The notes under the pieces are model-generated. The model did not search any database and was not told where the DNA came from. It saw nothing but the letters and a program-made list of their open reading frames with translations. From NCBI GenBank assembly GCA_002269645.1, contig NIVC01001987.1, positions 62,001-126,000 on the forward strand: DNA of 64,000 bases, in the 5' to 3' direction. Positions within the stretch are counted from its first letter, which is position 1; each line of letters begins with the position of its first letter. Position numbers and translations under genes: made by a program. Positions 1 to 64,000 of the stretch are shown one piece after another. This stretch comes from Macrostomum lignano. Lineage: Eukaryota.

Positions 1-303
1 GAAGGAGGCGGGCTCTCTGAAGGAGGCGAGCTCTCTAAAGAAAATGGGCTCTCTGAAGGAGGCGGGCTCTCTGAAGGAGGCGGGCTCTCTGAAGAAGGTG
101 GGCTCTCTGAAGGAGGCGGGCTCTCTGAAGGAGGCGGGCTCTCTGAAGGAGGCGGGCTCTCTGAAGGAGGCGGGCTCTCTGAAGGAGGCGGGCTCTCTGG
201 AGATGGGCTCTCTGAAGGAGGCGGGCTCTCTGAAGGAGGCGGGCCCTCTGAAGGAGGCGGGCTCTCTGAAGGAGGCGAGCTCTCTGAAGTAAGGTGGGCT
301 CTC
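1..303. repeat. 18-bp minisatellite (GAAGGAGGCGGGCTCTCT)n upstream of IDH3A
   Basis: About 16 near-identical 18-bp units read directly; source of the LKEAGS and LLQRAR repeat ORFs. Confidence 0.95.
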
Positions 304-409
304 TGTGGCGACTGGCTCCATAAAGTGGCCAGCGGGAATTTTGTGCATTATAGGGCCAACTGCTTTGTCTCACCCGCATCTATCGCAGCTCTGCCAGCCC
401 AGCTACAAA

Positions 410-1796
410 ATGCCCAGCCACCAGCTGTTACTCCAGTTGATGAAGCGGCCCAGTCTGCTGCTGCAGGCCAGTCGGGGTCTGTCAGCTGCCGCTGCTGGTG
501 GCACCCGCACCGTCACGCTGATTCCAGGTGACGGAATCGGGCCCGAGATCTCCAACTCTGTTAAGAAGATTTTCGCTGCTGCCAAGGTGAGAAGCAGATA
601 GAGAAAGGGCAATAGAAATATTTTCTTTGTCGTTTTTCTTGTGCACCCTGTGCCTGTGTTTGCCTGAAGTTATCTTTAATTCGCATCGTTGGAGCACACG
701 AATCGGACATGCCGCCCTCCTCCCCGCAGGTGCCAATCGTCTGGGACGAGGTCGATGTAACGCCGGTGAAGGGCCCGGACGGACAGTTCCGAATTCCGCA
801 GAAGGCCATCGACTCGGTGAACAAGCACGGCATCGGGCTGAAGGGTCCCCTGGCCACGCCTGTGGGCAAGGGCCACCGCTCCCTCAACCTGGCGCTGCGC
901 AAGGAGTTCAACCTGTACGCCAACGTGCGGCCCTGCCGCTCGCTGGAGGGCTACCCCACCCCCTACAAGAACGTCGACCTGGTGACCATCAGGGAGAACA
1001 CCGAGGGCGAGTACTCCGGCATCGAGCACATCATCGTTGACGGCGTGGTGCAGAGCATCAAGCTCATAACGGAGACGGCCTCGCGCCGCGTGGCCAAGTT
1101 CGCCTTTGAGTTCGCGCTCCGCGAAGGCCGCCGCAAGGTGACGGCGGTGCACAAGGCCAACATCATGCGGCTCAGCGACGGCCTGTTTTTGAAGTGCTGC
1201 CGCGAGGAGGCGCACAAGCATCCCGGGGTTGAGTTTGCCGAGGCCTACCTGGACACCGTCTGCCTCAACATGGTGCAGGTGAGGTCATGGGTTTTCTTCA
1301 TGGGTATTCCTGCTGTTGCTTAATAGGTATGGGTTTTATTGCTTATGCACGAGTATGCCGAGGGTCCTACACCTGGTTCTGCTGCTGCTAGTGAACCCAA
1401 TGCCTTCAACATTGAACCGGAACCCCGCAGGACCCGACCCAGTTCGACGTTCTGGTAATGCCCAATCTGTACGGCGACATCCTCAGCGACCTGTGCGCCG
1501 GCCTGGTGGGCGGCCTCGGCGTCACCCCCAGCGGCAACATCGGGGAAAGCGGCGCCATCTTCGAGTCTGTCCACGGCACTGCGCCTGACATCGCGGGCAA
1601 GGACCTGGCCAACCCCACTGCCCTGCTGCTGTCAGGCGTCATGATGCTCCGCCACATGCAGCTGGGCGAGTTCGCCGACCGCATCGAGAAGGCCTGTCTG
1701 GACAGCATTGGTGACGGGCGCGCCCGCACCAAGGATCTGGGCGGCGGCGCCACCTGCTCCCAGTTCACCGACACCATCTGCTCCAGGGTGGCCTGA
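410..1796 (+). CDS. IDH3A: NAD-dependent isocitrate dehydrogenase 3 alpha subunit, 3 exons, ~363 aa
   Basis: Exons 410-586, 730-1278, 1431-1796 with GT-AG junctions join in frame (1092 nt). Motifs [70 protein letters not shown]; N-terminus resembles a mitochondrial presequence. Confidence 0.96.
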
Positions 1797-2044
1797 GGCA
1801 CCGGCGATTTGAGTGTTTCGGGGGAGCGGCTTCGACTGTGGCTGGGCAGCTGTGGGACTGTGGGCTCGAATTCATGCGTTTGACACCTCACATAGCGATA
1901 GAGTCTTTGTATATTTGCTCTACTTTTGCTTTTATGTGGGATTTTGTGTGAAGCCTGTTTTGATTTTTATTTTGCTGCGATATAAACTCGCATTGGGGCT
2001 GTCGCTGTGCGGAGCTTAATTGAAGCATAGGGTGAATCAAAATC

Positions 2045-2362
2045 AGTGGTGAGTGAACTGCAGTAAAGTAGTGAATCACACTTTGTGGTGAATGAATTGC
2101 AGTAAAGTAGTGAATCACACTTTTTGGTGAATGAATTGCAGTTAAAGTAGTGAATCACACTTTGTGGTGAATGAATTGCAGTAAAGTAGTGAATCACACT
2201 TTGTGGTGAATGAATTGCAGTAAAGTAGTGAATCACACTTTGTGGTGAATGAATGAATTGCAGTAAAGTAGTGAATCACACTTTGTGGTGAATGAATTGC
2301 AGTAAAGTAGTGAATCACACTTTGTGGTGAATGAATGAATTGCAGTAAAGTAGTGAGTGAAT
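2045..2362. repeat. 39-43-bp minisatellite downstream of IDH3A
   Basis: Unit GAATTGCAGTAAAGTAGTGAATCACACTTTGTGGTGAAT repeated about 8 times. Confidence 0.93.
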
Positions 2363-2963
2363 CACTTATTAAACTGCTGCCAAGCGGACTGTTACATTGT
2401 TTAGTTAGCTAAGCTGAGCCAGGGCAAATCTTTACGGTATTTGTGGTCCTTGTTTCAAATTTGTAGAAGCCAAACTCCTCACAATGTCGCTCTGTACCCT
2501 CTGAATCTGTTTTTCTTAAAACTTTACTGAACCACCATCGCAGAGCAGCCTCCTAAGCGCCTCATCTGTGAATTAATTGCTTATGAGAAGCAAGAATGCC
2601 TTTTGCAACTTCATTCTCAGTACTAAACTATTGTTAGTACGAGTCAATCTCTTGTCCTGCCGAGCCTTCAGCGGGATCAGGTGACAAAAGCATTGAAGTA
2701 TTTCAGACCTCTGCGACCTCTCCCCCATCATCCTGCTACTGCGGACACTGCGGACAGCTCCTGCAACTAACTGGGATGCTGTCTGGAGTGTATCTCGTTT
2801 GGCTTAGTAATTTTTCAATAAATACGAAATCTTATCCAAATTTAGCGATAATATAAATGCTATTTCTTAGCTGCAGCCCTAGTTGGATTTGTTTAGCAGA
2901 AGTCTTAGACTTGTCTTTTTATTTCTTCAATAATGATGTAGGGCTGCATTCGAGCATGAAAAC

Positions 2964-3870
2964 ATGTCCACTGCATCTGCAATGTCCACCTCATCTGCAA
3001 TGTCCACCACATCTGCTATATCCATCTCATTTGCAATGTCCACCACATCTGCTATATCCATCTCATTTGCAATGTCCACCACATCTGCTATATCCATCTC
3101 ATTTGCAATGTCCACCACATCTGCTATATCCATCTCATTTGCAATGTCGACCTCATCTGCTATATCCACCTCATCTGCAATGTCCACCACATCTGCTATA
3201 TCCACCTCATCTGCAATGTCCACCACATCTGCTATATCCACCTCATCTGCAATGTCCACCACATCTGCTATATCCACCTCATCTGCAATGTCCACCACAT
3301 CTGCTATATCCACCTCATCTGCAATGTCCACCTCATCTGCTATATCCATCTCATTTGCAATGTCCACCTCATCTGCTATATCCATCTCATTTGCAATGTC
3401 CACCTCATCTGCTGTATCCACGACATCTGTGTCCACCACATCTGCTATATCCATCTCATTTGCAATGTCCACCTCATCTGCTATATCCACCTCATCTGCA
3501 ATGTCCACCACATCTGCTATATCCATCTCATTTGCAATGTCCACCTCATCTGCTATATCCACCTTATCTGCAATGTCCACCTCATCTGCTATATCCATCT
3601 CATCTGCAATGTCCACCTCATCTGCTATATCCATCTCATTTGCAATGTCCACCTCATCTGCTGTATCCACGACATCTGTGTCCACCACATCTATGTCTGC
3701 AATGTCCACTGCATCCACCGCATGTGCAATGTCTACTGCATCCACCTAATCTACTATGTCCACGACATCTGTGTCCACCACATCTATGCCTGCAATGTCC
3801 ACTGCATCCACCGCATGTACAATGTCTACCCCATCCACCCGTCGCATGCGAGCATCCGCAATGTCCACTC
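2964..3870 (+). repeat. 18-bp-based minisatellite (ATGTCCACCACATCTGCT / ATATCCACCTCATCTGCA) running into the DM9 start
   Basis: Read directly; units contain GCAATGTCCAC, the same context as the DM9 ATG at 3861. Confidence 0.93.
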
Positions 3871-4514
3871 CAGGCCAACCGCCAAGCTACGAGTCCAGCG
3901 GTGACTGCAAGAAAGCTCCACCGCTAGACTCGTCCCCATCAAAGCAGGCGCAGTTCGGCGTGGGCCGCCGCAATCAGCTGTACCTGAGCTGGGTGCCGGT
4001 AGCCCGAGGTGGCCGGATTCCCGACCGCGCCATCGAGGGCCGCGACTCCGCCGGCACCTTCGTGGCCAGGGCGCACCATGGCTACCACATGCTGCCTGGC
4101 AAGGTGAGATGACTTTGAGATGACTGAGGGCAGCAGTCTGCAGCCAGTGTTGAATCCGACCGCAAAGCATTGCGCCACCGCTTTCAGGCCGCCCGCGGGC
4201 ACAAGTGCTGCCACGCTTCGCACGCCGGCTCCGAGCTCTCGTTCCCCGAGTACGAGGTGCTCTGCGACTCCTCCATCGACTCCTTCGGTCACGTGGCGTT
4301 CGACTGGCAGCCTTCCGACGGCTCCGGGCCTCCGCCGTCTGGCGCCATCGCCGGAGGCTGCAGCGACACCGGAGAGCCGCTCTTCATTGCCAGGGGCGCC
4401 GTGAACGGCAGCCGGGTCTACGGCTATTTCGCCGAGTCATTCAAGGCCGCTTCCTTCCCCTGGGGCGGCAAGGAGCACCGCAGCAACGACTTTGAGCTGC
4501 TGGTGCTGCGCTGA
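3861..4514 (+). CDS. DM9-repeat (DUF3421, natterin-like) lectin-type protein, 2 exons, ~189 aa
   Basis: Exons 3861-4103 (AAG|GT) and 4188-4514 (CAG|GCC) join in frame. Two DM9-like repeats: WVPVARGGRIPDRAIEG..FVARA..LPGK and WQPSDG..PSGAIAGG..GEPLFIAR..PWGGKE..FELL. The start codon is inferred. Confidence 0.8.
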
Positions 4515-5599
4515 GCCCTGGCTGAGCACCTGGCTGAGCACCTGTCAGGGCCATGCGAAGGTCAACGCTGAATCTCCGAGTCTGACATTCTTCTGATATT
4601 TTTGTTTCTAAGAAATGGAGGTTTCTGATAGCCAACCCCGCCTAAGTCTGTCTTTTAGTGGTGAGCCACACCAGGCTGATGTGGCTTCTGTAATTTTTGC
4701 TGTTTTTTTTCTATTTTAATCTTGAGGTGGAAAGCCCAGCTTGTCCGTGAAAATTTTCTCAGTTTTATGGCACTAGAAGTTTAGAGTATTGCACTACGTC
4801 TATCTTGCGTGCTTAGCCCAGACTAATTATGCTTATTTCCCTCGCATCCGGTGTTGACGCCAGTCAGCAAATCCCGAGTCCACTCTTTACTGATCTGTTA
4901 TTTATTTTTGTTTATTCGAAGAACAAACAGGTTATATATATATCAATGTGCTACTGTCAGTAATGTGCAAAGAACAGCATATTTGTTATAAAAATTACTG
5001 AGAAAGCCACTAGCGAATTGACAGTAAAAGGCAGGAGAAATGGCATAAAAAAGACGGCAAACTTTTCAGTACTGGTAGGTATGGCAGTTTTACTGTACTT
5101 TGTGACCGCTACAGGCTCTGCTAGCTACTCGTAGATGCGAGTACAAGGTATTCGTGGGGTAAAATGTCTGATTGCTCTTCGTCAGGTAGTTTGAGATCAC
5201 GTGTAGTAATAGCACAAGTAGAAACGGTGTATTATATATATGTTGCTAATATTATAAAACTATAAAATGAGTTGTCATTTTATCATCAGTAAAAACTGAA
5301 CATGTGGAGTAAATAGACTTGATTGTTGGAATTTTGTTATTTTACCTGAATCGGGTGGGCATTTTTCGGCATACAGAATAGAAACTAGCTGTCTCATTTG
5401 CTATGTTGAAAAGGGTATTTTTATTACTACAAAATTAAAGAACTTGGAAACCTATAAAAGCATAAGGCGAGTTTATAACATGCATTGATAAATGATTGCT
5501 ATTGCTGTTTAAAGGAAGTTATAAAAGAGAAACTTATTAGAGCAGAGACCTGTCAGTCATATTCAACACTCGAGTGAATCTATTGGAGTGAGCAGCTGC

Positions 5600-7140
5600 T
5601 CAGAACAGAGCCGCCAGACTCAGCAGCAGCGGCAGCCCCATCAGCTGCAGGCCGCCCCGCAGTGAGGCAGCCGTGTTGCAGTTCTGGCGGCCGCGGCAGT
5701 GGCAGTAGGTCACCTTGATCTTCTTGGTGCCGACCCGGTCAACGCAGCCCTGGACGCTGTCGGACACCAGGTTGGTGCACTGCCTGCTGACGTAGACCCG
5801 GCCTTGCACTGGAATGCAGGGGAATTGCTGTCTTCTGCCGCTTTTAAAACGGATATCAATTCATAGGATTCGGTTTTATGGATTTCTGACACTTATGCGG
5901 CATGCGCCCGAAACCCAATAGAGCAGCAGGGCAGTAGAAGAGCTTCGCAAGTTCATCCGGATATTTGCAGCAAGGCTCATGTCGATCAAGGCTTGGAAAT
6001 ACTAAAATACCTGTCATTTTTTTGCCCTGAAATACGAAAATCCAAAGTTTGCGAGAAATCGTTGAGTTTTGGATGCCTCCGACTCGCTGTGTCTTCAAGC
6101 CTTCATGTACTTCTGCTGCCTAAAGTGCGAGAGTTGGCGAAGCATTGCCCCACTTTATTTTGTGCATGTAATTATTGGCTATTTTTAGCCCTAAGTTTTC
6201 TTGGCATCTGAGGCAGTCATGTGACCCAGATTTGCTGCGTAATTAGTGAATGCGATGACTGGCTTGCGTTGCAAAGTGCGAAATCCCCTTCACCTTGCTG
6301 CACCATCTTCCTGCAGCCCACTGCCTGGCTCTTGTCAATGCGCGGATCCTCGTAGCAATTCTTGCTGTGGCTGAACTCGTCCCACGGCTCACAGTTGGCA
6401 TCCAGCATGTCGTCGCAGACAATGCAGTGAAAACTTTGGGCTCCTTTCGGCTTCGTGGCGTTTACGATGGCCCGGGGCTGAACCTCCAGCTTCTTGTCCG
6501 AGCCCTCGATCGTGTCGACGGAGAAGTCCTGGCCTGCCGAGGCGAGGCGTTTTGTGGCGTGTGAGACGGGGTGTTTTGAGGCGTGTGAGAGGCGGTGTTT
6601 TGAGGCGTGTGAGACGGGGTGGTTTGTGGCGTGTGAGACGGGGTGGTTTGAGGCGTGTTAGACGGGGTGTTTTGAGGCGTGTGAGACGGGGTGTTTTGAG
6701 GCGTGTTAAATGGGGTGTTTTGAGGCGTGTGAAACGGGGTGTTTTGAGGCGTGTTAGACGGGGTGTTTTGAGGCGTGTTAGACGGGGTGTTTTGAGGCGT
6801 GTGAGACGGCATGTTTTGTGGCGTGTGAGACGGGACATTTGGTGTGCAATGCTAAATCACTAGGGCGTATTGCATCTAGACAATTTGAAGCGTTTTTGTG
6901 ATTCCCGCAGACGGGGAACTCAAGCACGGTGCTTCTGGTATTGAAGCGTTAATATGAGGGTACCATAGTATTTGGTGTTAGGCGGTGTTAGCGCGTTCTA
7001 AGTTGGGTTTAGAGTTAGTGCTGGAGTTTAGTCAAAAACAACAAGCTGAACTCACAGTTGCCACAGCCGAGCTGCAGCAGAAGCAGCAGCGGCAGGCCAA
7101 AAAGCAGACGCTGGAATTGAGCACAATCCGTGAGTCTCAT
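5600..7140 (-). CDS. Ly6/uPAR three-finger, quiver/sleepless-like GPI-anchored protein, 3 exons, ~177 aa
   Basis: Exons 7140-7056, 6533-6294, 5808-5600 (phases 1,1; 534 nt). Signal peptide MRLTDCAQFQRLLFGLPLLLLLQLGC, Cys pattern CIVC..C..C..GCRKM..RQC..C..YCHC..NCN, hydrophobic GPI-type tail GLPLLLSLAALF. Confidence 0.85.
6547..6836. repeat. 24-bp minisatellite in Ly6 gene intron 1
   Basis: About 12 units of GGCGTGTGAGACGGGGTGTTTTGA, ending at the splice acceptor. Confidence 0.93.
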
Positions 7141-7994
7141 TTCTGACAGTGAAATTCGGTATTTAAAGTGGCCAAGTCATCAGCAATTCAATGCAGATGA
7201 TTTCACCCGAACGCAGCTAGCAACAGTAATCTGGGTTAGGAATTGCGGCCGGACCCCCGCAACTCTGCAGCTCTCTATAATGCCCGCCCAGCACTGCATG
7301 ATGGATGGAAGGCCGTGAGGACGCCAGGCTGCCCGCATTCACCGCCACCCAGATCCCCAAGTGTACGCAGCGGGTGTACACTGGCTGAACCCTTCATTCT
7401 GAATCACTCAGCCTCAAAGCCAGGCCTAATTAGTTAGCGCTGGGAAGAGAAATCGATGCCTGTGCTGCCTCATGCCAACTTTCCTGCCCCAGGCCGGGGG
7501 AGGCGGAAACTGCAGTCTGAGGCCAAGTTTTATGGCTTTCTTTGTGCAGGGCTGGGTTTATGGCCAGATCATGGCCCCGCTCTGCACTGCAAAGCCTGGA
7601 GCCGCAGATAGGCGTCAGCAGGCCTGCACCCGAGATGAATAGCAGGGGTTGAGCGTGACTATCGAGTGATTTCCCAATAAATTCGTCAAGCTGCAGTGAA
7701 TCGCAATTGGATATTATTGTAGAGTTTCGAAATTTCGCTGGGATAAAAATTAATTCATGCGATTTTCAAAGCCTCAGTCTAAGATTGATCTTATAATTAA
7801 TGAAAATAAAGCACATACTGGATAAGCATTGATGGAGCATTGGAACTCATCATATATATGCTTAATCTAAATAAAATTATGAAAATAAGGTAAATGAAAT
7901 TCCACCACTGCGACAGGAATTCAGAGCCACCTTAACTTTGGAAAATTCTAAACTTTGGTTAAATTGATTCTAGTAAATCAAAATTCTAAATGGA

Positions 7995-8205
7995 TTCCAC
8001 TCCTCTCATTCACTCACTCATCAATTCACTCACACGATCTACTCCTCTCATTCACTCACTCATCAATTCACTCACACGATCTACTCCTCTCATTCACTCA
8101 CTCATCAATTCACTCACACGATCTACTCCTCTCATTCACTCACTCATCAATTCACTCACACGATCTACTCCTCTCATTCACTCACTCATCAATTCACCAA
8201 CACGA
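7995..8205. repeat. 42-bp minisatellite between the divergent Ly6 and arrestin genes
   Basis: About 5 copies of CTACTCCTCTCATTCACTCACTCATCAATTCACTCACACGAT. Confidence 0.93.
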
Positions 8206-8791
8206 TCTACCAGTTACCGCACATCATCCGTCAGAAATCCATTGAACAGGCAATTCCATAGAAGATCTGCACCGCCACGCGTTCCTCAACTAAGTGCGAA
8301 TTCGCACCGCAACTCGTGATGCCTCACGCAACCGGGGCCAGCGCAGCAATAATTAAAACTCTTATCATAAAAAATAAACTCAGTCAAAGAGAGAGAAGCG
8401 CAGAGCATTCATTCGCAAAGCAGAAGCAGAAGCAGGGAAGCAGCAGCAGCAGAGGCCTGGGTCGCATCGAGTTGTTCAGTCACGCAACTGCAGCACCGCC
8501 ACCAGATCAGATGTCGAGCTTGCAGTCGGCAGTTGGGTTTCTCCCCACAACTTGGGTGCTGCTGCTTCGCGAGGTGCTGCAGATCAGAGTTCGGGATTAG
8601 CCGATGGAGGCATCGAAACGTCTGTCAAAGTGATCACAGGTGTGGCAGGTGGGGCATGTGAGGCAGCAGCCCGGAAGAAACTCGACACCAGGAGGAGCTT
8701 TGCTATAAAATTGGGGCGCGCTCTGCTGCTCACAGGAGCAGAAGAAATCTCCCCAGCAGCCCGGCAGCCCGCAGCAGCAGAAGCAGCCACA

Positions 8792-11129
8792 ATGTCGGGC
8801 CGGCCGATATTCAAAAAGAGCAGCTCGAACAGCCGCCTGACCTGCTACCTGGGCAAGCGGGACTACTTCGACGATCTGGCCACCATGGACCTGATCGATG
8901 GGGCGGTGCTGGTGGACCCCGGGATCGGGCCGGACAAGAAGGTGTTCGCGCACATCAAGTGCGAGTACCGGTACGGCCGGGGCGACATGGACAATGTCAT
9001 GAACGGCGTCTCGTTCAAGAAGGACTTCTTCTTCGCCGCCACGCAGGTCTACCCGAGTGAGACGCCAGCCAAGAAGCTCACGCCGCTGCAGGTTCGTCCA
9101 CAAGGCCTTGGCGCTGATTGAGCGTAGATGTATTTTTTGCTATGGTGGCAAGATTCCTTAGATCCCAGACCTGACCGCAATGTTTTGCTATGGGGGCAAG
9201 AGTCCCCAGATCCCAGACCTGACCGCAATGTTTTCCTATGGGGGCAAGAGTCCCCAGATCCCAGACCTGACCGCAATGTTTTCCTATGGGGGCAAGAGTC
9301 CCCAGATCCCAGACCTGACCGCAATGTTTTGTGCCAATTTGGTGCCATCGCAGATCAGCAGTATTCTCAAATATCAGGGACCCTTGCCTCCCTCCGCCCC
9401 CTGTTCCGCGGCCCCGCAACCTGCAACTTTGTGGCTTGGGTGACCCTGGGAATAGGGAGAACAATGGGAGAGATGAGAATGAGCGCTTTAAACCTGAGCT
9501 CACCGCAGTCATCAACTTCACTCCCGTCCGCCGCAGTCGAGCCTGCTGTCGAAGTTCTCGAACGCGCATCCGTTCAGCTTCCAGCTGCCGCACGACATCC
9601 CGCCGTCGCTGATGATCCAGAGCACGGCGGTGTCGGACGGCTCGCAGGAGGAGGAGCCCTGCGGAGTCGAATACTACGTGCAGGTGTTCGTTGCTAGGCG
9701 CAAAGACGACCAGCCGCAGGGCCACTCGTCCGTGAAGATGGCCATCCGGCGGCTGACCTGCGTGTCCCCAAAGCCCGGAGAGGTCGGCAGGCCGTTGGCG
9801 GAGATCAACAAGGCCTTCCACCTACACTCCGGCAGCGTGCGGCTAGAGGTCTCGCTGGCCAAGGAGCTGCACCACCACGGCGAGCCAGTGCTGGTCAGCG
9901 TGGTGATCGACAACTACTCAAGCAACGTGGTGAAGGGCCTCAGCCTGAAGCTGCTGCAGCTCATCGAGATCACGCTGTTCAAGGAGAAGGCCATTAAGAA
10001 CGTCATCTGCAGCGAGTCGGTGGAGAAGGGCTTTCCGCTGGCCCCTGGACAGGCTGGCTGGTGCGAGACGTTCAAGCTGCGGCCCAACCTGGCTGACAAC
10101 CGCAACAAGGTGCGGGAGCTGCCCCACCTGCTTTATAGAGTGGGGGGTTACAGGTGCTTTGCAGGTCTCTGATCTGCCACTGTGCCTTCATATCCGTTGT
10201 TTTCAACCTAATTTCTACATGAGAACCAGTGCGGCAGTTGAAAATCATGCTGCACAAGGCTGCTTGGAAGTCCTTTAGACGGGTATTAGCTTTTACGTGC
10301 GAGCGTATATGTAGCATGATGTACTGCATCATATCCGCTTTCAGCTCAAGTACATTTAGTGCTTTTGTTTGAAATTTCCCCACCCCTCCCAAATATCCTC
10401 AACCCGGAAAGGCTGGTGTGGCTCTGGACGGGAAGATGAAGTACCAGGACACGAACCTGGCCAGCTCCACCCTCATCCGGGACTTCCGCAACAAGGAGAA
10501 CATTGGCATCATCGTGCAATATGTGGTGAGTTGACGGGAGACGCGGATTTAATTTAATCAGCTTATAATCGTATTGCAGACTTTTTTATTAGAACGCCGT
10601 GCTGCAAACTAACAGATTAATGAGGCTGGGTTTCTTTTGTGTTTCTGTAAAAGATGCGCTGTTTTTATAGAGGCCAGAGTGCAGCGGTAGTTTTGCTTTT
10701 TTCATGGAGTTCGATTTCGCATTGCGGATACATTAGTCTGATAAGTAGAGTGAGTACAACACTGTGTGCGCTGCCCAGCGATGAGGGAAAGTCAGGGCAG
10801 GTGCACATAGTTTGAGTCTTGTTTGAGTGTGCGTGCGCTGCGGTTGTAGCGTAGGAATGTGCGCCTGAAGTTGCGCCAGCACAGCCGCATGCAAACTGAC
10901 GACTTCCCGCTCACCCCTGAGCTGCCCCTCCCCCCGTCCGCAGGTGAAGGCCCGAGTGTTCACCGGATTCGGCGGCCGGGACGCGGTGCTGGAGGTGCCG
11001 CTGATCCTCAGCCATCCGAAGCCCGTCGACGGCTCCAGCGAGGCCAAAAAGTCGGACGACGTCGTTTTTGAGCACTTCGCCCGGCTCAAGGTTGCCAAGC
11101 AGGACACCATTGCGGAGGCGCTGGACTGA
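8792..11129 (+). CDS. Arrestin (beta/visual arrestin family), 4 exons, ~390 aa
   Basis: Exons 8792-9091, 9537-10109, 10412-10525, 10944-11129 join in frame. Motifs [58 protein letters not shown]. Confidence 0.93.
9160..9328. repeat. 48-bp minisatellite in arrestin intron 1
   Basis: About 3.5 copies containing CCAGATCCCAGACCTGACCGCAATGTTTT. Confidence 0.9.
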
Positions 11130-13491
11130 AGGACAAGCAAACTGAACTGCGATGATGACGCAATGCTTTGAATGCGTATTGAGCACAGGGCCTCGGAGTG
11201 CAGGCAGCAGTTTCTGCAACCCAATAGTTACAGAGCTTTCCCCAATGGAAAGCAACGATCGATGGGAGATTGGAATTCATGGGAAATTTCAGTACAGGCA
11301 CATCCGGTGGGTTTCAGACTGCTCATGCCTGTATGCAGCCGAGAGCCACTATGAGTAGCGTAGTGCATTAGCTATTTAATGTGGTTAGCGGCCAGCGCCT
11401 TGCACCCCCCAAGACACTTAAAATACAAAAAGTGCACCGCGGCGGAGCTGCAGCCGCTGGCCGCCTTCAAGGGCGCTGAACGGCAGCGATCAGCAGCTGC
11501 CTACCCTGCAGCGCTGCGGTTGAGCGCTGATTAGGCGGTGAGCGACTGCAGCTGGAGCCGCAGCTTGAGAGCAGCAAAGGTTTTGACACTCGCCTGCCCT
11601 CGAATCACAAAGTCCCGGCTTCCTGTGTTATTTATGTCCCGTGTCCATGTAAACTAAATGACAAAGGCGGAGAGCACTGTGCTCAATGATAATTTCCATT
11701 GCTGAGCAAAACTTTCCGACCACTCCAAAGAAAGTGGACAGGACACAACTGTATTAACTGGATCAGACAGTGCTAGAAGTGGAAAGGTAAGAAATCAGCT
11801 GCTGGTTATCGGATTGAACAGGCTAGATAAACAAACGGATTAGAAGGTCTAAGGTGAAAATTGCGCATAGAGAAAGCGGACAAAAGCGCAGCGAATACCT
11901 GAACCGAAAATCAGTAGCAGACAGGCGGTAAAATTGCTGACACGCAGGTTAAAATGGCTATGGATAAATGTGTGCGGATTACAGGCTTGGGAAATTCAAG
12001 GTGAAACGAATAGCAGTGCAGAGATGGAGGCTCGGACAGACAGCCAGGTATCACAGACGGCCGCAGCCAGGTAGAACTCAGCCTCAGACAGAATACAAGC
12101 AATGCGCGCTATATGCTACTGATTGGAAATTAATGCTAGCAGTAGTATATAGTGAGCAGCGCACAGCGACAGACGCAGTAAAAGGCGGGAGCGCGACTGG
12201 ACCAAAGCAGGACAAACAGCAAATTTGTTGATCATAAAATCTGAGTGAAAATGTTGGTGCGCCGCTAAAATTGAATTGGAAAAAGAGTGACAGCAGAGCG
12301 GAACAAAGACTCCGATAGGCACTGACAACATTGAATACTTGATCTGAACTTGGCTAGCGGACCGAACCGACAAAAGTACACGGAGAACGAAGCTGTCAGG
12401 TGTGTACAGAGTTGGGTAGCATACAATGTCAGGCATGAAAGCGAGGATAAAGAAGTTCAAACACGAATCCACAACTATGGATCAGGACTGGGAATCTATT
12501 TGTTATGATAAAGGATGAAAAATCAAAGCGGTATCGAGCTGATTAAAAAAATTGAAAGCAAATCAAAGATGTTCATAAATGTTTCACAATTAAAAAGGCC
12601 CATTCGAGCAAAAAAGGTACTGCGACAGTAGACGGAAATCATTCGCACATATTGCTACGATGAGTAGGGCAAATGTATGCAGGGCATTGGCATTTTGTGC
12701 AGTTGTTGCGCGAGCTCAACACGGTGAGAGAGTCAATACTGGAGCTGCACTAGCCGGTGACCGAGCGGACTTACTACTGACAGTAACGTGATTAGCAAGT
12801 GGTCATCAGAAGTCAAATGTCACAATAATTATGCAGATTATGCACGCACCAAAACGGGCAGCTGGCGTTAAAATCTTGTTAAAAAAACTCGGTCAAGAAT
12901 TCGGTGCGTGAGAGCAGGCAAAGACAACAGATTAAGCACAGTAAATATGTCAAAACAATACTAATCAATATAGTATGTGCCTTAGGAATCATTAACTATC
13001 TTCTTAGAGCAGATGCGGGCAATCCGAGATAAGGATTGCACAAAATTTCCTACCGTGATGGCAAACTGAGACCGAGTCGGGGGGGGGGGCAGAGAGCAGC
13101 CGGTTGCGAACCAGGCCAGCAGTTGCTCAGCTGCCCCTGTGTTTGAGGAGACAGGCTAACAGTAATTTCTGCTATCAGTTTCAAACTGCTGTTGGCCCAG
13201 CTCTACCTGCCCACACCTGCTGAGCTGGAAAGCCCCGGATGCAATAAAAAGAGATCTAGATAATTCTGCATTTTGAAAACAGTTATTTTCTGAGTCTTCA
13301 TAGAGATCTGTGCGTCAAAAACAGAACAGTAGTGCAAAAGCTAACAGCAAAACAATTCAATTATAAATAACTGAAACTCCTGATTAAACATGCAATTGGA
13401 AATATCTGCTTCGGTAATTTTTGTAAATTGCTCTAGCATAATTATTTGTATTAGCACACAGAAAGGACAAGACGTTAAGCATAGATAGAAA

Positions 13492-13607
13492 AAAGTACAT
13501 GACCTGCGGGGTCAGGCAAAGTACATGACCTGCGGGGTCAGGCAAAGTACATGACCTGCGGGGTCAGGCAAAGTACATGACCTGCGGGGTCAGGCAAAGT
13601 ACATGAC
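13492..13607 (-). repeat. 26-bp tandem repeat of the Argonaute terminal codons, stop and CCCCGCAG
   Basis: Plus-strand units GACCTGCGGGGTCAGGCAAAGTACAT start at 13501, 13527, 13553 and 13579. Confidence 0.95.
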
Positions 13608-16600
13608 CCGCATGGACTCGGGGTGGACGGTGACGGCCCTCAGCATAGCGGCCGGGTTGTTCCGCTCGTCCGAGTTGCTGCCGCTCTTCTGGGAGCCCTC
13701 GCCGGAGTCGATCTCCTTCTCCACCAGGTGGTAGCGGGCCCGGAAGGCCACCAGGTGGGCATAGTAGGCGGGGGCGGGGATGCTGACGGAGCGGGTGCAG
13801 CGGACATAGGTGTGGCACAGCTGGTAGGTCAGCACCTGCAGCTCGTCAGCCGAGAATCGGTTGTCATCCCACAGCACGTGGTAGTGCGATGGCCTGCTGG
13901 TGCCCTGCAGGACGGGTGCGGAGGTTAGGGATCGTCTTTATTGCCGTGGAAACAACAAGATTGACAGGGAGCTGCAGCCCAGGGTGTTGAGGACTCAATA
14001 TCTGAAGGCTGAGTACATCTAGCCTTTGGAATGTGCCGAGACTCGCAACTCCTACCCTGTATTTCTACCGCAACTCAGAGCTGCTATCCTGGGAACTGGG
14101 GGCTCAGCCTAACTTGCCACCTGTCTCATGGTGGCTACCTGCGGGGGTGAGGCTTTGAGCCCCTATTCAGCTGTGTACAAGGCGAGTACACCAGGCACTG
14201 AGGGCCTACCTGAATGCCGGCATGGCTGCACAGGTAGAAGTCGAACTCAGTCGGGTGGGTGATGGTCTGGTCCACGGCTGTGCCAGCCGGAATGTTGCCG
14301 CTGCGGCCCATGCGGTCGGCGGTGTCGGCGCAGAACAGGCGGGTGTGGTGCCGCTTCTGCACCACCACGAAGGTGATGCCGGGCTGGTAGCCCATCTCCA
14401 GGCGGGTGCAGGCCTCCCGGATGGCGCGCAGCTCGTGGGACTGCACCGCCATGAACTGGCCCTCGCTGACCCCATCCCGGTAGTACACAATGCGAGTCGG
14501 CTTGAATCGGGTGCTGCGGTAGAAGTGCAGCAGCAGCTCCCGCACCATGGCGCACAGCTCGGTGATTTTCTCCTCCCTGTGGGCCTGGACTCGAACCGTG
14601 GCCGCGTACCGGCTGGGGTGGGCGTCCATGCTGGCCACCACGGCGGCGATGGACGGCTTGGCGCGGTCTCCAGCGGGCGGGTGGGTCACGTCACCGCCCA
14701 TGAATATGATGGGCTCGCGGAACACGGGCGGCCGCATGCCAGGCACCAGGATGGAGTTGATGCCGCCCAGCTTCACGTTGATCTTCAGGCAGAGATTGCT
14801 GAGCGTCTGTGGCGAGGTTTTGTTCACGTTCTTGGCCTGCACGCACTGGGTGGCCAGGCCGAACAGGATGTCGCCCACTCGCTTCACTTCGGCGTACACC
14901 TGTAGGTGGTGCGGTTGGTCTCAAGCATCAGGTATCAGCAGGCTTTGAGCATTAGTTATCAGCAGGCCTTGAGCATTAGTTATCAGCAGGCTTTGAGCAT
15001 TAGTTATCAGCAGGCCTTGAGCATTAGTTATCAGCAGGCCTTGAGCATTAGTTATCAGCAGGCCTTGAGCACTTACCGGTGTTTTGCCAGGCAGCACCAC
15101 CACAATGAGCTGCAGGCCAGCAAAAGTGTTCTTGAGATAGCGGAACATCGGCTCCACCTGGTCCTGGCCGTTGGCGTACTTGCAGAAGCAGGGCTGGCCG
15201 CTGATCAGCATGCCGGCGTCCTGCGAAATCCGCTGCAGTTGCTGGGTGAACTGACGCAGCATGTCCTCCCGCACGGTGCGCTGTGGAGCGAAGCAGGCGA
15301 TGGCCCACACCTTGATCTCAATGCCGGCGAAGAACTGCTTGCCGCGCATGTCCCAGACTCCCTGCTGCGGCACCGCCTGGGCCCGGGTGCGCCCGCCGTA
15401 CTGGATCTTCGGGGCAGGCAGCACACGGCCGCCGATCTCCGCCATGCGGGTCTGGACCTGCGGAGTGGCGGGGTAAATGTACTTTAAGATCTGGCAGCAG
15501 CCTTACTGCGGGCTATACATGTACTAAGAACATTTACTAGGTTTTGAGTCGCTGCATCAATGCTCTGAGCTCAAGCTTTGTGGTTCTGAGTCGCTGCATC
15601 AATGCACTGAGCTCAAGCTTTGTGGTTCTGAGTCGCTGCATCAATGCTCTGAGGTCAAGTTTTGTGGTTCTGAGTCGCTGCATCAATGCTCTGAGCTCAA
15701 GCTTTGTAGTTCTGAGTCGCTACATCAATACTCTGTCTGAGCTCAAGCTTTGTGGTTCTGAGTCGCTGCATCAATGCTCTGAGCTCAAGCTTTGTAGTTC
15801 TGAGTCGCTACATCAATACTCTGTCTGAGCTCAAGCTTTGTGGTTCTGAGTCGCTGCATCAATGCACTGAGCTCAAGCTTTGTGGTTCTGAGTCGCTGCA
15901 TCAATGCTCTGAGCTCAAGCTTTGTGGTTCTGAGTCGCTGCATCAATGCTCTGAGCTCAAGCTTTGTGGTTCTGAGTCGCTGCATCAATGCTCTGAGCTC
16001 AAGCTTTGTAGTTCTGAGTCGCTGCATCAATGCTCTGAGGTCAAGCTTTGTGGTTCTGAGTCGCTGCATCAATGCTCTGAGCTCAAGCTTTGTGGTTCTG
16101 AGTCGCTGCATCAATGCTCTGAGCTCAAGCTTTGTGGTTCTGAGTCGCTGCATCAATGCTCTGAGCTCAAGCTTTGTGGTTCTGAGTCGCTGCATCAATG
16201 CTCTGAGCTCAAGCTTTGTGGTTCTGAGTCGCTGCATCAATGCTCTGAGGTCAAGCTTTGTAGTTCTGAGTCGCTGCATCAATGCTCTGAGGTCAAGTTT
16301 TGTGGTTCTGAGTCGCTGCATCAATGCTCTGAGCTCAAGCTTTGTAGTTCTGAGTCGCTGCATCAATGCTCTGAGCTCAAGCTTTGTGGTTCTGAGTCGC
16401 TGCATCAATGCTCTGAGCTCAAGCTTTGTAGTTCTGAGTCGCTGCATCAATGCTCTGAGCTCAAGCTTTGTAGTTCTGAGTCGCTGCATCAATGCTCTGA
16501 GCTCAAGCTTTGTGGTTCTGAGTCGCTGCATCAATGCTCTGAGCTCAAGCTTTGTGGTTCTGAGTCGCTGCATCAATGCTCTGAGCTCAAGCTTTGTGGT

Positions 16601-19589
16601 TCTGAGTCGCTGCATCAATGCTCTGAGCTCCGGCTAAAATCGCCTTTGCAGATCATTAAATGCTGACACGATAAGCTCGTAAAGCATAGGCTGAGGCGGA
16701 TTAAAGCAGAGGTAAGGGGGCCGGAGCACTGCCGCTGTTTCCCACAAGAAGCGAGCAGCAGTCTCGCCATTTCACAGCAATTTGGAAAATCAGCAAAGAA
16801 AACAGGCTCAGGGTGAAAATGGGCACCAGCAGGTGCGCTCGAGTATAAAAAATAGCCCCATGTAGAGCCGACTGAGGTTGGGAAGTGAAATCTTCCAGCC
16901 TGCAATCTACATGCAGGCATTAAACACTAAGGCTGCTGCATCGAAAATTGCCGCCGCTCAGCGTCCACCTGCGTCAAAGCAGATTATCTGGCAAAAAAGA
17001 AACACAAGCCAGAAAATTGCTTAGAAACAGCCAGAATGCAGGCAACACCGGCCGGTGCTCCTCGTAAGCATGCCACGGTGACAAACCTGAATGCCGAATG
17101 TCTGCAGGTGGCTGTCGTGGTTGAAGTTCGCATTGCGCACCAGGTTGTTGATCTCGCGCTCGCGATCGGGGGCGGATCGGGCAGTGGCCTTGATCATGGT
17201 TGATGTCTGCGAGTCCGTCAGCTTCTTGATGCAGCGCTGGCCGCTGACTATGTTGCACACCTCCAGTGGCAGGTAGGTGTGCTTGTTCTCCTGGCCCACC
17301 TGCAGACAGGGAGTGGGGCGAGAAACAGTTCACGGTGACGGCTTGGCAACAAATTTGTGGCTTGCTGCTCACTGCTTGTCTACAAGGATGAATGAGTGCT
17401 TACTGCATCCTGGACCCAGTCTGGAAACCCTTCACCCCAGTCTGCAGCGCATAGGAAACCCTTCACCCCAGTCCGTAGCGCACAGGAAACCCTTCATCCC
17501 AGTCCGTAGCGCACAGGAAACCCTTCATCCCAGTATGTAGCGCACAAGAAACCCTTCATACCAGTCTGCAGCGCACAGGAAACCCTTCACCCGGTCATTA
17601 CCTGCAGACAAGGCAGCATGGGGCGCAGCCGCATCCGGTACCGCTCAGCAAAGTACTTGGCCACTGTGCAGTCCAGAGTCTGGCCGTTCTCCATCTGCAG
17701 CGGAAATGTCTGAGCGCTGGCGGGCTTCCGGGTGACATTGCAAACTCGGTATTTGCGCCTCATCTGGCCGCCGTGAGTGATCTCAATCTTCAGGCCCTTG
17801 ATCTCTTTGGTGAACTTCACCCGGTTCGAGTCGCTCAGCGGTTTCTTGCTGTACTCCTCCAGGTCGTGCGAGTCCAGCACGTCGCGCAGGAAATCGCAGA
17901 CGCTCTGCGCCTTGTAGAAGGCGGTGGCGGACACGTCGATGTTGAGCATCATCTTCCAGTGGCTGGGCCGGACGCTCTGGTGGAAGCCGAACCAGACCTC
18001 CCGGCCGCTGCCCAGCGGGTGCTCGCTGCCAGCCTGCGGCGGCTGGAAGAAGGATCGGCCCACGGGCGTGTAGTGCAGGCTGGGCAGGTGCCGCATGATC
18101 ACGTCCAGCGCGTTCACCGCGTCCATCGGGATGCCCCGCCTGCGGCCTTCAAGGGCCTCCTCCAGTGCAAACAACGACACCTCGCCCAGGTATTTTAATG
18201 ACACTTTGAAGACGCGGTCGCGGCCGCCCTCGCCGGGCAGGGTCACCTCCAGCTCGCGTCGGTCGGTGCCAAACGGTAGCGGGTCTCTGCGGGGGCGGGC
18301 CAGTTTTACGAGACTCAGCTGAATCACAGTGCATGCAGTGCGGCAGAAGAAATGCCAAGGCTTTGATAACCCAACACTGAATGCACACAAGTCCACTAAA
18401 TAGTTTTTATCTAAACTTGCAGCTCCCTCCTTTACCCTCTGTTTTAAAACAAAATAAGCATGTTTGTAAACAAGTGGTTATTGAGTCTGGCTCTCGTGTC
18501 AAGGTTGGTGTTATTCTTATGCGCGACCAAATTATATTTAGGCCTTTGATTCATGAAGGAAATTTATACTGAGCGTGTGCAATTCTCGCCGATGAGGGCC
18601 AAACCCCTAAGGCTGTCTGGCAACGAGAAAGCCTGGCCGCTGTGCGCCCTATGTGGGCGTGTGCCATGTGCGCAAATGTGTGCGTGCTAAGGGGTCAGCC
18701 AGCGGACTGAGCATAGCTACCTACTGGCCAAGTAGTGGGTCACTAACAGTAAGATTAAGTGGGGCCGTAGCCCAGCGGTCTAGCGCAGGCTCTGGTGTGC
18801 GAGTGGCCCAGGCCTGACTCCAAATGCAGTCACATTATTTGGGGCTACATTGGAATCTCGGCTTGCAACTGCTCGTGCAACTATCGTACTTGAGGGCCAA
18901 CCCCAAGGCACAGTGAAGTGTACGCCAAAGGATAAATAGAGTTAGGGCCGCTGTGAGTGTGTGACTGCTCAGGGAAGTCTGCGCAAGGGCAGTAATGTCT
19001 ATCGCCGGTTGTGTGACAATGTCACTTAAAGTGCACCAGGGTGCGCACAGCCCCCTTGCCTCGAATAGCAGATAAGATAAGGGTCTCACCTGGTGTACAA
19101 GTTTTTCCTGCCATCAAACACCGGCCGCTGGTTGAAGAACAAGTTCTGGTGGTGCATGGAGTTCACCATGATGTCAATGATCTCCCGGTTCACCCGGCGC
19201 GGACACTTGTCGGGCGTTATGGCCACATCGTAGTGGTGCAGGAATCCCTTGGGCAGGCGGATCTCGAAGTGGTTGGCCCGCAACATGATTGGCCGTCCCT
19301 CCTGGCCGCGGCCCGGTCGCATTGGCGGCTGGAAGACGATGACAGGCGACAGCTGGTCGCCGCCTCCACCACCGCCGCCGCCCGAGTCGCTGCCGCCGCC
19401 GAAGGCGGAGCCGGGCCCGGAGCTGCCACCACCGCCAGCGCCGCCCGTGGATGAGGCGCCACCGGAGCTCTGAGGCGGTGGTGCCTGCGGATTGAAGCTG
19501 CCGCCAGGCAGTGCCAGCGGTGGTGGCTGCTGCTGCTGGGAGCCGCCAGGAGGCACTGGGAGTAGCAGTTTGGGGAACAAGAGTTGCAT
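13590..19589 (-). CDS. AGO1: Argonaute, miRNA (AGO1/2) clade, 6 exons, ~927 aa
   Basis: Exons 19589-19090, 18286-17602, 17299-17087, 15457-15077, 14899-14210, 13904-13590 join in frame (2784 nt). Motifs [94 protein letters not shown]-terminal VMYFA. The AGO paralog number cannot be resolved. Confidence 0.97.
14930..15072. repeat. 24-bp minisatellite filling most of Argonaute intron 4
   Basis: About 6 copies of ATTAGTTATCAGCAGGCCTTGAGC within a 177-nt intron. Confidence 0.93.
15545..16628. repeat. 42-bp minisatellite in Argonaute intron 3
   Basis: About 25 copies of GAGTCGCTGCATCAATGCTCTGAGCTCAAGCTTTGTGGTTCT. Confidence 0.96.
17420..17590. repeat. 31-bp minisatellite in Argonaute intron 2
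   Basis: About 5.5 copies of CGCACAGGAAACCCTTCATCCCAGTCCGTAG. Confidence 0.9.
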
Positions 19590-21836
19590 TGTGCTAAAGG
19601 GATTATTTTGGCTCTAAAATACATTATTGACACCCAAGCCACTAATAATATGCCAATAAATTTTAGGCCATTACGAGATTGAAAAATTGACTTTAAAATG
19701 CTTATTGAATAAAAAGCAGAGATACATTCTATGATAGTAACAGTTATAGTAAGTCATCAATTTTTGCCAGGGCAATTGCAGCAGAATTTGTGTTCAAAAG
19801 TTTTTAATTTACAAATAAAAATTTTATTTTAGTTACAATGTTGCCACTTTGTTTTAGTTAAAAAAGAAGTTTATGATTATGAAAAAGAGGATAAAATTAA
19901 TTTACAATGGTGTTAAACATGTAAACAGGATATTACCTTGCATATGGTTTTAGTCATCATTTAATTTTTTGCTTAAATTTGCACTCATTTCAGCTGCAAC
20001 ACAATGCTAGATTTAGTTAAACCCAAAAATTTACACCAAAAATGGCCATCTTTTTCCAGGGTATATACAGAGTATTCTGAACTATGGATATCACCTGAAC
20101 TATGGGATGCATTACTTGGTACTATGGCCATGTAGTGGCTAGCCAAGTACTGGCTAATGGACACTTTGTTTAACTGTGATGCTAATTCTATATAATTTAT
20201 AATTCATAAATAATTCACAATTCTAATATAATACTACATAATTCTATGAAGAATAATTTAAACTGAGAGACTGCATTTACCATATTTCAGATTATGCTTA
20301 ATACACACCCAAACAAAAAATGAATAATTATAAATATATGCCAAAAAAATTTTGAGTACACACTCAGACTCTCAAATCTACACCAGTGTTGCAACAATAA
20401 ATGACCTTTTGGGTTGCATAGGGGACCTTTTTGCCTAATAATTAGGTTTTTTTTGCTTTTTGCCTATACTATTTATAGCACAAAATCTATTTATACAAAA
20501 ATTTGTTCAAATGCCTAATTACAAGCTTAAAAAACTGTAAAACTTGAAATTTATGCTTAAAAAATTTTTTTCTTTTTTCCATTTAACACTAACTCTTTGG
20601 CATGATTCTATAAGGTATATACTATGAGGGCTACTTATTAAGTTTGTAGAAAATCCCATTTCCCTTTGCCCAATTCTCACAAAATTTAACACAATACTTT
20701 CCCACATGTTCATAACAGCTATGCAAAATTTCAGCTTGATTGGCTAAAATGCTGCAATGCAGTGGCCAAAGAAGCAGTGAAACTCTGCAGGTTATGCTGA
20801 GTCTCACTGATCAAAATAGGTGAGTCGTAATCCATATACTAAAAATGGTCTGTCGGTATATGTGTGTGTGATCGATTTTAGCAAAAATGGCTCAACCGAT
20901 TTTGTTCAAACTTGCACCATTCGATCAGAAATTTTTCCGTGACGGTACATGCATCGTGGCTAAGAAATTGCTCGATGCTAAAGGGATTAAATATTCGAAA
21001 AACATGCTTTTTTGCAAAGGTCAAGCAGCTATTTCGACTTGAAACGCACTGTAAAAATGCTAGAGAAAAAACTGACTGGTTGAATTCTGATTCTGAAATA
21101 GATTGCATCACAATACACTTTATTTATCGTCTGTGTACTGGCTGAATTTGACACTCAATTGAATTGCGTCACAGCTTTGAGTGTGAAAGTATAGTGCAGT
21201 ACTGAATTTATATTACGTAACCATATTGTTAGCTTTCATAGACACTGGTACTGACTTGCCTAAGAAATTGATTATGTCATAACTGCTTCGCGTGACTTTT
21301 TACTCTACCTGACTTGGTGTGAGTGTTGAATTATATAAGTGGTACAAATTCACTGATAACTTCGATGAGAGCTAGCCTAGAGCTGAGCAGACCAGACTGC
21401 TAATGCAGCGACCTGGGTTCGAATCTAAGTAGTTTAAAAGTAGTAGTGTAAAATTTTTTATTAAAAGCTTTTATTAAAGGACTAAATAAAAACACTTAGA
21501 TTACTGCACTCGATAAGCTAAGGATTATTGCTCTTGGCAAACCAAGGAATACTGCACTCGATAAGCCAAGGATTATTGCTATTAATAAACCAAGGATTAC
21601 TGCACTCAATAAACCAAGGACTATTGCTATTAATAAACCAAGGATTACTGCACTCAATAAACCAAGGACTATTGCTCTTGGCAAACCAAGGATTACTGCA
21701 CTCGATAAGCCAAGGACTATTGCTCTTGGCAAACCAAGGATTACTGCACTCGATAAGCCATGGATTATTGCTATTAATAAACCAAGGATTACTGCACTCG
21801 ATAAGCCAAGGATTATCTCTACCTATAAAAATCAAA

Positions 21837-21867
<31 letters not shown>

Positions 21868-21935
21868 CTGTGGACAAATTACTTCGCTATGGACTCCCAA
21901 ACCGCTTAACCAAATCTCTACCTATAAAAATCAAA

Positions 21936-21966
<31 letters not shown>

Positions 21967-23144
21967 CTGTGGACAAATTACTTCGCTATGGACTCCCAAA
22001 CCGCTTAACCAAATGACACCAAACTTTACACCCACCCTAAACTTACTACGGAGAATGTCTTAGGCTACCTTTTAATTTCCTAGACTCAAGTCTTCCTACC
22101 TAAAAGTACAAAAAACTGCTCAAAATGCGCGATTTTTTCACTAAATCCTCCATAGCGCCGCTCCACTTCTACCGATTCTCTTCAAATTTGACACAGATAA
22201 TCTTTAACTATTTTGGCACAATCGTGTAAAATTTCGAGTATCAAAGTTAATCCTGAGCGGTGCTGTGCGCTTTTAAAGTTAGGCTGTTTTTTCAGCGTAG
22301 CAACCACCCCAACCTCCGCCCGCCTGCCTCTCTTTCCCGATACCGATCTGGGCCCAGATGTGTAAAAGGGTTTCAAAATTGACTAACTTTCAGCTGCCAT
22401 AAGTTTGCTCCACGCAAAGCGATTGACTTCAAACTTGACACAATTTTTCATTGACCCATTCTCTATCTAAATGTAAAGTTTCAACTCTGTAACTCAACCG
22501 AAAAAGAAACTGTAAGCATGTGAAGTTTGTCTGCTTTTTCTGTTGTTTGTGCCACTCACTCACTCCACTCATTCCCCCCAGAGCCAGACGAAGGGTCAGG
22601 CGATAGGACTGAATGTACATAGCAAATGTACAGTGTTTTGGAATAACTTTATTTATAGCCTTCTCTGCACCCCGAGAGTGGAGAGGCTACGTTTAGCCAT
22701 AACAGTTTAGTGAGAAATTCTAACCACTGCCCTCCCCACTGTATTGGCAAACTCTGCAGCAGTTTAACAGTGGATGGTAATTGGCAAATCGAGGGAATCC
22801 AGCATGGTTTGTAAAAGCGAAAGATTTATGAAAAGGCGATGCAAATGCAATGCAATACAACCCTACTAAATTAGTCACACCATGGAAATTTAAGGTTTCT
22901 CTTAAAGGTACTTTAAAATTTAAATGGCCTCCTAAGAAATGCGCATTTCCTTTGTTGTTAGACTGATGCAGACTGCAGTGGAGCTAAAGATACACAAATT
23001 ATTTTCAGGGCTTGCAAATTGGCAAGAAAGATGACATGATCAAAGCATGAGAACAGCCATGAGAGTACTACGTCCCACAAACTGGCTTTCCAAGCAGGAA
23101 TGGGCAGACTTTTACCTCAAAGGCCAGAAAAGAATCCAGCTTAT

Positions 23145-26100
23145 GGCTGAGGGGCAGTTGAGAGTGGGGAGAAGAAGGAATAGACTATTCGAAAAGAGAG
23201 GAGAGGTGAGAGAAGGAATAAGATAAAGATAAAAGATAATAGGAGAGATGAGGGAGTGAGAGGAGAGAGTAGAGAGGAGCGAGTAGAGAGGAGAGAGTAG
23301 AGTAGCGAGTGGAGAGAAGAGAGTAGAGGAGCGAGTAGAGAGGAGAGAGCAGAGAGCTGCAGATGAGAGGAGAGCAGAGAGAAGAGCAGAGAGGAGTTAG
23401 TAAAGAGGAGAAGGGAGAGATGAGAGAGTAAATGAAAGAGAGAAGAGATAAGGTTGTACAGATGAGAGAGGTGTAAGGAGAGATGAGAAATGAGAGATGA
23501 GAGATAAAGGAGGAGAGTGGAGAGAGAAGAGACGAGACAAGAGAGGGAGAGTATATAGAAGAGGGAAGAGAAGAGAATAGAAGAAAGGAGAAAGGAAAGT
23601 GAGGAGACAAAAGAGGTGAAAGAAAAGAGTACAGAGGACAGAATGAGAGAACACATAAGACAGTAAATATGACAGATGAAAGGGGGATGAGCTGAGAGCA
23701 GAGACGAAAATGAACAGACGAGAGATGGGAGAGTAGAGAGAACAGTAGAGAGATAAGAGAGAAGAGATTACAGAGACTAGAGGAGAGACAAAGGAAGAGA
23801 GAAGTGAGTGAGGCGAGAGGAGAGAAAAGAGGAAAATGGAGGGGAGAGAGTAGAGAGGAGAAAAAAGATGGGAGAGGAGAGATAAGAGAGAGTGGGAAGC
23901 AGAGAGAGGGGGGAAGCAGAGAGAGGGGGAAGCAGAGAGAGGGGGGAAGCAGAGAGAGGGGGGAAGCAGAGAGAGGAGAGGAGGCAGCTCTGGCAGCTGT
24001 CTACCTGCAGCGCCAACAAGCGGCTGTCGATGACGCCATTCAGGCTGTCTCTGCCGCTGGGCCCGATGCCAGAGGGCGCGTGGCCTGGTCCGCCATCAAC
24101 GCTCTGACGGGACGAAAGCGGCGCAATCCGCTGAACCTGGCTGGTGACACGCCGGACGAGCGTAGGAACGAGCTGCGCGAGTTCTTCGCCGCCATCGTCA
24201 ACGCGCCGCCACCCCGCTGCCAGACAGTCTGACGCTGCCGCCGGAGACGCCGCTGCCGGCAGAGGAGAGTTTCAGCGTAGCCCCAGTCAACGCAGCCGAC
24301 GTTGTCAAGCTCGCCCAGCAGTCACCGGGCGGGAAAGCGCTGGGTCCGGACGAGGTGCCCATCGAGGCGCTGCGCATCCCCTGTGTGGCCGCTGAGGTCG
24401 CCAGAGTGATGAACCGCGTGCTCTTCGGTGAGGCGGCGCCCAACGAATGGACCACGGCGCACATCGTCGCTGTTCCAAAGAAGCCGGGCACCACTAGGCT
24501 TGAAGACCATCGAGGCATCTGCCTTCAGTCCTGTGCAGCGAAGCTGTTCAACCGGATGCTGCTTTCGCGGTTGCAGCCCGTGCTGGATCCGTACCTGCGC
24601 CCAGAGCAGAACGGGTTCCGGCCCCATCGCGGCACAGTGGCGCAGATCCTGGCTCTTCGCCGAGTCATCGAGGAGGCGCGGATTCGTCAGTCGATCCTGA
24701 TTCTAATCTTTATTGATTTCAAGAAGGCATTCGACTCGGTTGTCAGAGCCGTGCTTCCAATGGTGCTCCGCGCGTACAACGTGCCTGAGCAGCTGATCTC
24801 CGCCGTCATGGCGATGTACCGTGATACGACAGCTGCTGTGACAACACCGGACGGCCTATCGGACTCCTTTGAGACATCCTCCGGAGTGCTTCAGGGAGAT
24901 ACGCTGGCGCCGTTTCTGTTCGTCCTGGTGCTTGACTGGGTGCTGCGGACTGCTCTTCCTACCGACGACGACGGTTTTCTGCTGCAGCGACGCGTGGGTC
25001 GACGTCAACCGGAGAAGCGGCTCAGCGTGCTTGGCTACGCCGACGACCTCGCCCTGCTGTCCTCGACCGTCGAGGGCGCCCAACGGCAGCTGGACAGGCT
25101 GGTTGCCGTTGCGGCGAGTGTCGGCCTGGTGGTCAACACGCAGAAGACCGTTGTGCTCTGCGTGCCGGACGACATCGAGGCTGCAATATTTTGCCGAGGC
25201 GCTGACGGGCAGGCGACCGAACTCCCGCGATGTCAGCAGTTCGTCTACCTCGGCGGTCTGGTTCCAGACGCTCGCGAGGACCTGCGACGCCGCCGCGGGC
25301 TTGCCTGGGCTGCCTTTCGTTCTGTGAGGGCAGTCCTGCAGTCCGAGGCCCTACCGGACCGCCAGAGGGCGGCGCTGTTCCAGGCGGTAATCGAGACCGT
25401 CCTGCTGTACAACGCCGAGACCTGGACGCTGACGGACTCACTCGAACAGCAAGTCGATGCGGCGCACGCTGGTCTGCTGCGCGCCGCCTTCAACATCGGC
25501 GTCGAGCGAGTCACCAACGCGGCACTCTATCGCCGCGCTGGCCTGCCACGTCCAAGTGATCTACTGCGCCGTCGGCGACTCCAGCTCGCAGGCCATCTCA
25601 TCCGCGCCGAGTCGTACTGCCCACAGCCGGTGCAGGAGGTGCTGCTGCTCACGCTGCAGGCACCCTACCGGCGAGGTCAAGCGCGAACTCGGCGTTATGT
25701 CGACTGTCTGCTGGCTGACGCCGGCGCCCCGGACACTGCCGGTGGCGCGGCCTTTGTTCGCGCCCAAGCCATGAAGCGCGCCCTGTGACGCTGACTTTTA
25801 CCATCATGACAGCGTATTTTGTTGTTGTTGTTAGAGAGAGGGGGGAAGCAGAGAGAGGGGGGAAGCAGAGAGAGTGGGGAAGCAGAGAGAGGGGGGAAGC
25901 AGAGAGAGAGGTGGGAAGCAGAGAGAGGGGGGAAGCAGAGAGAGGGGGGAAGCAGAGAGAGGGGGGAAGCAGAGAGAGGGGGAAGCAGAGAGAGGGGGGA
26001 AGCAGAGAGAGGGGGAAGCAGAGAGAGTGGGGAAGCAGAGAGAGGGGGGAAGCAGAGAGAGGGGGGAAGCAGAGAGAGGGGGGAAGCAGAGAGAGAGGGG

Positions 26101-26800
26101 GAAGCAGAGAGAGGGGGAAGCAGAGAGAGGGGGAAGCAGAGAGAGAGGGGGAAGCAGAGAGAGGGGGGAAGCAGAGATAGAGGGGGGAAGCAGAGAGAGG
26201 GGGGAAGCAGAGAGAGGGGGAAGCAGAGAGAGGGGGGAAGCAGAGAGAGAGGGGGAAGCAGAGAGAGGGGGGAAGCAGAGAGAGAGGGGGAAGCAGAGAG
26301 AGGGGGGAAGCAGAGAGAGGGGGGAAGCAGAGAGAGAGGGGGAAGCAGAGAGAGGGGGGAAGCAGAGAGAGAGGGGGAAGCAGAGAGAGGGGGGAAGCAG
26401 AGAGAGAGGGGGGAAGCAGAGAGAGAGGGGGGAAGCAGAGAGAGAGGGGGAAGCAGAGAGAGAGGGGGAAAGCAGAGAGAAATGAAAAGAGATAAAAGAG
26501 AAGAGAGAAGAGAAAGGAGAGATCAGAGAGCAAATAAAGACGAGAGAGAAGAGAGGTGAAGGAAAAGACGAGAGAATTGAGTGCGAGGAGAGGAAAGAGA
26601 AAATAAGAGAAAAGAAGAGAAAATAGATGAGATAATAGAGATGAAAAAGAAGAAAAATGAGGTAAGATACAAGAGAAGAGGGGAGAGAGGAGAGAGGAAA
26701 AAGAGAAGAGAGGAGAGGAGAGAGAGCAGAGAGGAGAGATGAGGGACGAGAGAGAAGAGAGGAAACAGAAGAGAAGATAGAAGTTTCAAAGGATCCAAGG
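23145..26800. repeat. GA-rich low-complexity tract and (GGGGGAAGCAGAGAGA)n minisatellite flanking the RTE (23145-23975; 25833-26800)
   Basis: Read directly; about 5 units lie upstream and several dozen downstream of the RT element. Confidence 0.9.
23980..25832 (+). mobile_element. 5'-truncated RTE-clade non-LTR retrotransposon (reverse transcriptase)
   Basis: RT motifs QNGFR, FIDFKKAFDSV, GVLQGDTLAPFLF, YADD, plus RTE-type LLYNAETW and RLQLAGHLIR; stop at 25788, short 3' UTR and (GTT)4 tail at 25821-25832. One-base frameshift in the C-run at 24212-24215. No APE endonuclease in view. Confidence 0.92.
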
Positions 26801-28499
26801 GACGTAGGGAGAGTCAGAGGCAGAGGCCAGAGTTTGCCAATACGAGCGTACATGTTTTAGAGTCAGACATACATTAATTGCCTATTTAAAGTAAAAAGCA
26901 CCCCAGCTAACAATATCAATGTTTGCCTCGAATCCTAATTGTACGCGAATGTACTCCATTTTGTTTACCTCTATCCTACTAACTATTAACAAGTTTTTGT
27001 TTGAGTATGGGCTCAGATTTCAGAATACATGCAAAAATAGTTCCGGGGATTGGAATTCCCCGGGTTCAAATTCAGCGGGTTTCAACAGCTTGTTGCTATT
27101 AATAAACCAAGGATTACTGCACTCAATAAACCAAGGATTATTGCTATTAATAAACCAAGGATTATGCACTTGGCAAACCAAGGATTACTGCACTCGATAA
27201 GCCAAGGATTATTGCTATTAATAAACCAAGGATTACTGCACTCAATAAACCAAGGACTATTGCTATTAATAAACCAAGGATTACTGCACTCAATAAACCA
27301 AGGACTATTGCTCTTGGCAAACCAAGGATTACTGCACTCGATAAGCCAAGGACTATTGCTCTTGGCAAACCAAGGATTACTGCACTCGATAAGCCATGGA
27401 TTATTGCTATTAATAAACCAAGGATTACTGCACTCGATAAGCCAAGGATTATTGCTATTAATAAACCAAGGATTACTGCACTCGATAAACCAAGGATTAT
27501 TGCTATTAATAAACCAAGGATTATGCACTTGGCAAACCAAGGATTACTGCACTCGATAAGCCAAGGATTATTGCTATTAATAAACCAAGGATTACTGCAC
27601 TCAATAAACCAAGGACTATTGCTCTTGGCAAACCAAGGATTACTGCACTTGATTAATCAAGGATTATTGCTATTAATAAACCAAGGATTACTGCACTCGA
27701 TAAGTCAAGGATTATTGCTATTAATAAACCAAGGATTACTGCACTCGATAAGCCAAGGATTATTGCTATTAATAAACCAAGGATTACTGCACTCGATAAG
27801 GCATGGATTATTGCTATTAATAAACCAAGGATTACTGCACTCGATAAGCCAAGGATTATTGCTATTAATAAACCAAGGATTACTGCACTCGATAAGCCAA
27901 GGATTATTGCTATTAATAAACCATGAATTACTGCACTCGATAAGCCAAGGAATATTGCTATTAATAAACCAAGGATTACTGCACTCATAAGCCATGGATT
28001 ATTGCTATTAATAAACCAAGGATTACTTACTGCACTTGGCAAACCAAGAATTACTGCACTCGATAAGCCATGGATTATTGCTATTAATAAACCAAGGATT
28101 ACTGCACTCGATAGCCAAGGATTACTGCGCTTGATAAGCTTGGCTACATGTATAGGATTATTTCTATCCAGGGATGCTTGCTATTTAGGGATTCTTGCTA
28201 TGTGCAGGATGCTTGCTATCTGGAAGGATGCTTCTACATTATTTGGGGTATGCTTGCTATCTGCAAGATGCTTGCTATCTGGGTGGATGCTTGGTAGGAG
28301 TATTAGGGGATGCTTGCTACTGGGGGGATGCTTGCTGTCTTGGGAATATTTTCTATTTAGGGGTAATGACTAAAATTCATGAGAGCTAGCCTAGAGGTAA
28401 ACAGACTAAACTGCTAAATGCAGGGACGATGGTTCGAATTTTTAGAGAGTAGAGTTTTTTTAATTAAAGCTTTTTAACGCCAAGACAAAAAAAAAATTA

Positions 28500-29430
28500 T
28501 GGAAGCGTCATGTAAACAATCATAGAAGCGTCATGTAAAAATCATAGAAGCGTCATGTAAAAATCATAGAAGCGTCATGTAAAAATCATAGAAGCGTCAT
28601 GTAAACAATCATAGAAGCGTCATGTAAACAATCATAGAAGCGTCATGTTAAAATCATAAAAGCGTCATGTAAACAATCATACAAGCGTCATGTAAACAAT
28701 CATAGAAGCGTCATGTAAAAAAATCATAGAAGCGTCATGTTAAAATCATAAAAGCGTCATAAAAAAATCATAGAAGCGTCATGCAAACAATCATAGAAGC
28801 GTCATGTTAAAATCATACAAGCGTCATGTAAACAATCATACAAGCGTCATGTAAACAATCATAGAAGCGTCATGTAAAAAATCATAGAAGCGTCATGTTA
28901 AAATCATAAAAGCGTCATAAAAAATCATAGAAGCGTCATGTAAACAATCATACAAGCGTCATGTAAACAATCATAGAAGCGTCATGTAAAAATCATAGAA
29001 GCGTCATGTAAACAATCATAGAAGCGTCATGTAAAAATCATAGAAGCGTCATGTAAACAATCATAGAAGCGTCATGTAAACAATCATAGAAGCGTCATGT
29101 AAACAATCATAGAAGCGTCATGTAAACAATCATAGAAGCGTCATGTAAAAAATCATAGAAGCGTCATGTAAAAATCATAGAAGCGTCATGTAAAAATCAT
29201 AGAAGCGTCATGAAAAAATCATAGAAGCGTCATGTAAAAATCATAGAAGCGTCATGTAAAAATCATAGAAGCGTCATGTAAAAAATCATAGAAGCGTCAT
29301 GTAAACAATCATACAAGCGTCATGTAAACAATCATAGAAGCGTCATGTAAACAATCATACAAGCGTCATGTAAACAAGCATAGAAGCGTCATGTTAACAT
29401 AGAAGCGTCATGAAAAAATCATAGAAGCCT
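28500..29430. repeat. 22-bp satellite (AATCATAGAAGCGTCATGTAAA)n
   Basis: About 40 units read directly. Confidence 0.95.
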
Positions 29431-30373
29431 CATATAAAAACTAATGAAAGTGTGTCATTTAAAAAATTAAGAAGCATCATGGAAGAATAAAAGAAGCGTA
29501 ACGTAAAAATCAAAAGAAGCGTCATGTCAGACATGAAACAAGTGTCATAAAAATTAAATGAAGCTATAGTGCTGTGCTGGGGAGAATCACTGAGACGTCA
29601 AGGCTCACAGAGAATAACTGAGATTACAGGGGGGTTTCTGAGATGTTAAAGCAAAAGTCAGAAGCTACTTCAAAGTACATGTACTTTACTTAAGTTTTTT
29701 TATTGCATTCTTTGTTGGCTTGCCACGGTGGGGGGGGCGCTGATAGAAGAAGAGTCATGTAAAAATAAAAGGAGCACTATGTATACATAAAATAAAAGTC
29801 ATGTCAAAGTTAAAAGATTCATTTGGGAATTGCTACGATGTCAAAGCTTGGAGGGAATCGTTATAGTGCTGTGATTCTTAAAGAAGGAATCACTTAATGC
29901 CAAGGCTTAGGGAAGAAGAATTGCTGTGATTTCAAGGCTTTAGGTTGGGTGAAAGTTAGGTTTACGTCAGGTTTGGGTTGAGGGTTAGATTTTAGCGCGT
30001 TTCAAGGTTAACAGGGGATTTTTTAGATTTCAAGGTTTATGGGGGCATCGCTGACATGTCAAGGCTTACGAGGGGAATCTATCTATCTATCTATCTATAG
30101 CTGAGATGTCAAGGCTCACGGGGAATAAATGAGATGTCAAGGCTAATGTCAGAAGCTACATGTAGTTTATTGGAAAAAAGTTATTACATTATTTGTTGGC
30201 TCCTCACGGGAGGGATCGCTGATAGAAAAAGCGTAATGTAAAAAAAAGAAGCTTCATGTCGAAGTTAAGAGATTCATTTGGGAATCCCTACGATGTCGAG
30301 GCTTGCAGGGAATCGCTATAATGCTGTAGTAGTGCTATAGACTCTTAGAGAGAATTACTGAAATTTCAATGCT

Positions 30374-30413
30374 TTAGGGTTAGGGTTAGGGTTAGGGTTA
30401 GGGTTAGGGTTAG
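30374..30413 (+). repeat. Interstitial telomeric repeat (TTAGGG)6
   Basis: Six perfect TTAGGG units plus TTAG. Confidence 0.95.
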
Positions 30414-30765
30414 AAAGTAGACAGATTTTTTAAGATTTCAAGGCTTATGGGAGCATCGCTGAGATGTCAAGGGGGGAGTTGATATGTTAAGGCTTGTGGG
30501 GGGGGGATTGCTGACATGTCAAGGCTTACAAGGGTACTGGTAGCGTACTGAAGCATACTGGTAGAAGTAGCTCTGAAAGAAGGCAAGTATGGTTGAATTT
30601 CAATGTCTGTTATAAAATTCTGCACAAACATGTTTTATTGGTACATAAGCCTGGAATTAAAATGAGAATTCGATTCCTAGCCCCCCTCCCTAAGAATTTT
30701 TTTTCATTTTAAAGGATTCGTCCCTTGCTTATTGGCCACCCCGAAGGGGGGCGCTAGATTGCTAG

Positions 30766-31725
30766 TTCTTGTCTAATTTTGTCTTAGCCAGTCTGCTTCC
30801 AAGTGCATACAGACACTTCAAGCAGCCCTTGGCAATGAAGCCTCATCTCTGACAATGGTCCACAAATGGTTTGCTTGCTTTTGCTGCAGCTCCATGTCTC
30901 TGGACAACAATGACCAAGAAGGTCATCTAAATGTGGCCATTACTAACACAACTGTAGCCAGTCTGGAGGCTACTAGACGAGGATAGACACATAATAGTTC
31001 AAGAGCTCAAGAAAAGTGTGGGGATTTTGGATTTAAGCATCATTTCCATCTTGCACAATCACCTTGGCATGAGGAAGGTGTCCGCATGCTGGGTCCCCCA
31101 CCACCTGGACCCAAACTAGATATGGGCTCGGGTTGAGTTCTCAAACTTGCTCAAAAAGTTTGATACAGGAGCTTTAAATTTGGTGGATAACATCATCACT
31201 GGTAATGAAACCTGGGTTTACTTTTATGACCAAGAAACCAAAGAGCAGAGCTAGCAGTGGATTGCAAGAGAAGAGGATGCACCTATCAAGTTTTGTCTCA
31301 AGTGAAGCATTGGGAAAGTCATAGCAGTGGTTTTCTTCAGATGATGCAGCATCCTACCACCCGTGCTGCTCGAGGATTGTGCCACAGTGACTGGTGAATG
31401 GTATTCAACCATTTGTCTGCCGCAAGTGCTCAAAAGTCTTGCTTAGCAGCGTCCAAAGATGAGAGAATGCAGGATTCTACTGAATCACAACAATGCACCT
31501 GCCAAGATGACCCAGCAGTTTTTCCAGTTGACTCAGCTGACACTGCTACCACATGATCAAGAAGAACTTGAAGGGAAAATGATTTGGCTGCCATCAAGAG
31601 CTAGAAAATGTGCTGAGAACTGAGCTGGAAAGTGTCTCACAGCTGGAATTGAGACATTGTTTTAAAGCTTGGTTTCATCACATGAAAAAAATTTGTGGAA
31701 TTGGCTGGAAATTATGTTGAGAAAT
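30766..31725 (+). pseudogene. Mariner transposase pseudogene (main body)
   Basis: WVPHHL at 31090; TGNETW at 31198 (first catalytic D to N); HNNA at ~31486 (second D to N); the YSPDLAP region is deleted; stops and frameshifts are present. Confidence 0.85.
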
Positions 31726-34419
31726 GTCATTAGGTTAATGCTTATGCAGGTAAAATTTTGGGCAAATTGGATGAGCAGAAATGGGATTTTCCACAAACTT
31801 ATTAAGCAGCCCTTGTAGATTCATATGCATACTATTTTCTTAATAGTAATATAGGCCAACTATGCATGCCTACTTTTGGCATACAAGGCAAATGCACACC
31901 CTTAGGGCATATACAATATGATCTGGAGTTTGATACATTTATACCAATACCAATAAGCAATGTTAGGTAACTTAGGCTAGACTAGGCTAACTTATTTAAA
32001 AAATTATAAAAATTTAAGTCAAGATCATGTTAAGTTAAACTGCAACTAGACAAAACTTAGGCCTACTATTAATCTGATAAAACTAAAAATACAATTTACT
32101 CTAATTACAAACAAAGTAGGGCCTGTTTGTAAGGCTTAGCCTAGCCTATTTTGCATTATTAGATAGTATGATTGCAAGAGATTTCATTTTTCTGTGGCTG
32201 AAATGTGCATAAAAATGCGTAAAATAATTAAATGTGGGAAACTTCAGGATTGCCTGAATAGCTATTAAATACAATATTATATATTATATCATAATCAAAC
32301 CAAAAAATCACAATAGCAAAAACCTAGTCTTAAGAGTAAACTAACTAAATCTTAACCTCACAAGAACTATTATTACAGTATTACTAAACAGTACACTAAA
32401 CAGTCTGTCAAGTAACTTTAATTTTTAAAAACTTGTGTATAAAAACTTGTCCATGGTGAATCGTTTTTAACACAATAAATACTTACAGTATACTGTGCCT
32501 CCAAATGAAGTTACAAAGTCTGCTGCTGGTGCCTGGGATACAGGCGCAGCGGCAGCGACGCCGCCAGCAGAGTTTAAATTAGGTGGGAAAAGTGTATTCC
32601 CCCCTATCATCATCGCCATTGCCACGAAAATGGAAGTTTTTTAGTCGACGAAAAGCTTAATTTACGCAGTTTAACAAGCGGATATTTGTTAAAACATTAC
32701 CAATACTACAACCGCCTGAGGATTATTATAATGGCTTAGGCAAGTGATAGCGATGATGAAGCCTGCCTGCCCACTGCCGAGTCGAATCTCAATTTCCCCG
32801 CGAAAATTACTAAAAAACGATAAGTTGAATTACTGCTTTAACATACAAAACAGCGTTCTGCCATAATTATAAAACAAAAAATAAAAAATACAATACTAAA
32901 TTATGATTGTCAAAATGAAAATGATCAGAAGCGCACTATACACCGCCTTTTGTTTACTTATCAACAAGCCGGAAATAAATCAAGTTTTCCTAATATTTTG
33001 GGTTTTCACGCAGGTCGGTAGTACTTTTTGACCACTTTTAAGTTTTAACCAAAGCGTATCAAAAGGTCATGACCCTAAGACAAAGTCTCCCCCAGTGAAG
33101 ATGCTGCCTTAACTTACTCATATTTACTAAGGAAATTTAATTTATTTTTTACTTCTTTCCTCTATCTCACTCTTACGTCTTATCATGACTAGGCCTATTC
33201 CTATACTATAATACACATAAATAGGACCTAGACAGATGAGACAAATCTTAAACACTTCTAAAATGTTGGCATAAGGACAATATTCATTTTTGGAAAGTTT
33301 CATTTCAATAGCTAGAAATGTGCATACAGTGAGTTTAACAAACAATTCTGCAGGACAATCAAATTAATTTTATATTTATTCTTGTCTATTTTTTCATTAG
33401 AGTTAGCAGTTAGGCGTTGGCCTAGCTAGTCCACAACTGTTGTCTCTGTTTAAGCCTTGTTTAATATTTTTGATGATAAAGCCTAAACCTGCCAGGGTAG
33501 GTCTAATGTCTGGCTCACCTTTGAAAATTGGTTAAGTAATAAAAAAGTTAGGTCTACAAAACTTTTTTAGCATATTTTATTTTCAATTTTCAACATTTTT
33601 AAAAAAAATTTTTGTTAGTATTATTAGGCACTGTGATCACTTTTGTCCAAAAACTAGGTTTTCACTTTTTATAAATATTTTAGGGCCTACTTTTATTGAC
33701 CCATTTTCATCTTAATTAAAATTGTTACTAGTAAGGCCTAAATTTGAATATGTATAAATAAACAAATAAACTATAATAGCTAACTTTTTTAAGTAAGACT
33801 AGTAGGCATATGAAGACTAAGAGCCTGACAATGCCTAGGCCTAATGCAATGTAAAAAACTTATCAAAAATGATATTGATAGACACTTAGTGCTTGAATTC
33901 TTAATTTTTTAAATAATTTTTGGGCCTAGGCCCTATCCATTTTTTCTGTCCATTTTTGTTTTTCATTTTTATTTTTTATCATTTTTTATTTATTGATAGA
34001 ATAGGTGTAATTTAAATCTAAGTTTCAATATAAGTAAAACAGGCCTAGCACAATAAAGGCTAAGCTAGACTAGGCCCTAACCTTTTGAAAAAATCAAAAC
34101 AATGAAAATCCTTAAAATTTGAGGTATATATCTAAAAATTAAAAACAAAAGATTAGTCAAAATTATATTAGTTTTGCATTTTAATACCTTTGTATTATTT
34201 TTTATATTTATTAGAATTTACTAATTGTTTTTCTATTTTAAAAATGTAACATAGAAACCTTATTTTTTAATTGTTAGTTTCTAGTTTTTTTATAACAAAG
34301 TAGTTTTTTTTCTTTCTAGTTTATATTTGCTTTTTTCAAATTAATTGCAATAATTAAAAATCAATTATATTATAAAGCTATTTACTTATAGAAAAAACTA
34401 CCTTTCATTTTAGACTAGA

Positions 34420-34645
34420 TAGGGGTTAGAAACCTTTTTCTACTTAAAGGCCAGATAGGTTTTTAGTTTAAGACTATAGGCCACAGGTTGCCCCCCCCCA
34501 TTATTTTGCCTCTAAGTCTTTACCTAATAAAGTTACAATAAAGGTCTGGGCCAGATTGTAATAATGAAGATAGAAGAAATTCGTGGGCCAGAGAAAGTCT
34601 TTACAGGCCAGATCTGGCCTGTGGGCCAGAGGTTGCCAACCCCTG
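34420..34645. mobile_element. hAT-like MITE remnant
   Basis: Ends TAGGGGTTAGAAACC.. and ..GGTTGCCAACCCCTG form imperfect hAT-type TIRs with internal GGGCCAGA motifs; no clear 8-bp TSD. Confidence 0.5.
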
Positions 34646-34747
34646 TTTTAGGCCTAGGTCTATCTTGGCTATTAAGTAATGTTTAATAAGCCTAAGGTTA
34701 AGGTAAGGATAGGCCTAGGGGATATCCTATGCTTATCATACTTGGGT

Positions 34748-35142
34748 CACTTCACAAGCTCAAAATTTCACAAGTCCTCAAAAAGCACTTCCTTTCACAA
34801 AGCCAAAACTTCATAAGCTCAAAATTTCACAACCTTGAAAAATTTTAGCAGCCGACTTCATAAGCTCAAAATTTCACAAGCTTGAAATTTGATATCCTCA
34901 AAAATTTTACCAGGCGACTTCAAAAGCTGCTAAAATGATTTTCAAAGTTGTGAAATTTTAAGCTTGTGAAGCCAGCTTCTAAAATTTTTGAGGATATGAA
35001 ATTGCCTACTTATGAAAGTAGCTTATGAAGTTGCCTGCTAAAATTTTCGAGGATATGAAATTTCGAGCTTATGAAGTTTCAGGTCTGTGAAAGTGGCTGC
35101 TAAAATGGTTTTTGAGTTTGTGAAATTTCGAGCTTGTGAAAG
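34748..35142. mobile_element. Foldback-type palindromic element with sub-repeats
   Basis: The left arm has repeated CTTCA(C/T)AAGCTCAAAATTTCA and the right arm repeated TGAAATTTCGAGCTT(G/A)TGAA, forming a ~400-bp imperfect inverted repeat. Confidence 0.7.
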
Positions 35143-35166
35143 CAATCCTCCCTCATGCTTGGGCAC

Positions 35167-35542
35167 AACCTAGGGATTCACCTGGCCATTTCTATTGGCA
35201 ACACACATGTAGGTTGCTATTGGATGGAATAGTAGTCACATGACTGCTCTCATACATGCGCAACCCCCCTGATTTACACTGGCCATGCGACTTACTTTTT
35301 GACCAAAAATGCGACTTACCTGTGAAAGAAACCCTAACGCAATTTTGGGTAAACGGCAGGAGTAACTATGACTTATAACTTATAAGGGCTAAATGCCTCG
35401 TCATCTAATTAGTACTATGTCTGTATTCTATAGGCTGGGCATTTTTGCGACTTACCCCTGGTCCACCACAATTTACGGTGGCCAGATCGGCCAGGTCGGC
35501 CAGCAGTTGCGCATGTATGACTGCTCTCAGCCAATAGGGACA

Positions 35543-35600
<58 letters not shown>

Positions 35601-35633
35601 GCCAATAGAAACGGCCAAGTGATTCCCAAGGTT
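35167..35633. mobile_element. MITE-like element with ~100-bp inverted arms and an rDNA-derived core
   Basis: AACCTAGGGATTCACCTGGCCATTTCTATTGGCAACACA (35167) matches the reverse complement of TGTGTTGCCAATAGAAACGGCCAAGTGATTCCCAAGGTT (ends 35633). The right arm carries an expanded (TG)n. Confidence 0.65.
35347..35413 (+). pseudogene. 28S (LSU) rRNA fragment, helix 69-71 region
   Basis: GGGTAAACGGCAGGAGTAACTATGACT (26/27) and AAATGCCTCGTCATCTAATTAGT (23/23) match the conserved eukaryotic LSU sequence as recalled; the 14 nt between them are replaced by 17 different nt. Confidence 0.88.
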
Positions 35634-36121
35634 ACGCATGGATGATATGCTTACAATATATTAGTCCTATCAATATGGACCTATCTAATATGAGCATAGA
35701 CTAAGACTAATAGCTAATGTGGATACTTCTGTTACTTGTCATTATAAACTTATTTAGTTTTGATGCCCTAATGGCTAGATCATTTTTACATTATTTACAT
35801 TGTCCCCTTATATATAAAATAGTTTGAAGGCATTAATTTATTTAGTTACTTGCTTGATTGTAGCCAAATTAGCCAATGCCTAATTGTGCATTAGACAACC
35901 AACTAGTGCACTAGTATTTTTTATAATAGTTTGTAGATACTATTTTGTGCCATATTATTTTTGCTTTGCTATATCAAATTATGCTATTTCTTATTGTAGC
36001 ATGCTATACTCTACTACTCTCTCTCGAACCTTGCTAAACAAATTCAAGTAGAAACCATCAGAAATGACTGCCAGTGCTGCGCGCACCCTTTCATGCAGTG
36101 GCGCATTCCGCCAAGTCTCCC

Positions 36122-38549
36122 ATGCTCTCGGTGCTGTCCCGGTCCCGAGGCGCTCGCCTCCTCAGCCTGCTTGCCAGCAGTGGCTGTCAGCCAATTCGCC
36201 CGCTGGCGCTGCTGGCCCCTCTGCCCGGCCAGCTGCTCTGCTGCCGGTGCTTTGCTGCTCCCGCTGAGCCGCAGGGCCAGCCGCGGTCCCCGCCGCAGCA
36301 GCAGCCGCCGCCGCCTCCCGCTGAAGAGAGTCGATGGACAGGTAATTAAGGTTCGCTATTAAGCGATCGCCTACTGAAGAGTTGCAAGAGAATGGAAGCG
36401 AATCTCTGATAGTGTGTGCAAGATGGCTGCGAGCTGATAGTTAAATAGAACTTCAAACGTGTGCGCCACCGGATAGGGTCCTGGCTCTGAGGTTAAGGCC
36501 AGTTGACTACGAGCACAAGAACTAAATAACCGGTCCTGGCCTACCGCGAGTTCGAATCTCACTTTGGAAACACGTAGAAGTTCGCATTTGCTACAATCAG
36601 TGGCCATGTTTCAGGATCTGTCTTCATTTATTTGAGATGAAGAAGCTGAAAAACTGCGATCTTTATTGAATGTCTCAAAGGTCCCAGAAGGCTGGCTGGC
36701 TTTGCATTGATGACGTCAGCTCGAAACACCAATAAGAATGTGCGGTTTAACTTGGGGGGGGGGGGGTTGAAGCGGGTGCAAATGTCTGGAGTTGGAGCTG
36801 AGCCAAGGGGCATCATGACCACCCCGCAGGCAAAAACAGCTGGAAGCTCAGCCTGGTTCTGTTCGGCGCTTTTGTCTCGGTTGGCGCCGCCGGCACACTG
36901 ATTTCGTTCGGCCAGCCGGAGGCGGACGAGTCCGGCCGCCCCGTGCCCGACCGATTCTCGGACAGGCCGCTGCCCGTCGCCTACCTGCTGCGCGCCCTGG
37001 CCAACATGCGCGATTTCAACCGCAGTATCAAGGATCCGATCTCCGACAAGCTGCTGCCGGACCCGGCTCAGCCGCCTTACTACCAGCCGCCCTACACTCT
37101 GGTGCTGGAGGTCACCGGCATCCTGCTGCACAGCGAGTGGTCGTTTCGCACCGGCTGGCGGTTCAAGAAGCGGCCTGGTCTGGACGTCTTCTTGCAGCAG
37201 GTGGCGCCCTACTTTGAAGTTGTGGTCTACACCAAGGACACCATGATGAACCTGGACCCGGTGCTCAAGCAGGTCAGCTTTTTCTATAGCATTTTCTGTG
37301 GCATGCGAACCCCTTAGCTGATTGAATGAGCACACTTTAGCAGCGAAGCTATTGCTCGCCAGATTGCATTGTGGCTGGCTAAATTGCATTGTGGCAATGT
37401 TGCAGAAGATTGTACTTCTTAAGTAATACTTTACTTAACAATTCCCCCCAGCGCTTTAAAACACTGGAAATACAAAGCCATTTTTCGCGCGTCAACTACT
37501 ATGGGGGGATTTTTCTGCTGACAGTTTTTGCTGCTTTGGTAGTTCGTCTGTTGAGCAGAGCTGCGAACAGGCAGCTTGCGTCAATCTAAAAAAACAGCCA
37601 ATGGGGCAAATTAAGCTGTGCTTCAAGTGCAGTTCACTTGTGATTGGGCAGTAGTTCTTAGCTGCGGTAGAAGCACAGGGTGAGCTCCAAGTGCTGTTCA
37701 CTCTGTTGTGATAGGGCAGCAGTTCTTAGCTGCGGTAGAAGCACAGGGTGAGCTCCAAGTGCAGTTCACTCTGTTGTGATAGGGCAGCAGTTCTTAGCTG
37801 CGGTAGAAGCACAGGGTGAGCTCCAAGTGCAGTTCACTCTGTTGTGATAGGGCAGCAGTTCTTAGCTGCGGTAGAAGCACAGGGTGAGCTCCAAGTGCAG
37901 TTCACTCTGTTGTGATAGGGCAGCAGTTTTGTTTGTGTTAAAAACACAGGGTGAGAGCTGCGACCTACCAGAGTCGCATGCTGTGCACAGCCCTTATCTA
38001 TAAATGCTTGAAATATTTCTGTGCATCAAGTTTTGTTGACTTAGAACAAGAATCTGAATTGTGGACAGTAGTTATCAATAGTTTATCTCCACTCGTCCGC
38101 AGGTGGATCCGGACCGGCAGTTCCTGCACTACCGGCTCTACCGAGAGTCCACGCGCTACCGAGACGGCGTGCACCTGAAGGACCTGTCCTGCCTCAACCG
38201 GGACCTGTCCAAGGTGATCTTCGTGGACTGGGACGCCAAGGCCTGCCAGTTGCAGCCGCGCAACTGCCTGGCGATGCGGCGCTGGCGCGGCGACGACCGC
38301 GACCTGGAGCTCATCGACCTCGCCGCCTTCCTGCGGATGCTGCTGGCCGAGCGAGTGGACGATGTCCGGGGGGTGCTGGACTTCTACAGCGGCTTCGAGG
38401 ACCCCATGGCCGAGTTCCGGCTAAGGCAGCAGCAGCTGGTCGAGTCGCAGGAGGCCGCCAAGAAGCGCAAGGCGGCGGCCACGGCTGGCGGCGGCTCCGG
38501 GCGGAAGGCCGGCCCGCTGAGCGGCGTCGGGTTGAGCGGCCTGCGTTGA
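36122..38549 (+). CDS. TIMM50: Mitochondrial import inner membrane translocase subunit TIM50, 3 exons, ~369 aa
   Basis: Exons 36122-36341, 36830-37272, 38103-38549 join in frame. Presequence, TM segment, then [48 protein letters not shown]. Confidence 0.95.
37645..37950. repeat. 68-bp minisatellite in TIMM50 intron 2
   Basis: TGAGCTCCAAG recurs at 37681, 37749 and 37817, a period of 68. Confidence 0.92.
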
Positions 38550-38830
38550 TCCGGGCATTCCCAGCCGCTTAGCAATGCCCAGTGTTTTCCAAATCTTTGC
38601 TGCATTGAACAAATTGACTCTGGCTGCCTTTGGGATGCTTATATAGAGAAGACAGCAGCGGTAGGCCCTGTAAATACGCTCTTGTATCCAAGGGAACTGA
38701 TTGCTGTTGCTATGCAGCCAGATTACCGTGCTCGGTCATAAGCTTTCTACCACCCAATATTTGTCCGCGTTGAGTTCGCCGCGCTTTCGTGGCTTTTGAT
38801 TTCCAGTCGGCCAGCCATTAAAATGAATTT

Positions 38831-39460
38831 TTAGTTCAATTGGGACTTTTGTCGGCTAACTTTAACATTCTGAGAGTATTCGAATGCGATCATGCTTGCA
38901 AGGCTTAGTTCAATTGGGACTTTTGTCGGCTAACTTTAACATTCTGAGAGTATTCGAATGCGATCATGCTTGCAAGGCTTAGTTCAATTGTGCCTGCTAC
39001 ATGTACTTTCTGATCTGAATAGTGCACTCATTGTAGTTTGATGTTCCTGCATAAATGCTATTTTTGTTAATGCAGTTTGGCCCCTGTCTTGGCCGCAGTG
39101 CTGGCTAATCACCTGTACATGCAGTTTGGCCTGGCTGCAGTGCTGGCTAATCACCTGTACATGCAGTTTGGCCTGGCCGCAGTGCTGGCTAATCACCTGT
39201 ACATGCAGTTTGGCCTGGCCGCAGTGCTGGCTAATCACCTGTACATGCAGTTTGGCCTGGCCGCAGTGCTGGCTAATCACCTGTACATGCAGTTTGGCCT
39301 GGCTGCAGTGCTGGCTAATCACCTGTACATGCAGTTTGGCCTGGCTGCAGTGCTGGCTAATCACCTGTACATGCAGTTTGGCCTGGCCGCAGTGCTGGCT
39401 AATCACTTGTACATGCAGTTTGGCCTGGCTGCAGTGCTGGCTAATCACCTGTACATGCAG
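38831..39460. repeat. 74-bp tandem duplication (38831-38988) and 42-bp minisatellite (39075-39460)
   Basis: TTAGTTCAAT recurs at 38831, 38905 and 38979; about 9 copies of the unit containing GCAGTGCTGGCTAATCACCTGTACATGCAGTTTGG. Confidence 0.9.
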
Positions 39461-40034
39461 TTATTTTGTTGCTATAGTTTAGGAAACGGCAGCCTCAGCA
39501 TTTTTCCCTCCTTCCCCTGTTCCGTGCTATGCTGCCCAGTGACGCTGCTATCTATTAGCTAGTTAAATTAGTTTTAATTACGATTCTTTGCAACATTGTT
39601 GTTGCTGCCTGATGCCGCCTGGAATTAGAAAATCCTTTGATAAATTAATTTTTCCCAAGTTTGCAGTTTTGCAAAAAATACACGCCGGATTGAACTCCAG
39701 TGCACTCATTGGCGCGGGAGATCTGCTCTGCTTTTCCGCCTGTGTTCCTGAGTGAGAATTCTGACAAGTGCAGCTTGCTAAGCTGTTTGCTTTACTCAGA
39801 TTTATTTCTGTTACGCTTTTGTGGCCGTCAGTCACAAGTAATTTGCTAGCTCTTGGCTGGCTTGATAAGCCTGACCCGAAATTGTCTGTCTGAGACTATC
39901 AGCTAGACTTCTCCGCCGCTCCTCTGTTGTGTTTGCTAGTGCCAGGCACCTGTGGGGGCGCCCCGTTGGAAACATTTCTCTCGCTCTTAAATCACATCAG
40001 CACCGGAAGCCGGAAGCCTATCGCCTCTCAGTGT

Positions 40035-41205
40035 ACCCACCCGTCCGCACCCATGTACCCACTGTCCGCCCCCATGTACCCACTGTCCGCCCCCATGTAC
40101 CCACTGTCCGCCCCCATGTACCCACTGTCCGCCCCTCCATGTACCCACCCGTCCGCACCCATGTACCCACTGTCCGCCCCCATGTACTCACTGTCCGCCC
40201 CCATGTACCCACTGTCCGCCCCTCCATGTACCCACTGTCCGCCCCTCCATGTACCCACTGTCTGCCCCTCTATGTACTCATTGTCCGCCCCTCCATGTAC
40301 CCACTGTCCACCCCTCTAGGTACCCATTGTCCGCCCCTCCATGCACCCACTTTCCGCCCCCTGTACCCGCCGTCCGCCCCCATGTATCCACTTTCCGCCC
40401 CCATGTACCCACCGTCCACACCCATGCGCCCGCTGTCCGCCCTTCCATGTACCCACCGTCCACACCCATGCGCCCGCTGTCCGCCCTTCCATGTACCCAC
40501 CTTCCACACCCATGCGCCCGCTGTCCGCCCTTCCATGTACCCACCGTCCACACCCATGCGCCCGCTGTCCGCCCTTCCATGTACCCACCGTCCACACCCA
40601 TGCGCCCGCTGTCCGCCCTTCCATGTACCCACCGTCCACACCCATGCGCCCGCTGTCCGCCCTTCCATGTACCCACCGTCCACACCCATGCGCCCGCTGT
40701 CCGCCCTTCCATGTACCCACCTTCCACACCCATGCGCCCGCTGTCCGCCCTTCCATGTACCCACCGTCCACACCCATGCGCCCGCTGTCCGCCCTTCCAT
40801 GTACCCACCTTCCACACCCATGCGCCCGCTGTCCGCCCTTCCATGTACCCACCGTCCACACCCATGCGCCCGCTGTCCGCCCTTCCATGTACCCACCTTC
40901 CACACCCATGCGCCCGCTGTCCGCCCTTCCATGTACCCACCGTCCACACCCATGCGCCCGCTGTCCGCCCTTCCATGTACCCACCGTCCACACCCATGCG
41001 CCCGTTGTCCGCCCTTCCATGTACCCACCGTCCACACCCATGCGCCCGCTGTCCGCCCTTCCATGTACCCACCGTCCACACCCATGCGCCCGTTGTCCGC
41101 CCTTCCATGTACCCACCGTCCACACCCATGCGCCCGCTGTCCGCCCTTCCATGTACCCACCGTCCACACCCATGCGCCCGCTGTCCGCCCTTCCATGTAC
41201 CCGCT
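40035..41205. repeat. C-rich 22/44-bp minisatellite upstream of the AGL start
   Basis: A ~22-bp unit (CCATGTACCCACTGTCCGCCCC) evolves into a 44-bp higher-order unit. Confidence 0.94.
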
Positions 41206-41396
41206 GTCCGACCCTTTATGCACCCAGTGTCTGGCCCTCCACGTCATCACTATCTGCCCTTCATGTAACCACTGTTGATTATTCCGCTGTAAAAGTTTCA
41301 TTCTTTGTGATGAGTAGCTTTATTTGTTTCGATCTGTTGTGTCTGCACCCCTCTATGTCCTGATATGTTGGCCTGACTCTTGCAGAGGCCTCACTC

Positions 41397-44300
41397 ATGG
41401 ACACCAACAGCGACGCCGGCGAGGTGCTGGAGCTGCCGCTCAGCGACGGCCTGAACACAGAGGGAGCCCTGCACCGCCTGCGGGCTGGCGATTTGCTGCG
41501 CTTCACCCTGCACCACAGCCTGGTCGGCCAGCACAGCAACCTGCTGCTCGAGACCAACCACCCGCCCGCTGCCGATGCGGCCTTCAGCCGATCCGCCTGG
41601 CGCCGCCTGGGCTTCACCTCGGCTCACCCGCTGGACTGTTTCGATGCCTGCGCCGATCTGCTCATCTGCCAGGCTGGCTGCTTTGATTTCCGGCTTCTGC
41701 GTCCGGCTGTCGGTGGCGAGGAGGCGGCGACCCAGGCTGCTGTGGCCGTTGGAAGCTTCGTGGTAGAGCCGCAGCTGCCGCTCTCCGTGCCGCTGGAGGT
41801 TCGTGCTTGAACTTATTGAAACTTGCCAGCATGTTGAATGAGTCCTTGAGTTGGTTTGCAGGGTGCAGATCAAGGCGTCAGTTAAGGAGTTTTGCTTATT
41901 TTGCTGATCCGTGAGCACACAGCACTCACAGAGTGCACCGCGGCCTTGACTTCATTGTCTGAGTTGCACACTTCGCCTTGGTAGTTGGACTTTAGTAGTG
42001 ACCAGAAAAGTAAAAGGCAAAATTTTATCAAAGCAATCTATTTTTGCTTTTGCACCTAAGGACACCACCAGCTTTTCATTCCATATCTGTTGTTAAGGCG
42101 AGGATCTTTATAAGGTTTCGAAAGCCATCAGGCTAATGATGAATTAGAAATCTATTTTGAGTTCGGGAATTCGTTCCTTAGTAATACGAGTAGCTCTGCT
42201 GGTCAGCTTGGCATTTCAGCTGACTTAAGTGATTCCTTCTACCATTCCCACTTACAGGGCCTGAAGGTGCAGACTTACCTGGCCAAGAGCCTGGGCCCGC
42301 TGTCCGGCTGGCTGCCCCGCCTGTCTGTGGCGGCAGCCTGCGGCTACAACATGATTCACTTCACGCCGCTGCAGGAGCTGGGCTACTCCCACTCTGCCTA
42401 CTCGCTGCGCGACCAGCTCAAACCAAATCCAGCCTTCGCCGCCGATTGGCCGCAGATTTCGGCCCTGATCGAACGGCTGCAGACGGAGCTCGGCCTGCTG
42501 TCTATGGCCGATCTCGTCTTCAACCACACGGCCAACGATTCGCCCTGGATTGCCGAGCACCCCGAGTGCGCCTACAACTTGGTGAACACACCGCACCTGC
42601 GACCCGCCTATCTGGTTGATCGGGCCATCGTGCACTGGTCCGAGTGCATCGCTAGGGGCGACTACAAAGCTGACGGCCTTGGAGACAAAGTTTCCACGGA
42701 GGAGCATCTGGAGAAGGTTTGAGGAGCTTCAGTGACTGGATTTTGGTCGTTTTGGGTAGCTTTGGGTTTAAGTAGCTTGGGTTTGAGCAGCTTTCGTTTG
42801 AGCAGCTTAGGTTTAAGTAGCTTGGGTTTGAGCAGCTTGGGTTTTAGTAGCTTGGGTTTGAGCAGCTTTCGTTTGAGTAGCTTGGCTTGAGTAGCTTGGG
42901 TTTGAGTAGCTAGGGTTTGAGTAGCTTGGGTTTGAGCAGCTTGGGTTTGAGCAGCTTTCGTTTGAGCAGCTTGGGTTTGAGTAGCTTGGGTTTGAGCAGC
43001 TTGGGTTTCAGTAGCTTGGGTTTGAGCAGCTTTCGTTTGAGCAGCTTGGGTTTGAGTAGCTTGGGTTTGAGTAGCTTGGGTTTGAGCAGCTTGGGTTTGA
43101 GTAGCTTGGGTTTTAGCAGCTTTCGTTTAAGCAGCTTGGGTTTGAGTAGCTTGGGTTTGAGTAGCTTGGGTTTGAGCAGCTTGGGTTTTAGCAGCTTTCG
43201 TTTGAGCAGCTTGGGTTTGAGTAGCTTGGGTTTTAGCAGCTTTCGTTTAAGCAGCTTGGGTTTGAGTAGCTTGGGTTTGAGTAGCTTGGGTTTGAGCAGC
43301 TTGGGTTTGAGCAGCTTTCGTTTGAGCAGCTTGGGTTTGAGTAGCTTGGGTTTTAGCAGCTTTCGTTTAAGCAGCTTGGGTTTGAGTAGCTTGGGTTTGA
43401 GTAGCTTGGGTTTGAGCAGCTTGGGTTTGAGTAGCTTGGGTTTGAGCAGCTTGGGTTTGAGTAGCTTGGATTTGAGCAGCTTTCGTTTGAGCAGCTTGGG
43501 TTTGAGTAGCTTGGGTTTGAGCAGCTTGGGTTTGAGCAGCTTTCGTTTGAGCAGCTTGGGTTTGAGTAGCTTGGGTTTGAGTAGCTTAGGTTTGAGCAGC
43601 TTGGGTTTGAGTAGCTTGGGTTTGAGCAGCTTTCGTTTGAGTAGCTTGGGTTTGAGTAGCTTTGGTTTGAGTAGCTTGGGTTTGCGCAGCTTGGGTTTGG
43701 GTAGCTTGGGTTTGGGTAGCTTGGGTTTGAGCAGCTTTGGTTCAAGCAGCTTGGGTTTCAGTAGCTTGGGTTTGAGCAGCTTGGGTTTGAGCAGCTTGGG
43801 TTTGAGTAGCTTGGGTTTAAGCAGCTTGGGTTTCAGTAGCTACCCAAGTGGTCAGCCAATCAAGGGCAGCCTGTCGTACCCATTTTAGGCCAAGCAGAAA
43901 CTGCGCGCTATCTTGGAGGGACTAAATATTTCCGATTTCTACTTGTGCCACGTGGACAACCTGGTGGCCGAGTTCTCCGCCTACCTGGTGTCCGGGCACT
44001 GCCCCACCACCGGCCAGCTGGAATCGCTGGCCCCAGAGCTGCTGCTGCTGCAGCCAGACCCGGCCTATCGCAGGCACGGCTGTAGGGTGCGCATGGACCT
44101 GGCCGCCAAGTACCACTACCTGCCCGTCAGGCACCTGCCCGCCTCCGTGGACCGGGCCGCTGCCAGCCTGCGCCAGCACCTGGACTATCTTAATGCCGAG
44201 CGAGCCAAGGAGATTGCGGTTCACATCTCAGCTGCTGTGGACAATGCTATTGCTGGCGCCAGATACAGGTGACTGACTGATTGTGGTATTTCTTGTATTT

Positions 44301-47300
44301 TCGGATTTGGTAATCAGCCTGCTCTTAGATAAGTCCAATTAAAATCATAGCCAGAATGCCCTTGGGCTTCATTTTTGGTACCGAAAAAGAAGCTCGAGCC
44401 GATTCTCGAATTTAAAGACTTTACTTTAACTCCTGTTACGTTTGCTTCTTCCGTTATTTCTTTCGCTTTATTAACTAGGTCGTTTCAAATCATTTTATAC
44501 ATTCTATAAAATGTCAACATCAGACTCCTTCGGCACGCTTTTTAATAATAGCGCGCTAAATGGGACATTGTTTAATGCTTTCTGACAGTGTTTGAAGTTT
44601 CTAAGAAGTTAAATTTTGGCGCGAATTCAAACTGTGTAGCTTGTAGCTGGTGGTACATTTCGTCAGCAAAAGATGAACCCATCGCGTTGCTCCTTTCCCC
44701 AGGTTCGTGAACCCGGATGGCGAGCTGCTCGGCCGGGTCACAGCGGACACGCCGATGGTGTGGAACTACTTCCTGCACCAGTGGCCTGACATCCCCCTGT
44801 CCAGCTGCGAGCGGCAGGTCCTTGACTCGCCTGACCGGGCCGTCCGCGTCATGGCGCACAACGGCTGGGTGATGAACGACGACCCGATGCGCAACTTTGC
44901 CGAGCAGCCCGACTGCAACATATTCCTGCGCCGTGAGCTCATCGTCTGGGGCGACTCAGTGAAGCTGCGCTACGGCCGGGGTCCCGACGACTGCCCCTAC
45001 CTGTGGCAGCGCATGGCCGAGTACACCGAGAGCACCGCCCGGGTGTTCCATGCTGTCCGCCTCGACAACTGCCACTCCACTCCGCTGCACGTGGCGCAGC
45101 ACATGCTTGACAGGGCCCGGGCTGTGCGGCCCGACCTCTACGTTACTGGCGAGCTGTTCACCGGCTCGGAGAGGCTGGACAATATCTTCATCAGCCGACT
45201 GGGCATCAGCTCGTGCATTCGGGAGGCTTTAAGCGCTTGGAGTCCGTTTGAGCTGGGCAGGCAGGTTTACAAGTGAGTTGCAGTGTTGGCACCGGCTTAC
45301 AAGCTATCCGTCACTCCATCCCTTATCACTCTGATGTCTTATGAACTGTAGGACTTTCACTTGTGTGTTTTGCAAGTATCCGTAACTCAGTCCCTTATCA
45401 ATCTGGTGTCTTATGAATTGTAGGACTTCCACTTGTGTATTTTGCAAGTATCCGTAACTCAGTCCCTTATCAATCTGGTGTATTATGAACTGTAGGACTT
45501 CCACTTGTGTATTTTGCAAGTATCCGTCACTCAGTCCCTTATCAATCTGGTGTATTATGAATTGTTGGACTTCCACTTGTGTGTTTTGCAAGTACCCGTC
45601 ACTCAGTCCCTTATCAATCTGGTGTCTTATGAATTGTTGGACTTCCACTTGTGTATTTTGCAAGTATCCGTCACTCAGTCCCTTATCAATCTGGTGTCTT
45701 ATGAATTGTTGGACTTCCACTTGTGTGTTTTGCAAGTATCCGTCACTCAGTCCCTTATCAATCTGGTGTATTATGAATTGTTGGACTTCCACTTGTGTGT
45801 TTTGCAAGTATCCGTCACTCAGTCCCTTATCAATCTGGTGTATTATGAATTGTTGGACTTCCACTTGTGTGTTTTGCAAGTATCCGTCACTCAGTCCCTT
45901 ATCAATCTGGTGTCTTATGAATTGTAGGACTTCCACTTGTGTGTTTTGCAAGTATCCGTCACTCAGTCCCTTATCAATCTGGTGTATTATGAATTGTTGG
46001 ACTTCCACTTGTGTATTTTGCAAGTATCCGTCACTCAGTCCCTTATCAATCTGGTGTATTATGAATTGTAGGACTTCCACTTGTGTGTTTTGCAAGTATC
46101 CGTCACTCAGTCCCTTATCAATCTGGTGTCTTATGAATTGTTGGACTTCCACTTGTGTGTTTTGCAAGTATCCGTCACTCAGTCCCTTATCAATCTGATG
46201 TATTATGAATTGTTGGACTTCCACTTGTGTGTTTTGCAAGTATCCGTCACTCAGTCCCTTATCAATCTGGTGTCTTATGAATTGTTGGACTTCCACTTGT
46301 GTATTTTGCAAGTATCCGTCACTCAGTCCCTTATCAATCTGGTGTCTTATGAATTGTTGGACTTCCACTTGTGTATTTTGCAAGTATCCGTCACTCAGTC
46401 CCTTATCAATCTGGTGTATTATGAATTGTTGGACTTCCACTTGTGTGTTTTGCAAGTATCCGTCACTCAGTCCCTTATCAATCTGGTGTCTTATGAATTG
46501 TAGGACTTCCACTTGTGTGTTTTGCAAGTATCCGTCACTCAGTCCCTTATCAATCTGGTGTATTATGAATTGTTGGACTTCCACTTGTGTGTTTTGCAAG
46601 TATCCGTCACTCAGTCCCTTATCAATCTGGTGTCTTATGAATTGTTGGACTTCCACTTGTGTGTTTTGCAAGTATCCGTCACTCAGTCCCTTATCAATCT
46701 GGTGTATTATGAATTGTTGGACTTCCACTTGTGTGTTTTGCAAGTATCCGTCACTCAGTCCCTTATCAATCTGGTGTCTTATGAATTGTTGGACTTCCAC
46801 TTGTGTATTTTGCAAGTATCCGTCACTCAGTCCCTTATCAATCTGGTGTCTTATGAATTGTTGGACTTCCACTTGTGTATTTTGCAAGTATCCGTCACTC
46901 AGTCCCTTATCTCTCACTGGATCACCGAGTTCTCTAACAAGCCCGGTAACCATCGCAGATACGGCGGCCCGCCTGTAGGCGACCTGCAGCGCGAGCGCAG
47001 CCACCCCATCTGCTCGGCGGTGTCGCGCGCCCTGCTGTTCGACGCCACTCACGACAATCCGAGCCCCGTGGAGGCCCGCTCTGCACACAACCTGCTGCCC
47101 GCCTCAGCCCTGGTGGCCATGGCCGCTTGCGCCACGGGCAGCAACCGCGGCTACGACGAGCTTGTGCCGCATCACATCCACGTGGTGCAGGAGACTCGTC
47201 TGTACCAGACTGTGCAGCAGGTAACTTGGCGGATGTTCTGAGCCTGCAAGATGGTCAATTCAGTGCTAAATAGTGCACTAAAATGCCAAAGCGAATTTAA

Positions 47301-50300
47301 GCCTTGAAAAGTAAAGTTTAAAGAGTTGCATCCTATTACTACCAGTAGTACTTGTTGAGAACAAAAAATGACTCGGTGCTACTGGTAGGTGCTGTTTGAA
47401 TGCCAGGAAATCGCATGTGCCGCTGAAATTAAACTCTAATTTGCCCCACCAGGTGGAGAAGGAGCCGGCCGTGACCAAGGGCAAGCGCCTGCTGAACGAA
47501 TTGCACGCCCATCTGGCCGCCGAAGGCTTCGAGGAGCAGTTTGTTGACCAGGTGACCGACTCCGTGGTGGCCGTCACCCGGCACAATCCCGCCAGCCACC
47601 AGAGCGTCATCCTCATCGCCCACACCGCCTTCTCCGCGCCTACCGCCGACTTGCGGCCGCACGTGCCGTCCCTGCCGATCAGCGGCAGCATTGGTGAGGT
47701 GATCTTCGAGCTCACCTTCAGCCAGACACCGGCCAAATTCGTCCGCGACCCCAGCGTCATCAACGGCCTGACGGGCTGCTCGATCGAGGCTCGGGAGCGC
47801 CTGCCGCTGGAGAAGTCGCAGCTTGTGGCTTTTGGTGACGGCCGCCTGCACTTCAAACACCTGCCGCCAGGAGCGGTGAGTTGTAATACAATGCCACTGT
47901 GAGTAGCTAGACGGGCACCTGTGGAGCTATTTCCCTGCTACGATTTCGTCAGCGGCCTGTGGCTTGTGTAATTCTCGCTGATGAGTGCCAACGCCCAATG
48001 CATGCGTGCGGTGCTCATGTTAGCTGTTTACTTTGCTCCTGCCAGGTGGTGGCTATCCGGGTTCTGCTCGACAAGCCCTCGGAGCTGGCCTGCTTGGCCC
48101 TGAAGAAGTCTCTGCTCAGCTGCAAGTCGCCCGAGTCCGGTGTATCTCTTGAGGACGCCGTTTCCGGGCTGAACGCTCACCACCTGTCCCACCTGCTGTT
48201 CCGCTGCGCAGCCGAGGAGGGCGGCGGCATCTACAATGTGCCGAGCTTCGGCGACCTCGTCTACTGCGGGCTGCACCGGCTGGGCCGGCTGATGCGGGAG
48301 GTCAACCTGCGCAAGGATCTGGGACATCCGGTGTGCGGCAATCTGCGGCAGGGCGACTGGCTGCCCAACTATGTCCTGGGCCGGATTGAGAGGTGAGGAT
48401 GCAGCTGTAGTGCCAGTTTACACTTGGTAAATGCCTGTACTGCAGGTGTGCACAGACCCTGGATTGCGTCAGTAGCGGCTCGTCCTGGCAGCTTGGTAAA
48501 TGCCTGTACTGCAGGTGTGCACAGACCCTGGATTGCGCCAGTAGCGGCTCGTCCTGGCAGCTTGGTATTTAGCAGACATTATAGCCAATACGTCTTATAG
48601 TCGAAGGGGAAGGGGAATAAACACAGGGGACTAGCCTCAGCTCCCTGCATTGCACCACAGGTGCGGCTTCGCGCCCAAGCTGGCCGCCTGGCTGTCCGAG
48701 TACCTGAAGGCGATGCGGCAGGTCCCGCGCTACCTCGTCCCGTCCTACTTTGGCTCGGCCGTCATACGCATTCACGACGCCCTGCTGGCGCGGGCCCGCT
48801 CGGTGCTGCTGCCCGCCTGTCCGGCCGCCTCCCGCCTGCTGTTTTGTCTGTCTCTCGGCTCCCTGCAGTTCGTCGGCGACCCGCCCGACTCGGCGCTGCC
48901 GCCGTTGGCGCCGGCGCTGGCCGACCAGCTGCCGCGGCTGTCCATCGCGGCCGGCTTCCCGCACTTCGCCGCCGGCCTGTTCCGCAACTGGGGCCGCGAC
49001 ACCTTCATCTCCCTGCGCGGCCTCCTGCTGCTCACCGGCCGCTGGGACGACGCCCGCTCGGTGCTGCTGGCCTACGCCGGCGCCCTGCGCCACGGCCTCA
49101 TCCCCAACCTGTGCGGCGGCGGCGGCGTCGGCGCCAGGTACAACTGCCGCGATGCCGTGTGGTACTGGCTGCACTGCGTCTGCGAGTTCGTTGCCATGGC
49201 GCCGTCCGGTGCCAGCGTCCTTGCCGATCCCGTGCTGCGCCTCTTCCCAACCGACGATTCTCAGCCGGTGTTTGACTGCGTGCAGCCGCTGCACCAGGTG
49301 AGCTTTTCTCCTGCAAAATTTGCAAGCTTTGTTTTTTGGTTAGCAACAAAGTCCAATGCGCAGCTGCTGGTGTTGTGAGCCAATTTACGCTCTTCTGCGG
49401 AGTTTCCAAGATGCATTGGTGCATTGTGCGATGCACAGTACAATGCCCTGCTAATAACTGTCCTTGTCTGTCTTTCTGAGCACACATGGAGCATCTTCTA
49501 GCATCATAGGCAGCTGCAAGCGTACCTCGGTTCCTCGCTAAGTCAATTGACGCAGTGTCATAGCCAGCGTTAACTAACTAAGCTCCTACCTGCCTCTCCA
49601 GGTGATGCAGGAGGCCCTGCAGCGCCACGCTGACGGCATCGACTTTGTGGAGCGCAACGCCGGGCCGCAGCTGGACTCGCACATGCGGCCCGAAGGCTTC
49701 CGCGTCACCGCCGGCCTCAGCTGGCCCTTCGTAGTTGGCGGCAGCCGCTGGAACTGCGGCACCTGGATGGACAAAATGGGCGGCTCGGAGCGGGCCGGCA
49801 ACCGCGGCGTGCCCGCCACGCCCCGTCACGGCTGCGCTGTTGAGCTGACGGGACTGTGCGCTGCCGTGGTGGACCGGCTGGCCAAATTTCCCAGGTTAGG
49901 CTCTGATTATTTGCTCTGCCAATGCTTCATTAATCAGAGCTTCAACTTACCCTGCAGCAATAAGGTGGCAGCTCTGAGCTGCCGTTGGGAGTTGCCCAAA
50001 ATAATGCACCTATTGCACGCAAATGTGCTGAGTGGCCCATCTAGTTAATTCCTGTATCTGTTGTCCTGGCTATTGTTAATACTCCGCAAGTTAACGTAAA
50101 TTAAAAAACCTAAATCAAGTTTTTATCGATGTGAAGTGCGTTTCTAATATATAAAATTGATGCAGATGCGCTTTAGACGCAGCTCAAAGATTCTACAGCG
50201 ACTCCAGCACGCCTCAGATACGGCTCTACGGCCTCAAGAGTCGTTGCAAAAGCATCGCAAAGACGACTTTCAGCCGACATGTACCGTAACATCTCGTCGT

Positions 50301-52167
50301 TTTAGAGAGTAGTCTAGAGTAACTTCTTTCCTTTTTACCTGTGTTACCTGCAACAACTCTGGGGCGGCGCAAGTGACTCTGAAATGCTTCTTGGCCTTGG
50401 TGCCGTTTTCGTGTCCATTTTATCTGAGTGCCGCTCTGCCTATCGCTCCTGCGCAGGTCCGCCTACCCGTACGAGGGCGTCAAGCACGGCGGCCGGCTCG
50501 TCTCCTGGGCCGACTGGGCCGCCGACCTCGCCAAGCAGTTCGAGCCGCGCTTCTGGCTGCCCGAGTCCGGCCACTACCGCGACCGCTGGCTGCCGGACGT
50601 GGATCCCGCCGACGACCCCGAAGGCCGGCAGTTGCGGCCAAACTTTCTAGTTGCCATGGTGACGGCACCATTCTTGTTCAGCGCCGAGCGAGCCCGCGCC
50701 GCCCTGGAGCTGACGGAGCGCCGGCTGCTTGGCCCGCTCGGCATGCGGACGCTCGACCCCGCCGACCCGGCCTACCGCGGCCGCTACGACAACTCGGACG
50801 ACTCCGGCGACTTCAGCGTGGCCGGCGGCTTCTCCTATCACAATGGGCCCGAGTGGCTGTGGCCGGTGGGCTATTACCTGCGCGCCCGGCTCGCTTTCTC
50901 GGAGCCGCCTTCCGGCCAGGTCGGTCACGTCCAGGCCGTGCTGGCCCGCTGCCAGGCCGCCATGGAGGCCTCCGACTGGCACAGCCTGCCCGAGCTCACC
51001 AACCGGGATGGAGAGGTGAGGCTTCAGCAGCTGTTTCTGCTCATATTGATTAGTTGTAGCTTCCATCTAATCACTGCTCAAAAGTACCGCTGCAGCTACA
51101 ACAGTATGAAAAACCGCCTACTGGAGAGTAGCAAGTAAAGAATCCAGAGAGCAGAGCATGTGTATGTGTAAGGGGGCAGAGCATGTGTAAGGGGCAGAGT
51201 GTGTGTAGGAGGGCAGAGCATGTGTAAGGGGCAGAGTGTGTGTAGGGGGGCAGAGCATGTGTAAGGGGGCAGACCATGTGTAAGGGGGCAGACCATGTGT
51301 AAGGGGGCAGAGCATGTGTAAGGGGCAGAGCATGTGTAAGGGGGCAGAGCATGTGTAAGGGGCAGAGCATGTGTAGGGGGGCAGAGCATGTGTAAGGGGC
51401 AGAGTGTGTGTAGGGGGGCAGAGCATGTGTAAGGGGCAGAGCATGTGTAAGGGGGCAGAGCATGTGTAGGGGGGCAGAGCATGTGTAAGGGGCAGAGCAT
51501 GTGTAAGGGGGCAGAGCATGTGTAAGGCCGTAAGGGGCAGAGTGTGTGTAGGGGGGCAGAGCATGTGTAAGGGGCAGAGCATGTGTAAGGGGCAGAGCAT
51601 GTGTAAGGGGGCAGAGCATGTGTAAGGGGGCAGAGTGTGTGTAGTGGGGGCAGAGCATGTGTAGGGGGCAGAGTGTGTTTAGGGGGCAGAGCATGTGTAG
51701 GGGGCAGAGTGTGTGTAGGGGGGCAGAGTTGGTTCTATTTTGTGCGCAGCCACATTTACTTGAAGCTTGTGCACAAAAGTCGGCTGGGAGATCGGCCGTC
51801 ATGCGATTCACACCCGATGAGGCACAGGCAGTCTAGAAAGTCACCCTGTACACCCCGTATACGCGCGTGTGTGAGTCTGTTGAATTGTCTCAACGATGTC
51901 GCCCAAGGTTTTCACAACCCTCCTGCGAATGTTTTTCATTCCTTCATAGTTCACCGTCCAAGCTGGTCTTGACCTTTTTGTACTCGCTATAAGATATTCG
52001 CTTCAAGATGCTTTATTAACTACTTGTTAGTAGGCGATCTCGTGCAATGACCAACTCCAACCCCCCCCAATGAACTGCAGCCCTGCCCACACAGCTGCCA
52101 AGCCCAGGCCTGGAGCATGGCCACAATGTTCGAGGCAGCCTGCGACCTGCGCAACCTGAAGCTGTGA
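41397..52167 (+). CDS. AGL: Glycogen debranching enzyme (4-alpha-glucanotransferase / amylo-1,6-glucosidase), 11 exons, ~1472 aa
   Basis: Exons 41397-41798, 42258-42716, 43889-44268, 44703-45272, 46959-47220, 47453-47875, 48046-48392, 48661-49297, 49602-49894, 50457-51015, 52081-52167 join in frame (4419 nt). Motifs [63 protein letters not shown]. Confidence 0.97.
42770..43840. repeat. 15-bp minisatellite (TTGGGTTTGAG(C/T)AGC)n filling AGL intron 2
   Basis: About 70 units. Confidence 0.96.
45305..46912. repeat. 72-bp minisatellite filling AGL intron 4
   Basis: About 22 units; the 24-aa periodicity of the ORF track confirms the period. Confidence 0.96.
51145..51727. repeat. ~22-bp minisatellite (GGGGCAGAGCATGTGTAAGG)n in AGL intron 10
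   Basis: Read directly; the G-run length varies. Confidence 0.94.
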
Positions 52168-53381
52168 GCTCGCTGGCCATGAGACTTTGGGATTATTGAG
52201 ACTCCAAGAGAATGCAGACTCTGAGCTGCTCTCTGCTGTAGTATTAATTTTTTCAATATGAACTTCATCTTAGAGAACACCGGATGTGCGAACATACCTT
52301 TGATTTCAGTAGCACCTGCTCTGAGCAGCCCCATGTAGAATTTTTATCAAACCTGTCACAGAGCTCTCAGATTTGCCACGTAGTCCCAAAAGCTGCACCA
52401 TTTTAGTTGGTATTTTGTTTTTGTCCAACCAACAAACTATTTTACTTGCTATGCCCATAAAATGAATCGATTTTGATCTGTCAGAACCAGTTTAGTAAGA
52501 ATTGTTTACAGCTATTTTGCTCTTAGATGTCATTAGTTACCTAATTAGAGTCGCATGCACCAGTGAAATTCGACTGTTTCATTGGCATCGAGATTTTTCC
52601 CTGTCACCCTAGCACTCTAGCTGTAGCGATGCTTGTGTAGTATTTAGTAATAAATATCCATTGGAATGCTTAGTGGCTTTCTTTATATTTTATTTCACAA
52701 TCAGAAAGCATAAAAATATAGCAATTGCCAGGCCTGACCTGAAGCCAGTTTAGCCATTCTCAATTAGAATTAAATTTGAATAAATTCTTTAATTTCTTAT
52801 GCGAATTGAAAACGCTTATTATTTAAAAGAGTAGTAAATGTACTTTATTATGTACCTTATCAGAGGAGAGGGCAATGCCGTTTATGATTGTAGACACTCC
52901 TAGTAATTAGGGAGAAAAAATCAATAAAAAAAAATTTCCGGCTCAAGGCGACGTCGCTCGCCTGGGTACGCAGGGCGGGCAGGGCAGACGGAATCCGGAA
53001 ATTGCAGGAAAAATGAGCCAATACAGACGCAGAGCGGGCGAGTTACATCCAGGATGAGCAATTGATATGTAATTAATACTAGCAATGAGTCAAAGCTTTG
53101 AGATGCAAGTTCAATCTCAAAATGTAAGAAATTGTGTCTCGTCCAGCTTCTAAGTGGTCATTGAATCGTTAGGTGGCGTCTCTTTATTGGCGGTGTGATC
53201 TTGAATGTCATACTTAGCATGGATTTTAAGGGGTCTAGTTTATCATGTTCGTTTTTGTATTCCTGCTGCCATTTATTGATCTCATCAGATTGATCTCAAT
53301 GGGAGCAGTAACGAGCTACCTTGAAAGCCTGACAAATCTTGCAGGTTAAATGTTCAATTTGAAGTACGAAGCAAAGGTGCA

Positions 53382-54440
53382 TCAGCCAGTGGCAAGTGTA
53401 AATCCTTCGCTGTAAATAAGGTGGTCAAAGTCCTTATGAATCCACAATATATCGCAGTCCTCCCACAGTTCTGCATTTTTGACATCCAGCGCTGACAGGC
53501 CCGGAGTCCGCCAAGCGGAGTAGTTTCTGCTGGCGAAGAAGTCAACTATCGTTGCGCTGTCAGTTCCGACCATGTGCTGCCTCAGAAACTCCATCTGCAC
53601 AAAAACCACTCTGAACTGGGTGAACAGACAGCCCGACGTCCTCAGGAAGTCCGCCTCTCCGCCCTCGATGTCCAGCTTGATGACGACGTTCCTCGTGCCG
53701 ATGAGGCCGCACAGCCGCTCGCTCCTTACCGGCATCACGGGGATCGAGTCGACCACGGCTCTACCGAACTTGGTCGCTCCGCCGACGTTGCAGTCGTCAG
53801 GGAAGTTGAGGAAGCTCAGCTGGTCTCCGGATCCGATGAAGTTCCACACGAGCGCCGCATCGAGCGCCGCCGCGTTGAGGCTCAGCCGCAATCGGAGCAG
53901 GTTGCGGATGTTCGCGTCCAGCGACACGACGGGCAGCCCGAGTCTCGCGGCCAGCAGGCTGTAGACACCGATGTTGCAACCCGCGTCGAGGAAGGTCGCG
54001 TTCGGCACCTTCAGAGCCAGTCTCATGGTTGTATGGACCAGCTCACGCTCCCATTCGTGACTGGTCTTGATGGCCTCAGAAATCATGTCTTTCCCAGGGT
54101 AGACGAACATTTGCAGCAGATTTTCGTTGAAATCGCGGATTCGAGCTGGCACGCTGCCCTTGCGGATAATCTGCATAATCTGCGGCACGAACGGGGTGGC
54201 TAGTTTGCACAGCGGGAAACCAGCCGAAGTTTGTTTGTAGGCCTCGGCATTGACGCATAGGCGATGTCGCAGTTTCGGGTCCAGAAAGCTCATGTTCTTC
54301 AGTTCTGAGTAGGCGACGCAATTTTTCGGTCGCATTTCTACGCGTGCGCTGTTCGAGACAGAGTTGTACAGTCTGACGCAGAGATAGGCGGTGCTGCAGG
54401 CTAGTAGTAACAGCACCCTCAGGTACCTGAGGGTCAGCAT
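53382..54440 (-). CDS. FkbM-family (Methyltransf_21-like) SAM methyltransferase copy 1, intronless, N-terminal signal anchor, 352 aa
   Basis: Motif I FLDAGCNIGVYSL, FkbM-type VIKLDIEGGE, and a hydrophobic N-terminus LRVLLLLACSTAYLCV. Confidence 0.85.
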   Translation of the reverse strand: MLTLRYLRVLLLLACSTAYLCVRLYNSVSNSARVEMRPKNCVAYSELKNMSFLDPKLRHRLCVNAEAYKQTSAGFPLCKLATPFVPQIMQIIRKGSVPARIRDFNENLLQMFVYPGKDMISEAIKTSHEWERELVHTTMRLALKVPNATFLDAGCNIGVYSLLAARLGLPVVSLDANIRNLLRLRLSLNAAALDAALVWNFIGSGDQLSFLNFPDDCNVGGATKFGRAVVDSIPVMPVRSERLCGLIGTRNVVIKLDIEGGEADFLRTSGCLFTQFRVVFVQMEFLRQHMVGTDSATIVDFFASRNYSAWRTPGLSALDVKNAELWEDCDILWIHKDFDHLIYSEGFTLATG

Positions 54441-57400
54441 GGTCCTTCCAACTTGCCCTGGGCGCTGTACCCGCTGGTTTATGAATTTCTCAAGTCTGAG
54501 ATCAGTTGCTGAGAGCTAGCTGCCTTGGCTTTATTACAGTGACTCCCAGATCCACGTCCCCGTTGCCTCCAACTGCAACTGCTTGGCTGGCAGCTGTTGA
54601 AAAAAGTAGTGGAGTACAACCTATGCGGACAGCGAAGCAATAGAAACTAAGACAGTGCTGCCTCAGCCCTCTACAGAGGCAAATCGATTTTCCTTTTCTA
54701 CAGTGAAGCGTCAGAACTGCCGCAAACGGTCTATTCGAAATGATATCCATTGCCAAAAATGCACGATTGCTGGAGACGTGCTTAATTTTATTTTATTGCG
54801 ATTTCACTTGCTTCTACGCGTGTTTAACAGAATTTCTGTGGTGTATTCGAGTGCAGCACTCACTCAGACCATTTGCTGGCACAGGGCACGGGGCTACAGT
54901 CCAGTAAGTCTTGCGGATGCAGAGTCACTATAGTAGGGTGGACTGGCAGCAGATTAGGGAACAAGAACCGTTAGTATTAAGAGGACGCGACACGTCTGTC
55001 TCGCTAGTATCAATAGTTATGAAAATCGTAATGGGGACTCGATTGCGGTTTGAAATGCATCAGTTAGGATAACGAATTTACAGTTTTTGCCAAGATTTGA
55101 CATTTTCTCACATTTTGAGACTCTCCAAGACTTTCGAAAAGCCTATGAAGACCTACTGCACATATTTTTTTATTCCGAGGTGATTTCACCAGTTAAGTAA
55201 CTTTGTCATGAAACTAAAGTTACCAGAGAGACCCAGAAATCGAACAAAACTGTAGTGCTTTCTAGCCAGCATACGCTCGTACACCCCATTTGATTTATTT
55301 GCCTGGCAAGTGTTTATACATGTAAATTCAATCTTAACAGTTTCAAAGTAGGTGCTTAAAGTCCTTGTGCAGCCAAATTATATCGCCATCCTCCCAACTT
55401 TTAGCAGCCGACAAGTTCAGCCGCTCCAGGGTCTGCGCTCTCCATGCGCTGTATTTGCGACTGATAAAAAAATCTGTTACAAAAGCCCTGTCATCCGCAG
55501 GCATGTGCCTTTCCAAGATCTCTATTTGAACTGCAGCCACTCTGAACTGGCTGAACAGACAGCCCGACGTCCTCAGGAAGTCCGCCTCTCCGCCCTCGAT
55601 GTCCAGCTTGATGACGACGTTCCTCGTGCCGATGAGGCCGCACAGCCGCTCGCTCCTTACCGGCATCACGGGGATCGAGTCGACCACGGCTCTACCGAAC
55701 TTGGTCGCTCCGCCGACGTTGCAGTCGTCAGGGAAGTTGAGGAAGCTCAGCTGGTCTCCGGATCCGATGAAGTTCCACACGAGCGCCGCATCGAGCGCCG
55801 CCGCGTTGAGGCTCAGCCGCAATCGGAGCAGGTTGCGGATGTTCGCGTCCAGCGACACGACGGGCAGCCCGAGTCTCGCGGCCAGCAGGCTGTAGACACC
55901 GATGTTGCAACCCGCGTCGAGGAAGGTCGCGTTCGGCACCTTCAGAGCCAGTCTCATGGTTGTATGGACCAGCTCACGCTCCCATTCGTGACTGGTCTTG
56001 ATGGCCTCAGAAATCATGTCTTTCCCAGGGTAGACGAACATTTGCAGCAGATTTTCGTTGAAATCGCGGATTCGAGCTGGCACGCTGCCCTTGCGGATAA
56101 TCTGCATAATCTGCGGCACGAACGGGGTGGCTAGTTTGCACAGCGGGAAACCAGCCGAAGTTTGTTTGTAGGCCTCGGCATTGACGCATAGGCGATGTCG
56201 CAGTTTCGGGTCCAGAAAGCTCATGTTCTTCAGTTCTGAGTAGGCGACGCAATTTTTCGGTCGCATTTCTACGCGTGCGCTGTTCGAGACAGAGTTGTAC
56301 AGTCTGACGCAGAGATAGGCGGTGCTGCAGGCTAGTAGTAACAGCACCCTCAGGTACCTGAGGGTCAGCATGGTCCTTCCAACTTGCCCTGGGCGCTGTA
56401 CCCGCTGGTTTATGAATTTCTCAAGTCTGAGATCAGTTGCTGAGAGCTAGCTGCCTTGGCTTTATTACAGTGACTCCCAGATCCACGTCCCCGTTGCCTC
56501 CAACTGCAACTGCTTGGCTGGCAGCTGTTGAAAAAAGTAGTGGAGTACAACCTATGCGGACAGCGAAGCAATAGAAACTAAGACAGTGCTGCCTCAGCCC
56601 TCTACAGAGGCAAATCGATTTTCCTTTTCTACAGTGAAGCGTCAGAACTGCCGCAAACGGTCTATTCGAAATGATATCCATTGCCAAAAATGCACGATTG
56701 CTGGAGACGTGCTTAATTTTATTTTATTGCGATTTCACTTGCTTCTACGCGTGTTTAACAGAATTTCTGTGGTGTATTCGAGTGCAGCACTCACTCAGAC
56801 CATTTGCTGGCACAGGGCACGGGGCTACAGTCCAGTAAGTCTTGCGGATGCAGAGTCACTATAGTAGGGTGGACTGGCAGCAGATTAGGGAACAAGAACC
56901 GTTAGTATTAAGAGGACGCGACACGTCTGTCTCGCTAGTATCAATAGTTATGAAAATCGTAATGGGGACTCGATTGCGGTTTGAAATGCATCAGTTAGGA
57001 TAACGAATTTACAGTTTTTGCCAAGATTTGACATTTTCTCACATTTTGAGACTCTCCAAGACTTTCGAAAAGCCTATGAAGACCTACTGCACATATTTTT
57101 TTATTCCGAGGTGATTTCACCAGTTAAGTAACTTTGTCATGAAACTAAAGTTACCAGAGAGACCCAGAAATCGAACAAAACTGTAGTGCTTTCTAGCCAG
57201 CATACGCTCGTACACCCCATTTGATTTATTTGCCTGGCAAGTGTTTATACATGTAAATTCAATCTTAACAGTTTCAAAGTAGGTGCTTAAAGTCCTTGTG
57301 CAGCCAAATTATATCGCCATCCTCCCAACTTTTAGCAGCCGACAAGTTCAGCCGCTCCAGGGTCTGCGCTCTCCATGCGCTGTATTTGCGACTGATAAAA

Positions 57401-57897
57401 AAATCTGTTACAAAAGCCCTGTCATCCGCAGGCATGTGCCTTTCCAAGATCTCTATTTGAACTGCAGCCACTCTGAACTGGCTGAACAGACAGCCCGACG
57501 TCCTCAGGAAGTCCGCCTCTCCGCCCTCGATGTCCAGCTTGATGACGACGTTCCTCGTGCCGATGAGGCCGCACAGCCGCTCGCTCCTTACCGGCATCAC
57601 GGGGATCGAGTCGACCACGGCTCTACCGAACTTGGTCGCTCCGCCGACGTTGCAGTCGTCAGGGAAGTTGAGGAAGCTCAGCTGGTCTCCGGATCCGATG
57701 AAGTTCCACACGAGCGCCGCATCGAGCGCCGCCGCGTTGAGGCTCAGCCGCAGCCGGAGCAGGTTGCGGATGTTCGCGTCCAGCGACACGACGGGCAGCC
57801 CGAGTCTCGCGGCCAGCAGGCTGTAGACACCGATGTTGCAACCCGCGTCGAGGAAGGTCGCGTTCGGCACCTTCAGAGCGAGTCTCATGGTTGTATG
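53606..57897. repeat. 1931-bp tandem segmental duplication (2.2 units)
   Basis: 53606-55966 is nearly identical to 55537-57897; gene starts (54440/56371) and gene ends (55343/57274) are both offset by 1931. Confidence 0.95.
55343..56371 (-). CDS. FkbM-family methyltransferase copy 2 (chimera: N-terminus of copy 1, C-terminus of copy 3), 342 aa
   Basis: Same motifs; identical to copy 1 through the core and to copy 3 from FSQF onward. Confidence 0.85.
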   Translation of the reverse strand: MLTLRYLRVLLLLACSTAYLCVRLYNSVSNSARVEMRPKNCVAYSELKNMSFLDPKLRHRLCVNAEAYKQTSAGFPLCKLATPFVPQIMQIIRKGSVPARIRDFNENLLQMFVYPGKDMISEAIKTSHEWERELVHTTMRLALKVPNATFLDAGCNIGVYSLLAARLGLPVVSLDANIRNLLRLRLSLNAAALDAALVWNFIGSGDQLSFLNFPDDCNVGGATKFGRAVVDSIPVMPVRSERLCGLIGTRNVVIKLDIEGGEADFLRTSGCLFSQFRVAAVQIEILERHMPADDRAFVTDFFISRKYSAWRAQTLERLNLSAAKSWEDGDIIWLHKDFKHLL

Positions 57898-58380
57898 CAC
57901 AATTTCTGGCTCCCAATTCTTGCTTGTCATGATCTGCATAGAAATTGCGTCGTTCTCAGGATACACAAACATTTGGACAAACTCATTCCTCATATCAAGG
58001 AGTTTCGCGACCAGACTTCCTCTCCTGACAACGTCCAGCAACTGAATATTGAACGGGTGTTGCAGCCGACACAGCGGGTAGCTCCCTCCAGCTCTCACAA
58101 ATGCTTTTTCATCTTTGCAGAGGATGCTCCTGAACTTAGGGTGACGAAAGTCAAATTCGCGCAGCTCCAGGTGGCTGTGGCACCTTACATGCTGAGCTGC
58201 TCCGCTGCTGATCTCCACCAGAGCGTCGCAAAGCGTAGAGTCCAACCTGCAGCTGATGCTGTTGAATTTCGAGCTCTTCTGAGTCATTTTTGCTGGCTGC
58301 CTCTCTTCCAATAGCGCCCAGAAGGCGACGCAGCAGGCAGTAAGTAGGAGAGCCAGAATTTTCTGCCTTGAGAGAGCCAT
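57274..58380 (-). CDS. FkbM-family methyltransferase copy 3, 368 aa
   Basis: Same core; distinct N-terminus MALSRQKILALLLTACCVAFWALL. Confidence 0.85.
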   Translation of the reverse strand: MALSRQKILALLLTACCVAFWALLEERQPAKMTQKSSKFNSISCRLDSTLCDALVEISSGAAQHVRCHSHLELREFDFRHPKFRSILCKDEKAFVRAGGSYPLCRLQHPFNIQLLDVVRRGSLVAKLLDMRNEFVQMFVYPENDAISMQIMTSKNWEPEIVHTTMRLALKVPNATFLDAGCNIGVYSLLAARLGLPVVSLDANIRNLLRLRLSLNAAALDAALVWNFIGSGDQLSFLNFPDDCNVGGATKFGRAVVDSIPVMPVRSERLCGLIGTRNVVIKLDIEGGEADFLRTSGCLFSQFRVAAVQIEILERHMPADDRAFVTDFFISRKYSAWRAQTLERLNLSAAKSWEDGDIIWLHKDFKHLL

Positions 58381-59699
58381 GCCGGATGTCAGATCCCAGA
58401 CTTGGCTGACTTGACGCGGAGTTTAATGGCTGCGCCTCTGCTCTTTATCTTGCCATTCTGGCATTCCAAATCGATTAAAGTCAGGTAAAGCTTTGCAGCT
58501 GGTACAACACATTGTAGTATTGGTTTAGGTGCTTGCGTACAGAAATTGCTGACTTTATGACCAAAGAGTTTTAGATTGGACATCAAGACTTTGCGTCAAA
58601 ATAGAAAATCATTTCTGGAACTACTGGCGGCGTTTGAGCATTCTATTCCCGGAACTTCATAATTCCGGCTTCAGCCCACTTTTTCTGAAGTCATTTAATA
58701 GGAATTTTTCCGGCCTTAGCTTTCCCCATCTCCTCCCAATTCAATTCGGTGGGGGCAGAGGAACGATTGACAATACTGTGGCTCCACTGGGTTGCGTCAC
58801 TCTTGATTAGCTAACGGTCTTATGCGTTTTTATTGACTGACTCTATAAGTTTAATGTACAAGTACTGTACTCATAGCCTGCCCGCCGCGAGCTTGTAGCT
58901 TATTGCACTTGAATGAGTTTATGTTTTGGCGCGGCAAGATGTCTCTCAGTTTGTGAGTTGCAATGTAAATGCACGAGGCTCGAGACGGTGTAGCAAGTCG
59001 TGAATCTCTGCGTACCCAATTTGCCTTTTATTTCTCACTTCGACACGTAATTCTCAATACGGCAGGAATACGAGGCGATCTCGCAGTGGTAGCTGGTCTT
59101 GTGTGGAATGAAAGGCTCAACCCTCCCGCTCCAATATGCTGCAGTCACTGCCGTTTGGCTTGCACCGTCTCAGTACGGACTGCTGCAACGATTAAACACA
59201 ATTGCGCGTAACCAGCTGCCATGGCACCACATGCTTCACTAGTGCTTTGCCGTATGCTTCTCTTCTGACTCTGAACCTTTCTACAGTGTACCCCTGGAGA
59301 CTCTGGGGCACTGCGCGGCATGCAATGAGCTTAGGAAAATGCGTTGATTGGCACGACTCTGCCGTTTTCCAATGCTGCATGCGCAGCTCGCTAATATCAT
59401 TTATGACTTAGCGCCGGACTCAGGAGCAAGAGAAGTTCCTATTAGTAAAAGGTTTTTCGTAAGCTCTCCTTGAGACACGTATGCAGCCTTCTAACCGAAT
59501 CTTTTTTCGATCAGCAGCCAATAGGGTTCGATGAGCTTGAATCAGAGCAACAGTCCTGGCTGGCGAGTGAGCAGAGTTGGAATAATAAAAATGCATCGCA
59601 CTGAAATGCTTCTGTCTGAAGCTCACGAAGCCAGTCGTGTTGTGACCAGAGTTCAAAGTGACTGCAGGATTTGGGACAACTGAAGTTCACTTCCCACTG

Positions 59700-60932
59700 A
59701 TGGCTCGGCCAAAGCAAAATATTATGCTGCTCGCCTTGTGCGCCACGGCCCTCTTCATGGCGTACATTTTGTACTCCAGGGTACGATGGCGCGACCATAT
59801 CAAACCGCGGTCTTTGAAAAAGCATTTCATTTCCGATGCCCATGAACCAAATCCAATCCAAATCGTAGAAACTCCAAAGGAAAGTGGAAGACAGATTTCG
59901 AGTAGGAAAAACGAAACAGCGATCGCGAAGACTGTTGCTACGCGACCGCTGCAAACAGAGTTGCAAACAAGAGCACCGGCAACAATGAAAACAAACTGCA
60001 AAATCTACAATGAGCTGCGCAATGTGGACTTCCAGCAGCCGGCGCTCCGCCACGTCCTGTGCAGCGGCGCCAAGGCGTACGAGAAAGTGGCGGGCGGGTT
60101 CCCCATGTGCCGGCTGCAGAACCCGTTCGATGACAGAATCCTCGAGGTTGTGCGGTCCGGCAGCTCGACCGCCGATCTGCTGGACATGAATAACACCAAG
60201 GTGAAGATGTTTGTCTACTCTGAGATAGACAGAATTTCTGAGGCCATCAAGACCAGTCACGAATGGGAGCGTGAGCTGGTCCATACAACCATGAGACTGG
60301 CTCTGAAGGTGCCGAACGCGACCTTCCTCGACGCGGGTTGCAACATCGGTGTCTACAGCCTGCTGGCCGCGAGACTCGGGCTGCCCGTCGTTTCGCTGGA
60401 CGCGAACATCCGCAACCTGCTCCGGCTGCGGCTGAGCCTCAACGCGGCGGCGCTCGATGCGGCGCTCGTGTGGAACTTCATCGGATCCGGAGACCAGCTG
60501 AGCTTCCTCAACTTCCCTGACGACTGCAACGTCGGCGGAGCGACCAAGTTCGGCAGAGCCGTGGTCGACTCGATCCCCGTGATGCCGGTAAGGAGCGAGC
60601 GGCTGTGCGGCCTCATCGGCACGAGGAACGTCGTCATCAAGCTGGACATCGAGGGCGGAGAGACGGACTTCCTGAGGACGTCGGGCTGTCTGTTCAGCCA
60701 GTTCAGAGTGGTTTTTGTGCAGATGGAGTTTCTGAGGCAGCACATGGTCGGAACTGACAGCGCAACGATAGTGGACTTCTTCGCCAGCAGAAACTACTCC
60801 GCCTGGCGGACTCCGGGCCTGTCAGCGCTGGATGTCAAAAATGCAGAACTGTGGGAGGACTGCGATATATTGTGGATTCATAAGGACTTTGACCACCTTA
60901 TTTACAGCGAAAGATTTACACTTGCCATTTAA
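59700..60932 (+). CDS. FkbM-family methyltransferase copy 4 (inverted), ~410 aa from ATG 59700
   Basis: Same core, copy-1-type C-terminus, and a distinct longer N-terminus MARPKQNIMLLALCATALFMAYILY. Confidence 0.85.
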   Translation: MARPKQNIMLLALCATALFMAYILYSRVRWRDHIKPRSLKKHFISDAHEPNPIQIVETPKESGRQISSRKNETAIAKTVATRPLQTELQTRAPATMKTNCKIYNELRNVDFQQPALRHVLCSGAKAYEKVAGGFPMCRLQNPFDDRILEVVRSGSSTADLLDMNNTKVKMFVYSEIDRISEAIKTSHEWERELVHTTMRLALKVPNATFLDAGCNIGVYSLLAARLGLPVVSLDANIRNLLRLRLSLNAAALDAALVWNFIGSGDQLSFLNFPDDCNVGGATKFGRAVVDSIPVMPVRSERLCGLIGTRNVVIKLDIEGGETDFLRTSGCLFSQFRVVFVQMEFLRQHMVGTDSATIVDFFASRNYSAWRTPGLSALDVKNAELWEDCDILWIHKDFDHLIYSERFTLAI

Positions 60933-63103
60933 TCAGAAGATTATTGGGAAGCGTCAAAACTCACTTATTTATCCTACACAGAATAAATGAGACGCTTCCT
61001 CGTGCAACAACTGCAGTTGCGAGTTCGAGACCAAGTCGGGTCTTATGACAGGGCCCGCTAATCCCAGTAATCGCGAGTGTAATATTCTCGATAACACCGC
61101 TACGAGTACTTCTAGAAATCCTTGATGAAGTCTGGATACATGTTAAGTGCTCTTTGCCCTTTGTTTTGAGTTACTTTATATATTTAACCTTCTGCCGTCA
61201 GGCAGTCCGCCTCAAAAAAACAAATATTGTTAGTAGTACTACTGATAGTAACAAAGGCCTAACACACACTAAAAAATTATTCTCTTTTCTGGCGTGGTAC
61301 ATTAGATAAGCCTTCACTTTGAGCAGCGCTGAGCTGTTCCAACTCAAACGCGACAATTGCTCAACTTCTGGGCAGGTCTTTTCCGATGTTGCAGGGCTCC
61401 CGCGAGTTCATCTGTTTTAACTTTGAACAAAATCACTAAGACAGATTTCGCTAAGATTTGCCATTCTGCATTTTGCTCTTCGGGCTTTGGTTTATCATCG
61501 AGAAAAGTCCGTATTTAAAATACACAAGTGAGCTTCCAGTTTTTAGTGAGCTTCCTCCATTCGAAGTCGCATCTAATGAGCTCTTTCCATGTCTGAGGCT
61601 AGCAAGCAGCTTCTCCGCACTGAGAGAACAGACTCACACAAAAAATCCCGCTGCTACTCCACTCATAGAGGCGATTTCTTGCATTCTGCATTGGCGCAAG
61701 GCAGTGGGAAGCCAGGACGGAGGGATGGAGCTGCTGCGGGTTGGGATAAGCCGGCAGTCACATGAGCCCCAACTATTTGTCATGGCAACCGCTCCCATCA
61801 GCCGAAGCGCGGTGGCAACTCCCCCCATCTTCTGCGCATCCATGCAGCAGAAATCAACTATCGGCCGCCGCCACTGGCCGCCCGCATTCATTTTCCACCC
61901 CTGCATGCTCGCGCAGCGAAGCGCTGCCCCCATCGTCTCGCATGAGCCGCCTGCCTGCCTCTGTCCCTTCATCTCACCTGATGCCAACTCACCTGAGCTG
62001 GGGCTGCTGCTGTTTGCCCGCCTGGTAACTAGAAGCTGGGGCAAATTGCAAACAGGGGGGGGGGGGTACAGAAGCCTTCTCTCTCCGATGCCAGCAGCCG
62101 ACTGGTTTATTGCAGCAGCAGTGCCGCATCGATCTGGCGGCTGGCGGAGGAGGGCGGTGGTGTCGCCATGAATTTTTCATGCCGTGCCGCGGGACTGCTG
62201 GGACGGGAACTCTGCTAGCGAGGCCTGTCGCCCCTCTCCTCCCCTTCGTCTTCTTCGATTGTTCCCTCACTGCAGCTCCGCATGTCTGCAGCTGTTCTGT
62301 CTTTCAAAGACAAAAAGTCGCTTTGCCTTCTTAGTGCCACCTCTTCTTGAGCCTCTCTTCTCTTCTTGAGGCTTCTGGCGTCACTCTGCTGTTAATAAAG
62401 GAGAACCTGGCCACTGCGTAAGCAGAATTGCGGAGAGGATGCTGTTGACAGTATATTCTGTATTTGCTTTTTTGAAAGAGTAGAATTTTGTTACTTAGTT
62501 TTGACACGAATCGATTTTCGCGGAACAAAAACAGTTGATAATTTGTGAACTGACAGAAAAATGACAGGCATTTTTGAAGAGGCAAAATTAAACAGTTGCT
62601 TTGTTTTTTTGTATGCAAAGTGGTTAAAAAGAGGGCAGCGCTTGTACTAGCGAAAGTAACCAAAGTTGGACTGACAGCCAAGGCCACTCTTCCTAATTTC
62701 CGATTTCATTCCTTCATATCCAGTTGGTTTTGCGCGACATTATTCATTGATTCTGTAACGCTTAAATAAAAAGTGTCGGTTCTCATTTGATCGATGCCAA
62801 ATTTCTTCCAAAAGCATCAGGCAGCCTTGAGTTGCCAGTCCAGCTATCTGGTATGAAATTACTGCTAGCTCAGAAAAATACCACTGTATAAAAAAGTGAC
62901 TACTTTTTATAAGAAAAAATTAAAGGTACATAATTTTCGTTTATGAGTTTTTTTATTTGAAAAATTTTAAACTGTTAAATAAAGCCGTGAAAAAATTAAC
63001 TCGAGAGCCTAAATATTCTCTGTTCTGGAGTCGATGCTTTTCAGTTCCTCAGGCAAAGTTGGTCCTCCACTTTATGTGCTCCGGTTTATCCTGGCCGACT
63101 CTC

Positions 63104-64000
63104 TCAGAGCCAGTTGGCATCGGCCCAGCCGGCGATCAGCGTCCAGGTCTTGTTCTGGCCGTCCTTGCTGATGTGGAGGCCCGTGACGTCGACGCTAACG
63201 GTGAAGGTGTCATTGTACTTCATGCCATATGTGGGGCACAGCAGAGTGGCGTTGTTGGTGCCGAAGTCCTGCCACGGAATCTCAATGGCGCGGCGGCCCA
63301 GAGCCAGGTTGGTCGTGTAGTCCTCCTCCGAGATGGCGAACCAGCTCCAACCGCCGTCAATGGACTTCATGCGGCTCCGTTCATCGTAGGCGGTGCCGTA
63401 GATGCTCGAGTCGGTCGGCAGGACGAAGCCAATCTGGCTGATCACGCTGTCCAATGCTTCCCAGCTGGCGCCAAAGTCCACAGAGCGAGAGCAGTGGGCC
63501 CGACCCCCGGGCCTATAGAGCATGCAAGCGTAAATGGCGCCCTCTTTGGGACTGATGACGTAGCTGCGACTGTGGCTGAAGCCAGTGGCCTTGGTCGTCA
63601 CTTCGTAGCATGCTTCAGCAGGTGTCACGTCGGTTGTCTGCTGACAACCATAAAATTCCACGCGCAGCGAGCGGCTGTAGGTCTTTGGCGAGCCAGTCAA
63701 AGGCAGTATCCTGATGTACCGACCTACAATGGCCTTGTTTAGCTTCACGTAAGCCGAGCCGCCAGAGTAAGTAGCCGTGTAAACCTGAAAGTTATCGAAA
63801 TTTGAAAGCAGCTTGTATTGATGCGCTGTTTTCTGGCAACAATGGCTGCCTGCACAGCTTCTAATATAGTTAAAAATATTGCGCAACTTACCTCCTTGGT
63901 GTTGGTGTTGTTGCTGTTGACATCAAACCATAGAAGACCCTCCTCGCTGTATTGAAACCAGAAGGTATCCACCTTGTTGTTGGTATCATCCTTATGCGAC
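63104..64000 (-). CDS. 3' part of a protein with an F5/8 type C (discoidin) domain followed by Asp-box (BNR) repeats
   Basis: Exons >64000-63892 and 63784-63104 join in frame. Discoidin-like FWFQYSEEGLLW and GRYIRILP..LRVEFYGC; Asp boxes SRSVDFGASW and KSIDGGWSW. The 5' end lies outside the window. Confidence 0.75.

What the first reader, a model, noticed from the sequence alone, without database searches (positions are those of the whole stretch)
53382..60932. Type II Golgi-like topology makes these FkbM enzymes candidate glycan O-methyltransferases
Seen: each has a short basic tail, a ~17-aa hydrophobic anchor, a Cys-containing stem (C..Y.EL..F..P.LRH.LC..GFP.C.L..PF) and a lumenal MTase domain, the architecture of Golgi glycan-modifying enzymes. 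Established: FkbM-type enzymes O-methylate small substrates, and O-methylated glycans are reported in planarians, molluscs and nematodes, with the responsible enzymes largely unassigned to my knowledge. Inference: an expanded family that edits surface or mucus glycans. The lack of introns amid intron-rich neighbours suggests retroposition or horizontal origin.
Basis: partly seen in the sequence, partly recalled or inferred. Interest (0 to 1): 0.75.

Follow-up and report, generated by a model that had tools for sequence, protein, structure and literature searches.

The report
Flatworm membrane-anchored FkbM methyltransferase gene cluster
Four intact, intron-less flatworm (Macrostomum lignano) genes encode FkbM-type methyltransferases with an N-terminal membrane anchor. 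They belong to a large uncharacterised family in molluscs, ribbon worms and flatworms, and that family is a credible but untested candidate for the still unidentified enzymes that methylate sugars on invertebrate glycans.

Summary
Window 53382-60932 carries four complete single-exon paralogues: g1 53382-54440(-), g2 55343-56371(-), g3 57274-58380(-) and g4 59700-60932(+). Each has a short basic tail, a 14-19 aa hydrophobic segment, a disordered linker and a confidently folded FkbM-type SAM methyltransferase domain.

The organism is Macrostomum lignano. Relatives number 2,969. Every named close relative is spiralian (bivalves, a gastropod, a nemertean, M. lignano), and about 87% of full-length relatives share the N-terminal anchor with an N-in charge bias (95 of 104). 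A catalytic domain in the secretory-pathway lumen is therefore well supported.

Glycan O-methylation is a reasonable inference but is untested. The papers I could read say the invertebrate glycan methyltransferases are unidentified.

The retroposition or horizontal-transfer idea is not supported. The four relatives checked (one a bivalve) are also intron-less, and prokaryote-like FkbM proteins are far more distant.

New findings:
- The ~507-nt SAM-binding core is homogenised by gene conversion (Ks 0.04, against 1.1-1.9 in the flanks).
- g2 is a perfect chimera (g1 head, g3 tail) made by a 1931-bp unequal-crossover duplication. It is absent from the public assembly and may be an assembly artefact.

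Interest is moderate: a testable candidate family, not a demonstrated function.

The parts
53382..54440 (-). g1: 352-aa FkbM-family methyltransferase. Head type A (tail MLTLRYLR plus a 14-aa hydrophobic segment) and C-terminal type A (…YSEGFTLATG).
   Evidence: Intact ORF. PF05050 23.5 bits. 98.9% identical to an unannotated ORF in the public M. lignano contig. Poly(A) signals 105 and 194 nt after the stop.
55343..56371 (-). g2: 342-aa chimera. Upstream region, head and core are those of g1. Core, C-terminal type B and downstream region are those of g3.
   Evidence: 100% DNA identity to g1 on the 5' side and to g3 on the 3' side. Absent from the syntenic public contig, which has only three copies. 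No exact protein on record.
57274..58380 (-). g3: 368-aa paralogue. Head type C (MALSRQK plus a 17-aa segment) and C-terminal type B (…HKDFKHLL).
   Evidence: Intact ORF. AF2 model has pLDDT 87.7 and pTM 0.81, with a TM helix at 5-25, a disordered stretch at 31-47 and a Rossmann methyltransferase fold. 99.5% identical to the ORF in L004.
59700..60932 (+). g4: 410-aa paralogue in inverted orientation. It has the longest linker, a 19-aa hydrophobic segment and C-terminal type A.
   Evidence: ATG at 59700. 97.6% identical to BOX15_Mlig015726g1 (P0001). 726-nt inverted repeat with g1 at 98%.
53606..54112 (-). Homogenised SAM-binding core (~507 nt) of g1. The same tract lies at 55537-56043 (g2), 57468-57974 (g3) and 60205-60711 (g4, + strand).
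   Evidence: Core Ks is 0.04 between paralogues, against Ks 1.1-1.9 in the N-terminal and type A/B C-terminal parts. Identity is 97-100% in alignment blocks 1300-1600. The protein core is 100% identical apart from one residue.
53621..57752 (.). Perfect tandem duplication. It comprises 2.14 copies of a 1931-bp unit, and the crossover lies within the 270 nt shared by all three cores.
   Evidence: 53621-55821 equals 55552-57752 with 0 mismatches in 2201 nt. Spacing is exactly 1931 nt. The extra unit is missing in GCA_002269645.1 contig NIVC01000543.1.

Best explanation
The locus is a small, actively recombining cluster of Macrostomum lignano genes. They encode class I, FkbM-family, S-adenosylmethionine-dependent methyltransferases.

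Shown or strongly inferred from sequence:
- Each protein enters the secretory pathway through an N-terminal signal-anchor (N-in, C-out).
- A short basic tail therefore faces the cytosol, a disordered linker follows the membrane, and the catalytic domain sits in the ER/Golgi lumen.
- The genes are intact and under purifying selection.
- They share a SAM-binding core that gene conversion keeps nearly identical. The N-terminal cap (about residues 60-160) and the C-terminal ~70 residues have diverged.
- g2 is a new head/tail combination produced by unequal crossing-over between g3 and g1.

Inferred, not shown:
- In the Golgi lumen the enzymes use SAM imported by a SAM transporter to O-methylate hydroxyl groups of sugars on N- or O-glycans or glycolipids, as glycosyl- and sulfotransferases of the same topology modify glycans.
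- The divergent cap and tail would set acceptor specificity.
For: Integrity and selection:
- Four full ORFs.
- Ka/Ks is 0.25-0.40 in the diverged parts.
- Poly(A) signals lie 44-105 nt after each stop.

FkbM family:
- PF05050 and TIGR01444 score near threshold for these proteins, but 53 of 55 relatives match PF05050.
- G180, G184, K281, D283 and E288 are invariant, and D178, N182, N226, E285 and E310 are nearly invariant.
- The AF2 model (pLDDT 87.7) best matches annotated FkbM proteins (Fadolivirus FkbM, E 1.4e-12, TM 0.78, rmsd 3.0). The matches include FkbM domains in giant-virus proteins annotated as 'capsular polysaccharide synthesis protein' and 'glycosyltransferase'.

Topology:
- TM helix at residues 5-25 and a disordered stretch at 31-47.
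- 104 of 120 relatives have the anchor, with median length 18 aa, and 95 of 104 show positive-inside polarity.
- A Cys pair is conserved in 62-64% of relatives, and Macrostomum-invariant Cys residues sit at positions 67, 88, 104 and 243.
- N-glycosylation sequons number 3.16 per protein against 2.41 expected, with a recurrent site in about 40% of relatives.

Taxonomy fits groups known for methylated glycans. All 11 named close relatives are flatworm, mollusc or nemertean.

Literature:
- Planarian N-glycans are heavily and selectively methylated, and the enzymes are unknown (PMC5936828).
- The same gap is stated for C. elegans, where a Golgi SAM transporter is needed (PMC6422873 and PMC7614267).
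- An algal FkbM gene beside sugar-modification genes has already been suggested to methylate glycans (PMC5082852).
- An FkbM-domain transcript is infection-responsive in a clam (PMC9125321).

From my own knowledge, not tested here: bacterial FkbM-family or related enzymes such as NoeI (2-O-methylfucose of Nod factors) and RfbT (O-antigen perosamine) methylate sugars. Two relatives weakly hit the RfbT Pfam model.
Against: - There are no expression, localisation or activity data.
- I found no glycomic data for Macrostomum.
- The substrate cannot be read from the sequence. Solved structures give only generic class I methyltransferase matches (query-normalised TM 0.39 or less).
- g4 violates the positive-inside rule (charge difference -3).
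- g1 and g2 have only a 14-aa h-region followed by a plausible signal-peptidase site, so they may be cleaved and secreted rather than Golgi-anchored.
- FkbM itself acts on a macrolide, not a glycan.
- Only open-access papers could be searched, so a published assignment in a subscription journal could have been missed.
Confidence: 0.5

Rival explanations
1. The enzymes are lumenal or secreted methyltransferases that act on something other than glycans. Candidates are a lipid, a small metabolite or defence compound, or a secreted protein or peptide.
For: The name-giving enzyme FkbM methylates a macrolide (established knowledge). The structure search gives no acceptor information. g1 and g2 could have a cleavable signal peptide (sequence). 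The family is lineage-expanded and fast-evolving in the presumed acceptor-binding parts, with Ka 0.4-0.6, as is common for defence or secondary-metabolism enzymes.
Against: The type II anchor, linker and catalytic domain layout seen in about 87% of relatives is typical of glycan-modifying Golgi enzymes. The taxonomic spread matches groups with methylated glycans. No biosynthetic genes lie next to the cluster; the neighbours are glycogen debranching enzyme and a discoidin-domain gene.
Confidence: 0.3
2. The genes entered the Macrostomum genome recently, by retroposition of a spliced mRNA or by horizontal transfer from a bacterium or virus.
For: The coding sequences lack introns while the neighbours are multi-exon. 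The FkbM family is mostly prokaryotic and viral. GC3 (0.70-0.74) is somewhat below that of neighbouring exons (0.82-0.88).
Against: The Mercenaria homologue, another M. lignano paralogue and two further relatives are also uninterrupted ORFs. The nearest named relatives are all spiralian animals with the same anchor. Prokaryote-like FkbM proteins score only 24-42 bits, against 52-97 for molluscs and the nemertean and 200-240 for M. lignano paralogues. No intron-bearing parent gene was found.
Confidence: 0.05
3. g2 is not a real gene. The perfect 1931-bp repeat unit would be an assembly artefact, an over-expansion of a near-identical tandem repeat, and the true locus would have three genes.
For: There are 0 mismatches in 2201 nt at a lag of 1931. 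The syntenic public contig, 98.6% identical, has only g1, g3 and g4. No record of the g2 protein exists anywhere.
Against: The structure is exactly what unequal crossing-over inside the converted core predicts. Copy-number polymorphism between haplotypes or sub-genomes is plausible in M. lignano. The other three window proteins are also not on record as exact sequences, so absence from the collection is uninformative.
Confidence: 0.4
4. The hydrophobic segment inserts with the opposite orientation (N-out, C-in), or is not a membrane segment at all, so the methyltransferase domain is cytosolic.
For: g4 has more positive charge after the segment than before it (-3). The g1, g2 and g3 charge differences are only +1.
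Against: 95 of 104 relatives have positive-inside polarity for N-in. Cysteines are conserved and sequons modestly enriched in the C-terminal domain. The segment starts at about residue 10, as in signal anchors.
Confidence: 0.05

Closest known systems
FkbM family methyltransferases (Pfam PF05050 Methyltransf_21; TIGR01444). The prototype is FkbM, the 31-O-methyltransferase of FK506/FK520 biosynthesis.
   Same: Class I Rossmann SAM-binding fold. DxGxNxG motif I and the KxDIEGxE motif. The HMM matches cover the family-specific half of the domain. The model superposes on annotated FkbM proteins.
   Different: The prototype is a soluble bacterial enzyme acting on a macrolide. These proteins carry an N-terminal membrane anchor, a linker and an extra Cys-containing N-terminal cap. 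They are animal genes and score only at the family thresholds.
Bacterial sugar O-methyltransferases of the FkbM type or related, such as NoeI (Nod-factor 2-O-methylfucose) and RfbT (Vibrio O-antigen). Recalled from memory.
   Same: The proposed chemistry is the same: SAM-dependent O-methylation of a terminal sugar. Two family relatives weakly hit the RfbT Pfam model.
   Different: Those enzymes act in the bacterial cytoplasm or at its membrane on lipid-linked or oligosaccharide intermediates. No close sequence relationship was shown here (24-42 bits to prokaryote-like FkbM proteins).
Giant-virus and algal FkbM proteins linked to glycan synthesis.
   Same: These give the best structural matches (Fadolivirus FkbM, TM 0.78). 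Further matches are FkbM domains in giant-virus proteins annotated 'capsular polysaccharide synthesis protein' and 'glycosyltransferase'. An Ostreococcus FkbM gene beside sugar-modifying genes has been proposed to methylate glycans (PMC5082852).
   Different: The viral and algal proteins lack the spiralian N-terminal anchor and cap. Identity is only 13-20%. Their functions are also only predicted.
Type II Golgi glycan-modifying enzymes: glycosyltransferases, sulfotransferases, and the plant DUF579 glucuronoxylan/arabinogalactan O-methyltransferases (PMC6508755, listed; not read).
   Same: Same layout: a short basic cytosolic tail, a single TM of about 17-20 aa, a flexible stem and a lumenal catalytic domain. 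They often have single coding exons. The plant enzymes show that Golgi glycan O-methylation by anchored SAM enzymes exists.
   Different: Their catalytic domains are unrelated (DUF579 is not FkbM). This is an analogy of how the protein would work, not family membership.
Uncharacterised animal 'Methyltransferase FkbM domain-containing' genes, for example in M. lignano and bivalves, amphioxus fkbmc, and a clam infection-responsive transcript.
   Same: This is the same protein family, and the window genes are members of it.
   Different: None has an assigned function. g1 and g3 are not annotated in the public M. lignano record for the syntenic contig.

Membership tests
FkbM family (PF05050 / TIGR01444) | Score at or above the curated HMM cut-off | tested here: inconclusive
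   PF05050 scores are g1 23.5, g4 23.0, g2 22.3 and g3 22.0 bits against a cut-off of 22.7. TIGR01444 scores 35.9-36.7 against 37.7. Relatives reached at E<1e-19 by the family profile score clearly: 53 of 55 hit PF05050 with best E 2.6e-16, and TIGR01444 gives 61-65 bits.
FkbM family (PF05050 / TIGR01444) | SAM-binding motif I (DxGxNxG) and the family's KxDxEGxE motif | tested here: met
   D178, G180, N182, G184, K281, D283, E285 and E288 (g3 numbering) are invariant or at least 90% conserved in 55 relatives, and are present in all four window proteins.
FkbM family (PF05050 / TIGR01444) | Fold like other FkbM proteins | tested here: met
   The AF2 model has pLDDT 87.7. The top BFVD matches are annotated FkbM methyltransferases (E 1.4e-12, TM 0.78, rmsd 3.0 Å). 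PDB gives only generic class I methyltransferases, with 2py6 (FkbM) at sequence E 2.6e-4.
FkbM family (PF05050 / TIGR01444) | SAM-dependent O-methyl transfer | not testable with these tools
   Needs an enzyme assay.
Type II (signal-anchor) Golgi glycan-modifying enzyme | Short basic cytosolic tail and a single N-terminal hydrophobic segment of about 17-22 aa that is not cleaved | tested here: inconclusive
   The tails carry 2 basic residues. The segments are 14 aa (g1, g2), 17 aa (g3) and 19 aa (g4); the median in relatives is 18 aa. No signal-peptide predictor was available, so cleavage after ...CSTA in g1 and g2 cannot be excluded.
Type II (signal-anchor) Golgi glycan-modifying enzyme | Positive-inside charge polarity (N-in, C-out) | tested here: met
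   95 of 104 relatives have a more positive N-flank. g1, g2 and g3 score +1, and g4 is an exception at -3.
Type II (signal-anchor) Golgi glycan-modifying enzyme | Flexible stem between the membrane and the catalytic domain | tested here: met
   pLDDT is below 50 at residues 31-47 of g3, then a confident fold follows. Linker length varies from about 15 to 90 aa among g1-g4.
Type II (signal-anchor) Golgi glycan-modifying enzyme | Golgi residence and a glycan acceptor | not testable with these tools
   Needs localisation, glycomics and enzyme assays.
Processed retrogene | An intron-containing parent gene, plus a poly(A) remnant and target-site duplication at the copy | tested here: not met
   All four relatives examined, from a bivalve, M. 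lignano and two unnamed eukaryotic assemblies, have uninterrupted coding sequences. The copies are related by a tandem 1931-bp unit and an inverted repeat, not by dispersed insertion. Poly(A) remnants and target-site duplications were not searched for systematically.
Recent horizontal transfer from a prokaryote or virus | Nearest relatives are non-animal, with foreign base composition | tested here: not met
   The nearest named relatives are spiralian animals. Prokaryote-like FkbM proteins give 24-42 bits, against 52-97 for molluscs and the nemertean. GC3 is 0.70-0.74, close to the host exon bias.

The most novel reading that the evidence does not exclude
The spiralian clade of membrane-anchored FkbM proteins would be the long-sought family of animal glycan O-methyltransferases. 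In this cluster, acceptor specificity would be diversified by recombining divergent N-terminal cap and C-terminal modules around a SAM-binding core kept identical by gene conversion. g2 would be a freshly made new combination.
Probability: 0.35. Interest if true: 0.75.

Novelty: new variant of a known kind. Interest (0 to 1): 0.5.

Why it matters
O-methylated sugars on N- and O-glycans are a hallmark of molluscs, planarians and nematodes, and they are targets of innate-immune and fungal lectins. The papers I could read (2018-2023) say that no animal enzyme making them has been identified; only a Golgi SAM transporter is known.

This family has four properties that make it a concrete, small set of genes to test:
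- the right chemistry (the FkbM family contains O-methyltransferases);
- the right predicted compartment (the secretory-pathway lumen);
- the right taxonomic spread among named relatives;
- lineage-specific expansion.

M. lignano is tractable for RNAi and transgenesis.

The locus is also a clean example of concerted evolution confined to a cofactor-binding core, with module shuffling by unequal crossover.

Tried and rejected
- **Word-index homologue searches** returned few hits. The exhaustive profile search was needed to see the family.
- **PDB sequence and fold searches** gave only generic class I methyltransferases and no acceptor clue.
- **The bacterial promoter/terminator scan** was at chance level and is irrelevant for a eukaryotic locus.
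- **Exact-protein look-ups of g1-g4** found nothing, so there is no independent transcript or assembly evidence, and none for the g2 chimera.
- **Ten literature searches** found no paper assigning an animal FkbM protein to glycan methylation. Wohlschlager et al. 2014 (PMC4103367) was not held.
- **Taxon names** could be recovered for only about a third of the relatives queried. I therefore could not test whether nematodes belong to this clade or whether it is absent from insects and vertebrates.
- **HGT or retroposition** was rejected on gene structure and similarity ranking.
- **Pseudogene status** was rejected, because the ORFs are intact and Ka/Ks is 0.25-0.40.
- **A cytosolic orientation** was rejected as unlikely, given the family-wide charge bias.

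Full report
**What is there**

Window 53382-60932 holds four paralogous, uninterrupted ORFs:
- g1, 53382-54440(-), 352 aa.
- g2, 55343-56371(-), 342 aa.
- g3, 57274-58380(-), 368 aa.
- g4 on the + strand. The ORF tool starts g4 at a GTG (59658), but the first ATG is at 59700 (MARPKQN…), giving 410 aa to 60932.

No further copies or fragments occur in the window. Each gene has AATAAA or ATTAAA 44-105 nt after its stop. Coding GC3 is 0.70-0.74, against about 0.42 GC in the flanking DNA.

**Organism and synteny**

The closest database proteins are Macrostomum lignano hypothetical proteins. g4 is 97.6% identical to BOX15_Mlig015726g1. The public contig NIVC01000543.1 (GCA_002269645.1) aligns to window 50013-64000 in pieces of 92.5-98.6% identity, and at 98.1-98.6% across the gene cluster.

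That contig has only three copies, the counterparts of g1, g3 and g4. Only the g4 counterpart is annotated there.

The neighbours are a multi-exon glycogen debranching enzyme upstream (window exons 44707-45276, 48650-49378 and 50428-51138, + strand) and a discoidin (F5/8 type C) domain gene downstream. A multi-exon Piwi/Argonaute gene lies at 14135-18396(-) and a reverse transcriptase ORF at 24355-25788. The observation of intron-less genes among intron-rich neighbours is therefore correct.

**Protein anatomy**

All four proteins start with a basic tail followed by an uncharged hydrophobic segment of 14 aa (g1, g2), 17 aa (g3) or 19 aa (g4).

An AlphaFold2 model of g3, built on 55 relatives, is confident (mean pLDDT 87.7, pTM 0.81). 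It shows:
- a helix at residues 5-25;
- a disordered stretch at 31-47 (pLDDT below 50);
- one compact α/β domain from about residue 65 to the end.

It lies in the folded N-terminal cap of the domain, not in a flexible stem.

**Family membership**

Taken alone, the window proteins sit on the thresholds. PF05050 scores 22.0-23.5 bits against 22.7, and TIGR01444 scores 35.9-36.7 against 37.7.

The family context settles the question:
- A profile of the Macrostomum sequences finds 2,969 proteins at E≤1e-3 and 578 at E≤1e-10.
- 53 of 55 sampled relatives hit PF05050.
- The conserved columns are the SAM motif DxGxNxG, an acidic residue after β2, N226, KxDIEGxE and M-E-W. All are present in g1-g4.
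- The model's best structural matches are annotated FkbM methyltransferases of giant viruses and phages (best E 1.4e-12, TM 0.78, rmsd 3.0 Å). Some of these are FkbM domains in proteins annotated 'capsular polysaccharide synthesis protein' or 'glycosyltransferase'.
- Solved structures give only generic class I methyltransferases, so no acceptor can be inferred.

**Topology**

- Of 120 full-length relatives, 104 have an N-terminal hydrophobic segment, starting at about residue 10 with a median length of 18 aa.
- In 95 of those 104, the 15 residues before the segment are more positive than the 15 after it. That is the polarity expected for N-in, C-out insertion.
- A Cys pair is conserved in 62-64% of relatives.
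- N-glycosylation sequons are modestly enriched (3.16 against 2.41 expected from shuffles), with a recurrent site in about 40% of relatives.

Together these make a lumenal or extracytoplasmic catalytic domain very likely.

Two things remain open:
- Is the segment a stable anchor or a cleaved signal peptide? g1 and g2 have a 14-aa h-region followed by …CSTA, and no predictor was available.
- g4 has a reversed charge difference (-3).

Golgi residence cannot be computed.

**Origin**

Every relative for which a source gave a name is spiralian:
- M. lignano, with at least eight further paralogues;
- the bivalves Dreissena, Mya, Mercenaria, Ostrea and Ylistrum;
- the gastropod Gigantopelta;
- the nemertean Tubulanus.

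BLAST bit scores fall from 200-240 (M. lignano paralogues) to 52-97 (molluscs and nemertean) to 24-42 (prokaryote-like FkbM proteins lacking the anchor).

The Mercenaria gene, the M. lignano paralogue Mlig026243 and two further relatives on eukaryote-sized or metagenomic contigs all have uninterrupted coding sequences.

Intron-lessness is therefore an old family trait, as in many Golgi transferases. It is not a sign of recent retroposition or transfer into Macrostomum. An ancient bacterial origin of the whole animal clade is neither shown nor excluded.

**Evolution of the cluster (new here)**

DNA comparison shows a mosaic:
- g1 and g2 are 100% identical through the upstream region, head and core.
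- g2 and g3 are 100% identical through the core, C-terminal part and downstream region.
- g1 and g4 share the other C-terminal type (726-nt inverted repeat, 98%).

A ~507-nt core is almost identical in all copies. It lies at 53606-54112 in g1, 55537-56043 in g2, 57468-57974 in g3 and 60205-60711 in g4. Core Ks is 0.04 between paralogues, while the N-terminal cap and the A/B C-terminal parts have Ks 1.1-1.9 and Ka/Ks 0.25-0.40. The same pattern holds in the public assembly. This indicates gene conversion confined to the SAM-binding core, with purifying selection on the diverged parts.

At a lag of 1931 nt the sequence is identical for 2201 nt without a single mismatch (53621-55821 = 55552-57752). 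g2 is thus the exact product expected from unequal crossing-over between the cores of g3 and g1. Because the public assembly lacks it and no record of its protein exists, it is either a very recent copy-number variant or an assembly artefact. I rate these about equally likely.

**Function**

Shown: intact, selected, FkbM-type SAM methyltransferases that almost certainly face the secretory lumen.

Inferred: O-methylation of glycans. The grounds are as follows.
- The layout is that of Golgi glycan-modifying enzymes.
- The same gap is stated for C. elegans in 2019 and 2023, where a Golgi SAM transporter is required (PMC6422873 and PMC7614267).
- FkbM-type enzymes have been proposed for glycan methylation in an alga (PMC5082852).
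- From my own knowledge, bacterial relatives such as NoeI and RfbT methylate sugars.
- The taxa that hold the family include groups with methylated glycans.

Against this:
- There is no experimental evidence at all.
- I found no Macrostomum glycome.
- The prototype FkbM acts on a macrolide.
- A lumenal or secreted enzyme could equally methylate lipids, metabolites or proteins.

I put the glycan reading at about 0.5 and a non-glycan lumenal or secreted substrate at about 0.3.

**Novelty**

The genes are members of a known enzyme family, and members of this animal clade are already in databases as 'FkbM domain-containing' or hypothetical proteins. Animal FkbM-domain genes have been noted in passing in a clam infection transcriptome (PMC9125321) and in amphioxus (PMC12905397).

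The membrane-anchored spiralian clade has no characterised member. I found no paper assigning it a role, within the open-access library only.

I class it as a new variant of a known kind. The value lies in a sharply testable candidate for an open question in invertebrate glycobiology, not in a demonstrated mechanism.

Noticed in passing
window 53574-54203(+), 55352-56134(+), 57283-58314(+), 59511-60743(-): Each methyltransferase gene carries a long stop-free ORF (209-410 aa) on the opposite strand, nearly as long as the gene itself. This is probably a by-product of GC3-rich codon usage. It could mislead gene callers.
   Followed up: no
g1, g3 and g4 versus L004 (GCA_002269645.1 NIVC01000543.1), N-terminal cap codons (g3 residues 60-160): Between the window and the public assembly, all 10 differences in the cap region are non-synonymous (3, 1 and 6) and none is synonymous. 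In the core, 6 of the 8 differences are synonymous. The numbers are small (roughly p≈0.06 under neutrality), but this could hint at diversifying selection on the presumed acceptor-binding part.
   Followed up: partly
L004 5667-6722(-) and 7631-8734(-): The counterparts of g1 and g3 are intact ORFs in the public M. lignano contig, but they are not among its called genes. Only the g4 counterpart (P0001, marked partial) is annotated.
   Followed up: partly
window 51127-51722: A dense array of about 18-19-nt direct repeats (22 overlapping 124-nt copies) lies just after the last recognisable glycogen debranching enzyme exon. The region is only about 92.5% identical to the public contig, against about 98.5% elsewhere.
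   Followed up: no
window 44707-51138(+): A multi-exon glycogen debranching enzyme gene (hDGE_amylase and GDE_C domains on separate ORF pieces) lies directly upstream of the cluster.
   Followed up: partly
window 14135-18396(-): A Piwi/Argonaute gene is split into exons: the Piwi domain at 14135-14899, and ArgoN/ArgoL1/PAZ at 17587-18396.
   Followed up: no
window 24355-25788(+): A 477-aa ORF with a reverse transcriptase domain (RVT_1, E 1.5e-28) sits in a GC-rich block flanked by AT-rich DNA. This is a retroelement insertion.
   Followed up: no
window 39929-41363, 42917-43888 and 45304-47088(-): These are GC-rich, low-complexity stretches with long ORFs open in several frames on both strands. 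Their Pfam hits are repeat-driven (GLTT repeats, many spurious 'Synapsin_N'-type matches). They are likely simple-sequence or repeat DNA rather than genes. 45304-47088(-) overlaps the debranching-enzyme region.
   Followed up: no
L004 14015-15102(-), which should correspond to about window 63100-64000 and beyond: The public annotation has a 326-aa F5/8 type C (discoidin, often sugar-binding) domain gene next to the cluster. The two long window ORFs there (62957-63742+, 63104-63886-) gave no Pfam hit.
   Followed up: partly
P0004 (BOX15_Mlig019506g3, 504 aa): This M. lignano paralogue contains an internal duplication of about 140 aa, running from the cap to the SAM-binding motif. It suggests that unequal recombination, or mis-assembly, affects other members of the family too.
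   Followed up: no

What the first reader, a model, noticed from the sequence alone, without database searches (positions are those of the whole stretch)
53382..60932. Modular FkbM methyltransferase cluster with a homogenised catalytic core and interchangeable N- and C-terminal modules
Seen: four intronless genes share a ~430-bp core that is almost identical, while the flanks come as three very divergent N-modules (N1, N1, N2, N3) and two C-modules (A, B, B, A). The inverted copy 4 (60234-60927) matches copy 1 (54083-53390) over ~694 bp with roughly 8-10 substitutions by eye, yet their upstream halves are only distantly alike. Breakpoints are sharp (ISEAIKT, HTTMRL, FSQF). Inference: recurrent gene conversion or unequal exchange shuffles putative substrate-recognition modules around a fixed SAM-binding core, a combinatorial diversification system.
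Basis: partly seen in the sequence, partly recalled or inferred. Interest (0 to 1): 0.82.

Follow-up and report, generated by a model that had tools for sequence, protein, structure and literature searches.

The report
Mosaic flatworm methyltransferase gene cluster
Three old neighbouring methyltransferase genes of the flatworm Macrostomum lignano have had their middle ~410 bp made identical by gene conversion, and a single unequal crossover in that shared stretch made a fourth, hybrid gene; this is an ordinary way for gene families to evolve, not a special diversification system.

Summary
Four intact single-exon ORFs (53382-60932) encode type-II-anchored FkbM-family methyltransferases. They share a 412-bp core with 0-6 differences. 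The N-terminal parts (three types) and C-terminal parts (two types) are saturated at silent sites (dS 1.5-2.3).

The organism is Macrostomum lignano or a very close relative. A syntenic contig of assembly GCA_002269645.1, about 98.5% identical, carries the same mosaic but only three genes.

Copy 2 is not an independent combination. Window 53621-55821 is 100% identical to 55552-57752, a perfect 1931-bp tandem duplication. Copy 2 equals copy 1 upstream and copy 3 downstream of a 270-bp crossover interval inside the core.

So the history is three old paralogues, DNA-level homogenisation of the core (and of core plus C-part between inverted copies 1 and 4), and one recent unequal crossover or an assembly artefact.

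The "modules" are homologous, unconverted parts of old paralogues under purifying selection. The C-part is an integral piece of the methyltransferase fold. Variation inside the tracts is almost all private to single copies.

Gene conversion and unequal exchange are supported. A dedicated combinatorial diversification system is not. The likely function, Golgi glycan O-methylation, is inferred only.

The parts
53382..54440 (-). Copy 1 (N1-core-A), 352 aa, type-II-anchored FkbM-family methyltransferase
   Evidence: Intact ORF. PF05050 23.5 bits and TIGR01444 E 5e-9. AF2 model has pLDDT 89 with a TM helix at 3-29. Orthologue LX in L001 at 5664-6722.
55343..56371 (-). Copy 2 (N1-core-B), 342 aa, exact chimera of copy 1 and copy 3
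   Evidence: 55552-56371 is identical to c1 53621-54440, and 55343-55821 is identical to c3 57274-57752. No counterpart in L001.
57274..58380 (-). Copy 3 (N2-core-B), 368 aa
   Evidence: Intact ORF. Orthologue LY in L001 at 7628-8734, differing by 2 aa.
59700..60932 (+). Copy 4 (N3-core-A), 410 aa from the ATG at 59700 (the ORF opens at a GTG at 59658)
   Evidence: Intact ORF. Orthologue LZ = P0001, BOX15_Mlig015726g1.
53606..54017 (-). Homogenised 412-bp core in copy 1. Equivalents: 55537-55948 (c2), 57468-57879 (c3), 60300-60711 (c4, + strand)
   Evidence: Only 8 variable columns among 7 sequences in alignment nt cols 601-1012. Core dS is 0-0.04, against 1.25-2.3 in the flanks. It coincides with the TIGR01444 match at c1 aa 149-281.
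53621..57752 (.). Perfect tandem repeat, period 1931 bp, 2.14 copies. Each unit runs from mid-core through N1, the 902-bp spacer and C-part B to the next mid-core
   Evidence: An ungapped comparison at offset 1931 gives a 2201-bp run with no mismatch.
55552..55821 (-). 270-bp interval containing the crossover that made copy 2. It is identical in c1 (53621-53890), c2 and c3 (57483-57752)
   Evidence: It is bounded by c1-specific AT at alignment cols 726-727 and c3-type G at col 998.
53390..54110 (-). Left arm of the inverted repeat shared by copies 1 and 4 (junction + core + C-part A)
   Evidence: 721 bp, 97.9% identical, no gaps, against 60927-60207. In L001 the repeat is 824 bp and 98.9% identical, extending 91 bp past the stop codon.
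60207..60927 (+). Right arm of the inverted repeat (copy 4). It is cut at 60927 by a 539-bp indel relative to L001
   Evidence: The window lacks L001 11301-11839, and the C-terminus reads YSERFTLAI* instead of YSEGFTLATG*.

Best explanation
This is a small cluster of old paralogous genes in the flatworm Macrostomum lignano. Each encodes a type-II membrane-anchored (secretory-pathway) FkbM-family SAM-dependent methyltransferase.

The ancestral state, still seen in a second assembly, is three genes: N2-core-B and N1-core-A in tandem, and N3-core-A inverted. Interlocus gene conversion overwrote the middle of all three with one sequence (412 bp). Between inverted copies 1 and 4 it also overwrote the 60 bp upstream, the whole C-terminal part and about 90 bp of 3' flank. 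That left sharp borders against flanks that are saturated at silent sites.

The identical cores then served as substrate for one non-allelic homologous (unequal) crossover between copies 3 and 1. It duplicated a 1931-bp unit and produced the hybrid N1-core-B gene (copy 2). That gene carries no mutation of its own.

Shown: the mosaic, the DNA-level homogenisation, the exact chimera, and its absence from the other assembly.

Inferred: the order of events, that copy 2 is real rather than an assembly error, and the function. The function is probably O-methylation of glycans in the Golgi lumen, with the N-terminal subdomain and C-terminal strands contributing to acceptor choice.
For: Organism and synteny:
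- P0001 is from M. lignano.
- Locus L001 (GCA_002269645.1, NIVC01000543.1) is collinear at 98.1-98.6% identity, with a glycogen-debranching-enzyme gene on one side and an F5/8-C gene on the other.
- L001 has three intact ORFs with the same mosaic and its own private SNPs, so the mosaic is not an artefact of one assembly.

Homogenisation:
- Core dS is 0-0.04, against 1.25-2.3 in the flanks.
- Four-fold degenerate sites differ at 1/77 in the core and 15/25 in the flanks, P = 1.3e-10.
- Unlinked paralogues are only 51-60% identical in the same core.

Chimera:
- A 2201-bp run is perfectly identical at offset 1931.
- The crossover interval is bounded by diagnostic sites.

Family and topology:
- PF05050 and TIGR01444 matches.
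- phmmer hits to proteins named FkbM family methyltransferase at E 1e-33 to 1e-41.
- Invariant D-G-N and K-D-E-G-E motifs.
- AF2 model with pLDDT 89, N-terminal TM helix and Rossmann-type sheet.
- Foldseek hits to class I SAM methyltransferases.

Functional context:
- Planarian N-glycans are heavily and selectively O-methylated (PMC5936828).
- The glycan methyltransferases of C. elegans were still unknown in 2019 (PMC6422873).
Against: - Copy 2 has no private mutation and no unique junction sequence. A spurious extra pass through the repeat by an assembler would give the same picture. The only other assembly available lacks it.
- Both homogenised tracts show zero fixed paralogue-specific differences across the two haplotypes. 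This fits either two events just before the split or continuing concerted evolution, and I cannot separate the two.
- The function rests on topology and family only. HMM scores sit at the curated thresholds, and no solved structure is close (best TM normalised to the query is about 0.4).
- No expression data were available.
Confidence: 0.78

Rival explanations
1. A selected combinatorial diversification system. Recurrent conversion and unequal exchange are maintained because they shuffle substrate-recognition modules around a fixed catalytic core and so generate varied methyltransferase specificities.
For: - A new N/C combination (N1-B) does exist, and it is polymorphic between the two assemblies.
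- The homogenised core coincides with the TIGR01444 SAM-binding domain.
- Between the two haplotypes the N-parts carry 12 nonsynonymous and 0 synonymous differences, against 3-5 to 7 in core+C. This hints at selection on the N-parts.
- Methylated glycans are known targets of lectin-based defence (background cited in PMC6422873).
Against: - Only one shuffled product exists, explained by a single crossover.
- N and C parts are old homologous regions with long-term dN/dS of 0.2-0.35.
- The C-part is an integral part of the fold and carries conserved E283.
- Variation in the tracts is private to single copies, so exchange since the split has been rare.
- There are no extra donor fragments.
- Unlinked paralogue loci are single-copy.
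- The 12:0 count is small: P = 0.048 against neutrality.
Confidence: 0.08
2. Assembly or polishing artefact. The identical cores are collapsed or over-polished repeats, and copy 2 is a mis-assembled extra loop.
For: - The M. lignano genome is a repeat-rich neopolyploid with three subgenomes at 1.4-2.4% SNP divergence, and 36% of Mlig_3_7 assembly length lies in chimeric scaffolds (PMC10733133).
- Copy 2 is 100% identical to its parents and is absent from L001.
Against: - The three-gene mosaic is reproduced in an independent assembly or haplotype with different private SNPs in each core.
- Polishing cannot turn roughly 50-60%-identical DNA into 99% identity with sharp borders.
- All ORFs are intact.
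- For copy 2 alone, the artefact reading cannot be excluded.
Confidence: 0.12
3. The core is identical only because of extreme purifying selection on the catalytic domain.
For: The core holds the conserved SAM-binding and K-D-E-G-E motifs.
Against: - Silent four-fold sites are identical at 76 of 77.
- Identity extends into the non-coding 3' flank in L001.
- Unlinked paralogues share only 51-60% aa identity in the core.
Confidence: 0.01

Closest known systems
Hybrid genes made by unequal crossing-over and gene conversion in tandem paralogue arrays: human red/green opsin OPN1LW/OPN1MW, glycophorin GYPA/GYPB/GYPE hybrids, CYP21A2/CYP21A1P, CYP2D6/2D7 (from my own knowledge, not tested here)
   Same: A stretch of near-identity between neighbouring paralogues acts as substrate for non-allelic homologous recombination. 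The result is a tandem duplication with a chimeric gene whose halves match the two parents. Conversion tracts have sharp borders.
   Different: Here the parents are very old paralogues (flank dS > 1.5) with only a 412-bp island of identity, whereas the human examples are similar along their whole length. An inverted third copy shares a longer tract.
Bacterial FkbM-family methyltransferases (PF05050 / TIGR01444; the founding member is the FK506 31-O-methyltransferase; many sit in O-antigen and flagellin-glycan clusters)
   Same: Same domain family. Motif I D-x-G-x-N-x-G and the K-x-D-x-E-G-x-E motif are conserved, and the fold is class I Rossmann.
   Different: The flatworm proteins add an N-terminal signal anchor, a stem and a Cys-containing subdomain of about 90 aa that the bacterial 280-aa proteins lack. 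HMM scores are at threshold. The substrate is unknown.
Concerted evolution of multigene families (rDNA, histone, globin and MHC-type interlocus conversion; from my own knowledge)
   Same: Paralogues are homogenised at the DNA level regardless of coding constraint.
   Different: Homogenisation here is confined to a sub-genic tract. Apart from one site, there is no clear sign of continuing exchange since the two haplotypes or subgenomes split.

Membership tests
FkbM-family SAM-dependent methyltransferase (PF05050 / TIGR01444) | Match to the family HMM at or above the curated cut-off | tested here: inconclusive
   PF05050: c1 23.5 and c4 23.1 bits (cut-off 22.7, passed); c2 22.3 and c3 22.0 bits (just below). 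TIGR01444: 35.9-36.7 bits against a cut-off of 37.7, E 5e-9. Single-sequence phmmer reaches proteins named FkbM family methyltransferase at E 1e-33 to 1e-41.
FkbM-family SAM-dependent methyltransferase (PF05050 / TIGR01444) | Conserved motif I (D-x-G-x-N-x-G) and K-x-D-x-E-G-x-E motif | tested here: met
   D151, G153, N155, K254, D256 and E261 are invariant, and G157, E258, G259 and E283 nearly invariant, in a 60-sequence alignment with bacterial members.
FkbM-family SAM-dependent methyltransferase (PF05050 / TIGR01444) | Class I (Rossmann-like) methyltransferase fold | tested here: met
   The AF2 model has pLDDT 89.1 and pTM 0.85 with alternating strand/helix. All top Foldseek PDB hits are class I SAM methyltransferases (prob 1.0; TM 0.3-0.4 by query, 0.5-0.6 by target).
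FkbM-family SAM-dependent methyltransferase (PF05050 / TIGR01444) | SAM-dependent methyl transfer | not testable with these tools
   Needs an enzyme assay.
Interlocus gene conversion / concerted evolution | Tract identical at silent sites, flanked by diverged homologous sequence with sharp borders | tested here: met
   dS is 0-0.04 in the tract and 1.25-2.3 in the flanks. Four-fold sites differ at 1/77 against 15/25. Borders resolve to within a few nucleotides.
Interlocus gene conversion / concerted evolution | Tract is independent of coding and domain borders and can include non-coding DNA | tested here: met
   The c1/c4 tract runs 91 bp past the stop codon in L001. The 3' border of the core falls inside the fold, just before strand 276-284 with conserved E283.
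Interlocus gene conversion / concerted evolution | Paralogues within a haplotype are more alike than orthologues between haplotypes (ongoing exchange) | tested here: inconclusive
   L001 paralogues differ by 0.2-0.5% and window paralogues by 0.7-1.5%; orthologues differ by 0.5-1.0%. Only one site (col 855) is shared among window copies. All others are private.
Chimeric gene from non-allelic homologous recombination (unequal crossover) | Tandem duplication whose unit starts and ends in homologous sequence, with the hybrid equal to parent A on one side and parent B on the other | tested here: met
   The 1931-bp unit is 100% identical over 2201 bp. The crossover interval is 270 bp inside the core.
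Chimeric gene from non-allelic homologous recombination (unequal crossover) | Presence/absence difference between haplotypes or assemblies | tested here: met
   L001 has one unit and three genes.
Chimeric gene from non-allelic homologous recombination (unequal crossover) | Supported by reads spanning the duplication, so not an assembly error | not testable with these tools
   No reads are available. Exact-protein look-ups for c1, c2 and c3 found nothing on record.
Dedicated diversification system (cassette-based or programmed recombination) | Archive of silent or partial donor cassettes, or many alternative module combinations | tested here: not met
   tblastn finds only the four full-length genes in the 64-kb window and three in L001. 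Only one non-parental combination exists.
Golgi glycan O-methyltransferase (functional class; the animal enzymes are not identified) | Type II signal-anchor topology with a lumenal catalytic domain | tested here: met
   There is a short basic N-terminus followed by a hydrophobic helix (AF2 H3-29), a low-confidence stem at 29-53, and conserved Cys residues in the N-subdomain.
Golgi glycan O-methyltransferase (functional class; the animal enzymes are not identified) | Methylates glycan acceptors | not testable with these tools
   Context only. Planarian N-glycans are heavily O-methylated (PMC5936828), and nematode glycan methyltransferases were unknown in 2019 (PMC6422873).

The most novel reading that the evidence does not exclude
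The cluster encodes the long-sought animal Golgi glycan O-methyltransferases, and the mosaic is adaptive. A conserved SAM-binding core is kept uniform by conversion while the N-terminal subdomain evolves under positive selection (12 nonsynonymous to 0 synonymous differences between haplotypes). Unequal crossover then yields polymorphic enzyme repertoires that vary glycan methylation patterns, for instance against lectin-type toxins or pathogens.
Probability: 0.08. Interest if true: 0.65.

Novelty: new member of a known kind. Interest (0 to 1): 0.3.

Why it matters
As genome evolution this is a clean textbook-type case. A sub-genic island of conversion between very old paralogues becomes the substrate for an unequal crossover, which creates a hybrid gene. 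It adds no new principle.

Its practical value is twofold. First, it flags a presence/absence difference, or a possible mis-assembly, in a difficult neopolyploid genome. Second, it points to a family of secretory-pathway FkbM methyltransferases as candidates for the unidentified enzymes that O-methylate flatworm glycans, and perhaps nematode and mollusc glycans. M. lignano is transgenic- and RNAi-tractable, so this can be tested there.

Tried and rejected
- A Sawyer-type longest-concordant-run permutation test detects the c1/c4 tract (P < 1e-4) but not the three-way core. The core has almost no polymorphic sites to condition on. I replaced it with silent-site contrasts.
- The sequence search of the PDB gave nothing significant; the best hit was E 0.18. 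The fold search gave only generic class I methyltransferases, so there is no substrate clue.
- Attempts to fetch a third homeologous locus all failed. Exact look-ups for c1, c2 and c3 were not on record. The neighbouring F5/8-C protein cluster and the P0001 cluster each have one member on one contig. A search with the glycogen-debranching-enzyme C-terminal exon returned nothing at E <= 1e-40 (unexplained).
- Loci of the unlinked paralogue P0002 are single-copy, so the phenomenon is not general to the family.
- Cluster look-ups for distant homologues gave almost no taxon names.
- Literature searches found no paper on animal FkbM or Methyltransf_21 glycan methyltransferases, and none on gene conversion in M. 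lignano.
- Purifying selection as the cause of core identity is rejected.
- Polishing or collapse as the cause of the mosaic is rejected, because the second assembly reproduces it.

Full report
**What is in the sequence.** Between 53382 and 60932 there are four intact, uninterrupted ORFs:
- c1, 53382-54440 (-), 352 aa
- c2, 55343-56371 (-), 342 aa
- c3, 57274-58380 (-), 368 aa
- c4, 59658-60932 (+); the ORF opens at a GTG, and the likely start is the ATG at 59700 (MARPKQN..., 410 aa)

tblastn finds no further copies or fragments in the 64-kb window.
- The core is 412 bp: c1 54017-53606, c2 55948-55537, c3 57879-57468, c4 60300-60711. It has 3-6 differences between window copies.
- There are three N-terminal types (N1, N1, N2, N3) and two C-terminal types (A, B, B, A).
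BLAST extends it to 721 bp with 15 mismatches.
- The borders lie at ISEAIKT (c1/c4), after HTTMRL (c3 joins) and after FSQFRV (A and B diverge).

**Not chance, and not protein-level constraint.**
- Nei-Gojobori dS is 1.5-2.0 in the alignable N-part. It is 1.25 in the 20-codon junction where c3 differs from c1 and c4, 0-0.04 in the core, and 2.2 between C-parts A and B. Flank dN/dS is 0.2-0.35.
- At four-fold degenerate sites c1 and c3 differ at 1 of 77 in the core and 15 of 25 in the flanks (Fisher P = 1.3e-10).
- Unlinked paralogues from the same species (P0002, P0003) are only 51-60% identical to the core at the protein level. The N-parts of c1, c3 and c4 (37-49% identity) are barely closer to each other than to those unlinked paralogues (29-42%).

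So these are old paralogues whose middle has been overwritten at the DNA level. That is interlocus gene conversion.

**Organism and an independent second copy of the locus.**
- The best protein hit is M. lignano BOX15_Mlig015726g1 (P0001), the orthologue of c4.
- Its contig is locus L001 (GCA_002269645.1, NIVC01000543.1). It is collinear with the window at 98.1-98.6% identity, with a glycogen-debranching-enzyme gene upstream and an F5/8-type-C gene downstream.
- That divergence matches the 1.4-2.4% SNP divergence reported between the three subgenomes of this neopolyploid (PMC10733133). The window is therefore another subgenome, haplotype or assembly of the same locus. I could not tell which.
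- L001 contains three intact ORFs, of which only LZ is annotated: LX (N1-core-A), LY (N2-core-B) and LZ (N3-core-A).
- L001 shows the same mosaic with its own private SNPs. That excludes collapse or over-polishing in one assembly as the cause.

**Copy 2 is one unequal crossover, or one assembly error.**
- Window 53621-55821 is 100% identical to 55552-57752. This is a perfect tandem repeat of period 1931 bp, 2.14 copies.
- c2 equals c1 from 55552 upward: core, N1 and the whole upstream spacer. It equals c3 from 55821 downward: core and C-part B.
- The exchange lies in the 270-bp interval 55552-55821. That interval is bounded by the c1-specific AT doublet (alignment cols 726-727) and the c3-type G at col 998.
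- This is the expected duplication product of non-allelic homologous recombination between the cores of c3 and c1. Read on the minus strand: N2-core-B - spacer - N1-core | B - spacer - N1-core-A.
- L001 has a single unit and no chimera.
- c2 has no mutation of its own, so it is either very recent or an artefact. The crossover leaves no unique junction, so only reads linking N1 to B across the 412-bp core can decide.
- The four observed 'combinations' therefore reduce to three parental genes plus one event.

**How often has exchange happened?**
- Inside the homogenised tracts, no site distinguishes one paralogue from another across both haplotypes. Almost all variation is private to a single copy:
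  - w1 has 4 private changes and w4 has 4-5.
  - LZ has 2, LY has 1, and LX and w3 have none.
- The one exception is col 855. It is T in w1, w2 and w3 and C elsewhere, and it lies inside the crossover interval, so it may be a by-product of that same event.
- Orthologue divergence in the core (0.5-1.0%) is like that of the flanks.
- The cores were thus identical at about the time the two haplotypes split. Since then they have mostly diverged independently.
- That fits a few events near the split. It also fits continuing but slow concerted evolution, given that L001 paralogues differ by only 0.2-0.5%. It does not indicate rapid, recurrent shuffling.
- The c1/c4 tract is an inverted repeat of 721 bp here. 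In L001 it is 824 bp and reaches 91 bp past the stop codon. Recombination between the arms would invert the interval without creating new N/C combinations, and the two assemblies are collinear.

**What the proteins are.**
- All four match the FkbM methyltransferase domain at threshold level. PF05050 scores 22.0-23.5 bits against a cut-off of 22.7. TIGR01444 gives E 5e-9 at 36.7 bits against 37.7, covering c1 149-281, which is essentially the homogenised core.
- An exhaustive phmmer search finds 1218 relatives at E <= 0.001. Among them are proteins that their sources name FkbM family methyltransferase, at E 1e-33 to 1e-41.
- In a 60-sequence alignment with bacterial members, D151/G153/N155 (motif I) and K254/D256/E261 are invariant. 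E283 is nearly invariant.
- An AlphaFold2 model of c1 (pLDDT 89.1, pTM 0.85) shows the following:
  - an N-terminal helix at 3-29, which is the signal anchor
  - a low-confidence stem
  - a confidently folded N-subdomain at 54-142, with Cys residues conserved across the family
  - a Rossmann-type sheet
- The 'C-module' (278-352) contains strands 276-284 (with E283), 306-311 and 328-334. It is an integral third of the catalytic fold, not a separable domain.
- Foldseek against the PDB returns only generic class I SAM methyltransferases (TM 0.3-0.4 by query). Sequence search of the PDB returns nothing significant.

**Likely function (inferred).**
- The topology is that of a Golgi or secretory-pathway enzyme.
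- Planarian N-glycans are extensively and selectively O-methylated (PMC5936828).
- A 2019 review states that the glycan methyltransferases of C. elegans are unknown (PMC6422873).
- My literature searches found no paper assigning animal FkbM-domain proteins to this role.
- I therefore propose lumenal glycan O-methylation as the most likely activity, at about 40% confidence. SAM would bind in the homogenised core. The N-subdomain and C-terminal strands would shape the acceptor site, as is usual for class I methyltransferases (general knowledge). No substrate evidence was obtainable.

**Comparison and verdict.**
- Mechanistically the closest known cases are hybrid genes in tandem paralogue arrays: red/green opsins, glycophorins and CYP21 (from my own knowledge).
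- The unusual aspect here is only that the parents are very old and share just a sub-genic island of identity.
- Gene conversion and unequal exchange are supported. A dedicated combinatorial diversification system is not.
- One hint keeps a weak adaptive reading alive. Between the two haplotypes the N-parts carry 12 nonsynonymous and 0 synonymous differences, against 3-5 to 7 in core plus C. Fisher P is 0.0007-0.005, and P(0 of 12) is 0.048 against neutrality. The counts are small.
- Novelty: a new member of a known kind. Interest is modest.

Noticed in passing
N-terminal parts of c1, c3, c4 (window 54018-54440, 57880-58380, 59700-60299) against L001 orthologues: Between the two haplotypes or subgenomes the N-parts differ by 12 nonsynonymous and 0 synonymous changes, while core+C has 3-5 nonsynonymous and 7 synonymous. 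Five of the 12 cluster in alignment columns 168-182, just upstream of the conversion-tract border. This may reflect positive selection or relaxed constraint, but the numbers are small.
   Followed up: partly
window 60927/60928 (L001 11301-11839): The window lacks 539 bp that are present in L001 immediately at the 3' end of c4. This changes the last residues (YSERFTLAI* instead of YSEGFTLATG*) and shortens the c1/c4 inverted repeat from 824 to 721 bp.
   Followed up: partly
window 51164-51728 (L001 ~2021-3477): A 19-bp minisatellite (ATGTGTAAGGGGGCAGAGC, about 30 copies) between the glycogen-debranching-enzyme gene and the cluster is roughly 2.5 times longer in L001. The whole window is unusually rich in minisatellites (43 TRF rows with periods of 14-118 bp).
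   Followed up: no
P0007 (BOX15_Mlig019506g3, unlinked M. lignano paralogue): The annotated 504-aa protein contains a perfect internal duplication (aa 93-220 repeated at 224-349) covering part of the N-subdomain and the first part of the core. It is either another partial tandem duplication in this family or a gene-model or assembly artefact.
   Followed up: partly
L001 5664-6722 and 7628-8734: Two intact FkbM ORFs (orthologues of c1 and c3) are not annotated in the NCBI record of GCA_002269645.1. Only the c4 orthologue is called, and as a partial gene.
   Followed up: yes
window 50428-51138: A 172-aa query from the apparent last exon of the glycogen-debranching-enzyme gene found no protein at E <= 1e-40 in the large protein database, although L001 carries a called 1474-aa GDE gene over the homologous DNA. 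This is unexplained. The cause may be a different splice model or frame, or a limitation of the word index.
   Followed up: no
window 63104-64000 (-): This is the 3' part of an F5/8-type-C (discoidin) domain gene, cut by the window end. Its L001 orthologue is a 326-aa two-exon gene whose protein cluster has a single member on a single contig.
   Followed up: partly
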